NCBI GenBank assembly: GCA_047967505.1
Contig: CM106538.1
Direction: 5' to 3' (one strand)
Source: Dipteris shenzhenensis
Lineage: Eukaryota
Length of the DNA: 64,000 nucleotides
Positions within the stretch are counted from its first letter, which is position 1. The number at the start of each line of letters is the position of its first letter. The notes under the pieces are model-generated. The model saw nothing but the letters and a program-made list of their open reading frames with translations. It made no database searches and had not been told where the DNA came from. The position numbers were made by a program, and so were the translations under genes. Positions 1 to 64,000 of this stretch are shown here, piece after piece.

Positions 1-652
1 AGACCACCTGATAGGTTTGTTCCAGGGGTAGACTATGTGATGCTTACTGATTGCGGGGAGCCTTCTTGCTACAGAGAGGCTATGATGCGTGAGGATCAAT
101 GCAAGTGGGAGTATGCTATGCAATCAGAGTCTCTATGGTCTTAAGCAAGCACCTAGAGAATGGTATCAGAAGTTTGATGCTTTTATTCGGTCCCAGGGTT
201 TTAGAAGGAGTGAAATTGATCACTGCCTCTACACTAAAAGGGCTAAGGATAATAGCCTGATAATCTTGGCACTATATGTGGATGATATGCTATTTGCTAG
301 CAAGAATACTTATGAGCTAGATGCATTAAAGGCCAAGTTGCATGAGGCCTTCGATATGAAGGATTTGGAATTTGCAGGTCATATTCTTGGTATGTGCATC
401 ACTGTTGGCTCTTTCCTACTGCTTTCGTAGGAAGAGCTGGGTTATTCTATGTTGCAGGGTTCCGAGGCTTTTTGTCACCTACAAATATATTGGGATTGTC
501 GTTGTAATATATGTGTAGCTTAGGACCTCGAGTCATGTTCTAGTGAGAGACGTAGGCTTAAGTGTGGTAAGCAAACAAAGTGCAAGCATGTGTAAAAGGC
601 ACGTAAACCATCGTTGTTGGGGTAATGAAGGCTTTCGCCTTCATTGGGGGTT

Positions 653-860
653 GTAGGGTTTAGGAGGAGTTTAAGGGTTCAGAAGGAGGTTCCAGGGTTT
701 AGAAAGAGTTCAAGGGTTCAGAAGGAGGATCCAGGGTTTAGAAAGAGTTCAGGGTTAGAAAGAGTTCCAGGGTTTAGAAGGAGGTTCCAAGGTTTAGAAG
801 GAGGTTCCAAGGTTTAGAAGGAGTCCAGGGTTAGAAGGAGGATCTAAGGTTCAGAGTAAA
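653..860. repeat. Degenerate ~20-bp tandem array containing AGGGTTTAG (telobox-like) in the B/C LTR; also ~27240-27420 and ~36660-36840
   Basis: Repeated ccagggtttagaag(g)ag units. Confidence 0.8.
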
Positions 861-959
861 GTACATGGTGGAGAACTCGTCTCCCTCGTAGATCATGGAG
901 TTTAAGAGTTTAGGAAAGCATAGGAGTGGGAGAGGAAGAAGGTGTAAGAGCATGGGTGA

Positions 960-1140
960 AGGAAGAGAGAGAGGAGGAAGGAGGAGGAGGGAAGAGGAGG
1001 AGGGAGAGGGAGGAGAGAGGAGGAGGAGGAGGAGGGAGGAGGAGGAGGAGGAGGAGGAGGGAGGAGGAGGAGAAGGAGGAGGAGGGAAGAGGAGGAGAAG
1101 GAGGAAGGAGAAGGAGGGAGGAGGAGAGGGAGAGGGTGGG
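960..1140. repeat. (GGA)n purine-rich tract in the B/C LTR; also ~27520-27660 and ~36945-37085
   Basis: Direct inspection; tract length differs between B and C. Confidence 0.9.
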
Positions 1141-1297
1141 TTGCAGGGTTGGAGGAGAGGGGAGAAGGGTTGCAAGGTTAGGACATGCTTTTGGACGTGC
1201 AGTGCAAGGAAGCATGGACACTTGAGACAAATGCTTGGAATACCAATGTAGACTCAACACAATGCCCCAAGAGTGCGGGCTTCATTCCATTATGGGG

Positions 1298-1305
1298 TAT
1301 TTATA
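1298..1305 (-). promoter_or_regulatory. Probable TATA box (TATAAATA) of the B/C-family LTR
   Basis: Lies on the element's sense strand, downstream of the 13-bp repeat block, and is conserved in both LTRs of C. Confidence 0.5.
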
Positions 1306-1331
1306 TAAGTTGGAGAGCTTCTCTCTCTGCA

Positions 1332-1603
1332 TGTAACACAAAGTCGTATCACAAAGTTGTAACACAAAGTTGTGTCACAAAGTCGTAACACAAAGTTGTG
1401 TCACAAAGTCGTAACACATTCTCTCTCTTCATGCAGAACTTGTAACACAAACTTGTAACACAAAGTTGTTACACAAAGTCGTAACATAAACTTGTAACAC
1501 AAACTTGTAACACAAAGTTGTTACACAAAGTCGTAACATAAAGTTGTGTCTAGAAGTTGTAACACAAAGTTGTAACACAAAATTGTATCACAAAGTTGTA
1601 ACA
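1332..1603. repeat. 13-bp minisatellite (GTTGTAACACAAA)n in the U3 region of the B/C LTR; also ~27858-28250 and ~37283-37660
   Basis: Direct inspection; copy number varies among the three LTRs. Confidence 0.9.
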
Positions 1604-1687
1604 CCTTCTCTTTCTTCATAAGTTCATGTTGGCACAGAGTCAACATACTCCCGGATCCATTTGATTGCCCATCCTCGGGTTATGGCT

Positions 1688-3145
1688 TATGGCGATCACG
1701 TACCTGGGTTGCCATGTTTTTAGTCCAGTGGCTGTGGAACTTGTGTCGTGCCAGTCGATCCTACTGTAGAGCCTTAGCACCATACAATTTTTGCGCGGTT
1801 TCCAGGTAGCCTGTATCTACCATTTGCTCGAACAGAGATATGTGGCGTGCCTCCAAGAAGATCACTCTTTGATAGAGTCGGCTGGTAATCTGAGCATCAA
1901 TCCGTTCATTGGGATTAAAGCTGAGTGGAGGCAAATGGGAATCAAGGTAACATGGGACCTCCAGAATTAATGCTAATGTTTTGCAGAATATGGCACTTTG
2001 GCGAAGGAAGCGATCAATGTTGCCGCGCATTATTTGTTCATGCTACTGAAGTGCTCGGATCATGGTGCCTTGGATATTCCATTCTACACCAGAGTAGGGT
2101 TCGATCATTGGCCAATTAATGACTCGATCTTCAGCCAAAGTGTGTATGTTGGCTTCCCATTTTTTACGCCGTGGAACTGCATAGAACTTGGGATGGGTTC
2201 TGAGACATGGAGGTGCCCGTAAGTACTCCTTTAAGAAGTTTACATCAAAGAGCTTGGGACGGCGCCAATCAGGTTGTGGATCCAATTTGCTAATCCAACC
2301 TCCACTTATTTGGTGCTGACAAAGATTGGTAGGAAAGTTACCCAGGGTCCATCCACCACGAGTTTTCATATCAGGATATTTGCTCCAAAATTCCTTGATG
2401 GGGTTACGGGGAAGTGGTATCTCATCAAAATCATACCCATCATTGGAACTTGGCATGGGTGTACGAATTGGATTATCCGGATCCTGATATTCAAAATCAA
2501 ATACTGCATCATTTTTTGCTGATGGAAGCACCAGAAGTGTCGGAGGTGATGACGGGGCCGGGAGAGAATCAGGGGACATGGGGGAGAAATTTGGCTGAGT
2601 GATAGTGGCGGAAGGGGGAGCAGAGGGGAGGGGGGGAAGAAATGGGCAAATGGTTTGAGCAGCTTGGTAATCCTCAAGGGTAGGATTAGCAAGGGAGGGG
2701 AAAAAGCTAGGTGTGAGGGGCTCGTAAGTTTGTGACTGTTGGGTAAGTTGAAAATGGTGAGAGGCATGAGCAAAGAGACGATGGAGGGAATAGATGTTAG
2801 GATGGAGCTCGGGGAAGGTTAAGAGGGTGGTAGCAGCAAGGGGAAGTGAGGTTATGATGTTGGCAGAAAGAGTGGTTAGATATGGGAAGTTGGATGTGAG
2901 ATAGGCCTTGTCATCTTCCGACACTTCTTTTTGCTGGTGCGATGGGATGATGAGCTGCATGGGTTGGATGTTGGTTATGTCATGCCGTGCAAATAATAGG
3001 GATGGCCTTTGTAGCAATGGCAACAAACCTGCAATAACCCTGAGGGGAGGACTACCCATGAGGCAGACATATGCAATGAAAGCATCCGTCCTGAGAGTTA
3101 TAAACCCGGCATGTGTAGACAGGCAGAAGATATTCTTCTCATCTT
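1688..3145 (-). pseudogene. Extra ORF of unknown function in the 3' internal region of Gypsy B (Pro-rich linker plus ~250-aa C-terminal region)
   Basis: ORFs 2043..3209 and 1761..2030 share a frame and are separated by one TAG. A protein-level homologue of the C-terminus lies at ~28330-28440. Confidence 0.65.
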
Positions 3146-4134
3146 CGGAGTAGAAACTCCTTTGGCTTTTACAAAAAGAGTATGTTACAAAAGTATTGCA
3201 ACGTTTCAATATGGAGGGGGGGAAGGCAGTAAGTACTCCATTGCCTCCATATGTGAAACTGAGTCATACAGATAGTCCCAAATCAGATGAGGAGAGGGCC
3301 ATGATGGCCAAGGTTCCTTATGCATTAGCAGTTGGGAGTCTTATGTATGCTATGATAGCTACTAGACCAGACATTGCATTTGCAGTGGGAGTTGTTAGCC
3401 GGTATATGGCTAATCCAGGAAAGAGGCATTGGGAGGCAGTTAAGTGCATCATGAGGTACATGAAGGGTACCAAGGAGATGTGCATCTACTTTGGTAGAGG
3501 AGACATGCATGTACTTGGGTACATAGATTTAGACTATGCAGGGCATGTGGATAGTAGGAGATCCACTTCTGGTTATGTGTTCACCTTTGTAGGTGGTGCA
3601 GTGTCGTGAATGTCTCGCGCACAGAAGTGCATTGCTTTGTCTACCACAGAGGTTGAGTATGTTGCAGCCACAAAGGGTTGCAAGGAGGCTATATGGCTTG
3701 ATCGGCTAGTGGGAGATTTGGGGATTCATACAGGTGTACCGACATTGCATAGTGATTCCATGAGTGCTATTCAGCTAGCACAGAATCTGGTCTTTCATGC
3801 AAAGACCAAACACATTGAGGTCAGGTACCATTTCATCAGGGAGGTAGTTGAGGACAAGCGCATAGAGCTTGTCAAGGTTCATACAGATGATAACCCTATA
3901 GATATGCTGACGAAGAGTCTACCTAGTCAGCGGTTTGAGTATTGTCGTGTATTGATGGGCATTGGATAGTATGCTCACTGGTTGTTCTCCCTTAAAGGCA
4001 CATTGTCCTTTAAGTGGGAGGTTGTGGGGGTTAAAGGTCACTGTACCTTTACCCCGGTTATGTACAATACTCAAACACATATATAAATGAATGAAAAAGA
4101 AGATTAGGGTGGTTCTGCACCCACCAAAGCTTGT

Positions 4135-4173
<39 letters not shown>

Positions 4174-5608
4174 TCTTCCGTTCTTGCTTCCATTGAGAGC
4201 ACTCTCAGTGCCATGCCATTGAGAACCTAGGTTTGTGCCATACATCGTGTAAGAAATCCGAGGCACTAGATCAACCTGCGGGCCTAATGTTGGTGGTGAT
4301 TGATTTTCAATGCAGTTGTCTGCTTGAATTAACGCTTTAACGTGGATATTATTATTTTAGCTCATCGTTTGTGGATGGACTATGCATGTTTAAGCTATGG
4401 AAGCTCAAGTTCATGAAAGTTCAAGTTCATGAAAGTTTTGGATTCTTGTTGGATAATCCCATCTCAAATTTTGATACAACCTTTGAAGAAAATACATGTA
4501 CTTTAGAGTACTGTTTAGCCTTTTCTCCAATTATTTCTTGGCACTCAAGACCTTGGCTCTAATAATTCTTACATATATCTTGTGTTTTCTTTAGTTCACT
4601 TGTCTCTTCCAATCACAGTCCTTCCTCTTTGCATACACGTCAATATCCTAAAGTAGAAGCATTTGCTGGTCTTCTAGTCTAGTAGTCACAGTGAAAGACT
4701 TGCATGTGTGCTAACTACAACTTTATGCTTATGGTCTTGACCAACTGCACAAAGAATACAACTGAGCCACCTAAAGGCTCCCCAAAATGGATCGCTTGAG
4801 GCAAATGAATACAACTGAGGTCCTCCTTGGAGTAACTAACTGAGGAGCCAACTGCTTGCTGCAGTGGAGACTAAGTTGATTTGCTGGGCTGCTGGTGAGG
4901 AATGGAGATTAAAATCCCCCCTACTGCTAACTGAATTTGGGCAGGGGACAACCAACTTTGGGAGCTGACTGAGGACCCTCTTGGACACCTAGCTGGTACA
5001 GGGTCCTGTGCAGACAAGGTAGGCCGAACTACCTGCATGGCACAACTGTTCTGTCTTGGCTACCCATGCAGCCTACTGTGCTGCTGTGGCTGCTATAGTG
5101 TAGATTGTTGGACCCTGATGTATGATGCTGCTCTCTGGCAGCTGTACTATTTAGTACTGCTGCTGCAGAATTTTGGCTGTTTCACGTGCTACTGTCCTGG
5201 CCTCCAAATGACCCCTAGAGCGAATCAGATGTTCATGAACTGAGAATGGTCATGACATAAGCACCTTGCAATTCTGCAAGCTGTCTGTAATAGTTATTAT
5301 ATCCCATCTACATCCACCTCTACATCCGACATGTTATTTATCCTTGCAAACCATGTAGGCTGCAAAACACGTCAGAGACATGTGAGCAAAGTTAGTTTGA
5401 AAACTAAAGGACTCTGAACGCTAGTCAATTATGAGCAAAATGGATGGGAGGTTGAGATGGGTGATGCATATTTTCCTACTTTGCTGCTCGATATGTATTG
5501 ATGTCTAAGGAGGATTATGTTGGAGGATTTTATATTCTACTATCTTAAGGATTTGAAACATTTTGTATATACAGGTTTCATAGTAGTGAGCATTTTCATC
5601 CTGACAAG

Positions 5609-8600
5609 ATGGCACCAAGGCAAAAGAAATCAACTACAAGAGGTAATTCTAAAACTTTTTGGTACTGATAACCTTGGAATATCTATGATGGACGTGAGCA
5701 ATATATAACTCATCCTTGCTGGTTGTGATATATATTCAAAGGAACTAAAACTTATGCATTGAGATCTGGACCATCAAGAAGATCTCTGAGTGAGGAGTGT
5801 ACATCTCGTACTTCACAAAATGATGCAAATAACCCACACATGGAGATACTTGCAGAAACTGAGGCTACTATCACTCGGGAAGAGTCATCATCTCATCCCG
5901 TGATTAGTCTTGAACAATAGGAGGTGCAAGAAGAGCCTCGAGGCCAAGGAGAGCAAGAGAGTGCAGAAAAGACAAAAGAAAAAGCTCCAACACATGTAAG
6001 AGTACTTGGGAAGGAGATTCAAATTGGACTTTTGCAAGATGTCCTTGATCAGTTTTGGATGCAAAGAAGAATTGAACCCCCTTTGATTCCTCTCTATAGA
6101 TTTATTCTTAATGAGGCTATTCGAACATTAACGTCTGAGATTATTGTTTTGATAGATAGTTTTGATTCTAGAGGCTATGCTATAAATAGTGCACCTTTTC
6201 TAGTATCCTTGCAACGGCCAGGAAGTGATCAATTTTTCTATGTTACTGCACTTGATCGTCAAGAATGGGGGCCTATTTGGAATCAAATAAGTGAGGACTT
6301 CGACAACCAGCTAAGTAATGAGTGGCAAGACTTGAAGCAGAAGAAGTTTCTCGTTTGGGATGGAAATCATAGGTTGAAGGCATGGTTTTCTCGGATCAAA
6401 GACGGTACTCTCTTGATAAATCTATCATGCATAAGGAAATGTTCTATTATAGTTTACATTGCACATGATTATGTCATGCTTGTGGAATTGATATGTTGTA
6501 GCTTATTCAATAATGCCAACTCTCCATATCCAAGTGAGATGCCAATTCATAGAGGTGCAGAAATCTCAAGAGGGAGAGCTACTTCTTGCCTTAAAATCAA
6601 CCAATGAGTAAGATACTTTTTATAATACTTCTATGTATAGCTAGTTTAACTTCTTCTCTTTAGAAACTAAGTCTATTGGTATTTATGTCTTTAACTTCTT
6701 CTCTTTAGAAAGTAATCCCCACGTGAATATATGTTGGTATTGCAGACTTGTTCGAGCGCAGGTAGAGCATTCATATGGGCACGAGGTCTTCCTCTTTCAA
6801 AAATTTGGCATGGCAGATAAATCCTCACTTCTTGAGTTATTGAGTGAAGAGGATAAGAGATGGGTGGAAGTGGAGATGGTAATAGAAAGGAAGAATAGTA
6901 ACCCATGGTACACAACACCAGCTATTGTCTTGGCACAGCTTGTTTGGAAGGTATCTACACGAACTATAAATATCCCTTTGCTCTATGAAAGGTGTCCCAA
7001 AAAGGATAATGTTTTGATTTCTTGTTTTCATGGAAGGTTGATTTTTCACGTGCAATCAAGAAAGCTACTTAAAATCTTAATCAATCGAAGATGGAGTCTG
7101 GAGGAGTATACTAATAAATTTAGTAAGGCTATTAAGAATGTGGAAGTCATCTTTCGTGATCGAGCATACAATGTTTTGATTTCTTGTTTTCATGGAAGGA
7201 TGATTTTTCACGTGCGATCAAGAAAGCTACTCAAAATCTTGATCAATCGAAGATGAGTCTGGAGGAGTATACTAATAAATTTAGTAAGGCTATTAAGAAT
7301 GTGGAAGTCATCTTTCGTGATCGAGCATACAAGATGGTACCTGTTGCCAATCCCGCAAATGGTGATGGCTTCTTTGAGCTTCTATTTAGTTATGATTGGA
7401 ATCAAAAGGGTGCCATGACTAAGGACAAAGTGCATATATTATCCTCATCACGTCTTAACCCTAATAGGTAATGTCAATTAATGTTTTTGCACAATCACTC
7501 CATAGTGATGCTAATATTTTTTTCCTTTGCCATGATATTAATAGGAAAAAAGAGCTTCTACAACAATTGATGATGGCATGTGGAAATGATACAGTTGCAT
7601 CTGCTAAGTATGGGGATGCCCAAAAGTTTCGACTACATGTGAAAAAGGAAACATATTGGCAATACTTGTTTGAGCGAGGGATTTCCATCATCAACAATTT
7701 GCGAAGCCATGATTTGGAACTGCCTGATGGGTTTGAGACATTTGCTCGAGAGCGAAGATGACTTCACCTCCAAGAAGCCTTCCCTATGCTTTGGAAGGAT
7801 ATGAAGTCTACTCTTGAAGCAAATAAGCAGCCAGAAATGCAGGAGTCATCCTTACGCTTGGTGTATAGGTGGTACAATAGCAACCCTCTCCTTTCTCTTA
7901 GGATTAATAAACTGTTTTACTCATATGTCTACATTCTTTCATACATAATAGGTGGATACGGTCTTGGCATGATACCAATTCATCTTCAAGGATGCCATAT
8001 GAGGTCATGGCATGGACAAACATGGAGAAAGAGGGAAGCATGTATCCCTTATCTTGGAAAGATAAGGGCATAACGATTTGGGAGATTAATGTGTGTCCTT
8101 GGTGGTTGGATTACCCACTGGGAAAAGTACATCCCATTGAGAAAAATAGATGTGAAGGTAATAGTCCAAAGTTCCCTATTCCATAGGCATCTAGACCAAT
8201 GTCTATATATGCGGGTATCTACCATATACTTAAGTTTGCAACATTTGCTGCTCAATCTTCGAGAAGAACATGGAAGACAATATGGATGCGGATGAGTTGG
8301 ATGTAGAGAACCCTTATGTGGATATCACATTACGACCTAGATCAATGGATGGAGAGTCAGCTATCAAGAAAAGACCTATGAGATCTCTACTCCTCATACT
8401 TATGTAATAGTTAACAACTAACACTAAAGAAACAATATAGTATAACCTAGATTCTTGTAAGTGCTTCTTGACTTTGGTTATTTACATGATGATGGAGAGG
8501 AGGTACATTAAATCACCTAAATGTTTGTTTATATTGGTCTAATAAGCATGATTTGGATGTATCTAACTTGAGGTGTCATCATCCATTAGGTTCACAATCT

Positions 8601-8874
8601 ACAAATGGGTATCTTCTGGCGTGGAAAATCTGACCTCCCACACATGGATCGACAGGTAGGTGCAAATGTCTCTAATAAGCTTTTTCCAGCAAAGACATCA
8701 ATGCTACACAAGTGTGACCGTAAACATGTCACAAAACGAACACAAGTTGCATCAACTTACTTACGAGGACGGGAAGAAAGATCAGATTACTTGAACGAGT
8801 AAGACCCTATACAAGCACAGATTGAATTTATGGGGTATAATTGAAGTTCTTTCAAGGAAAACAAATATGGATTG
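5609..8874 (+). pseudogene. 5' part of a spliced gene with a ParB/Sulfiredoxin-like N-terminal domain; continues after element I as the methyltransferase-like segment
   Basis: ATG at 5609 (MAPRQKKSTTR). A phase-1 GT-AG intron at 5643-5741 keeps the frame into ORF 5924 through one TAG. Motif KKFLVWDGNHRLKAW. An intron from 6405 to ~6501 yields HIQVRCQFIEV...LLLALKSTN. Further exon-like frames run to 8874 with stops and frameshifts. Confidence 0.7.
7008..7330 (+). repeat. ~162-bp tandem duplication covering an intron/exon junction of the ParB-like gene
   Basis: The unit AATGTTTTGATTTC...CGAGCATAC occurs at 7008-7169 and 7170-7330. Confidence 0.9.
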
Positions 8875-9989
8875 TGTGACGCCAAAAATTGATATTTTTA
8901 ATTTGGCATTGGTATTATTTTTCTCTATGTTTGATAAGAGTTTGAGTATCAAGTGATAGCCTAGCAGCTCTCACTTATTTCTATTTTCTATGATATTGTA
9001 TGGGATGGAGAGGATGAGTGGAATGGCTCATTGTAAATACCATAGGTATGAATTATAAATACCTTAGTATGGGGTGAGAGTTATTTGTGTATGGGATATT
9101 ATGGAGTTTTTTAAAAAATAGGAAGAGTGAGTCATATAAAGAGGTGGGCTCATGTCCATGTGTTCCAATAATATAAGAAAGGCCACATGCCAAGCGTATG
9201 GAAGGCATGTGGAGGAGTGTGAAGTCAAGAGGAATCCTTCTAGAACTCCTATGTGGAATAAGGAGGATGTGGACATGTGGAAAAGAGAAGGTCCCTATGG
9301 GCTCCATGTAAGAAGACTCTTGACTTTCTCAATATTTTAAGAGTCTTGAGCATCTTGTGATGGGACACATGGCAAGAGTAGCCAAAAAGGACATGGATGG
9401 TGACATACATGCTTATGTGATTGATGGGGAAAGGAATCTACAGGCAACAATTATAAATGAGTGAAGGAGGGTAACAAAATCTCTATAAAAGGAGCCCTCC
9501 TCTCCCTTGTTCATCGAATCTCTTCCACCATTAGGCCTCATGTTGCTGTAGCTCTAGCCTCCTCAAGCCTCTTCCATGAGCCTTCTCTCCCTCTTGTAGA
9601 TATTCTCTTATGTAGACTCTTGAGTCCATCTCTCTCTAGATTATTCTCTCTCTATGAGTAGTCTTGGAGGTTCCGCTCCCTCTTATATGTATGAAACCTC
9701 TTCTTCTCACTTGTATTTGTAGTGTTGGAGTGGATTCTCACTCTATTTGTGATGAAGGTCACTTCAGGTTCTCTCTCTCTTGAGTGTCTCGTCCCTTTTC
9801 TTTCTTTTAAAGCCTTGAAAGTTCTTTCTATTCGGCCGCTCACTGTGCATACATGGTCCATTTGTTTCCCGACCCACCATGCAAACTTCTTCCCCTCTTC
9901 TAGGCAAAATCTATGAGGGGTGGATCGTTGATGAAGGTGAGTCTTGACGGAGCATCCTGCTCAGGCGAAATTAGCCTGGGTGGAGGGTA

Positions 9990-10520
9990 GTTTTCATGAC
10001 AGTTTGACCCCCTATTAGTATTTTGCTCATAACGTTCTGCTCAGTAGTCCGATTATAATGAAATTTATATCAGCACGAAGCTCTCTTTAAGGCACATGTT
10101 TGTATGTAATCAGATTTTGAATCAAATACAACTGCAAAAAGTTATGATTCTCTGTGTCTGATAGTCTATTTTCATGATAGTTTTTACCCCCGTCTAGTAA
10201 ACTATCCATAACTTTTTGGCCGCTTCTCAGTTTCTTATGAAACATATATCAGCGCGAAGATCTCTTTAGGGAGCATGTCATTAGGTACTTAGATCTTGAA
10301 TCAGATATTGCTGCAAAATGTTATGACTCTCTGTGTCTGATAATCTGTTTTTATGATAGTTTTTACCCTCTTCCAGTAAACTATCCATATCTCTTCAACC
10401 GTCTGTCTGTTTTCAATGAAACTTATATCAGCGTGAAGCCCATCTCAAGGCGCATCTCTTTGTGTGATTGAATCTTTAATATCATGTCTTTATTGAAAGT
10501 TATAGGCCTCTGTGTTTAAT
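9990..10520 (+). repeat. ~178-bp degenerate tandem repeat (about 3 units) inside the element I LTR; also ~14675-15200
   Basis: Recurring TTTTCATGA(C/T)AGTTT...ATGAAA(C/T)TTATATCAGC...GTTATGA(T/C)TCTCTGTGTCT. Confidence 0.75.
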
Positions 10521-11019
10521 GATAGTTTGTAGAGTGTTTTGAGCTAAGTGTAAAGGTGTCTATGAAGGAGGTGCAATGTTTCCTCGGAATCTACCCATCT
10601 GACCTAATCAGCCCCTTCAAACTCCTCGATATATATCAGTTCATGTCATTTTGAGCCGCAAGATCTTCTTTCAACAATGTATCACTCTTCTCTTTGGTGT
10701 AGACGGCTCGCTGAGATTATGGCCTCTGCTGATCCTTTCCTTCTCCCTATGCTTGATTACAACATCACTTGGGATGTTACCATCTTCATTCTCATCTGAG
10801 GGAGGAAAGTATAGTGTGGTATCTTGGCATAAAAGCTTCTTTCTAATGTCCCATTCTCAATGATAAATATCTTTGGTAGTCAGTTTGAAAGCAGCAGGAA
10901 GTGAAGAGGTACGTGAAGTTTATTACCCCCAACTTGATGTCACATCTTTTGGTGGAGACGCCGGGTACGTTTGGTATTGGATTCATCCCACCTTACTAAA
11001 CGGTCTCGGGTGTACTTGA

Positions 11020-11549
11020 TTGCATGTTATGCCTAGAAGAGGCATGTGTGTTGATGAGATAAAGAAGATGCCTGGAAGAACTCCGTTAGAAGAGATTGCA
11101 ACCCGTTTAAGAGAACTTGAAGATTGTGACGGTGATGCTCAAGCTATTCGCACAGTCACCATGATCATATCCTTTATGTTTGCACTGTTGAATATGTTGG
11201 TGAATCAACAACGCCGGCAGCAGGCACAATGATAGATTGGGGATTGTTCCATGCTCTGGCAGCTTGGTGTGAAGAAGAGTTGAGTCTTTGGGTAGTTTTC
11301 GACTATAACAGTGGAGTGGTGATTCTTAATGCTTTCAACTTCTTTTGCTATGCAAATGATGAAGAGTACAATATCTTGAAGCTTTTATGTGCACTTCCTA
11401 TTGTGAGAAGGGTGGTTCTAGAATGCATGTATACACAATGTTTTCATGGTGCTGGTTGGTCACTTATTTTTGAAGATTTTGTTGAGGATCACATTGTGGA
11501 GGTTTTTCAACAAGTGGTTATGCATAATAAGTTGGTCTTGGTATACTAA
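11020..11549 (+). pseudogene. Two short ORFs overlapping at ATGA in the gag position of element I; possibly a degenerate gag
   Basis: Lie right after the PBS; only weak capsid-like pattern. Confidence 0.3.
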
Positions 11550-11687
11550 GGCTCTGTGGGATCTTGTTCGGATCTAGTTTGGGATATTATTTAGATCTTG
11601 GTGTTTCCTTTTTGTGTTTCATCATGGTGAAGATTCCAGTGTTTTGAGGGACCCAAGGGGAAGACCCAGAGTCTTATCTTCGGGATT

Positions 11688-13064
11688 TTGTTCGAGTTGA
11701 ATGCATGCACTAAGAGGGATCATTTTCCTTTGCCATTCCAAGATGAAATACTAGACCAAGTAGCAGGGCATGAGATGTATTCTGTATGTGATGGGTATTC
11801 TGGGTACTTTCAAATTCGTATTCGGGAGGAAGATCAAAAGAAAACATCATTTGTCACACCTTGGGGAGTTTTTGCTTATAGAGTGATGCCTTTTGGGTTG
11901 ACCAATGCACCAGCTACATTTCAAAGGTTCATGAGTCAAGTCCTGAAGCCTTACTTGAAAAAGTTCATATGGGTGTTTTTGGATGATTTTTGCATTTATT
12001 CTTGGCGCATAGATCACATGGAGAAGTTAAAGATGGCCTTAGCTAGGATTGATGAAGCAAAAGGGTGTCTAAATCCTAGCAAGTGTCATTTGGCTCAAAC
12101 AAAAGTAGTCTTGTTGGGGCATATTGTGTCTGAAGAAGGCCTGCAAATGGATCCTGACAAGGTTCAAGCAATCATGGCATTGCCAAGTCCTAAGAGTATC
12201 ACTGGTGTTCATAGAATTCTAGGAAAGAGCAAGTATTATCAACGCTTTTGTGATGATTTCATAGAGATAGTGCATCCCATGAACTTGCTGACAAGAAAAG
12301 GAGTTTCTTTTCAATGGGGTGTGGAGCAACAAGAGTCTTTCCAGAAACTTAAGGAGGCCATGAGTAAGGGCCCAATATTGAAGCCCCCTGATTGGTCTCA
12401 AGACTTTTATGTAAATCCAAGTGTATCTTTGCATTCAGTTGGTGCTGTATTGCTACAAAAAGGAGAGGCAGGTAAAATGCAACCCATCTATTATGCCAGC
12501 CGACAGCTTACAGATGTGGAAACAAGGTATGAAAAAATGGAGCAGCAAGCTCTCTCTTTGGTGTTTTCTGTCAGAAAGTTTTGCTCCTATTTATTACCTC
12601 GACCATTTTTCTTCCTTACCTCTCAGTCTGTATTAGCATATCTAGTTCGCAAGCCTAATCCTGGGGGGAGATTTGCAAAATGGTTGTCAAAGCTTCAAGA
12701 GTTCTCTTTATCTTTTGTCACTGAAAATACCACTAGGTCCACTATGGTAGATTTGCTCACAGGACGGGAGGATCTAGGAGAAGAAAAGAAATGTAAGGAG
12801 AACATTAAAGATGAAAGGGATACACCACCAACAGCTTTTGTTTTGTATTTTGATGGGGCTTTTAGTCCTTCATGCCAACAAGGAGCCAGGGGAATAGTCT
12901 TGATGAATCCTAAAGGTCAAGAGGTATGGGCAAGAGGACAAGAGCTTCCAGGTTTCACAACTAACAATGCAGCTGAGTATAATGCTTTGATTCTTGGTTT
13001 GGAGGGTTGTCTTCAAAGTCAAGTTAAAGAATTGGAAGTAAAGGAGATTCTCAGCTTCTTATAA
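11688..13064 (+). CDS. Gypsy RT + RNase H + additional archaeal-type RNase H (partial pol, 458 aa open)
   Basis: DGYSGYFQI, MPFGLTNAPATFQR, VFLDDF, QPIYYASRQL, then LYFDGA...TNNAAEYNALILGL. Confidence 0.85.
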   Translation: MFELNACTKRDHFPLPFQDEILDQVAGHEMYSVCDGYSGYFQIRIREEDQKKTSFVTPWGVFAYRVMPFGLTNAPATFQRFMSQVLKPYLKKFIWVFLDDFCIYSWRIDHMEKLKMALARIDEAKGCLNPSKCHLAQTKVVLLGHIVSEEGLQMDPDKVQAIMALPSPKSITGVHRILGKSKYYQRFCDDFIEIVHPMNLLTRKGVSFQWGVEQQESFQKLKEAMSKGPILKPPDWSQDFYVNPSVSLHSVGAVLLQKGEAGKMQPIYYASRQLTDVETRYEKMEQQALSLVFSVRKFCSYLLPRPFFFLTSQSVLAYLVRKPNPGGRFAKWLSKLQEFSLSFVTENTTRSTMVDLLTGREDLGEEKKCKENIKDERDTPPTAFVLYFDGAFSPSCQQGARGIVLMNPKGQEVWARGQELPGFTTNNAAEYNALILGLEGCLQSQVKELEVKEILSFL

Positions 13065-15623
13065 AGCAAATGTAAGGGCATTACAAGACAAGAAGTCCTC
13101 ATTTGAAGGAGCTTAATCAAAAGGCTATGGCACTATGTAGTCAGTTGATTTTTGCAAGTTTGTTCATATAAACAGAAAAGAAAATCAAAGGGTAGATGAG
13201 CTAGCTACTCAAGCCATTGTAGTACAAGACCAGGGGGTGGTTTCTTGGGTAGACACTGGACAAAACTACACTGGGTAGACACTGGCCAAAACTACAAGAT
13301 GTTCAGAAATATGTGGAAGAAGGCATGTTTCCTCGAGGATTAACTCCATAATAGAAGCAGAGATTGGTTACTTTTGGCCACGCCTCCATAAGGATGTATA
13401 TGAATGTCACGAATGGAACCTATCAGCTTGAGGAGGTTGATGGCATGGTGATACCCGGACACACCAATGAGTATCACCTTAAATTCTTCTATGCTCGACC
13501 ACCTTGAGGGCCAGCAGACCCTCTCTGTACTAGAGAGGATCTGCTGGGGGGGGAAAGATGTGACGCCAAAAATTGATATTTTTAATTTGGCATTGGTATT
13601 GTTTTTCTCTATGTTTGATAAGAGTTTGAGTATCAAGTGATAGCCTAGCGGCTCTCACTTATTTCTATTTTCTATGATATTGTATGGGATGGAGAGGATG
13701 AGTGGAATGGCTCATTGTAAATACCATAGGTATGAATTATAAATACCTTGGTATGGGGAGAGAGTTATTTGTGTATGGGATATTATGGAGTTTTTTAGAA
13801 AATAGGAAGAGTGAGTCATATAAAGAGGTGGGCTCATGTCCATGTGTTCCAATAATATAAGAAAGGCCACATGCAGAGCGTGTGGAAGGCATGTGGAGGA
13901 GTGTGAAGTCAAGAGGAATCCTTCTAGAACTCCTATGTGGAATAAGGAGGATGTGGACATGTGGAAAAGAGAGGGTCCCTATGGGCTCCATGTGAGAAGA
14001 CTCTTGACTTTCTCAATATTTTAAGAGTCTTGAGCATCTTGTGATGGGACACATGGCAAGAGTAGCCAAAAAGGACATGGATGGTGACATACGTGCTTAT
14101 GTGATTGATGGGGAAAGGAATCTATAGGCAGCAATTGTAAATGGGTGAAGGAGGGTAGCAAAATCTCCATAAAAGGAGCCCTCCTCTCCCTTGTTCATCG
14201 AATCTCTTTCACCATTAGGCCTCATGTTGCTGTAGCTCTAGTCTCCGCAAGCCTCTTCCATGAGCCTTCTCTCCCTCTTGTAGATATTCTCTTATGTAGA
14301 CTCTTGAGTCCATCTCTCTCTAGATTATTCTCTCTCTATGAGTAGTCTTGGAGCTTTTGCTCCCTTTTATATGTATGAAACCTCTTCTTCTCCCTTGTGT
14401 TTGTAGTGTTGGAGTGGATTCTCACTCTATTTGTAATGAAGGTCACTTCAGGTTCTCTCTCTCTTGAGTGTCTCGTCCCTTTTCTCTCTTTTAAAGCCTT
14501 GAAAGTTCTTTCTATTCGGCCGCTCGCTGTGCATACATGGTCCATTTGTTTCCCGAGCCACCATGCAAACTTCTTCCCCTCTTCTTGGCAAAATCTATGA
14601 GGGGTGGATCGTTGATAAAGGTGGAGTCTTGAGGGAGCATCCTGCTCAGGCGAAATTAGCCTGGGTGGAGGGTAGTTTTCATGACAGTTTGACCCCTTAT
14701 TAGTGTTTTGCTCATAACTTTTTGCTCGGTAGTCCGATTGAAATTTATGTCAATGCAAAGCTCTCTTTAAGGAGCATGTTTATATGTGATCAGATTTTGA
14801 ATCAGATACTACTACAAGAAGTTATGATTCTCTGTGTCTGATAGTCTATTTTCATGACAGTTTTTACCCCCGTCTAGTAAACTGTCCATAACTTTTTGGC
14901 CGCTTCTCTATTTCTTATGAAACATATATCAGCGTGAAGCTCTCTTTAAGGTGCATGTCTTTAGTGCTTAGATCCTGAATCAGATTCTGCTGCAAAATGT
15001 TATGAGTCTCTGTGTCTAACAGTCTGTTTTCATGATAGTTTTTACCCCCTTCTAGTAAACTGTCCATATCTCTTCAACCGTCTGTCTGTTTTCAATGAAA
15101 CTTATATCAGCACAAAGCTCATCTCAAGGCGCATATCTTTTGTGATTGAATCTCTGATATCATGTCTCTACTGAAAGTTATAGGCCTCTTTGTCTAATGA
15201 CAGTTTGTAGAGTGTTTTGAGCTAAGTGTAAAGGTGTCTATGAAGGAGGTGCAATGTTTCCTCGGAATCTACCCATCCGACCTAATCAGCCCCTTCAAAC
15301 TCCTCGATATATATCAGTTCATGTCATGTTGAGCCGCAAGATCTTCTTTCAACAACGTATCACTCTTCTCTTTGGCGCAGACTGGCTCGCTGAGATTATG
15401 GCCTTTGCTGATCCTTTCCTTCTCCCTATGCTTGATTATAACATCACTTGGGATGTTACCATCTTCATTCTCATCTAAGGGAGGAAAGTATGGTGTGGTA
15501 TCTTGGCATAAAAGCTTCTTTCTAATGTCCCATTCTCAATTATAAATATCTTTGGCAGTCAGTTCGAAAGCAGCAGGAAGTGAAGAGGTGCGTGAAGTTT
15601 ATTACCCCCAACTTCATGTCACA

Positions 15624-15831
15624 GATTGTCAAACATCCTTTGATCCCTTTTAGTGCTTCTTGTAGGTGTATACTCATAATATTCATAGACCCTGGTGATT
15701 GCATCATCGATGTCTTTGCAGGTTGCTTTGGGATGGCAAGGCTTTGCAAAGAGTTAGGTCGCCATTGTCTTTCCATAGAGAATGACAATGTTGTTGCTGA
15801 CATGTGTCTGCGATCAATCAGTACAGAATAG
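15624..15831 (+). pseudogene. 3' end of the interrupted gene: SAM-binding C-terminus resembling beta-class N6-adenine/N4-cytosine DNA methyltransferases
   Basis: KHPLIPFSASCRCILIIFIDPGDCIIDVFAGCFGMARLCKELGRHCLSIENDNVVADMC* fits the family pattern HP..KP......I...T.PGD.VLDPFAGSGTT..AA..LGR..IGIE. The TSD joins it to position 8874. Confidence 0.7.
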
Positions 15832-16002
15832 CATTTCCATAAACTATGTAGTATTGACAGTAATACTTGTGATCATCACTTTTGATGTTCTTGTTGAGGT
15901 TGTCATGTAACACATACAATGCCCTTGGTCATGGTGGTTGTGTGGCACAAGAGTGTCTTTATTGCTCTATGCTTTTTGCTCTTTTTTGGATCCATAGTCA
16001 GA

Positions 16003-18032
16003 GGTTACTATGTGGGGAATGCCCTTGTCAATATGTATGCCAATTTTGTGAACCTAGATGATGCAAGGGCAGTGTTTGCAGAGATGCCACAATGGGTTGT
16101 GGTCTCCTAAGTGCGATGATTGCTGGTTGTGCTAAGAATGGGCATGGCAAGACAGCCCTGCAACTATTCAAACACACAAAGAATTTTGTGAACTAACCTA
16201 TTGGGATGTAGTGTCATAAATGTCCTCTAGCAACTCTGCCTGGATATCCTTTCAGGATGTGCTCATACAGCCTTATGAATGCCTGAATGGGAAAGTCTCC
16301 TCTCTGACTGGAGGAAATCTCTCTAGAGAAACCTCTGACTGGATTCCCATTCCTCAATGCCTGCATGCTGGACACCTGTTTGCTGAAGTGTTGCTGTGGT
16401 TCTACTGGAACTCGAACCTGCAAAAAGGTTGGCCACTGTCTGGGACAGCCCTCCAGGCTACAAGTCCTCACTACTGCCCTACGTTCCTGTAGTCCATGGC
16501 TCCTGCCTGCACACCTTCCTGCAGACTGCTCTCTCTCCTTCCTACAGACTGCTCTCTCTGGCCACAGCTGTCTGTTGTAGACTGCAGTGCTCTGAGAGTG
16601 TCTTGCTGTTGGGGGCATGTAGGTGTTTTATACCCCTTTTTTCCCAGCCAGTTGGTTGCAATATGGCTGGAGGAGGGAGGTCGGCTGGAAACAGCTAAGT
16701 CGGCCAGTAAATTCTAACCGACTGATTTTTGGCCCTTTTGGCATCTATGTGTGCCCTTCTGCCCAACATTTTGGACCCAAGCCTTAGTCCATAGCCCTCA
16801 ATTAGGGCAGCCACCCACAGAGCTGCACATTGCTGTACAGAACTTCCATCTTGGCAACTTCCACCACATGAACCACTGGAGAAGTTGCTTGCCACTGCCA
16901 CCACTGCCGCCACCAGTGTTGCTGTCTGTCCATGGCCATGCTTCATGCTACTTGTAATTTGGCTTCTCTCAAGCCTGGTGATCAACAGGCATCCTGCTGA
17001 TGGGTTACACTCCCCCACTAGAACTGCGGAATTCCTATGTGTAGACTCGAAGTAAAGGACTACATCCTTGCCAAATTGTGATTCATCCAACCACACTTTG
17101 TCATACATAGGATACCCCTTAAACCTTCCGTCTGGTACCCTTCTTGTACTGATGCAACAAGACTTATTAAGTCTACCACCAACTCTTATAGACTGTCATT
17201 GCCCACAATATCTAGCTCCTTTTGATCAGGGGGTGCTCATAGGAATCAGACCATGATCTTTGGTTACTCACATGAACTACCGAATGCATCTTCCAACCCG
17301 CTGGCAACTCCAACTGGTAGGTGAGACTGAACATGTGCATGTTGTTCTTGCTTGAGCTTTTTGGGAAAATGCAACATAGTGGCATGAAGCTAGATAGATT
17401 CATATTCCAATGCATGGGAGCCTTAGAAGAGGGTAGAGTAATCTATGCTACTATTGTTAGCAACAGATGGGAGTTGGATTTTGTTGTGGGGAATGCTCTC
17501 ATCAATATGTATGGCAAATGCAGCAGCAGAGAGGATGTGACGGTGGTGTTTGTTACAGAGTTGCTATAGTGAGATGTCATCTCCTGGAGTGCCCTGATTG
17601 GCAAGGAGGCATTGCTACTCTTTGCCTTATGGATTTGTGAGCCATCGTGACTGCCCTAGCAGAGGATTGAGTGATTGCCCATAAAGGGCATGGCAAAGAA
17701 TCTCTGCAACTGTTTGGCCAAATGCAGGTTGAAGGTCTCGTGCCAGAGACAAGATCACCTTCGTCTGTGTTATGGATGCTTGTGCTTGTATGACATCCCT
17801 AGAAGAGGGTCGTGTGACCCATGCTACTGTTGCTGGCAATGATGGGAGTCAGATGTTATTGTGGGGAATGCCCTCATCCATATGTATTGCAAGTGCGTGA
17901 ACCTAAATGATGCAAGGGCAGTGTTCACAGAGATGTCACAGTGGAATGTGGTCTCCTAGAGTGACATAAGTGCTGGTTGTGCTCAAAATGGGCATGGCAA
18001 GGCAGCCCTGCAACTGTTCAGTGGAATGCAGG
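16003..18032 (+). pseudogene. Fragmented PLS-class pentatricopeptide-repeat (PPR) gene, interrupted by a chromovirus fragment and cut off by an LTR
   Basis: Repeated VGNAL(V/I)NMY.KC....DARAVF.EM...VVSW..MIAG.A.NGHGK.ALQLF motifs at ~16003-16170 and ~17350-18032, with stops and frameshifts. Confidence 0.85.
16212..17325 (-). mobile_element. 3' fragment of a chromovirus-type Gypsy: integrase C-terminus/chromodomain remnant, PPT and putative 3' LTR (16212-17009)
   Basis: TYQLELPAGWKMHSVVHVS and KGYPMYDKVWLDESQF; AGTGGGGGAG followed by TGTAAC on the minus strand. The left boundary is tentative. Confidence 0.6.
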
Positions 18033-18334
18033 TGAAAAAAAGGCTCTCGACCTCTTTATTTGTTGATAGTGCACTATGTGGATGGGACTTCTCTTCATGT
18101 TGGTTTTCGATTTCTCCTCATCTCCTCCCAATCTAAGCCGTGATACCTTCATTTTGATTTCAAAGAAAGGTTTTTCCAAATTCCATGCACACATTATTGT
18201 ACACACATAGTATTGCACGAGGATCCTTCCATTACTTCATAAGTCTTACTTTACGAAGTTATGTCAAGTTCATTCATATCCATAAGCAAGGCCCTCTCTC
18301 TCTAGGTGACATCAAGAGATGTCGGCCTATAACA
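18033..18334 (-). mobile_element. Orphan 3' LTR (302 bp, TGTTAT...TTTTCA) with upstream PPT
   Basis: GAAAGGGGG immediately precedes TGTTATAGG on the minus strand. It abuts the PPR sequence at 18032. No partner LTR in the window. Confidence 0.6.
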
Positions 18335-18459
18335 CCCCCTTTCAGCTCCTGGATGGAATAGAGACGCTAGGGAGATGGGTGAATGAAAAGCTCACAATAT
18401 TCATGAAAATTGAAAAAAAGCTCGTGACAAAAAGCTCACCAAAAAATCACACCCGGTTT

Positions 18460-20068
18460 AACATAACCTATTAGTTGTTGCATGTAGACTTCCTAGTCTA
18501 GATAACCATTGAGAAATGCATTCTTAACATCGAGCTGATACACATTCCATCTACTGAGTGTCAGTAGTGATATCAAGAACCATATGGAATCCATCTTTGC
18601 TACTGGAGCATAAGTCTCATCATAATCTTGACCATATTGTTGTGCAAATCCTTTTGCAACTAGTCTGGCTTTGTATCTCTGAATACTGCCATTTGGATTG
18701 TACTTCACTTTGTATACCCTTTTGTTTGCTATGGCCTTCTTTCCTGGTGGAAGGTCACATAATTCCCAAGTATTATTCTTATACAAAGCATCCATTTCTT
18801 CATTCATAATAGTTTGCCATTCCAGCTTGTCTACTGCATCTTCGAAGTACACTGGCTCTTCTGTAGCCATGATGGTAGTCATAAGAGCATAATTGGTGGT
18901 TTCACCCTGAATCGCTTTGCCTTTTTGAGCATATGCCGATCTCTGACTGGAGGTCTGCTTTCCCTAGTAGACTGTCTGAGTTGCTGTGGCTCTGCTTGGG
19001 GTGTTGTTGGCAATTCTTGCTCTTCTTCATCAACTTGTTCTGTAGATGACTGTGAAGTCGATGCTTCTATCTCCTATGTAGGTGAGGTTTTCCATTCTAA
19101 TTCCTCATCAAAGATTACATCTCTAGGGATAATGACCTTGCGGTTGATGGGATCATACAATTTGTATGCTTTGCTTTCTTCACTGTAGCCATTCATGATG
19201 CATTTGCATGACTTTGCATCCAATTTCCTATGATGATCATCATGTATGTGGGCATATGCTATGCAACCAAATATGCGGAGATGCCCAATGTGTGGCTTGT
19301 GTCCAGTGAATGCTTCATAAGGAGTCATACCCTATGTCGGTTCGGTAGGAAGCCGATTAAGCAAGTAGTTTGCTGTAGCTATTGCTTTTACCCAATACTG
19401 ATTCGAAAGATGCATTTCACTAAGCATTGCTCTAGCGCTGTCTGCTAAAGTCCCATTCTTCCTTTCAACTCTTGCATTCTGATGAGGAGTATCTGCCCAT
19501 GTGAATTGTCTTCGAATGCCATGATTTCTGCAAAAGTTCATGAATGCTGAAGACATGTATTCACCTCCTCTATCTGATCTCATGACCTTGATCTTTCTGC
19601 CTGTTTGGTTTTCTGCCTTGGCTTTGAATTCTTGAAATCCGGAAAACACTTTAGATTTCTCTTTTAGAAAGTAGACCCAACAATATCTATTGTAGTCGTC
19701 GATGAAAGTCAAGTAGTAAAGTGAACCATTGATGCTGCAGGTCTGGGCATAACCCCATACATCTGTATGTATCAAATCAAGAATACCTCGTGCATGAGAG
19801 GTACTTCTAGCAAAGTTGGTTCGCTTTTGTTTGCCGAAGTAGCATGCTTCACAAACTTTTCCAAGAAACTGTAGCTTCATAATCCCAATTGCCATATTTT
19901 GATTCCTGAGATCTAACAAGTACTTGAAGTTGACATGACCATATCTCTTGTGCCATTTTGCGGATAGTGGCATCTGTTGCGATTGAGCTAACATGGCATG
20001 CTTATCTGGTACTTTAGCTAGCATTCTGTATAAGCATCCTTCCTTGACACCTTTTGCTACTAGCTAAC
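18460..20068 (-). mobile_element. Element H, 3' part: Copia GAG-pre-integrase, integrase and truncated RT
   Basis: [49 protein letters not shown]. Confidence 0.9.
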
Positions 20069-20455
20069 TATGAAGAGAGTGGGAGAGAAGTAAGGAGTCT
20101 CACTTGCAGCTTTCTCACATACACAATAGGGAAATACACACAAAGATGGAGGCTAAAATCAATTTCCCTCTTCTTAGTTGTGAAAGCCAAAAGAACTCTC
20201 TCTAAGTACAAAAGGAATAGGTGAACCCTATATGTGGGTCTCAAACCAAACTCAGCTAACCTAGGTGGCATACTAACTGAGCCACTAACTAGAGTACATA
20301 AAGATAGCTATCATCCAGCTATTATTCATGGGCGGTGTACCAACTGCATCTGCAACTAACAAGTCAGTGACATAAATGCACAATGGTCACCTTGGCATAT
20401 CACGAGTGGAGCTCGATATCTCAACACTCCCCCTCGAGCTCAATCCCAATTCCTA
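20069..20455 (-). mobile_element. Displaced 3' end of Copia G: last pol codons, PPT and 3' LTR (20069-20426)
   Basis: Reverse-complement homologue of LTRs 46680-47040 and 49404-49764; PPT CGAGGGGGAG is adjacent. Confidence 0.9.
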
Positions 20456-22399
20456 CAACACCCCTTCAAAGATATTGTAGCACCTACTATCTCTACGGAT
20501 CTTCTTTCTCTCATAGCTAGTACTTTCCGAAGGAAAGGAGAAAGTGGTCAGAAACCTATAGATACCAGCATATCATGGATCCCCAACTTCTATGGCCACT
20601 ACAAGGGTTACATCGAGGCACTCCTCTAAATCAATCAAAGCATTCTTCAAGTTGGAATAACCCCCTTTTACAAAGTTGAAAGAAAAATCATATTCTTGTA
20701 GAACTGCCAACCATTTGGCGAACTGACCCATGGGATTTGGTGATTGAATAACCTGCTTTGCAAGACCATTGCTAGAGATTATAATGAAGGACTTCCCAGC
20801 TACATAATGCTTAAATTTCTCAATACAGAACATCAAAGACAAGGCATGCTTGTCAACCTCAGAGTAGCATCGTTCAGTTTCAAGAAATTGTCGAGAAGCA
20901 AATCGAACGGGATACATGAACCGATCCTCCCCTTGCTAGAGAAGAATACCCACCATAGTGTGCTCACCAAACCCAACATTGCTATGGAAAGTCTTTGACC
21001 AATTAGGATTGCATAGAATGGGTTCTGAAGCCACAACACTCTTGATTTGTACAAACCCATGATCACAATCCTCATCCTAAGAGAAATCAACCCCATCTTT
21101 TAATACTGTAGTCATGGGTCATGTCAAAGTAGCATATTGATCAATGAATCAGTGATAGTATCTTGCTAGATTGACAAATGAGCATACCTGACATTTTGTT
21201 GTTGGCGGGGAGAGATTGAGGATAGCTTCTACCTTCTCAGGGTCAGGCTTGACTGATGGGATATCTCAAGGTGTATGCCTCAGGCACACCTTGGCTTCTA
21301 TGTGTGAGTGCTAGAGGCACAGTTAGGTGCCCACAAGCACAGTTAGGTGGTGGAGAGCCACATAGGATGATTGAGAGAATCTAGGAGCAGATTGAGGAGA
21401 TGATTGTGGAGCTCTGAAGTCATCAGTGATGTCAGTGAGCATGTATGAGGTGCCTACTTAAGGACCTCACTCTTCTTCATTCCATAATGCAAGTATTCTG
21501 AGTTTGTGTCCACTCTTTCCTTTCCTTTCAGTTTACCAACATGGTATCAGAGCCCTTTGATCCCCCTTGAGCCCATTTTTGCCACATCATCATCTTCTTC
21601 TTCATCTTCTTCTTCTCCATTTTCCTCCTTCTTCCCAAAATCTTTGAGAGCTTGGTTCTCCGCCTACAAATGACCATTGCCCAAACCCTCTGATTTGGAA
21701 ACTCCTCTAGTATGGTCGAACTTCCACCTGCAAGCAATTGAGAAAAAAACGTCTCTGTTGGCTGCCATTCTCCAAACGGCAAATTTCCTCTATTGCTTAA
21801 TACTCCCTGCCTACTCCGCCATTGTCTGAGCCCTCTTAGGAGTAGATGGGCGACCTCAAGATGAAGATTTTGAGCCACTTTTCAGCTCATTTTGTTTAGT
21901 AACGAGGGAGAAATCATCAAAACTCAGGTTCAGTCTGTAGCAACTCCCCCGGGCAAAAGTACGCACCATTTTGTCCAACCTCTGTGCTGGACCCTCTCTG
22001 GTATATGAGCTTTCTTTTGCTTCAGAAAGCCCTCTTTTCCTTGCTTTGAAGAGTGAGCTACAAGCCCCCCAAGTTCAGCCTTTTAGTTTTGATAGTTTTG
22101 GACAAGTTTTTGAAGATGATGCTACATAAAATGCTACTCTAGCATTTCTGGTTTTTTGAAACTTTCAATAACTTCAGTACAAGTGTGGCTTCAGTTTTGT
22201 TTTGAATTGCTAGACCTGGTTTTGATTGGAAAGTATTCATTTTAGCCACTTCTATGAAGCATGTAAGCAGAAGCATCATTGATTGAATATTGGTCACTAG
22301 TCTTTGCTACATCAAGTGCTCATATTTTGGAAGTCTTTCAGTTATTTTTTGCCTTGTAAGAGAGATAGACACTGCCCAATATCTGGGTTAGACCCTCTC

Positions 22400-23230
22400 A
22401 TGGCTACCCTATTGAATCTAGAGAAGTTCAATGGAAAGGGCTTCCACACATGGCAGATGAAGGTGAAATTTGCATTGATGAGGGAGAACCTATGGGGACT
22501 TGTCAAACCGACTCCTACCGCTTCTTCTACGGCCTCCAATGCTGGAGAATCCTCAACTCCGACACGACCGGCAAGGGATCCAGCTAGAGAAGAGAAAGCA
22601 TATGGTATCATTGCTCTTGCTTTAGGAGATGATTATATTCACCATATCTCTGACTTAGAGTCTCCTTCAGAAGCTTGGCAGAAGCTTGACATGATTTTTG
22701 GTGCTAGCTCTCACATTTCTAAACTATCACTTAAAATCTCTTTCTTTGAATTGAAGATGGTTAGTGGCACTACTTTGGCAGCTCATGTCAACTATATGCG
22801 GAGTCTTATGACTCAATTAGCTTCTATCAACTCTCCTATTACTCCAGATGATGCTATGGCAGTGTTACTTAAGAGTATGCCTGAAGATTATGATCATATA
22901 GTTACCACTTTGAAAAATCTTCCTAATCCTAATCTTGAAGGTATTATCTCTGCTCTCCAAGAAGAAGAAAGGCATATGGAGCTCAGGAAAGGAAATGACA
23001 CTGCTTATGCTGTAAAAGTCCAGAAGGGCAAATATACCCCTTGCAATCACTGTGGAAAGACAAATCACCTTTCAAAGGACTACTTCAAAATTAATCCATG
23101 CAAGCACTGTGGCAAGAACAACCATAATGAGAAGTTTTGCAGAGCCAAAGAAAAGATAGAAAATGCAAATCTACTTTCAGTTGATGAGCCTCCGCAAGAT
23201 GAGGCATCCTTTGAAGATTATGCATTTTAA
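22400..23230 (+). CDS. gag: Copia-type Gag (276 aa) with two zinc-knuckle-like motifs and its own stop codon
   Basis: EKFNGKGFHTWQMKVK, LLKSMPEDYD, CNHCGKTNHLSKDY (degenerate), CKHCGKNNHNEKFC. No protease or pol follows. Confidence 0.88.
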   Translation: MATLLNLEKFNGKGFHTWQMKVKFALMRENLWGLVKPTPTASSTASNAGESSTPTRPARDPAREEKAYGIIALALGDDYIHHISDLESPSEAWQKLDMIFGASSHISKLSLKISFFELKMVSGTTLAAHVNYMRSLMTQLASINSPITPDDAMAVLLKSMPEDYDHIVTTLKNLPNPNLEGIISALQEEERHMELRKGNDTAYAVKVQKGKYTPCNHCGKTNHLSKDYFKINPCKHCGKNNHNEKFCRAKEKIENANLLSVDEPPQDEASFEDYAF

Positions 23231-24409
23231 AACATCTCTATGTATGCTCTAGATCTCTCTTTTTAAGTCAAGGTACTCAGCCTAGATAGTCCTCCAAAAT
23301 GAATGAAATAAATTATTGTGTTTTGTGTGTTTTGTAAACACCTCTGGTCACCTTATGATGTAGGCCATGTGTATGTTTTGCTCCATGGTACCTCCTACAG
23401 ACATTGTGTGCATGTACATGCAGGGGAGATAACCATTGGAAGGTCTTTTTGGATCCCTTTTGTTTACCTTACACCCAAGGGAACCCTTGCTAGCATGAGA
23501 ACCTAGCCATAGATTTATCCTTGACCACCATGAGATGGCATGAGAAACTATGAGACTAGATGTTGTTGAGATATTAAGCTCTACCCCCGATATATCTCCT
23601 GGATGACTATCATTTATGTCACCGCCTATGTTAGTTGTACTCGTGGTGTAGTTAGACTACCACGTATGTTTTTGGTTTGGGTTCACATATGAACCACGTA
23701 TTCTAGGGTTTGACATATAGGGTATTTCCCTCTTCTATTGTATTGTTGTTGTGTGCAAAAGTGAAGAAAGGCTTCACCCTCCAACCTTGTGTCCTCTCTC
23801 TTTTGTGTGTTGTGAAGAAAGCTGCACTTGAGTCTCCTATCTCTCTCCCTTATTCTTTACATGGTATCAGAGCCTTGTTTGTGGTAAGGAGCTCAAGAAA
23901 GCAAGCCAAGCTTGTGATGTCCTGGTAAGAGGACCAGTGTTGCTTTCCTATTTCGAGTTTGGGAGCAAATCTCTGCAGGTAGCACAGCCAAAAGTGCAGG
24001 AGTGCACTGTTTCAGATTGAGAGGCCCTTCACGGTGTGGCGAGAGCGCAGTATATTTTTTTGATTTGAGGCCGTTTCGGGGCCCGTTTTGAAGGCAGAAG
24101 TTATTCACAAGCACTCAGAAAAAGGCCCTGTTTTTTGCTGTGCGACCACTGCGCGGCTAGTCGGTGGAAAGGTGCCACAGAAATTGCATCGTATGCCTGT
24201 GTGCAGAGATATTGGGAGTTGCAGATTCATGCCTGTTGCCTGTTGATGCAAAATCGTCACTAGGAAGTGACTGTGTGGTGAAATACCACTTTCGTCAGTG
24301 TTGCAGATCTGCCCCTGTGAGGCTGTTTGTAGAAGTTTTGCTATTTTCCCTTGTGAGGCATTTGCTGTGTTTACAGGTTGTATTGCAATTCGTGATTTGT
24401 AAAATCTCT

Positions 24410-26985
24410 GAGAATCTGTCTACCATTGTCAGTGAGAAGCTTGACAAGAACAACTTCCAAGCATGGAAGTTCAGGATGACAAACTTCCTTATGGGAAAGG
24501 GAGTTTGGGATTACATCAGTGGTGAAACTGTAGAACCAGTTTTGGGTGCTGCTCCCACTCCTGCTCAATTGAAGGCCTTTAAAGAATGGCATGAAAAAGC
24601 TAGAAAATGCTTGTATTGGCTATCTGTTAGCATTTCAGATTCTATGATTGTGCATATACAGGATGTAGAGATGCCTAAGGAGGCATGGGATACATTGGTG
24701 AAGCTGTATAGCACAAATACCAAAGCACGAAAGATGCAGCTAAAGCAGGAGTTGCACAATGTGCAAAGGAAAAATCTGAATATAAATGAGTATTCCTTGA
24801 AGGTGAAAGGCCTTGCAGATTCTCTTGCCTCCATTGGAGCACCTGTTGATGATGAGGACTTAGTGTCCGTGACCTTGAATGGTCTTGGGAAAGATTATGC
24901 ACAGTTTCGGACATCCATTGGAGTCCGTGAAACATTTCCTGATTTTTAGGAACTTATTGCTCTCTTACTGAGTGAAGAGCAAAGGAATGGTGGTTCAGCC
25001 ACCTCAACTTCTCAAGAGACTGCTTTCTACTCAAATACAGGTAGAGGCAGGGGTAGAGGAAGAGGCCGTTTTGGTGGCCGTGCAGGAAATCAGAACCAAC
25101 AGCAGCAACAGGAAAACCAGTCCTATGGAGGAGGACGTGGTAGTTCTAGAGGCAGGGGGAGCCAAAGAGGCCGTGGTTCATGGCAAAGGAACCAGCAAGT
25201 AAATAGCAGCACAGAATGCTATTATTGTGGAAAGCCTAGACACAAGGAGAATACATGCTATAAAAAGCAGAATGACATCAAAAGTGGGAAGTTGCAGCAA
25301 AGCAACTATGCATCATCAAGTGGGCATGGTGACGACAGAAATGAGCACCTTTTTGTGATGCAGCATATGGTTAACTCCATGTCAGGAGATGCTGCAGCTT
25401 GCAATGATGTTTGGTATGTTGATTCAGGTGCCTCTAACCACATGACCAGTCATGGTGAGTGGTTTCATGATGTTAGAAATTTGGATCAGCCAGGTTATGT
25501 TGAAACAGGTGATGATACTGTGCACCCAATTATGCAGGTTGGTAAAGTGCCATTGGCTATGCAGGACGGCAAAACGAAGTACTTGGCAGATGTACTTCAT
25601 GTTCCAAAAATCACTAAGAACCTGGTTTTAGTTGGCCAGATGGTTGAGCAAGGTCTGCAGGTTAGATTTAATCCTGACGGATGCTTTGTTGAGGACTTGA
25701 AAAATAAGTGCCGCTTGGTTGCAAAAGGCAACAAAAATGGCAGAATGTTCACCTTAGATGTTGATATGCCTGAGGTGAAAGCTGCTATGTTTGCGCATGG
25801 GAGAGGTGTCATTGCAGATATTGAGATATGGCACAAGCGCATTGGGCACGTGAATATACAAAGGCTGAAATCTATGCAAACAAAAAACATTGTTGCAAGT
25901 TTGCCTAAATTCAGAGTTGAGGGAATGCAAAAGGTATGTGAAGCATGCCAAATGGGTAAGCAGGCTAGACATGCATTTCCCAAAAATGCTAAGGTGAGCA
26001 GAAGACCTTTGGAAGTGATCCATTCAGATGTTTGGACAACCAAAGCTGCTTCTATTGGTGGATGCCATTATTATGTGACGTTTATTGATGACTACACTAG
26101 GAAGGTGTGGATTTATTTTATGAAGCACAAAAGTGAAGTGTTCAGTCATTTCAAGGCTTTTAAGGCCATGGTTGAAAAAGAGAAAGGTGTGCATATTAAA
26201 GTGCTAAGATCTAATGGAGAAGAATTTTGTGAATATCTGAAAGAACAGGGAATTCAAAGGAAGTACTCATGCAGGTCTACCCCTCAGCAGAATGGGGTTG
26301 CCGAAAGGAAGAACAGGCATATTAGAACAGGCATATTGTAGAAGTAGGACGGGCGATCCTAAATGAGAAAAACATGCCTGATTATTTTTGGGCTAAAGCA
26401 GTAGCAACTGCTGTTTATATTATGAACAGAACCCCCACTGCAACTGTCCATGGCATGACGCCTGAAGAAATGTATACAGGCCAAAAACCAGATATTTCTC
26501 ACTTGAAGGTATTTGGTTGCATAGCTTATGTTCATGTTCCTGATGAGAAGAGAACAAAGCTGGATCCAAACGCAGAAAAATGCATCTTTATTGGATATGC
26601 TCTGCACCAGAAAGGGTATCGTTGTTATAACCCTTCCGCCCGCAAAATGCAAGTGAGTAGAGATGTTGTTTTTGATGAAATGAGCAGCTGGCATGCACCA
26701 ACTGTTATGGTAGGAGATGCAGATGCAGGAAATGGGAATGCTGCAATAAATGCAGAGCAGCAATCTCAAGCCTTGAGTGGACCCAGAGAGTCCTCTACTA
26801 GTGGATCTAATGCATGGACAGGGAGATTGAGATCTAGTGAATCGTCACATGGCAGTCCTGATAGTGTTGTGCAGGTATCACATAAGGGAAAAGAAAAAGT
26901 GGACCATGCTCTAGTGTTTGATGTGTCTGCTGGTAGCTCTCATGTTGATGGAGAGTCAAGTGGCTCTGAAATGAGCCTTGATGAG
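24410..26985 (+). pseudogene. Copia D gag-protease-integrase (stops and frameshifts)
   Basis: EKLDKNNFQAWKFRM, WYVDSGASNHM, WHKRIGH, IHSDVW, QQNGVAERKNR. Confidence 0.9.
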
Positions 26986-28454
26986 TGTTGGCTCTTTCCT
27001 ACTGCTTTCGTAGGAAGAGTGGGTATTCTATGTTGCAGGGTTCCGAGGCTTTTTGTCACCTACAGATATATTGGGTTTGTCGTTGTAGTATATGTGTAGC
27101 TTAGGACCTCGAGTCGTGTTCCGGTGAGAGACGTAGGCTTAAGTGTGGTGAGTAAACAAAATACAAGCATGTGTAAAAGGCACGTAAACCATTGTTGTTG
27201 GGGTAATGAAGGCTTTCGCCTTCATTGGGGGTTGTATGGTTTAGGAGGAGTTTAAGGGTTCAGAAGGAGGTTCCAGGGTTTAGAAAGAGTTCAAGGGTTC
27301 AGAAGGAGGATCCAGGGTTTAGAAAGAGTTCAGGGTTAGAAAGAGTTCCAGGGTTTAGAAGGAGGTTCCAAGGTTTAGAAGGAGTCCAGGGTTAGAAGGA
27401 GGGTCCAAGGTTCAGAGTAGAGTACATGGTGGAGAACTCGTCTCCCTCGTAGATCATGGAGTTTAAGGGTTTAGGAAAGCATAGGAGTGGGAGAGGAAGA
27501 AGGTGTAAGAGCATGGGTGAAGGAAGAGAGAGAGGAGGAAGGAGGAGGAGGGAAGAGGAGGAGGGAGAGGGAGGAGAGAGGAGGAGGAGGAGGAGGAGGA
27601 GGAGGAGGAGGGAGCAGGAGGAGGAGGAGGAGGGAGAAGGAGGGAGGAGGAGAGGGAGAGGGTGGGTTGCAGGGTTGGAGGAGAGGGGAGAAGGGTTGCA
27701 AGGTTAGGACATGCTTTTGGACGTGCAGTGCAAGGAAGCATGGACACTTGAGACAAATGCTTGGAATACCAATGTAGACTCAACACAATGCCCCAAGAGT
27801 GTGGGCTTCATTCCATTATGGGGTATTTATACAAGTTGGAGAGCTTCTCTCTCTGCATGTAACACAAAGTCGTATCACAAAGTTGTAACACAAAGTTGTA
27901 TCAAAGTTGTAACACAAAGTTGTGTCACAAAGTCATAACACATTCTCTCTCTTCTTGTAGAAGTTGTGACACAAACTTGTAACACAAAGTTGTTACACAA
28001 AGTCGTAACATAAAGTTGTGTCTAGAAGTTGTAACACAAAGTTATAACACAAAGTTGTGTCACAAAGTTGTATCACAAAGTTGTGTCACAAAGTCGTAAC
28101 ACATTCTCTCTCTTCATGTAGAAGTTGTAACACAAACTTGTAACACAAAGTTGTTACACAAAGTCGTAACATAAAGTTGTGTCTAGAAGTTGTAACACAA
28201 AGTTGTAACACAAAGTTGTATCACAAAGTTGTATCACAAAGATGTATCACCTTCTCTTTCTTCATAAGTTCATGTTGGCACAGAGTCAACATACTCCCGG
28301 ATCCATTTTATTACCCATCCTCGGGTTATGGCTTATTTTGATTTCAGAGTTGGGATGCCATGTGCGTAATTCAGTGGCTATTTAGCTTGTGGTATGCGAG
28401 TCGTTCCTGCTGTAATTCTTTTGCACCACACAATTTGTAGTCAATCGTCAAGAA

Positions 28455-28730
28455 ACTTATCTCCTCTTAAGGAGGGGTAGATGACTATGAATGTCAGAGG
28501 GGATCTCGTTGCTGAGGTTGCGGACGCTGCCATCGAATCTTCTTGGGAAGAGGTTTAGCGGGGGTCTCGTTGTGGAGGATTGGTATAAAAGGATGTTGGT
28601 CAAGAAGCTTATCTCCACTTCAGGAGGGGTAGATGACTATGAATGTCAGAGGGGATCTTGTTGCTAAGGTTGCGGACGCTACCATCGAATCTTCTTGGGA
28701 AGAGGTTTGGCGAGGGTCTCGTTGTTGAGG
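28455..28730. repeat. ~150-bp tandem direct repeat (2 copies) in the 3' internal region of C
   Basis: CTTATCTCC...AGGAGGGGTAGATGACTATGAATGTCAGAGGGGATCT occurs twice. Confidence 0.8.
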
Positions 28731-29196
28731 CTGTCATTTCTTGCTATCTTGCATACATGTTGGATGCGATTGCACCCGTAGCATTGAGCTTGTAGATAAT
28801 TAGTATGCAAGTTTGATATTTTTGCATATAGGAGACGGCTGTGATGTTTGACGGGGGTCTCGTTGCGGAGGCTGCAGACTCTGTTGCCAATTTATCTTGA
28901 GTTTTGGCATAGCTTTGTGTACTGCGTGTGAATTCATTGCATGCTTTGAGAGTATGGAATGAAAGTGTGTGATACTATTTTTTATGCAATCTATTATGTG
29001 CCTATGCAAAATCTGAGTGCATGTGATGTGTCTAACTATATGCTTATTTGTGGGATTTGATAGGGAAACTAAGACTCAAACATCCCTAATGTGCAATAAA
29101 CGTGCGTATGCAGTGAGTGTGCGTGTAACAATCTAGTGCAAACTATATGTGCAAAAACGTGCATATGCGAGTGAGTGCTTGTGATACAATCTAATC

Positions 29197-30339
29197 CTAA
29201 CTAAGGAAGACTTGGTTTCCCAAATCTTCATTTTTGTCAGGGATGGCTCGCGTGTTGATGTAGTAGCGCTTCAGTCGGCTCCCGTTTATTGTTGTGTTGA
29301 ATTGGACTCCATCTAGTGTTTCAAGTAGCACAGCTCCAATGGGATTCATCTTTCGTACTCGGTAGGGTCCTTGACCTAGATACTTCATTTTTCCCTTGTG
29401 TACTTTGGCATTGTATAACAGGACTAAGTTGCCTTCCTTGATGTCTTTAGCTTTCAGATTCCTATCAAACCATGCCTTTCTTCGACGTTTTTCTGTTGTC
29501 ATGGCATGATAAGCGACTAGTCTTGTCTCTGTATGCTTTTCCAACTGACAGAGCCTTTCTTTCAAGGACTCATGATCACCCATGCGTTCCTGTATTGCGA
29601 TGCGCAGACTTGGTATTACAAATTCGAGTGGGACCACGGCTTCAAGGCCGTACACCAATTGAAAAGGTGTGTTCCCTGTACTGACCTTGAATGTGGTTCT
29701 ATATGCCCATAAGGCTGCATTCAGTTTCTCTGCCCAATCAGAACGCTGTGGTTCTACTACCTTGGTGAGGATGTTGCATATGATTTTGTTTGTGGATTCT
29801 GCTAGTCCATTCCCTTGGGGGTAGTAGGGTGCGCTTTTTCTATGAATGACCATGAAGCCAGACAAGAGTTCTTGGATTACCTCATTAACAAAATGTGTGC
29901 CTCTATCCGACACAATTTCAATGGGGCATCCGAATCGGGTGATCACATGTTCGTACAAGAATCTTGCTGTGCTTTTGGCATCTGCCTTTCTGACTGCTTT
30001 AGCTTCAGCCCATTTTGTAAAGTAATCAGTGGCCACAATGATGTAGCGTGCCTGTGTTCCTTTTGCTGCTGGATGTATGGGACCCACATAATCAATCCCC
30101 CATTTTTCAAATGGCTGTTGTGCAACAACTGTTGTTAGGGGATTGAAATCTTTGTGTTGTGGTTTAATAGTTCGTTGGCATACATCACAGCCTTTTACAT
30201 ATTCATAGGCATCTGCCCACAGTGTTGGCCACCAGTAGCCTGCGAGGAGAACTTTTCTTGCTGTGGCTTCCCCTTGGAAGTGTCCTCCTGCAATGCCTTC
30301 ATGGACTTCACTCAGGATTGGCAGGATCTCATGAGGCAT
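29197..30339 (-). CDS. Gypsy C integrase
   Basis: HEGIAGGH...CDVCQ, WGIDYVGP, VSDRGTHF, GNGLAESTN, GPY. Confidence 0.92.
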   Translation of the reverse strand: MPHEILPILSEVHEGIAGGHFQGEATARKVLLAGYWWPTLWADAYEYVKGCDVCQRTIKPQHKDFNPLTTVVAQQPFEKWGIDYVGPIHPAAKGTQARYIIVATDYFTKWAEAKAVRKADAKSTARFLYEHVITRFGCPIEIVSDRGTHFVNEVIQELLSGFMVIHRKSAPYYPQGNGLAESTNKIICNILTKVVEPQRSDWAEKLNAALWAYRTTFKVSTGNTPFQLVYGLEAVVPLEFVIPSLRIAIQERMGDHESLKERLCQLEKHTETRLVAYHAMTTEKRRRKAWFDRNLKAKDIKEGNLVLLYNAKVHKGKMKYLGQGPYRVRKMNPIGAVLLETLDGVQFNTTINGSRLKRYYINTRAIPDKNEDLGNQVFLS

Positions 30340-30357
30340 TACACATCTTCTTAATAT

Positions 30358-31917
30358 CTAGTCCTTGCCCATCTTGTATAGTTGTCCTGCAATGAGTTGA
30401 TATGGTGCAGCCTTTAGAATCAATTTTCTGGCATCTACTGCTTTCATGTCAGGGGGTGGTCTTCCTGCCATCAAGTACCAAATGATATCTCCACACCATT
30501 CTGGAACAGCATCTATTTGAAATAGTGTGGCATCTGGTAAGTCATCTTCTACTCCAGTGGCTTCTTCTCCTGTCTTGACTCGAGACATGTGATCGGCAAT
30601 GTAGTGTTGGGCACCTTTGCGGACCACAATTTTGAAGTTGAATTCTTGCAGCAAGAGGAGCCATCTGGTTATTCTTCCTGTGGTACACGGACGGTTCACA
30701 AGATATAGCAATGCTTGATGATCGGTGTAGAAGACAAAATCATTTGCGAGTAGATAGTGCTGAAATTTCTTTACACTGTACACCATTGCTAGGGCTTCTC
30801 TTTCTGTGGTTGTATAGTTGATCTCTGCATCATTGAGTTGTCGACTGGCGAAGTAGACGGGGTAGTCTTTCTTATGTTCACCAGGTTGACAAAGCACACT
30901 CCCAATTGCATACTTGGATCCATCAGTATGAACATGAAAATCAATATCCCAATTGGGAGATAGAAGGATGGGTGCTGTGATTAGGCGCCACTTTAAAAGC
31001 TCAAAGGCTTGGTCGCACTCTTCGGTCCATAAGAACTCCACTAATAATTTGTATAGTGGTCTAGCTATCATGGCATACCGCAATATAAATCTTCTATAAT
31101 AGCCAGCATGTCCCATAAAGACCTGTACACCTTTGGAATTTGTAGGAGGAGGCAATTCCATGATGATTTTGATTTTGTCCATGTCAGTTGCAATCCCATG
31201 TTGAGAGACGATGTGTCCCAAAACAACTCCGTGTGTGACCATGAACTGGCATTTTGTTGGATTTAGGGAGATGCCATACTCCTTGCATTTGATTAGTACT
31301 TCTTCCAGACATTTGAAGTGGTCCTGTTTGGTTGAATGGATGCACAAATCATCCAAGAAGACCTGTAAAAACTTATTCAAAAATGACTTGAAAGCTGTGA
31401 ACATGACTCGCTGGAATGTGGCTGGGGCATTACAAAGGCCGAATGGCATGACTCTATATGCAAAAATACCCCATTCTGTAGCAAATGCGGTTTTTGATTG
31501 GTCTTGAGGAGCAATTTGTACTTGGTTATAGCCACTGAAGCCATCCAAGAAGCTATATATTTCGGATCCTGCCACCTTTTCCAACACTGTTTCTGTTAAG
31601 GGTAGGGGGTAGTGATCCCTAATTGTGGCGGCATTCACATTTTTCAAGTTTACGCATATTCTAAGCTTCTTGTTGCGTTTAGGCACAATGACAATGGGTG
31701 AAACCCAATCAGTGTGCTCTATCTCATAGATGAATCCGGCATCTAGGAGTTTTTCCAGCTCGTCATAAACCATGGTGCCATATTTAGGATTTGTGCGATA
31801 AGGTCCACATACCTTAGGGCGAGCACCTTCCCTTATAGGGATCGTGTGAACTGCCACTTCTGGTGAAATTCCTTTCATCTCTTTGTATGACCATGCTAGG
31901 CAGTCACGGTATTCCAT
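30358..31917 (-). CDS. Gypsy C reverse transcriptase-RNase H (separated from IN by one TAG)
   Basis: LDGFSGYNQV, MPFGLCNAPATFQR, VFLDDL, HTDGSKYAIG, TDHQAL. Confidence 0.93.
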   Translation of the reverse strand: MEYRDCLAWSYKEMKGISPEVAVHTIPIREGARPKVCGPYRTNPKYGTMVYDELEKLLDAGFIYEIEHTDWVSPIVIVPKRNKKLRICVNLKNVNAATIRDHYPLPLTETVLEKVAGSEIYSFLDGFSGYNQVQIAPQDQSKTAFATEWGIFAYRVMPFGLCNAPATFQRVMFTAFKSFLNKFLQVFLDDLCIHSTKQDHFKCLEEVLIKCKEYGISLNPTKCQFMVTHGVVLGHIVSQHGIATDMDKIKIIMELPPPTNSKGVQVFMGHAGYYRRFILRYAMIARPLYKLLVEFLWTEECDQAFELLKWRLITAPILLSPNWDIDFHVHTDGSKYAIGSVLCQPGEHKKDYPVYFASRQLNDAEINYTTTEREALAMVYSVKKFQHYLLANDFVFYTDHQALLYLVNRPCTTGRITRWLLLLQEFNFKIVVRKGAQHYIADHMSRVKTGEEATGVEDDLPDATLFQIDAVPEWCGDIIWYLMAGRPPPDMKAVDARKLILKAAPYQLIAGQLYKMGKD

Positions 31918-31956
31918 TAGGAGGTCTTTGAGTTTGCTTTCATCTTCTTGACGGAG

Positions 31957-34900
31957 CTATTTCCCAATGAAAACCAACTTTTCTTCCTCCCCTTCAAGGG
32001 CGAGGTTTATTGTGCGTGTTTTTGCCGGTCCCTCATAGATTGGAGTTTCTCCAATGCTATCGGTTTCTTGAACTTCAGATTCTCTGATTGGTCTTGGCAT
32101 TGCTATTGGTGCACTGCCACTTGTATAATTCTTAAAGTATTCCGACACTGCTCGAAGATCGGCCTCTGATGCGGTTGAACTAGCCTGAGATGTGTCATGA
32201 GTACTGGGTGGCATAGTTGCATTTAGTAATTTGTTAGGCTCTTCTTTCCTTTCTTTTTCTGAAGTCTCTTATCGAGCTTCATCCGCACATGTGGCTTATA
32301 TTTCCGAAACTTCTTACGTTGGGAACTATGGGGTAACTTTTCCACTGGTAAGGTGTTTCCAAGTAAGGGTTCATGTGTTGCACATACTCCTTCCAGTCCT
32401 TCAGGGGACCATTCAAGAGGTGGTGGTTTTGACTTTGAGGGGACTGCCTTTGCAAGATACAATTCCACAATCCTTGTTTGGACTCGTTCGAATTCATTGA
32501 AGTGCTCGGCCTTGGCTTTTCTGCGATTTCCGCCGGCAGCTTTCTTGCAGGATCTTCTGCTGTTATTCAACTGTGGAGGTTCAACTTTTGGGAGCTCAAC
32601 TGCCATTAGGGCATGCAGAATGGCTAGGTCATTATCAAAGATGTGATCTTCAATTTCAGCATTCGCAGCCTCTGTTTCAAGGTCCCAAGGAAAATCTGAG
32701 TCATTATTGTCATGGGTACCTTCTTCAGGTTCATTATCCCATTCGAGGTCAGCCATAAAGAAAGGCATCTCTAGATCGATTGGTTCTTCATGTGTCGGTG
32801 GAGGATCAACCTAAGATGGGGTTGAATGGCAGTTGTCGATGGTTGCCAATGTTTGTATCCAGTTATTGACATTGCTTTGTGAGTCACCTGCTATGGCATG
32901 CTGTTGCAAGGGATTTGATTTGCTCGAGATTGTCATGGAAGATGTGTCATCCAATGCTCTAGGAACAATTGGTTTAATAACTCCTGTCCCCACATTCACC
33001 CTGACTGCAGTGTCTCGATTCTGGATTGTCAATCTATCCGTTCCCCAGTCATGGAGGACTGATGCTTCCCGTAACCAAGGACGTCCCAGTAAGATTTGAT
33101 AGGATTTTTTGGGGAGATCCAAGATTGTGAATTGAAGGGAAAAGCGGACTCCTGCGATCTTTGTGGACACGCCATTCACTATTCCCAAGGGTTTAGCCCG
33201 TGAATCATCGGCAAGGCGTATGTTGAAATTAGCCTTTTGCATTTGTGGGAGACCCCATTCTTTGTAAAGCTCCTTTGATAGGACATTGACACCTGCTCCA
33301 CCATCCACTATGGCTTGGATTTCATTATATGCTTTGTGGATCAAAGGCACAGTGATGTTGCGTATGTCATCTTTCTCACCCATCCGCACAGGGATATCAT
33401 CAATGTCGTTCATAGGTGGAGGGGGAGTTGCGAGTTCAATCCATCCTTTGAAACTCTCCCAGAGATTGGGACAATTTTGTAAGAGGATTCCGATGGGAAT
33501 GGACACAGGGCAACTCAGGATGCTAGAGAGTGCAGCTCTTTCCAGTTGACGTGGCGGTACATTCTGTTGTGGAGTTTGTTGTTGGAACAAGGGCTCAAGT
33601 ATAGTATCAATACTTTGTGGGGCCAAGTCATGGAGTGGGTCTTGAGCTTGTTTCTGAGTCTCAAATTGAGCTTGTTCATTTTGGACCCATTGCTGAAGTG
33701 CCTGAAAACGAGCCTTCTCCACCTCTGCATTCGGGAATGGAGCTTCTTTTATTCGAGGCTCGGGAGTTGATGTAGATGAACTCGGCTGCTCATTGCTTGG
33801 TGGAGGTGGAGGCACTTGTGCTTTCTTTCTCAGAAGTTGCTTCGGTTGTGGATCGGAATGATAGGGTCCTTCGTGGCCTCTTTCTGTTGGCGTGTAATTA
33901 CATTGATAGGTTGTGACCTTAGACTTGCCGGACCCAAACTTTGATGGTCCACCCCAATGATGCCGATGGGGACGTCAGGCTTAACCTATGTTTGTTCTGG
34001 GACCTTATTTTTCATGGGACAATCCATACAGGCATGTCCTATGCCACAATCTCTGCAGAGCGGTTGGAAAGTGGCTGGGCTACCACGATGAGGGCACTCT
34101 GCAATCCTATGATTTTCTCCACAACCGTAACACTTGATTGGTGCACGAAATGTGTTGGGTCGCACTTGATTTGCATAGACTGGTATCAGACCCTCTACAC
34201 CTTCTACATAGTACACTGGGTACTCTGCTTCATACTCAAATAGTGAGTCTACTTCTTCGGCTTGTAATTGATGTATGGGAACTGCCTGAGGAACTGGATT
34301 TGGTGCTCTTGGATACGGTCGTGGATTCGGATTCCTGAGTAGTTGTGGGACTTGTGTCTGAACGGGAACAGGATTTAGTCTCGGAGCTGGGGGCGCTTGT
34401 GCAAGTGCCGGTTGCCTGTATACTGGCATGGGTGCCGCTTGGTATTGTGGTGGTCGAGGCGGATTGTTGCGCATGTTGAAGATGCAACTGGTCTCATCAT
34501 GGCCGCCGACGACACAGATATGGCACCACAACCGTGGCGGTGGATTTGCTTGTGCAGTGATTCTTGCTCTTAGGACTGGGCATTCATTTGCTGTATGATT
34601 TGCCAAGCAGTGTGGGCACCAGACATTTTCTCGCCGTGGATATGTTTGAGTTGGCGGCTGAGACAAGTGAAGTTTTTGATCCATGGCCTGCATCATATCT
34701 TCTTTCAGCTTCAAGGTCATGGCCTCGAGGCGATCTTCATTGGATGTTTCGGCAGAGTCCTTTGATTTACCTTTTTTCGAGCGCTTATCTCGTGTATTTG
34801 ATCTAGCATCATCACTGCTAGTGTCTGAATCTGTCATGCCATCTTCGATGTCAATGGCTGCCGCATGAGCAGCACTGAATGTTTCATAGCTACTTATCTT

Positions 34901-35568
34901 TTTCATATCCTTGCAGATTTTCTTTCTTAGACCTGCTATGAACCATGCCGTGAGGTACTTTGCATTTGGGCGTGGGTCACATTTGGTGATCAATCTCTTC
35001 ATCTTTCCCAGGTATGTGCGTACACATCTTCCCTCCGGCCTTGTTCGATCTTGCTGAGTTGGAGAGCGGGATCATCTTGTAGCCTCTCCGTTTGAAAGCG
35101 ACGTTTGAATTCGGTTTGAAGTAGGTCCCATGTAGCACGTTCTTCCACAAGAAGGTCGAGGTACCATTCTGACGCCTCATCAGTTAAGACCATTGGAAAC
35201 CAAGCCACCTTAGTTTCATGGGATTGATCACCACCTGCTCGACATGCGGCATCAAAATGTTGGAGGAAGTGAGCAGGGTCTCCCCTACCATTATATTTGG
35301 GAAGTTCCAGTTTTCCCAAGGGGCGTCGGCCGTGATTGTTGTGATTTCGTCGATTGAAGAAGTTGTCAGCCTCAGCATCGAGCTCGATGTCCCCATCATG
35401 CTCAGGACGACGTCCAGCCATGTTGGGGCGTGGAGGAGTTAAAGGAAGTTGTTGAACCTCAGGGGGGGATTCGGGGTAGAGGATTGGCGGGGGCGGTTGT
35501 TGCAGTGGAGTGAGTTGCGGATTGGGTGAGCGTGGGAGTCGAAGTCGTTGGCCGGAACGTAACTGCAT
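31957..35568 (-). pseudogene. Gypsy C gag (several Cys/His knuckles), aspartic protease and long linker; broken by a frameshift and stops
   Basis: LPKYNGRGDP, CYGCGENHRIAEC, AIVDGGAGVN, ILLGRPWL. Confidence 0.88.
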
Positions 35569-36024
35569 GCAGATGTTGCGTGATTTGCCAAGGGGATCGC
35601 TACCCCAAGGGCGGGCATGGAGGTGGTGCCGTTAGGAGCGTTAGAGTGATGTTAGTTTGTGTAGGGACCGTCGTGTTAATAATGTGCCTAGGACTGTCCT
35701 ACGTGTGTAGGGAAATGTGCTGGTGTAGACGGATCGTTAATCGGAGGTCGCGGCGTGAAAATACGAGTGAATTAATGCAAAATGAGGCCCACACGGGGGC
35801 GCGAATGAACGTGTGCTAGGGATGCCGAAATGGTGTGCAATGGGTTGGAAAAATACCCCGTAACGTGGTGTTTCCGTGTGTAAAATCTGGGTTCAAACGG
35901 GGTTCAATTTGGGTCCCAAACGGATGAGTTTCGAGCGGTTAAAGGAGGGGTAAATTTGGCGTTTGGGGGGTCCTCATGGTGGTGTGAATGGACTTTAAGT
36001 CCAACCGAGGGGTTGAAACCAAGT

Positions 36025-36397
36025 GACTCTAGTTAGACTAACTAACCTAGATCCTCCCAGTTATTGTAACTGGGAGGTTTAACTAACTGTAGTTAGATAC
36101 TAACTGAAAAGTTAGTCTAACCTAACTGAGGGCTAACTAAACTAACCTAACTTCAAGTACTACTAACCTAACCTACGTCAACTAATCTAACCGAGGTTAA
36201 CTAACCAGCCTAGTTATCCTAACCTAACCTAACTGTAGGTAGGACTAACTAACCTAGGGTTAATCGACTAACCTAACCGTAGTTAGTAACTAACCGGAGG
36301 TTAGTTTTAGGTTTTTTTTTTTTTTTTTTTTTTTTCGGGGTGGGGGGCTTTGCCGACGGCGGCGCCCGGGGGGGGGGGGTTTCGCAAGGGGGGGTGC
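36025..36397. repeat. Low-complexity leader of C: (CTAAC/CTAA)-type repeats, a poly-T run and G-runs
   Basis: Direct inspection. Confidence 0.75.
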
Positions 36398-37708
36398 GCA
36401 GGGTTCCGAGGCTTTTTGTCACCTACTGCTTTCGTAGGAAGAGCTGGGTATTCTATGTTGCAGGGTTCCGAGGCTTTTTGTCACCTACAAATATATTGGG
36501 TTTGTCGTTGTAGTATATGTGTAGCTTAGGACCTCGAGTCGTGTTCCGGTGAGAGACGTAGGCTTAAGTGTGGTGAGTAAACAAAATACAAGCATGTGTA
36601 AAAGGCACGTAAACCATTGTTGTTGGGGTAATGAAGGCTTTCGCCTTCATTGGGGGTTGTAGGGTTTAGGAGGAGTTTAAGAGTTCAGAAGGAGGTTCCA
36701 GGGTTTAGAAAGAGTTCAAGGGTTCAGAAGGAGGATCCAGGGTTTAGAAAGAGTTCAGGGTTAGAAAGAGTTCTAGGGTTTAGAAGGAGGTTCCAAGGTT
36801 TAGAAGGAGTCCAGGGTTAGAAGGAGGGTCCAAGGTTCAGAGTAGAGTACATGGTGGAGAACTCGTCTCCCTCGTAGATCATGGAGTTTAAGGGTTTAGG
36901 AAAGCATAGGAGTGGGAGAGGAAGAAGGTGTAAGAGCATGGGTGAAGGAAGAGAGAGAGGAGGAAGGAGGAGGAGGGAAGAGGAGGAGGGAGAGGGAGGA
37001 GAGAGGAGGAGGAGGAGGAGGAGGAGGAGGAGGAGGGAGCAGGAGAAGGAGGAGGAGGGAGAAGGAGGGAGGAGGAGAGGGAGAGGGTGGGTTGCAGGGT
37101 TGGAGGAGAGGGGAGAAGGGTTGCAAGGTTAGGACATGCTTTTGGACGTGCAGTGCAAGGAAGCATGGACACTTGAGACAAATGCTTGGAATACCAATGT
37201 AGACTCAACACAATGCCCCAAGAGTGTGGGCTTCATTCCATTATGGGGTATTTATACAAGTTGGAGAGCTTCTCTCTCTGCATGTAACACAAAGTCGTAT
37301 CACAAAGTTGTAACACAAAGTTGTATCAAAGTTGTAACACAAAGTTGTGTCACAAAGTCATAACACATTCTCTCTCTTCTTGTAGAAGTTGTGACACAAA
37401 CTTGTAACACAAAGTTGTTACACAAAGTCGTAACATAAAGTTGTGTCTAGAAGTTGTAACACAAAGTTGTGTCACAAAGTTGTATCACAAAGTTGTGTCA
37501 CAAAGTCGTAACACATTCTCTCTCTTCATGTAGAAGTTGTAACACAAACTTGTAACACAAAGTTGTTACACAAAGTCGTAACATAAAGTTGTGTCTAGAA
37601 GTTGTAACACAAAGTTGTAACACAAAGTTGTATCACAAAGTTGTATCACAAAGATGTATCACCTTCTCTTTCTTCATAAGTTCATGTTGGCACAGAGTCA
37701 ACAATGAG

Positions 37709-39465
37709 GAACTTGGGATTCCTTCTGTTGTTACACCTGGTGCAAGGAAAAGCAGGCATGATTTAAAGACTCCTGCAACTGATCCAGTTGTACGGAGGTC
37801 CACTCGTATTAAGTATCCAGTTGACAGGCTGAGATATGATGGGTATACAGCACATCACTATGCTTATATGGTCAAGGTTCTAGAGGACCCAGAGCCCACA
37901 TGTTTTGAGGATGCAGCAGGGCATAAAAATTGGGAAGCAGCTATGGATGAAGAGATGGCTGCCTTGGATGCAAACCACACTTGGGATTTGATGCCTTTGC
38001 CTCATGATAAGAAGGCTATTGGCTGCAAGTGGGTTTACAAAGTAAAGCACAATGCTGATGGGTCTGTTAGCAGGTACAAGGCAAGATTGGTTGCCAAAGG
38101 TTTTGCGCAGACATATGGAATTGACTATGAGGAAACTTTCAGCCCAGTTGCAAGGATGGCAACCGTGAGAGCAGTAATTGATATGGCTGCTACAAAGGGA
38201 TGGTCTTTGCATCAGATGGATGTGAAAAATGCCTTCTTGCATGGTGATTTGCAGGAAGAGGTTTATATGATGCAGCCAGAAGGTTATGAGGATAATTCAC
38301 ACCCCGATTTTGTATGCAGGTTGCGCAAAGCCTTGTATGGCTTAAAACAGGCGCCGAGGGCATGGTCAGACAAGATAGAGCAATATCTTGTCACTATTGG
38401 ATTTCAGATTTTTCACTTTATGTGAAAAGGACAAACAGAGGGATTGTGCTTGTAGTCATCTATGTTGATGACTTGATTATTACAGGTGATAGTGATGCAG
38501 ACATTAATGAAGTGAAGCTGCTTTTGAAGCAAAAATTTGAGATGAAGGATTTGGGAGAGCTGCGTTACTTCTTGGGCATTGAGGTTATTAGATCCCCGAG
38601 TGGGATATGGCTGTTGCAAAGGCAATACGGTTTGGACATGCTGTCCAAATATGGGATGACAGGCTGTAAGCCTATCTCTGTTCCATTGGAGTAGAATGTG
38701 AAGCTCAATGCAGAGACAGGTGAGCTTCTTGAAGATATTACTATGTACAGGCGCATAGTAGGTAGCTTGATTTACATGACTATAACCAGACCAGATTTGA
38801 GCTATGCTGTGGGGCTGGTGAGTCAGTTTATGCAGGCACCAAGGAAGCCACATTTGGATGCGGCTAGGTGCATACTGCGGTATGTGAAGTCCACATTGCA
38901 TTATGGACTGTTTTATGAAGCTGGGTGTGCATTACAGGTACATGGATACACAGATGCTGACTGGGTTGGTAGTGTCTCAGACAGGAGATCTACTAGTGGT
39001 TTTATGTTTTCCCTTGGGAGTGGTGCCATCAGTTGGAGCAGTAAGAAGCAGCCAACAGTTTCCTTGTCGAGCACAGAGGCTGAGTACAGGGGTACAGCAA
39101 TGGCTGCATGTGAGGTAGCTTGGTTACGGAAGCTACTTGCAGATATGGGACAGTCAGTCCATGCAGCAGTTGTCATTCATTGTGACAACATTAGCAGCAT
39201 CATGCTTGCTAATAACCCAGTTTATCATGCTAGAACGAAGCACATTGAGGTGCATTATCACTTTGTGAGAGAGAAGGTTCTAGCTGCTGAGATTGATCTT
39301 GTCTATGTCAGCACTGAGGAGCAGGTGGCTGATATTTTTACGAAGGCATTGGGTACCGAGAAGCTTTGCAGATTTAGGAGCTTGCTTGGTGTACGTGAGA
39401 TGGATTTGAGCTTGAGGGGGAGTGTTGAGATATCAAGCTCTACCCCCGATATATCTCCTGGATGA
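37709..39465 (+). pseudogene. Copia D RT-RNase H; the reading frame ends inside the 3' LTR
   Basis: [36 protein letters not shown]; frameshift at ~38410 and TAG at 38692. Confidence 0.92.
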
Positions 39466-42400
39466 CTATCATTTATGTCACCGCCTATGTTAGTTGTACT
39501 CGTGGTGTAGTTAGACTACCACGTATGTTTTTGGTTTGGGTTCACATATGAACCACGTATTCTAGGGTTTGACATATAGGGTATTTCCCTCTTCTATTGT
39601 ATTGTTGTTGTGTGCAAAAGTGAAGAAAGGCTTCACCCTCCAACCTTGTGTCCTCTCTCTTTTGTGTGTTGTGAAGAAAGCTGCACTTGAGTCTCCTATC
39701 TCTCTCCCTTATTCTTTACATATGTATCCTTGACATAGCCTGAGGCATTCCCTTGAGGGGGGGTTTGATGGGATATCTCAAGGTGTATGCCTCAGGCACA
39801 CCTTGGTTTCTATGTGTGAGTGCTAGAGGCACAGTTAGGTGCCCACAAGCACAGTTAGGTGGTGGAGAGCCACATAGGATGATTGAGAGAATCTAGGAGC
39901 AGATTGAGGAGATGATTGTGGAGCTCTGAAGTCATCAGTGATGTCAGTGAGCATGTATGAGGTGCCTACTTAAGGACCTCACTCTTCTTCATTCCATAAT
40001 GCAAGTATTCTGAGTTTGTGTCCACTCTTTCCTTTCCTTTTAGTTTACCAACATTGATGCCCTTGGATGAGACAATATGTCCTAGTAACCTCCCTTGAGT
40101 GGCTGCAATGGTGCATTCATCAAGGTTGAGGTTGCCATTCGCATCATTGACCTTTGGAAGACCAACCTAACCTTCATGATGTGCTCCTTATGTGCCGAAA
40201 ATTTATAGAAATCATCTAAAAACAGCTCCAAGAAAACCCCCAAATAAGGAGCAAACACCATCTACATAAATCTTTGACAGGTAGCAAGAGCATTGATGAG
40301 GCCAAATGAAATTACTTTGAATGCAAAAGTCCCCCAGGGTGTGGCAAATGTGGTTTTAAGCACATCCTCTTTGGCAATTCTGATTTGATAAAACCCAAAG
40401 TAACCATCACAGAAAGTATACATCTCATGACCACTTACCTTCTCAAGAATGAGGTCTTGAAAGGGTAGAGGATGATGGTCCCTCTTGGTGGCCGCATTGA
40501 GTTTCTTATCATCGATGTAGACCCGCCACTTGTTGTTTTTACTTGGGGTGACTACCATTGGTGAAACCCATTCAGTATTGTGAACCGGAACAATAAACCT
40601 AGCTTCTGCAACTCTAAGTGCAAAGCGTCGGTCTGTAGGGGCCCTAATCTTCGATACTTCTAAGCCACTGGCTTAGCATTAGGTTTCAGCTCTATCTTGT
40701 GTTCTATGGCAGTCACATGGCGAAGGTGGTGGTAGCTACTTGCGAAGAGGTCAGGGAAACCTTTGAACATTTCTAGGAACTCATCTTTCTCACTCGGAGC
40801 GAGGTCTAGGGAAAGCATAGATTTAAGTTGTTGAGGACTAGCTGTTACCTTTTCTGTGGGTGGCAAGGTCGGAGACACCTCCATCATGTAAACTTCTTTC
40901 TTTGGGAACTCTTCCCCCCCATCTGAATCTTCCATTGACTCAAACATTGAGGATGAGAGAGTATCAGTGTCTTTCTCCTCTTCTTTTTCTGGTTCAATAG
41001 CACCTGGTTGCACTGGGATCTTCTCCTTTAAAGCACCAAAAGGTATGTGTCTCATCTTCCCAATAGTTGACTGCATCACTCTTTCTCAACCACGGTCTCT
41101 TGAGTATGGCTGGGTAACTCCTGCCTGTATCTTCAATTTCCACTACATAGAAATTGACGGTGGTGGTTAACCCATTGACAGTGATGGGCAAATCCTCAAT
41201 GACTTCCAGGGTGGCAAGTCATCGACCATCTGCTGCTACCTTGATTTGAGTGGAGAAATGCCTTGTGCATTTCAAATTCAACTTCTTCATAATACGGGGC
41301 ACCATGATATTACATGCAGCACCCCCATTAACACACACACTTTTGATACGACAATTATCTATGATAACATCTACTCTATGCAAGTGCCGATCAACTTCTT
41401 TAGAGATAGAAGTCTTCTCTCGTACCTTTCCCTTTTTCTTCCTTCTCCTTGTTGAGAGCCCTTGCTGCAACTCACGTCTCACCTTAGGGCTTAATGCTAT
41501 TAGTTGAGGAAGCGTGATGCTCAAAGACCGATGAGCAAGGTCTTGAATGACCGAATAGTCTTCTTTTGCCCTAATCCGATAGGTAAATAAGAGGGCGACC
41601 ACTTACTCTTGCCAGATCTTTGTCTTCTCTATTGATGGGCCTGCCATCTCAGCATCTGAGGGCTCTAAGAAGGACATCTTCTTCCTGGGGTGGCCTAGTC
41701 CACAATTTGGAGAGGGGTCCAAGGTGGTACAACTCTTCCCAAGGTCAAGGACCTCTACGTCAAAATCCGTGGTGCCTGATTCACCTAGAAGATTCACTCT
41801 TGGAATATTGGGACATTCGGTGCGATAATGACCCTTCTGGTGGCACTCATAGCATACAACATTGGCACGTTCTCTTGGAGGGTGATTGGCTTGATTTTTG
41901 ATGCCCACCATCTCAAGCCGAAGATCATTCAGGACCTTGGCTAGGTCATTGACTCCGGGTTCTTTAGCAGAAGGGGCCGAGGGAGAAGGAAGGAGGGGGA
42001 CCCATGGTGAGGCTCGGGAAATCTTCCAGGCGGAGGGTGAGGATATACACCTTGTTGAGGGTAAGCATCTAAGGGAGGACCATACATTTGAGGTGGAGGC
42101 GGTGGATACATCCCTGATGGGGGGTGGGGTTATGCCCCTGTGTTGGACCCCTCACGTTGTTGTTGCAAGAATTGAGGGAATTGTGGAGGGACAACCATCT
42201 TCTTTGAAGCGGGGTCAGACTGAAGGCGGAATTCATCACTTGCTCCTACTACAAAGTAGCCTAGCACATGTTGAGTCGTCCAGGAGCACGATCGCTCGAT
42301 CCACATAATGACGTGGCATCTCACCTTCTGATGACTACTTCAAGTTTGCCACCTGAAGATACACATTCTCTGGCTCCTCTTCTTTGCCGAAATACTCGAT

Positions 42401-42751
42401 CATAGCTACTGTCAACCTCGGTCAACTTTGGCAAACATCCTTAGCCTGCTTCTCATACCACACTTGAGCCAACCCTCTAGAAATGTGGGAAGAACCAACA
42501 ACCATCTATCTTTAGTAATAAGAAAGTTGAGATAAAGACAACGGTGCTTGAAGGCCACAAGATACTCATTTGGATTTTCTTCAACCTGACCACAGAACAC
42601 AGGAATGTCAACCATGCTTGGAAAATGGGAAAGAGAGATGAAATGAGGCTTATCTATTGGCAAACAATGGAAAGAGGTAGCTTGAACTGAAAGTCAGGTG
42701 AAGATACATCCACAAAGCACACATAGGCAAGGTAGGGTGTGACTGGTGTAT

Positions 42752-44492
42752 TGTGAAATTCTATATGGGATTCAACTAAATCTAGTGTACAATTAGTCAT
42801 TTGTGGTGTGCTCTCTAGTTGTGCCCTCTCTCCTCATCTCCACTCTTCTCCTCTCCTCTCTTCATATTTTGTCATGGTATCAGAGCAGCCTTGCCTTTCA
42901 CTGAGGCATTGTGATTCTTGAGAGAGTGAGAGTGATCAAGAGGATCGAGAGTGTTCTTGAGTGATTGTGAGGATTCACTTCCATTGAGAGAACTTCCACA
43001 TTGAAAGAAATTTTTGTCATACAATTCCGTCCATGTGAGAGAGAGAGAGTGTTCATTTCGAGAGAAAAGTGAGAGAATTTCAGGAGTTCTCTCTAAGGTT
43101 TAGTTCTCAATTTCTAATGTTCAGTCATGAGCATTTTGGTTCCTTTCGGGTCATGATAGCTTCTATTCTATAAAAGAGATGGAGAGATGCTCTAGTTGGC
43201 CTCTCTCCAATGCCCTCCATGGCCTACAAAGCCTAAGCTCCAGAGCACTTTAGGCTTCCAAGCTCCTTTGCCATCAACGCTATGGGCTCTTAAGCCAGTC
43301 TTGATAGCCATCGGTTTGACTTACCTCCACTGTGACTCATAGCACCTCCGATGGCCAACTAAAGGAGCTCCAAGGCTCTCTAGCTAGCTCCTTTGCTCAT
43401 GCCAATCTGCAAGGCACAACTCTCCACCCAGTATAGCTAACACTCCAAACGATCAATCCAAGAGCTCACAGCCACCCTCCTAGCATGAAAACGAGCAAAA
43501 GATGAGCAAAAGACTCTCTCTCTCTCAGTGCTTCCATCGACGCAGTAGCTCACAGCCACGACTAGACACATGCGGCACAGTACGAGATAACTCCTACGCC
43601 AAGCTAGCTCCAACGTGGCTCCTTTGACTCTACGCCAAGATCCAATTCCTTCATCGAACATAGAGTGCTCCCTCAACAACAGCTATGTACACAACCCATG
43701 CAAGCTCCCTGCTCCTCCAATTAACAATGACAGCCGGCCATCTTACGCCTTCTTAGCAACTTGTATAGAGAGCCAACGGACTGTTTCCTCTATCCAACGA
43801 GCTCCAGCTGCACATGCAACCTCTCCAACAAAGGAGATGGATTCTCTAAGATTCTGTCAAATCTACAAGATTTTGATTGCCCACGAAGAGACACGTGGCA
43901 TCTTCCTCATCCTCATTACAACCTCACCTCAAAAGGGTTGGATAAGGTTGGTAAAGTTTAACCACAGTTCCCTAATCAAGATGTGATCAATAGATTGCCA
44001 CATGGTAGCTTATCCACTGCCACATCAGCCTTATTTGACACATCATCACTGACATGTCAACAATGCCACATCACCAATGCCATGTCATTAGTGATGCATC
44101 ATGTCATCTGGCCACCTCATCTACCATGTTAATTGTGCCACATCATCTACCACATCACCTATGCCACATCATTTGCCATGTCATCTATACCACATCATCA
44201 TTGCCACATCATCTACTGACATCATCATCTGTGCCACCTCAGTAGTGCCACCTCAGTTGTCCAATCAGCACTGACCTCTCCAGGCACACATAGTGCTCCA
44301 CAGTCATTTCATGTGACCACTCCTGCCACCTCAACATAGGGCTTCACAGGCACACCTCTTGCTAGGCACAGTGCCACATCATCATTGCATGTGACCCATA
44401 GTGACACATCATCATTGAGCACCATTTGCACTCCTTTTGCCCCTCCACCTAGATCAAGTCGTATCTCTTGATCCAGGAAGAATTTGAGGGTG
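42752..44492 (+). mobile_element. Element K: non-coding LTR-derived element (LTR end at 42874, PBS-Met at 42875, CCACATCA-rich repeats ~43995-44420, PPT-like GAATTTGAGGGTGA); 3' LTR missing
   Basis: ...TTGTCA followed by TGGTATCAGAGC; no recognisable domains. The left boundary is tentative. Confidence 0.55.
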
Positions 44493-44510
44493 ATACGAAA
44501 AGGAAAGTCG

Positions 44511-47500
44511 CTTGTTTTTTTGTGCTCTACGCGTCGTCACATTGGACACACATTTTGGTGCAAGTTACACTCACATTTGAGCCTTGCCGACAACACCACT
44601 TCCTTCACACACATTCACTTCTACACCAATGCATCTGACCCAACACTTAAAAAGAACAAAAGAAAAGGAATTATTTGCTATTCTTTCATTGATCAATGGT
44701 TGGTATAAAAAAAGATCAGAGTAGACTAGATTGCCATAGAGGGGACACTTTGAATTTCCCCAAGTTGCCAATCTAAGCCATGCTTGAAATTCTCGACTAG
44801 TACCGACTCGGAGTCAGTCCATATGCTCACATATGGTTTCACATCATTACATTACCTGAAACCTTAAGCTCATCAATTCAGTGAGTAGACTTCATAGAGT
44901 ACAGAGGCATTGCAGATTGTTTCAGTGGGTAGATATCACTTGATTTCACACACACATGCCACCATTGTAAAGCCTATTTGTCTATCTCACGGCATCGTGC
45001 ACATCATTTCAGCCTTGTAAAGCCTCTTGGCTATTCCCGACATCATTGCCACAAGCCTTGTAATACAGATCAGATTTTATATATATATTGCATTTCTATC
45101 TTCATCGACAGTTTAGAGATTTCACTTGGTATAGTCAGTGTATTTGCAGTTGATTCATATAGAGGTTCTCATGACACTTTTGAGTACATTTCTTGCACCA
45201 TGTCTATGACTAGCAACCTCAATATAGAGGCATCCACTAAGTTAGACAACTCCAATTATGGTACATGGAAATACCGAATGGAGACCATTCTTGTACTTCA
45301 GGACAAATGGGAGTATGTCAATGGGTCTACATTGGACAATCCAGCCACCAGTAGCTCTATTCCATCTATTGTCACAACACTAGCAACGGCATCTACAGCT
45401 ACACAAATAGTTTTCGCACCAGTAGCAGATCCTGCCATTGCCCGAGCTCAAGCAGAATGGGATAAGAAAGACAAGTACGCCTATCATCTGGTCAAGCAGA
45501 ATGTGCAAGATGTCATGCTAGGACAGCTCAACATAGTCAAGACATCAAAAGAAGCATGGGATATGTTCGTAGCTCTCTACAAGTCAAAGAAAACATCCAG
45601 GATTCTCACCCTGAGAAACCAAATCAACCAGAGTTTCCGCAATAGCAGTGAAACAGGTCATGCTTCTGTACTCCACATAAAAGACTACAACAATCAATTT
45701 GCAGCAGGAGGAGAGACTATGAACCCCATAGAAATGGTTCAGTCATTCTAAATGGACTAGGAGAGGGATACGAGAATCTAGTTCAAAGTATTGCCATTCA
45801 ATGGCAAATTTTGACACTGGAAGAACTTTAGTCAGTCCTACTTGGTAAAGAACTCAGAACTCAGGCCATCCAAGCACATAAAGGTCATTCTAATGATCAA
45901 GCATTCATAGCTTTAGATAGAGGTAGAGGCAGAGGCAGAGGTAGATCACATTAGAAAAGTGGTCATCATCAACAAAGTCAAAGTCAGCATCAACATCAGC
46001 ATCAGCATCATCCTCAGCAGCATCAGAATCAACAAAGAGGAAATCATTCCAACTGAGGAAGATTTCAAGGATGAGGGAATGCATCCACCAATGTGTCAAA
46101 CATCCAATGCAAATACTGTGACAAGTTCAGACACTATGAAAGAGATTGCCGCAAGAAGCAGTACGACCAAGGCGGTCAGTCCAGTAGGAGGCAATTCCTG
46201 AGGCAGAGGAAATCATCGTGGTGGACATTCTAGTCACAGTCATTTTGCAAATGAAATGGGAATATGTTTCTTGCAAGGGAGGAAATGCATCAGACTGATA
46301 CATTGTATCTAGACTTTGATTTCAATCCCAAAGAGGATTTCAGCTATCAAGTGGACCAATGGAACAGGATCCCTAGTACATCGACAGTGGTGCATCATCT
46401 CACATGACAAATAATCAGGAATGGTTCATAGAAATGAAGCCATTAGAAGGTCAGAAAAATGTCATCTACACAGCAGACAATACACCGAATCCAGTTCAAG
46501 GGACAGGTGTTATCCCTATGAACAATTTCACTGGTACAAAAGGATTTGTGAAAGATGTGCTCTATGTTCCGAAGCTCAGCAAGAACCTCTTGTCAGTAGG
46601 TCAAATAACAAAACACAATTACAAAGTCATCTTCGATGGTGATGAATGCACTATCAAAGATAAATCCAAAAGATGTCAATGTTGAGATATTGAGCTCTAC
46701 TCGTGATATGCCAGGGTGACCGTTGTGCATTTATGTCACTGACTTATTAGCTGCAGATGCGGTTGGTACACTACCCATGAATAATAGCTAGATGACACCT
46801 ATCTTTATGTACTCTAGTTAGTGGCTCAGTTAGTATGCCACCTAGGTCAGTTGAGTCTGTTGGTTTGAGACCCACATATAAGGTTCATCTATTCCTTTTG
46901 TACTTAGAGAGAGTTCTTTTGGCTTTCACAACTAAGAAGAGGGAAACTATTTTCAGCCTCCACCTTTGTGTGTATTCCCCCATTGTGTATGTGAGAAAGC
47001 TGCAAGTGAGACTCCTTACTTCTCTTCCACTCTCTTCACATGGTATCAGAGCTCGGTTTGTGGTAAGGAGCTCAAGAAAGCAAACCAATTTCGTGGTGTC
47101 TTGGTAAGAGGATCAGTGTTGCTTTCCTTTTTCGAGTTTGGGTGTAAATCTCTGCAGGTAGCACAGTCGGAAAGTGCAAGAGTGCACTGTCTCAGATTGG
47201 GATGCCCTTCGGGTGTTTTTTTGTGCTCTACGCGTCGTCACATCGGACACACATTTTGGTGCAAGTTACACTCACATTTGAGCCTCGCCGACAACACCAC
47301 TTCCTTCACACACATTCACTTCTACACCAATGCATCTGACCCAACACTTAAAAAGAACAAAAGAAAAGGAATTATTTGCTATTCTTTCATTAATCAATGG
47401 TTGGTATAAAAAAAGATCAGAGTAGACTAGATTGCCATAGAGGGGACACTTTGAATTTCCCCAAGTTGCCAATCTAAGCCATGCTTGAAATTCTCGACTA

Positions 47501-49938
47501 GTACCGACTCGGAGTCAGTCCATATGCTCACATATGGTTTCACATCATTACATTACCTGAAACCTTAAGCTCATCAATTCAGTGAGTAGACTTCATAGAG
47601 TACAGAGGCATTGCAGATTGTTTCAGTGGGTAGATATCACTTGATTTCACACACACATGCCAACATTTTTCACACACACATGCCACCATTGTAAAGCCTA
47701 TTTGTCTATCTCACGGCATCGTGCACATCATTTCAGCCTTGTAAAGCCTCTTGGCTATTCCCGACATCATTGCCACAAGCCTTGTAATACAGATCAGATT
47801 TTATATATATATTGCATTTCTATCTTCATCGACAGTTTAGAGATTTCACTTGGTATAGTCAGTGTATTTGCAGTTGATTCATATAGAGGTTCTCATGACA
47901 CTTTTGAGTACATTTCTTGCACCATGTCTATGACTAGCAACCTCAATATAGAGGCATCCACTAAGTTAGACAACTCCAATTACGGTACATGGAAATACCG
48001 AATGGAGACCATTCTTGTACTTCAGGACAAATGGGAGTATGTCAATGGGTCTACATTGGACAATCCAGCCACCAATAGCTCTATTCCATCTGTTGTCACA
48101 ACACTAGCAACGGCATCTACAGCTACACAAATAGTTTTTGCACCAGTAGCAGATCCTGCCATTGCCCGAGCTCAAGCAGAATGGGATAAGAAAGACAAGT
48201 ACGCCTATCATCTGGTCAAGCAGAATGTGCAAGATGTCATGCTAGGACAGCTCAACATAGTCAAGACATCAAAAGAAGCATGGGATATGTTCGTAGCTCT
48301 CTACAAGTCAAAGAACACATCCAGGATTCTCACCCTGAGAAACCAAATCAACCAGAGTTTCCGCAATAGCAGTGAAACAGGTCATGCTTCTGTACTCCAC
48401 ATAAAAGACTACAACAATCAATTTGCAGCAGGAGGAGAGACTATGAACCCCATAGAAATGGTTCAGTCATTCTAAATGGACTAGGAGAGGGATACGAGAA
48501 TCCAGTTCAAAGTATTGCCATTCAATGGCAAATTTTGACACTGGAAGAACTTTAGTCAGTCCTACTTGGTAAAGAACTCAGAACTCAGGCCATCCAAGCA
48601 CATAAAGGTCATTCTAATGATCAAGCATTCATAGCTTTAGATAGAGGCAGAGGCAGAGGCAGAGGTAGATCACATTAGAAAAGTGGTCATCATCAACAAA
48701 GTCAAAGTCAGCATCAACATCAGCATCAGCATCATCCTCAGCAGCATCAGAATCAACAAAGAGGAAATCATTCCAACTGAGGAAGATTTCAAGGATGAGG
48801 GAATGCATCCACCAATGTGTCAAACATCCAATGCAAATACTGTGACAAGTTCAGACACTATGAAAGAGATTGCCGCAAGAAGCAGTACGACCAAGGCGGT
48901 CAGTCCAGTAGGAGGCAATTCTTGAGGTAGAGGAAATCATCGTGGTGGACATTCTAGTCACAGTCATTTTGCAAATGAAATGGGAATATGTTTCTTGCAA
49001 GGGAGGAAATGCATCAGACTGATACATTGTATCTAGACTTTGATTTCAATCCCAAAGAGGATTTCAGCTATCAAGTGGACCAATGGAACAGGATCCCTAG
49101 TACATCGACAGTGGTGCATCATCTCACATGACAAATAATCAGGAATGGTTCATAGAAATGAAGCCATTAGAAGGTCAGAAAAATGTCATCTACACAGCAG
49201 ACAATACACCGAATCCAGTTCAAGGGACAGGTGTTATCCCTATGAACAATTTCACTGGTACAAAAGGATTTGTGAAAGATGTGCTCTATGTTCTGAAGCT
49301 CAGCAAGAACCTCTTGTCAGTAGGTCAAATAACAAAACACAATTACAAAGTCATCTTCGATGGTGATGAATGCACTATCAAAGATAAATCCAAAAGATGT
49401 CAATGTTGAGATATTGAGCTCTACTCGTGATATGCCAGGGTGACCGTTGTGCATTTATGTCACTGACTTATTAGTTGCAGATGCGGTTGGTACACTACCC
49501 ATGAATAATAGCTAGATGACACCTATCTTTATGTACTCTAGTTAGTGGCTCAGTTAGTATGCCACCTAGGTCAGTTGAGTTTGTTGGTTTGAGACCCACA
49601 TATAAGGTTCATCTATTCCTTTTGTACTTAGAGAGAGTTCTTTTGGCTTTCACAACTAAGAAGAGGGAAACTATTTTCAGCCTCCACCTTTGTGTGTATT
49701 CCCCCATTGTGTATGTGAGAAAGCTGCAAGTGAAACTCCTTACTTCTCTTCCACTCTCTTCACATGGTATCAGAGCTCGGTTCGTGGTAAGGAGCTCAAG
49801 AAAGCAAACCAATTTCGTGGTGTCTTGGTAAGAGGATCAGTGTTGCTTTCCTTTTTCGAGTTTGGGTGTAAATCTCTGCAGGTAGCACAGTTGGAAAGTG
49901 CAAGAGTGCACTGTCTCAGATTGGGATGCCCGTCGGGT
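44511..49938 (+). repeat. 2.7-kb tandem duplication (units ~44511-47213 and ~47214-49938) containing Copia H leader/gag/protease plus the Copia G 5' LTR, PBS and leader start
   Basis: Near-identical ORF pairs (44978/47657, 46404/49128, 46835/49559); junction CGGG-TGT-TTTTTTGTGCTC. Confidence 0.95.
45200..46679 (+). pseudogene. Element H, 5' part: Copia gag-protease (second copy ~47924-49403)
   Basis: KLDNSNYGTWKYRME, zinc knuckle CKYCDKFRHYERDC, IDSGASSHMT, VLYVPKLSKNLLSVGQ. Confidence 0.88.
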
Positions 49939-51462
49939 GTGGCGAGAGGGCAGTATATGCTGCGGGACAAGGCAAAGCCTAGGTGACATTATTTTTTTTA
50001 TTAGAGGCCATTTCGGGGCCCATTTTGGTGGCGGAAGTTTTCTGCAGGCACTCAAAAAAGTGCCTGTTTTTTGCTATGTGACCACTGTTCCGTAGGTTGG
50101 TGAAAAGTTACCACAGAAATTGCATCGTATGCCTGTGCACAGAGATATTGAGAGTGATAGAATCATTCTTATTGACTGTTGATGCAAAATTGTCACTAGG
50201 AAGTGACTATGTGGTAAAATACCACTTTCATCAGTTTTGCAGATTTGCCCTTGTGAGGCAGAAGTTTTTTTTGCAGTGACAGAATATTTTTTCAGTGTTC
50301 TGTAATGGCGTCTGATGCTCTTTCACAGATAGTCACTGAAAAGCTTGACAAGAATAACTTCCAAGCATGGAAGTTTAGAATGAAGAATTTCCTTATGGGA
50401 AAAGGCTATTGGGAGTTCATTACTAGAGCTGAACAAGAACCAGTTATTCCTAATGTTCCCAATCAACGGGAGGTACAGGCATTTAAAGGCTGGCGTGAGA
50501 GAGCCAGAAAAGTTATGTACTAGCTGTCTATTAGTATTTCAGATTCTATGATTGTGCATATTCAGGATGCAAGCACCCCGAAGGAGGCATGGGATACTTT
50601 GACAAAAATGTATAGCACAAATACGCAAGCCAGGAAAATGTAGCTCAAGCAGGAGTTGCATAATGTGCAAAGAGAAAATATGAGCATCAATGACTACCAC
50701 ATGAAGGTGAAGAAGATTGCAGATCCACTTGCTTCTATTGGGTCACCAGTGGAAGATGATGATTTAGTTTCTGTGACCTTGAATGGTCTAGGAAAGGATT
50801 ATGCAGAATTCCATACATCCATTGCTGTCTGTGAGAATTTTTCTGATTTTGAAGAGTTGATTTCTCTTCTAATTTCTGAAGAGTAGAGAAATGGTGATGC
50901 ATCTTCTTCAAGAGAAACTTCAAAAGAAACTGTCTTCTACTCAAATGCTAGAAGAGGTAGAGGCAGAGGTAGAGCAGGCCGGCAGAAATCAAAATATGCA
51001 ACAAGTTCAAAAAAACCAGTCCTATGGAGTAAGACGTGGTAACTTTGGAGGTAGGGGGAGCCAAAGAGGTCGTGGTGGATGGCAAAGAGGCCAAAATGCA
51101 AATAGCAATGTTGAATGCTACTACTGTGGTAAAATGGGTCATATGGTTAAAGACTGCTATAAAAAGCAGAATGACATCATGACTAAAAAATTGCAACAAG
51201 GCAATTATTCATCCTCTAGTAGACAGGGTGATGACAGAAATGAGCATTTGTTTATGGTGCAGCACATGACCAATTCTATGACAAGTGCAGAAGAAAGCAA
51301 TGATGTGTGGTATGTTGACTCAGGTGCATCAAACCACATGACAGGTCATGCAGCATGGATGTAGGATGCAAGGAAAATGGAAAGACCAGTGATGATACTG
51401 CACATCCTATTGTGCAAATTGGCAAACTCCTTTGTCTATGTAGGATGGGAAAAAGAAATACC

Positions 51463-51576
51463 TGTGGGGGTTAAAATTACTGTGCCTTTACCCCGGTTAT
51501 GTACAATACTCACACACATATATAATTGAATGAAAAAAGAAGATTAGGGTGGTTCTGCACCCACCAAAACTTGTGG

Positions 51577-51627
<51 letters not shown>

Positions 51628-54600
51628 TCTTCCGTTCTTGCTTCCGTTGAGAGCACTCTTAACTGGTATCAGAGCCCGGGTGATCTAGCTGAGCGTGCGT
51701 GAATGCTTGAAGCTCAGTAGCTCTGTGGGAGGAAGGAGAAGCTCTGTGGGAAGCTTTGTGGGTGACTTTACTTACATCCGAGTGTGTAGAGACCTTGGAG
51801 GAACCTTTGGAAAAGTCACTTTGGTTTTGCGAAGTGGTTTTGAGAGCTTGTTAAGTGTTTTTAAAGAAAAAGTCGTTTTTTGAGCTTTTCCCTATTCCGT
51901 TCGATGACAGAGACTCCATATTGACTTGTAGAGGCAACTATTGCTTGCTTTTGGTGTCCACTTCACTTCAGAAGCTTGGAAACACCTTCATTCTTGAATC
52001 TAGGATCATTTCATTGGATTTTTGACTCACTATGTCAGTTCCTACGTTTTTTACCCGGGTGTTGGAACTCAAGTTTGGAGCAACCATTTGCAGATCTGTC
52101 AGTTCCGGTGAACTCAGAAGGTCCTAAAACTTCTATGTTGCTCATCATTCACACCCGGGAGTTTACAAACAGCTATGTTTCCAAAAACGTTTTTTAGTCC
52201 GTGTGTTGGACCCAGTGATTGAGACCACGGTTTCCAAAACCGTCTGTCCCATTGCATTCCGGACGCCCAAAAACCCCTACCTGTCAGTTCTTGCGCGATT
52301 CGGTGGAGGATTTTCAGAGTTATAGATCTCTGTGTATTCGATTTCGTCTCTCTGTTATGCATTTTTCATTCTAAGGTTTTGAAACCTTAGATTTATGCCA
52401 CATGGCAATGGATAAGTGTTGACTCCCATTTCTCACTCATCGGTTGGGATTTTGGAGTTCCGACAGAAGAGAGATATTTGTAGATTTTCTTGCTGAGTCC
52501 GATTATGCAATGGCACCCATGTTTTGAGGCATCTCAGGTTCTATTTTCAGTAGCGGTCATTACCGTGGGACTATGATTTCTTGAGCATACCTTATGCAGA
52601 TCACTCTGGTTGCAGTTTGAGCAGTGTGTGCGCTCATTCGTGGTGTGCATTGGGTTGCACTGGATGATTTATAGGCCGTTTAGATGCATTACGGTCCTTA
52701 TTGGATGTGCTGATAGGCCCAAATTGCCTTGTGGGATGCTATTTTTTATGGACGCTTTGCACATGGATGCTATTTTATGCTGAGGGATAGCTTTGACACA
52801 TTGCAGGTGATGCACTGATAGTGCTATGCTCTATTAGATGAGATATTATTGATGCATATGCCAGTGGACGGTGTTTATGCTTGAGTCATTTGGCACTTAT
52901 TGGCATTTTCTCCAGATTTGCTCATATGGATGCATAGTATATGCACATGAGTCAGATGCATCTTTTGATGCTTTGAGCTTTGAGTTTTGGTGATATTTCA
53001 CTCTATTGTGGCATACACATTTGGGTGCACCTGGTATTTGGTGTGATTCTCTCTTGCAGGCACTAGCATTTGGGATGTTGTTTCATTTGCATCATGGCAT
53101 CCTCTTCCATGTCTGAAAAGGAGTTTTTCAGCATTAAAAGGTTTGATGGGACAAACTTTTCTTTGTGGAAAGAACAAATAAGGGATGTGCTTATTCAAAA
53201 GAAGCAGATTAAACCCTTGGCAGGGATTGAAGCTAAGCCTGCAAATATGTCTGAGGATGATTGGAATGAGTTGGATGCATTAGCAAAGTCTACTATTAGA
53301 CTTCATCTTGCAGAGTCAGTTTATTTCACAGTAGTAAATGAGCAGACTACGGAAGATTTGTGGGAGACACTGTGTGCCTCTTATCAGAAGGAAACTGCCT
53401 CTAATGAAGTTTACCTCATGAAGAGGTTGCTTGAGCTGCAGATGAAGGAAGGGGTCTCCATTGCTTCTCACTTGAATGAATTCAATATTATTTTCAGCCA
53501 GCTTCAGGCTCAGAAAATGAACTTTGATGCAGAGACTAAGGAAATATTTCTCTTATGTTCATTGCAATCCTCATGGGATACCTTCCGTACAGCTGTCAGT
53601 AACTCTGCACCTGGTGGAGTACTGAAATTTGATGATGTTGTGGGTAGCTTGTTGGCCGAGGAGATTAGATGGAAGTCTATGGATGGCAACAAGCAGGATG
53701 CAGCCTTAAATGTGCAAAGGGGCAGATCACAGTTCAGGGGGAAGTCCCAAGAAAGAGGGAAGTCTCGTAGCAAATCCAGGGCACGGAACATTGAGTGTTA
53801 CCATTGTGGCAAGAAGGGCCATATGAAAAAGGATTGCTATAAGCTGAAAAGAGAGCAAAAGGATAAGAAAAAGAATGTAAATTGGGGTGCAAATCAAAAG
53901 GAAGAGAGTCCAAGGGAGGACAAAGGAAAAGTGAAGATTAAGGAGATCAATGTAGTCACACATGATAGTGACAATGACGTTCTCTTCATGTCTAGTTTAT
54001 CTGCAGAGTTGCTCACCACTTCAGATGATGCATATTCCCAGGATTGGATTTTGGATTCTGGTGCTTCATTCCATGTTACTCCCCATAGGGAATGGTTCTC
54101 CACTTATGACAGTGGAAAGACAGGTTGTGTGCATCTTGGAAATGACTATGCATGTGACATACTGGGAGCAGGTGACATAAAGTTTTCTTTTGCAAATGGG
54201 TCTGCATTTGTTTTGAAACATGTGAGACATGTGCCTAAGCTGACCAAGAGTCTTATTTCAGTGGGTCAGCTAGATGATGCTGGTTTTCACACCACTTTTG
54301 GCTTTCAGAGTTGGAAAATTCAGAAGGGCTCTATGCTTTTGGCCAGGGGTGCCAAGTGTGGGACTTTGTATCCCTTACATGTATTAGGGGTATCTGATCA
54401 TGTTGTTGCAATAACCGAGCAGCCAAGCACTTCTTTGTGGCATTGCAGGTTGGGGCACATGAGCCAGAATGGAATGAAACTCTTATGCCGTTTGGGTTAT
54501 GTACCGCATTTGAGTTTCTCTGATTTTGAATTTTGTGAGCATTGTCTCTATGGGAAGCAGACTAAATCAGCCCATAAAAGAAGGGGAAAGAAAGAGTTTG

Positions 54601-57390
54601 AAAAGCTTGATTTGGTGCATTCAGACGTATGTGGTCCCATGCCTACACGGTCATTAGGCAGGGCTGAATACTATGTGACATTCATTGATGATGCAACTAG
54701 GAAAGTGTGGGCTTATGCTATAGCTCGGAAGAGTGATGTGTTCTAGGTATTTCAAAAATGGCTGGCCTTGGTTGAGAATCAGTCAGGTAGAACGCTTAAA
54801 TGCCTACGGACTGACAATGGTGGAGAGTATCTCTCTCATGACTTTCAGCATTTCTGTGATACACGTGGGATTAAGAGGGAGCTCACATCACCTCGTACTC
54901 CAGAGCAAAATCCAAATGCAGAAAAAATGAACCGTACCATTCAAGAAAAGTTGCACTGCATGCTTTCCAATGCAAGTCTTTCTAGTGGTTTTTAGGCTAA
55001 GGCAATGAAGACTACAGTGCATGTGATCAATAGATCACCTAGTAAGAGTTTGGATGGTGGTATTCCTGAAGAGGCATGGAGTGGCAAGAAGCCCTCTTAC
55101 TCTCATTTGCATATATTTGGGTGTGAGTCATATACACATGTGCCAAAAGAGCTTCGAAAGAAGCTAGATCCTAAGTCTAGGAAATGCATCTTTCTGGGTT
55201 ATGGTGAAAGTGGAGAGATGGGCTATCATCTCTAGGATCTAGAAGCAAAGAAGATCATACGCATCCATGATGTGGTCTTCAATGAGAAGAAGATGCATAA
55301 GGCACCCATGAGGGATGTGGAAATGACCTGCATATGTTGATACTCAGCAAGCTGTCCATGCACCAAATGTGCAAGAAATGGTACCACCAAGTACTCCCAC
55401 AGGTATACAATCAAGGGTAGATGATGGATCATCTATTGGTGGAAATGATAAGCCAAATGTGGCTGATATGCAGGTGGGACAGCAAGCTGAAATGCCCTTG
55501 AGAAGATCTTCTAGAGTGTCTAGACCGCCTGATAAGTTTATTCCAAGGGTAGACTACGTGATGCTTACTGATTGCGGGGAGCCTTATTGCTACAGAGAGG
55601 CTATGATGCGTGAGGATCAACGCAAGTGGGAGTATGCTATGCAATCAAAGATGAGTTCACTTATGAAGAATAAGACTCGGGACTTGGTTTCTTTGCTACA
55701 TGGAAAGAAAGCATTGCCATGTAAATGGGTCTACAAAATGAAGGTCACAGGTGATGATGTGCCTAGGTACAAGGCCCGTTTGGTTGCTAAAGGGTTCCAG
55801 TAAGAGAAGGGTGTGAAATTTGATGAGATATTCTCTCCGGTTGTGAAGATGACCACACTTAGATGCATGCTTGGACTAATGGCAGTAGAGGATATGGAGC
55901 TTATGTAGATGGATGTCAAGACAGCTTTCTTGCATGGGGATTTGCATGAGGAAATTTACATGGTGCAGCCGGAAGGCTTTGAAGAAAAGGGCAAAGAGCA
56001 TTTAGTTTGCAAGCTGAAGAAGAGTCTCTATGGTCTTAAGCAAGTGCATAGAGAATGGTATCAGAAGTTTGATGCTTTCATTCAGTCCTAGGGTTTTAGA
56101 AGGAGTGAAATTGATCAGTGCCTCTACACTAAAAGGGCTAAGGATAATAGCCTGATAATCTTGGCACTATATGTGGATGATATGCTATTGGCTAGCAAGA
56201 ATACTTATGAGCTAGATGTATTAAAGGCCAAGTTGCATGAGATTTGGGATTTGCAGGTCATATTCTTGGTATGCGCATCACGCATGATCGGAGTAGGAAA
56301 CTCCTTTGGCTTTCACAAAAAGAGTATGTTACAAAAGTATTGCAGCGTTTCAATATGGAGGGGGGGAAGGCAGTGAGTACTCCATTACCTCCATATGTGA
56401 AACTGAGTCATACAGATAGTCCCAAATTAGATGAGGAGAGGGCCATGATGGCCAAGGTTCCTTATGCATCAGCAGTTGGGAGTCTTATGTATGCTATGAT
56501 AGCTACTAGACCAGACATTGCATTTGCAGTGGGAGTTGTTAGCCGATATATGGCTAATCTAGGAAAGAGGAATTGGGAGGCAGTTAAGTGCATCATGAGG
56601 TACATGAAGGGTACCAAGGAGATGTGCATCTGCTTTGGTAGAGGAGACATGCGTGTACTTGGGTACACAGATTCAGACTATGTAGGGCATGTGGATAGTA
56701 GGAGATCCACTTCTGGTTATGTGTTCATCTTTGCAGGTGGTGCAGTGTCGTGGATGTCTCGCGCATAGAAGTGCATTGCTTTGTCTACCACAGAGGCTAA
56801 GTATGTTGCAGCCACAGAGGGTTGCAAGGAGGCTATATGGCTTGATCGGCTAGTGGGAGATTTGGGGATTCATACAGATGTACCGACATTGCATAGTGAT
56901 TCCATGAGTGCTATTCAGTTAGCACGGAATCCGGTCTTTCATGCAAAGACCAAACACATTGAGGTCAGGTACCATTTCATCAAGGAGGTACTTGAGGTAC
57001 TTGAGGTCAGGTACCATTTCATCAAGGAGGTACTTGAGGACAAGCGCACAGAGCTTGTCAAGGTTTATACAGATGATAACCCTGCAGATATGCTGATGAA
57101 GAGTCTACCTAGTCAGCGGTTTGAGTATTGTCGTGTGTTGATGGGCATTGGATAGTATGCCCACTGGTTGTTCTCCCTTAAAGGCACATTTTCCGTTAAG
57201 TGGGAGGTTGTGGGGGTTAAAGGTCACTGTGCCTTTACCCTGGTTATGTACAATACTCAAACACATATATAAATGAATGAAAAAAGAAGATTAGGGTGGT
57301 TCTACACCCACCAAAACTTGTGGCTCTCTGTCTCTGTCTCTCTCTCTCTCTCTCCTTCTTCCGTTCTTGCTTCTGTTGAGAGCACTCTTA
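51463..57390 (+). mobile_element. Element J: full-length decayed Tnt1/Tork-like Copia (LTRs 51463-51661, 57209-57390), TSD ATACC
   Basis: ATACC at 51458-51462 and 57391-57395; PBS TGGTATCAGAGC at 51664; (CT)n in both LTRs. Confidence 0.95.
53094..57155 (+). pseudogene. Copia J gag-pol; gag-PR-IN N-terminus open to 54746, then several stops and frameshifts
   Basis: FDGTNFSLWK, CYHCGKKGHMKKDC, WILDSGASFH, VHSDVCGP, LYVDDML. Confidence 0.93.
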
Positions 57391-59487
57391 ATACCTGTCT
57401 GAAGTATTTCATGTCCCGAATGTCACCAAGAACATGGTTTCTATTGGTCAAATGGTTGATCAGGGCTTGCAAGTCAGATTTAATCCTCATGGATGCTTTG
57501 TTGAGGATATGAAAAATAAAGGTCGCTTGATAGCAAAAGGGAAGAAGAAGGGCAAGATGTTTACATTGGATGTGGACATGCCTAAATTGAGTGCAGCAAT
57601 GTTTGCACATGGGACTGGTGTAGTTGCAGATATTGATATCTGGAATAAATGCATTGATCATGTTAATGTACAATGACTTAAATTAATGCAAGCCCAAAAT
57701 ATTGTTGTAGGATTGCCTAAGTTCAAGGTTGCAGAAATGCATAAGGTATGTGAAGCCTGTCAATTTGGAAAACAGGCAAGGAAACCATTTCCTAGACATG
57801 TTCAAGAGAGTAAGAGGCCATTGGAATTAATCCACTCTGATGTGTGGACTACTAAAGCTGCATCTATTGGAGGCTATCATTATTTTGTCACTTTTATTGA
57901 TGACTACAACAAAAAATTTTGGGTGTAACTTATGAAAAAGAAAAGTGTAGTGTTTGGGCATTTCAAAGATTTTAAAGCTACGGTTGAGGAAGAAAGAGAC
58001 CTGCAAATAAAATGCCTAAGGTCAGATGGAGGGGAAGAGTACCTTTCAAATGAGTTTGCAAGGTTCCTATAGGAGCATGGCATAAAGCAACAATATTCAT
58101 GCAGTCATACCCCACATCAAAATGGACTTGCTGAAAGGAAAAACAGGCATATTGGAGAGGTATCTCATGCCATGCTCAACGAAAAAAACCTACCATATTA
58201 TTATTGGGACGAAGCAGTTGCTACAGCAGTCTACATAATGAACAGGACTCCCACTAAGAGGTATACTGGTAGGAAACTAGATATTTCTCATTTGAAAGTT
58301 TTTTGTTGCATTGCCTATGTTCATGTGCCAAATGAGTTGAGATCCAAGTTGGATCCAAAAGCTGAGAAGTGCATCTTTATTGGTTATTCTCTGCAATAGA
58401 AAGGGTATAGATGTTATAACCCTTCTACTCATAAGTTTATAGTAAGCAGAGATGTTTTTGATGAGATGAGCAACTGGTATAAACTAGTAAATGTGATTGA
58501 TGATGTAGATGCACAAAATGGTAATGCTACACAGAATTCACAGTAGCAATCACAAAATATTAGTGGACCTGTAGTGTCCTCTAGCAGTGGTTCACATACT
58601 TCGCCATTGAGAGGCAGATTGAGATCAAGAGGATCTTCTCAAAGCAATGTAGATAGTGGTATGCAAGTATCACAAAAAGGAAAGGAGAAAGTAAATCAGC
58701 CCATGTTTGATGTGAATGCAGGTCACTCTTATGTGGATGGTGAATCTAGTGGCTCAGGATAGAGCCTTGATGATGAGTTGGGTGTTCCTTCTATTATTAC
58801 ACCTGGAGTAAGGAAGACAAGGGATGTTTTGAGAGCACCTGGTAGTGAGCCTATTTTGTGCAGGTCTACCAGAGTTAAGTATCCTATGGATATGCTGAAA
58901 TATGATGGATTTATAACCATTCACTATGCCTATATGGTCAAAGTGGTACATGAACCAGAACCCACTTCTTTTGAGCAAGCCATGGGAAAAGAAAAATGGG
59001 AGAAAGCCATGGATGAAGAAATGGATACCTTGGAAGCAAATGCTACATGGGAATTGGTGCCTTTGCCTAAAGACAAGAATGCAATTGGCTGCAAGTGGGT
59101 TTACAAGGTGAAGCACAATACAGATGGTTCTGTGAATAGATACAAGGCAAGATTAGTTGTCAAGGGGTATGCACAGACATATGGCATTGATTATGAAGAA
59201 ACATTTAGTCCGGTTTGAGATGAAGGATTTGGGATTGCTGCATTACTTCTTGGGCATTGAGGCAGTATGGATTGGACATGCTGTCCAAATATGGGATGAT
59301 AGGGTGTAAGCCTATTTCAATTCCTTTGGAGCAGAATGTGAAGTTGAGCACAGATGCAGGTGAGCTTCTGAAGACCCTACTATGTACAAATGCATAGTAG
59401 GAAGTTTGATTTATAGGACTATTACTAGGCCAAATTTGAGCTATGCTACTGGGTTGGTAAGTTAGTTTATGTAGGCTCCAAGGAAAC

Positions 59488-59733
59488 CTCAGGGGGGTCA
59501 CTATGTATAAATCCTCTATATCACGTGCGTTCAAGGCCTAGTTGTAAAATTCCTTATATTTAAAAAATTTCTTAATAAAAAGTACCCTTTTTCTAAACAA
59601 ATCTGTAATATTTTTCCAAAATTACTTTTAAAATTCCCTTATGTAGATTAATTTTTGTAAAATTTTGTAATTAAAAATAACCTTCTGTTGAACTCACGTG
59701 ATAGGGTTACATATGATGAGTGACCCCCCCGAG
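59488..59733. mobile_element. 246-bp MITE inserted in Copia G RT; 8-bp TSD AAGGAAAC/AAGGAAAG
   Basis: TIRs CTCAGGGGGGTCACT / AGTGACCCCCCCGAG; inner inverted TATCACGTG.GTTCAA; AT-rich core; removal restores ...PRKLHLDA. Confidence 0.85.
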
Positions 59734-60283
59734 AAGGAAAGTGCATTTGGATGCGACTAGACGTATACTGAGGTATGTGAAGTCCACATTGTAGTATGGA
59801 CTATTTTATGAGATGGGGGTTCAGATACACTTGCATGGATACACTGATGTTGATTGGGCTGGTAGTATTTCTGATAGACAATTTACTAGTGGATATGTGT
59901 TCTCTTTTGGGAGTGCTGCAGTCACTTGGAGCAGCAAGAAACAACCTACAGTTGCCTTGTCGAGCACAAAGGCTGAGTACAGGGGTGTAGCAATGGCTGC
60001 ATGTGAGGTAGCTTGGTTGCGTAAGCTACTTTATGATATGCATCAGTCTATAGATGGGCCAGTTGTCATTTATTGTGACAACATGAGCAGTATACACTTG
60101 GCAAATAACCCAATCTATCATGCTAGAACAAAGCACATTGAGGTGCGTTATCACTATGTGCGGGAGAAGGTTCTAGTTGGTCTTATTGATCTAGTTTATG
60201 TCAGCATAGAGGACCAGGTAGCTGACATATTCACAAAGGCATTGGGTGCAAAGAAGCTGCACAAGTTTAGAGACTTGCTTGGT

Positions 60284-62473
60284 TAACCGTCAAGGCATGG
60301 ATGGGGTACTAAGATGGGCCATTGATGTAGATGAAGTACCTAAGGTATTGAAGCATTATCATGATGGATTTTGTGGAGGCCACTATGCTAGTGACTATAC
60401 AGCTAAGAGGTACTATTGGCCGACCTTGTTCAAGGATGTCACTATGTATTGCAAAACTTGTGAACCATGCGAATTCTTTGGTAGGAATGATTTGCATCTT
60501 GGGCAACATCACGCAGTGATGTCCATCCATCCGTTTTAGAAGTGGGGAATAGATTTTGTCGGGCCCCTGCCCATGACTGCCTGCAAAAAGAGGTATCTTT
60601 TGGTAGTCACTCAGTATGTCACTAAGTGGGCTGAATCTATTGTCCTCCCCGCTGTGAATGGTAAGTCAGTTTCAAATTTCATATTTGAACGTATCTACAT
60701 AAGGTTTGGGACACCCATGGATATAGTATCTGACCATGGGAGTCCATTCTTAAATGAAGCAATGGAATTGCTCATGGATTGCATGGGTATTGATCATCGC
60801 ACTTCTAGCATCTATTATCCAGCAGCCATGGGACAAATGGAGCGGACCAATGGCCTCCTTTGTAAATCCATGGGAAAAATGGCCACAGGGTACAGGAGCT
60901 AGTGGGATCAGAAGGTCACTGAAGCCATGTGGGCTTACAACATCATGCATAAAATGTCTACAGGTCACACTCCTTTTGAGTTGGTTTATGGTACTGAGAT
61001 AGTTTTACCACTAGAGATAGAGATTTCGGCCTTGAGATTGGCACAAGAACAGAGGATGACAAAAGATGAACATGTAGAGGCTAGGTTGGTACAACTTGAG
61101 AAGTTAGATGAAACCCGATGCCTTGCACTACATCAAAGAGAGATCCAAAAGAATCAACAAAAGGCCCACTTGGATGCTAAGATTCGCAAGGGATGGGAAA
61201 GACACTTTGCTGAGGGGGATGTTGTGCTATGCTTTGACAACAGATTAGCCCACCAAATGCATAAAAAGCTCCTTCCACTGTGGACTGGTCCATACAAAGT
61301 CATCAAGGAATGTAGCAATGGGTCTGTACAAGTATAGGAGCTGCATGAGCCATATGGCAAGAAGGTGATAACAAGCATTATCTCAAGCCCTTCTTTGTGC
61401 ATGATGGTCCCAGGCATGGAAATGTTGTGCATTCCCTGCCTGGGGGGGGGGCTTGTTATGGATAAATTTGACCAAGGTAAAAGGCATAAATATATGTGTG
61501 TGTGCTTGTATGTGTGGCAATAGTATAATAAAATATGGTGTGCATAGGGTGCAAGGTTGAGGTGGCAGGGCATGACCATGTGCCACCCTTCCACGTAAGA
61601 GGACCCATAAGGTGTGTTGTACATAATCCATGGTAGTAATATTATAAAATGTGAAGGTGGCATGGTTCCTCCATGTGCCACCCCTCCACCTAGGTGGTCC
61701 CATGCTTGCATTTAGTGAGACATGGCCTAAGGACCATAAAATAGGTGGAGATGGGATATTATATTGGATTCCCTCCATGTAGGATAGGTCCATGTGGGAG
61801 GGGGGTGTAGATAGTCCAAGAATGCAAGTTAAATAATGGGAAAAGTAGGATGAGGTGGCAAGATTCCTTGTTCCAACCCTCCACTTTTCCTCCTAGATGT
61901 TTGAACGTATTATAAAATTGGTAAGAGACCAAGGGAGTATATTAGACTTGGGATATGGGGTTTGATTTATGTGGAAAAATGAGGCAAAGGGTTGTCACAC
62001 ACAATTGAGAGTGCATACCCACCTAGCCCACATGGGAGATTCCTTCCCACACACCATGCATGTGGGAGAATGCATTTATCGAGAGAGACCCCCTCTCTTG
62101 GCTCTATAAAAGGAGGGGGATATTCCTTGATGTGACACGCTCATTCTTGTAAAGCCACCTAGCTAGTATTTTGATTTTCCCCCATCTTTCCCTTCAAATA
62201 AAGCATGACCCTCTTCCCTTGATGTCTCCATCTCTACATTCCGCCTCCCATCATGTACATCCTCTTTGCCCTCTCCCTTGCCCCTTGTGCCACAGTCTCC
62301 CTCTGCATTCCCACCCCTCTTAATCCCTTTTTCCAACCCATGTTAACGCTTCTCCCCTCATGTTTCCTTTTCCTCTATGGACCTTGAGCGTCACCATGCC
62401 TAGCATCTAGCCTCATGCTTTGATTTCTTTTCTAGTTAATAACACACACACACGTGCGCTTGTGCATACATAT
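60284..62473 (+). mobile_element. Displaced 3' part of Gypsy F: integrase (60284-~61400), PPT and 3' LTR from ~61454, interrupted at 62473
   Basis: HDGFCGGH...CEPC, WGIDFVGP, VSDHGSPF, WTGPYKV; G-run followed by TGTTATG. Confidence 0.85.
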
Positions 62474-64000
62474 TGTGACATGAAGTTGGGGGTAATAAAC
62501 TTCGCGTACCTCTTCACTTCCTACTACTTTTGAACTGAGTGACAAAGATATTTATCATTGAGAAAGGGACATTAAAAAGAAGCTCTTATGCCAAGATACC
62601 ACACCATACTTTCCTCCCTTAGATGAGAATGAAGATGCTAACATCCCAAGTGATGTTGTACTCAAGCATAGGGAGAAGGAAAGGATCAGCAGAGGCCATA
62701 ATCTCAGCAAGTCGGTCTATGCCAAAGAGAAGAGCGATACATTATTGAAAGAAGATCTTGCGGCTCAACATGACATGAACTAATATATATCAAGGAGTTG
62801 GAAGGGGCTGATTGGGTCGGATGGGTAGGTTCCAAGGAAACATTGCACCTCCTTCATAGATACCTTTACAATTAGCTCAAAACACTCTACAAACTGTGAT
62901 TAGACACAGAGCCCTATAACTTTCAATAGAGACATGATAACAAAGATTCAAACACACATAGAGATGTGCCTTGAGATGGGCTTCGCGTTCATATATGTTT
63001 TGTAAGAAACAAAGAAGCGATCAGAAAGTTATGGGCAGTTTACTTGACGGGAGTAAAAACTGTCATGAAAACAGACTGTCAGACATACTCATAACTTTTT
63101 GCTGTAGTATCTGATTTAAGGTCTAATCATATAGAAACATGCGCCTTGAAGAGAGCTTCGCGTGATATAAGTTTCATGTCACCATCCATGTCCTTTTTGG
63201 CTACTCTTGCCATGTGTCCCATCAAAAGATGCTCAAGACTCTTAAAATATTGATAAAGTCAAGACTCTCCCCACATGGAGCCCATAGGGACCCTCTCTTT
63301 TCCATATGTCCACATCCTCCTTATTCTACATAAGAATTCTATAAGGATTCCTCTTAACTCCAGACTCCTCCACATGCCTTCCACATGCTTGGCATGTGGC
63401 CTCTCTTATATTATTGGAACACATGGACATGAGCCCATCTCTTTATATGACTCACTCTTCCTATTTTCTAAAAACCCCATAATATCCCATACACAAATAA
63501 CTCTCACCCCATACCAAGGTATTTATAATGAGTTTATAATCCATACCTATGGTATTTACAATGATCCATTCCACTCATCCTCTCAATCCCATACAATATC
63601 TTAGAAAATAGAAATAAGTGAGAGTTGCTAGGCTATCACTTGATACTCAAACTCTTATCAAACTTAGAAGAAAACAATACCAATGCCAAAAAAAAAATAT
63701 TAAAATTTGGCGTCACATCTTTCCCCCCCCCCCAGCAGATCCTCTCTAATGATAGAGAGGGCCTGTTGTCCCTCAAGGTGGTCGAGCATAGAAGAATTTA
63801 AGGCGATACTCATTATTGCATCCGGGTATCACCATGCCATCAACATCTTCAAGCTGATAGGTTCCATTGTTGACATTCATATACATCCTTATGGAGGTGT
63901 GGCCAAAAGTAACCAATCTCTGCTTTTGTGTTGTGGAGTTAACCCTCGAGAAAACATGCCTTCTTCCACATATTGCTGAACATCTTGTAGTTTTGGGCAT
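62474..64000 (-). mobile_element. Element L: second copy of the I family (3' LTR 62474-63717 with ~0.8-kb internal deletion, PPT, start of internal region)
   Basis: Reverse complement of ~13285-15623, with TGTGAC...GTCACA termini. Confidence 0.92.

Follow-up and report, generated by a model that had tools for sequence, protein, structure and literature searches.

The window analysed here, a stretch of 64,000 nucleotides from Dipteris shenzhenensis (assembly GCA_047967505.1, contig CM106538.1), contains a dead copy of a gene that belongs to a multicopy, apparently undescribed family of land plants. Intact members of this family have an N-terminal WDGNHR domain, a helical middle region of approximately 300 residues that ends in CPWW and a C-terminal methyltransferase fold. 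That these parts form a genuine fused family is hardly in doubt. We consider it quite probable that the family encodes nucleotide-gated nucleic-acid-binding proteins with a SAM-binding methyltransferase fold, the catalysis of which is non-canonical and possibly lost, and that the window holds a pseudogene of this family.

A spliced gene interrupted by a retrotransposon

The first-pass annotation, made from the letters alone, had joined 5609–8874 and 15629–15831 into one spliced gene on the + strand. Colinear tblastn matches to P0002, a fern protein of 620 amino acids, lie on both sides of an LTR retrotransposon and bear this out: residues 27–162 align with window positions 5993–6397, 164–242 with 7205–7456, 214–292 with 7504–7734, 315–359 with 8013–8147 (49% identity), 499–563 with 8590–8784 and 568–616 with 15664–15810. 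The exon order on both sides of the element matches that of whole fern and liverwort proteins, and both protein segments quoted by the annotation were found in the window. The strongest relative in tblastn was P0009 (E 1.5e-60); judged from such alignments, the likeness of the window to the family is far above chance level.

All parts of the gene are on the + strand. A candidate first exon that opens with ATG (5610–5642, MAPRQKKSTTR) is uncertain: it has a GT donor, and its phase is mismatched with the next acceptor. The exon at 5741–6404, recognized by tblastn with P0009 and by a 195-bit match to the N-terminal profile A1, encodes the N-terminal region and the opening portion of the ParB/Srx-like domain (IPLYRF...FLVWDGNHRLKAW). 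The second part of the domain (HIQVRCQFIEV...ELLLALKSTN) is at 6502–6607, after a GT at 6405 and an AG at 6501, and its pattern H.RV....h......E....a...N recurs in relatives. The helical middle region runs through stop-free exons at 6746–6950 (tblastn with P0150 over 6738–7175, E 1.8e-28) and 7199–7467 (RDRAYKMVPVANPANGDGFFELLFSYDW; tblastn with P0001 423–519, 46% identity), and through an exon at 7545–7871 (tblastn with P0002) that ends in RLVYRW and has an in-frame TGA at 7759. The conserved CPWWLDYPLG motif lies at 7952–8157, where P0002 matches with residues 315–359, and 27–33 relatives match per 50-base bin over 7950–8149. Downstream are a methyltransferase-like core remnant at 8386–8502, with four in-frame TAA codons and the preceding motif IV part missing, and a penultimate exon at 8590–8798 (GIFWRGKSDLPHMDRQ...LRGREERSDYLN), the equivalent of the RGGAERS stretch before motif I in relatives. 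The last exon (15666–15831, DVFAGCFG...CLSIEND) carries motifs I and II and closes with the stop TAG at 15829. A search with the family profile recovers it at E 2e-19 (58 bits); with Pfam N6_N4_Mtase, it reaches E 6e-5 and 23.5 bits, short of the cut-off of 26.7. Pfam searches of the N-terminal and middle exons of the window gave no relevant match.

The annotation had described the introns as GT–AG and frame-preserving. This holds for seven junctions (6404/6502, 6607/6746, 6950/7199, 7467/7545, 7871/7952, 8502/8590 and 8798/15666) and fails for the first (5642/5742), which, as read here, is off by one base. A terminal ‘HP’ segment that had been taken as coding falls at 15635–15640, within the last intron, and as a candidate for methyltransferase motif X it was rejected for the same reason. 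A tandem duplication of 163 bases (7008–7171 and 7170–7332, + strand, 97% identical) extends from the end of an intron into the exon that follows; its first copy can remain intronic. A PPR pseudogene begins about 70 bases past the stop of the gene.

The retrotransposon occupies 8875–15623 on the + strand, inside the last intron. Its LTRs (8875–10944 and 13559–15623) have TG...CA ends and are 94.8% identical over 2072 aligned bases. The insertion and its GATTG duplication, as first annotated, are confirmed by both copies of the target site (8870–8874 on the left, 15624–15628 on the right). The sole open reading frame of the interior, at 11631–13061, encodes reverse transcriptase and RNase H, and excision of the element leaves a last intron of 113 bases. 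Because the element lies within an intron, we rejected it as the lethal lesion. More generally, the window copy is surrounded by retrotransposons.

Decay of the window copy

The window copy (5610–8798 and 15666–15831) is a pseudogene, as had been annotated. Six in-frame stops interrupt it (TAG at 5918, TGA at 7759 and TAA at 8419, 8425, 8443 and 8458). When the window was searched by hmmsearch with profile A2, positions 110–215 of the profile were matched and positions 1–109 were not, so that about 85–100 residues of the methyltransferase core, motif IV among them, are missing from the window. The surviving motif I reads FAGCFG, the second glycine being replaced by F. The copy lost its function through the two stops in otherwise well-kept exons, the four in the core remnant, the disappearance of the stretch with motif IV and changes at conserved residues. 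The LTR element landed in the last intron as a later or independent event. As a pseudogene, the window copy carries no functional weight itself.

A fused family in ferns and liverworts

Gene models with both halves occur in three species: P0002 from Adiantum nelumboides, P0028 and P0062 from A. capillus-veneris, and P0114 and P0182 from Riccia sorocarpa. The check proposed with the first annotation, whether both parts are found in one gene, thus has a positive answer in each of them. The full-length liverwort protein P0182 has WDGNHR, SPWW, DLPTG and VIDFAGGWG in a single chain, and its residues 1000–1166 match a type II methyltransferase model (E 1e-4). P0010, with 463 amino acids on a contig of 1517 bases and therefore no room for introns, runs from the CPWW region through to the C terminus.

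We counted 15 named family proteins in A. nelumboides, 11 in A. capillus-veneris and 17 in R. sorocarpa, and profile searches of the protein collection yielded further members only from Adiantum and Riccia. The relatives are mostly fragmentary gene models, and some are chimeric (for example, P0042 has a CCHC knuckle). In the family tree, the Riccia rows cluster, requiring 2 changes compared with a mean of 6.7 after shuffling (reached in 0 of 500 shuffles), and the fern rows group in clades of their own. This clustering fits vertical descent with lineage-specific expansion. A literature search, mostly of the main texts of open journals (supplementary tables might list such proteins), returned no description of the family.

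The methyltransferase-like half

The C-terminal half was first annotated as a beta-class methyltransferase, and structure comparison upholds the fold. A Foldseek search with the AlphaFold model of P0010 returned 104 PDB matches at E ≤ 0.001, led by M1.HpyAVI (1.9e-10), CcrM (5e-10) and the rotifer N4CMT (1.6e-7), with M.BceJIV, M.RsrI, M.MboIIA and M.PvuII also among the leading matches. The mean pLDDT of this model is just 55.8, with values of 49–91 in the core blocks (residues 241–440) and 80–91 across residues 271–340. Pfam N6_N4_Mtase (PF01555) was matched above its cut-off of 26.7 bits by P0001 (27.7), P0002 (34.0), P0066 (31.7) and P0042 (34.2) and below it by P0049 (26.3), P0182 (23.7) and P0006 (16.8), in alignments mostly limited to the final 45–60 residues of the relatives; P0010 had no match to PF01555. 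From these predicted structures and profiles, it is virtually certain that this half has a permuted methyltransferase fold of the beta-class N6/N4 type.

The catalytic loop is another matter. No clear (D/S/N)PP(Y/F) motif had been noticed in the first reading; the corresponding region is missing from the window, and the canonical form, taken as (D/N/S)PP(Y/F/W), is found in 0 of the 25 rows of alignment A2. Instead, D-[FL]-P-[TS] is present in 17 of the 25 rows and [DN]-h-P-[TS] in 20, with DLPTG in the Riccia protein P0182. The family is therefore not filed as a canonical amino-methyltransferase. Motif I reads D-x-F/L-A/S-G-x-G in most of 20 rows; in motif II, the E is kept in 14 of 17 rows, and a D follows two residues later in 13. 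These features make SAM binding by family members a reasonably likely prediction. Standard 6mA or 4mC writing, also a prediction, is a minority prospect.

The ParB/Srx-like half

The N-terminal profile A1 is matched by 100 of 178 relatives as well as by the window exon, and the motif [WF][DE]G[NHQS]H[RHPQ] is present in 48 of 152 relatives; the window copy has FLVWDGNHRLKAW. In the model of P0111, which has a pLDDT of 91–98 per 10-residue block over residues 21–170 apart from one block at 79, WDGNHR is placed between a strand (121–125) and a helix (127–140), in keeping with the phosphate-binding loop (G-x-x-R or D-G-x-H-R) that follows the third strand in ParB/Srx folds. Structure searches with the N-terminal model in PDB and BFVD gave no match at E 0.001 or better. 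Down to rank 18, each of the 15 PDB rows listed is nevertheless a Noc, ParB or sulfiredoxin structure (best E 0.15). When TM-scores are normalized to sulfiredoxin length, the rows for human Srx score 0.39–0.55 and that for Arabidopsis Srx scores 0.57. The best viral match, from BFVD, is a Spo0J/ParB-like protein (E 6.2e-3), and a mycobacteriophage ‘DNA methylase’ also matches the N-terminal model structurally (rmsd 3.2, probability 0.98).

Sequence profiles gave no link to ParB. The 66 members of A3 were scanned singly by hmmscan, and among the families listed (the 25 most-matched of 28), Pfam ParB and PF12520 (DUF3723) were each matched by 0 of 66 members; the weak matches included three members with DndB (E no better than 0.066) and two with DUF1015 (E no better than 0.0041). 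A sequence profile search of PDB with the N-terminal domain did not find ParB, and hhalign of A1 against phage P1 ParB, a weak test with one divergent sequence, gave a probability of 0.1. The ParB/Srx-like domain of the first annotation is thus retained for its motif and for structure matches (all at E > 0.001), without a counterpart in Pfam ParB among the families listed. The conserved WDGNHR motif and the predicted-structure matches weakly favour this assignment, and on that footing we think that the N-terminal half probably has a ParB/Srx fold. In the ESM Atlas, the clusters nearest to the domain consist of fungal DUF3723 proteins, with a score of 0.95 and 182 of 256 features in common, which we treat as a lead only, as we do the scores of at most 0.81 obtained for the middle region.

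Relation to known systems

ParB fusions with N6_N4 methyltransferases are enriched in phages, according to a recent preprint (10.1101/2025.10.10.680097). The phage and prokaryotic fusions have the same order as the plant proteins, with a ParB-type domain at the N terminus and a beta-class methyltransferase at the C terminus. Unlike the phage fusions, the plant proteins have introns, a helical middle of about 300 residues with CPWW and a motif IV of the form D-h-P-T/S-G. The searches made here found no close prokaryotic or phage relatives of the family and gave no support to the horizontal acquisition suggested in the first-pass annotation. In tblastn against phage genomes, P0010 (methyltransferase half) had no match, P0099 (N-terminal half) had chance matches to tail proteins only, and P0066 (methyltransferase half) weakly resembled methylases of phages and archaeal viruses (best E 5e-3). 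Three phage proteins, gp91 of Gordonia phage Love, gp75 of Mycobacterium phage Avani and SG4 gp77, were considered as ParB–methyltransferase fusions and rejected, as each is methyltransferase-only.

Beta-class enzymes such as M1.HpyAVI, CcrM, M.RsrI and M.PvuII (PF01555) have the same fold, with the permuted order IV...X, I, II, and share motif I and II sequences with the family, which differs in having no canonical motif IV. The bdelloid N4CMT and Marchantia DN4MT1 are likewise bacterial-type N6_N4 folds in intron-bearing eukaryotic genes. N4CMT, a structural match to the P0010 model at E 1.6e-7, is reported to be a chromodomain fusion and an active 4mC writer (PMC8885841). Neither protein is described with a ParB-like domain, and a search of the two texts for ‘ParB’ gave no hit. 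The catalytic motif of Marchantia MpDN4MT1a/b is reported to be TSPPY, and because the plant family reads A-D-F-P-T at this position, we rejected membership of the DN4MT1 type.

The N-terminal domain shares its strand–helix order with ParB/Noc CTPases, sulfiredoxin and DndB, as well as a loop of the G-x-H-R type where the strand turns into the helix. In contrast to these proteins, it has a helical insert between the second and third strands, no helix-turn-helix or dimerization domain was recognized in the plant family, and nucleotide binding is a prediction. Fungal DUF3723, a Starship accessory, is its ESM Atlas neighbour, again as a lead only; PF12520 was matched by 0 of 66 members among the families listed, and it had no match in the control genomes either.

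Proposed function and alternatives

We propose that the ParB-like domain would bind a nucleoside triphosphate and thereby gate binding to nucleic acid, and that the methyltransferase fold would bind SAM. With its altered catalytic loop, this fold could serve as a non-catalytic module for binding nucleic acid or SAM, or could carry out a non-standard methyl transfer. As the first-pass annotation had suggested, intact members might instead deposit 6mA or 4mC as active DNA amino-methyltransferases, with the ParB-like domain loading the enzyme on DNA. Erm and KsgA adenine-N6 methyltransferases have N-[LI]-P-Y, so catalysis may tolerate a hydrophobic residue at the second position. The beta-class fold is there, with motifs I and II unimpaired; liverwort and fern proteins alike preserve the D and P of motif IV, and in the fern protein P0130, which reads D-V-P-F, the fourth residue is aromatic. 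ParB–methyltransferase fusions are, moreover, common in phages. However, none of the 25 rows has (D/N/S)PP(Y/F/W), the stacking aromatic is replaced by T or S in most, and Marchantia DN4MT1 is reported to retain TSPPY, which leaves active writing doubtful.

Numerous divergent copies per genome, many of them fragmentary models, and a window copy that sits among retrotransposons would also suit a selfish or transposon-borne gene, a possibility raised in the first-pass annotation, carried as cargo or accessory of a DNA element rather than belonging to the host, with the window copy as a dead insertion. The nearest ESM Atlas clusters point the same way, as DUF3723 is reported to be a Starship accessory gene. 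Yet the terminal inverted repeats that the first-pass annotation had failed to see are indeed not found in the window, nor is a second copy. Transposase, integrase and recombinase domains were found in 0 of 31 longer relatives scanned as whole proteins and in 0 of 66 A3 members among the 25 most-matched of 28 families, DUF3723 itself is at 0 of 66 among the families listed, and the clustering in the tree fits vertical descent with lineage-specific expansion; we regard a transposon-borne origin as unlikely. It is extremely improbable that the two halves are unrelated fragments, juxtaposed by chance or rearrangement in repeat-rich DNA. The PPR pseudogene so close beyond the stop and chimeric models such as P0042 with its CCHC knuckle are what such an accident might leave, but order and phase are preserved over seven junctions, the same order recurs in independent models from three species, and P0010 is continuous from CPWW to the C terminus with no room for an intron. 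We therefore retain the nucleotide-gated, SAM-binding protein with a non-canonical catalytic loop as the best explanation of the family.

Implications for land plants

Land plants show few N6A-methyltransferases, according to a review (Iyer et al. 2016), and the single published plant DNA amino-methyltransferase that we came across is a 4mC enzyme specific to Marchantia sperm. The family described here would be a second bacterial-type methyltransferase fold in plants, joined to a putative ParB-like nucleotide switch and conserved from liverworts to ferns, and a rare eukaryotic instance of the phage-type ParB–methyltransferase architecture. It offers a concrete set of genes in which to probe for non-5mC marks, for SAM or NTP sensing at chromatin or for a part in genome conflict. 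A far-reaching version of this idea, which we consider very unlikely, is that non-flowering land plants, liverworts to ferns, have an expanded family of ParB-like NTP-gated and SAM-binding fusions, the D-h-P-T/S-G loop of which modifies nucleic acid (by 6mA, 4mC or a new reaction, not 5mC), with an N-terminal module in common with Starship DUF3723, as a eukaryotic counterpart of phage genome-conflict modules. Two conifer proteins have the methyltransferase-like half only.

A gene rejoined across an LTR retrotransposon

Used as a query, the window exon at 5921–6403 retrieved two Adiantum nelumboides proteins at 54% identity, P0001 (672 amino acids) and P0002 (620 amino acids), both of which have a Pfam N6_N4_Mtase match at the C terminus. 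When these were aligned back to the window by tblastn, P0002 proved colinear on both sides of an LTR retrotransposon, with residues 27–162, 164–242, 214–292, 315–359 and 499–563 to the left and residues 568–616 to the right (15664–15810). Given also the strongest match of any relative to the window (E 1.5e-60) and the match of the last exon to the family profile (E 2e-19), the first-pass annotation was right, far beyond chance, to join the two halves of the gene. The element (8875–15623) lies in the last intron, which without it measures 113 bases. Its LTRs (8875–10944 and 13559–15623, with GATTG on each side) are 94.8% identical across 2,072 aligned bases, have TG...CA ends and each contain a tandem repeat with a period of ~179 bases (10059–10463; 14739–15142); the interior holds one reverse transcriptase and RNase H open reading frame (ORF) and nothing else.

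Exons were read from the window sequence and its in-frame translations. All on the plus strand, they are 5741–6404 (N-terminal region and first part of the ParB/Srx-like domain), 6502–6607 (its second part), 6746–6950, 7199–7467 and 7545–7871 (middle region), 7952–8157 (CPWW motif), 8386–8502 (remnant of the methyltransferase-like core), 8590–8798 (penultimate) and 15666–15831 (last; motifs I and II). The frame-preserving GT–AG introns proposed earlier hold at seven junctions but not at a possible first exon (5610–5642, plus strand), for which the next acceptor is off by one base, and the ‘HP’ once assigned to the terminal segment (15635–15640) is intronic. A 163-base tandem duplication (7008–7171 and 7170–7332, 97% identical) covers the end of an intron and the beginning of the exon that follows, and could be removed by splicing.

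The window copy is an ordinary pseudogene amid retrotransposon-rich DNA, in agreement with its earlier description as dead. It has six in-frame stops: TAG at 5918 and TGA at 7759, both within otherwise well-kept exons, and four TAA codons in the core remnant (8419, 8425, 8443 and 8458). Positions 1–109 of the family profile, motif IV included, have no match in the window. The last glycine of motif I has become F, and the relatives’ PLCRL reads PLYRF, with Y replacing a Cys kept in at least 90% of relatives.

A land-plant family

An exhaustive phmmer search of 1.84 billion representative proteins with P0002 gave 257 matches at E <= 0.001, 73 of these at E <= 1e-10; the best 150 of the 257 were examined. 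Named members come from five species: A. nelumboides (15 proteins), A. capillus-veneris (11), the liverwort Riccia sorocarpa (17), and Taxus chinensis and Cryptomeria japonica (1 each). Architecture and motif states can be read directly from the members. The liverwort protein P0182 (1,207 amino acids) carries in a single chain WDGNHR, a long middle region to SPWW, DLPTG and VIDFAGGWG...CIVAE. The two conifer members (P0049 and P0066) have the methyltransferase-like half only; their motif IV reads N-V-P-S and their N terminus is of low complexity. P0010 (463 amino acids) extends from the CPWW region as far as the C terminus; as its 1,517-base contig leaves no space for introns of the window type, we infer that it is a spliced transcript.

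For a maximum-likelihood tree of the N-terminal domain, we kept 61 rows out of 101 profile matches for their coverage of profile positions 62–165. The nearest group to the window comprises three A. nelumboides proteins (support 98/93). Riccia rows are clustered (2 changes, against a mean of 6.7 in 500 shuffles, none of which went that low), and rows named only afterwards fell in clades of their own taxon. With taxon names on few rows, the tree is compatible with vertical descent and lineage-specific expansion. In P0028, from A. capillus-veneris, a C-terminal NIF/FCP1-type phosphatase domain (residues 955–1129, E 2.4e-12) follows a degenerate motif I, and the pairing may reflect a genuine fusion or the merging of gene models.

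An established C-terminal fold and a probable N-terminal one

Pfam alignments of the C-terminal half are mostly limited to the last 45–60 residues (motifs X, I and II). An AlphaFold model of P0010, for which 36 relatives were aligned, has low confidence as a whole (mean pLDDT 55.8), with core blocks (residues 241–440) at 49–91 and residues 271–340 at 80–91. Against the PDB, Foldseek returned 104 matches at E <= 0.001, headed by the beta-class enzymes M1.HpyAVI (1.9e-10), CcrM (5e-10), M.BceJIV, rotifer N4CMT, M.RsrI, M.MboIIA and M.PvuII. P0182 aligned over 167 residues with PADLOC type II methyltransferase models (E 1e-4), and PHROG and NCBIfam matches were to DNA methyltransferases and CcrM. 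Together, these matches establish for the family a beta-class methyltransferase fold in permuted order, in line with the bacterial-type C terminus first proposed.

The N-terminal domain profile was matched by 100 of 178 relatives and by the window exon, and a WDGNHR-type motif occurs in 48 of 152 relatives. An AlphaFold model of P0111 (32 aligned sequences) reached pLDDT 91–98 in 10-residue blocks over residues 21–170, apart from a single block at 79. The elements follow the ParB/Srx order: strand, helix, strand, helical insert, strand, WEGNHR, helix, strand, helix. Among Foldseek matches in the PDB listed to rank 18, 15 of 15 were Noc, ParB or sulfiredoxin, followed by PadC, KorB, SbnI and Arabidopsis sulfiredoxin. 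Against viral models, the top match was a Spo0J/ParB-like protein (E 6.2e-3); named rows were mostly ParB-like, and one was a mycobacteriophage ‘DNA methylase’ (rmsd 3.2, probability 0.98). None of the 66 aligned members matched Pfam ParB, and weak matches were to DndB (3 members) and DUF1015 (2); a profile search of the PDB gave nothing relevant, and neither did hhalign against a single divergent P1 ParB sequence. The ParB/Srx-like domain of the first-pass annotation is therefore backed by its motif and by structural matches, but not by sequence profiles or by any PDB match of the P0111 model at E <= 0.001; on these models a ParB/Srx fold is likely, if unproven.

Proposed function and origin

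ParB–N6_N4 methyltransferase fusions are known in phages and bacteria (10.1101/2025.10.10.680097), and bacterial-type beta-class enzymes in eukaryotes, namely bdelloid rotifers, with an enzyme active on 4mC (PMC8885841), and Marchantia. The rotifer enzyme has a chromodomain as its fusion partner, whereas the partner here is ParB/Srx-like; Marchantia retains TSPPY where our family mostly has D-[FL]-P-[TS]. Reviewing adenine methyltransferases of eukaryotes in 2016, Iyer et al. list chlorophytes, chytrids and haptophytes as the only groups with ParB-linked forms, and note few N6A-methyltransferases in land plants. We found no published description of this land-plant family in the part of the literature that our searches covered.

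The ParB-like domain would bind NTP through its G-N-H-R loop and gate association with nucleic acid, in the manner of ParB-fold proteins (10.1101/2025.10.10.680097). The C-terminal fold would bind SAM. Motifs I and II remain SAM-like in the 36-row alignment of this half. A standard 6mA/4mC writer would fit that fold, but seems rather doubtful. Among the 25 of 36 rows that cover motif IV, none has (D/N/S)PP(Y/F/W), extending to the family what had been noted for the window copy; D-[FL]-P-[TS] occurs in 17 and [DN]-h-P-[TS] in 20, with DLPTG or DMPSG in Riccia and DVPF in one fern protein. By this alignment, the family lacks the motif that defines amino-methyltransferases, and retention of the altered loop from liverwort to fern suggests constraint. 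With its D-h-P-T/S-G loop, the C-terminal fold would serve either as a binding module without catalysis, for which METTL14 and MTA9 offer precedents among methyltransferase folds, or as a non-standard transferase.

A phage or prokaryotic ParB–methyltransferase is somewhat favoured as the horizontal source of the fused gene. Architecture is the sole basis of this estimate, since neither the best 150 of 257 phmmer matches nor tblastn against phage genomes yielded a close prokaryotic relative. Origin in, or association with, mobile elements appears improbable. In the ESM Atlas, the nearest clusters to P0111 residues 20–180 (related to window 5993–6607) were fungal DUF3723 and cnidarian (0.95), with a ParB_N cluster at 0.91, and DUF3723 is described as an accessory gene of Starship elements; hmmscan gave no support for DUF3723. 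Neither a second copy of the gene nor inverted repeats flanking it occur in the window, consistent with the earlier report of no TIRs nearby.

Genomic surroundings

Retroelements make up most of the window. Directly upstream of the gene, 3301–3966 holds a C-terminal reverse transcriptase and RNase H remnant (...EVEYVAATKGCKEAIWL...HIEVRYHFIRE) that looks Ty1/copia-like by eye. Other retrotransposon ORFs, at 22301–27099, 29197–35071 (minus strand), 37556–39465 and 53067–54746, encode copia-type gag, integrase and RVT_2, and Ty3/gypsy-type protease, reverse transcriptase, RNase H and integrase. From ~70 bases past the stop of the methyltransferase-like gene, fragments of a decayed pentatricopeptide repeat gene (15898–18133, plus strand) follow in broken frames, for example VGNALVNMYANF..., VVGNALINMYGKC... 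and AGCAQNGHGKAALQLF.
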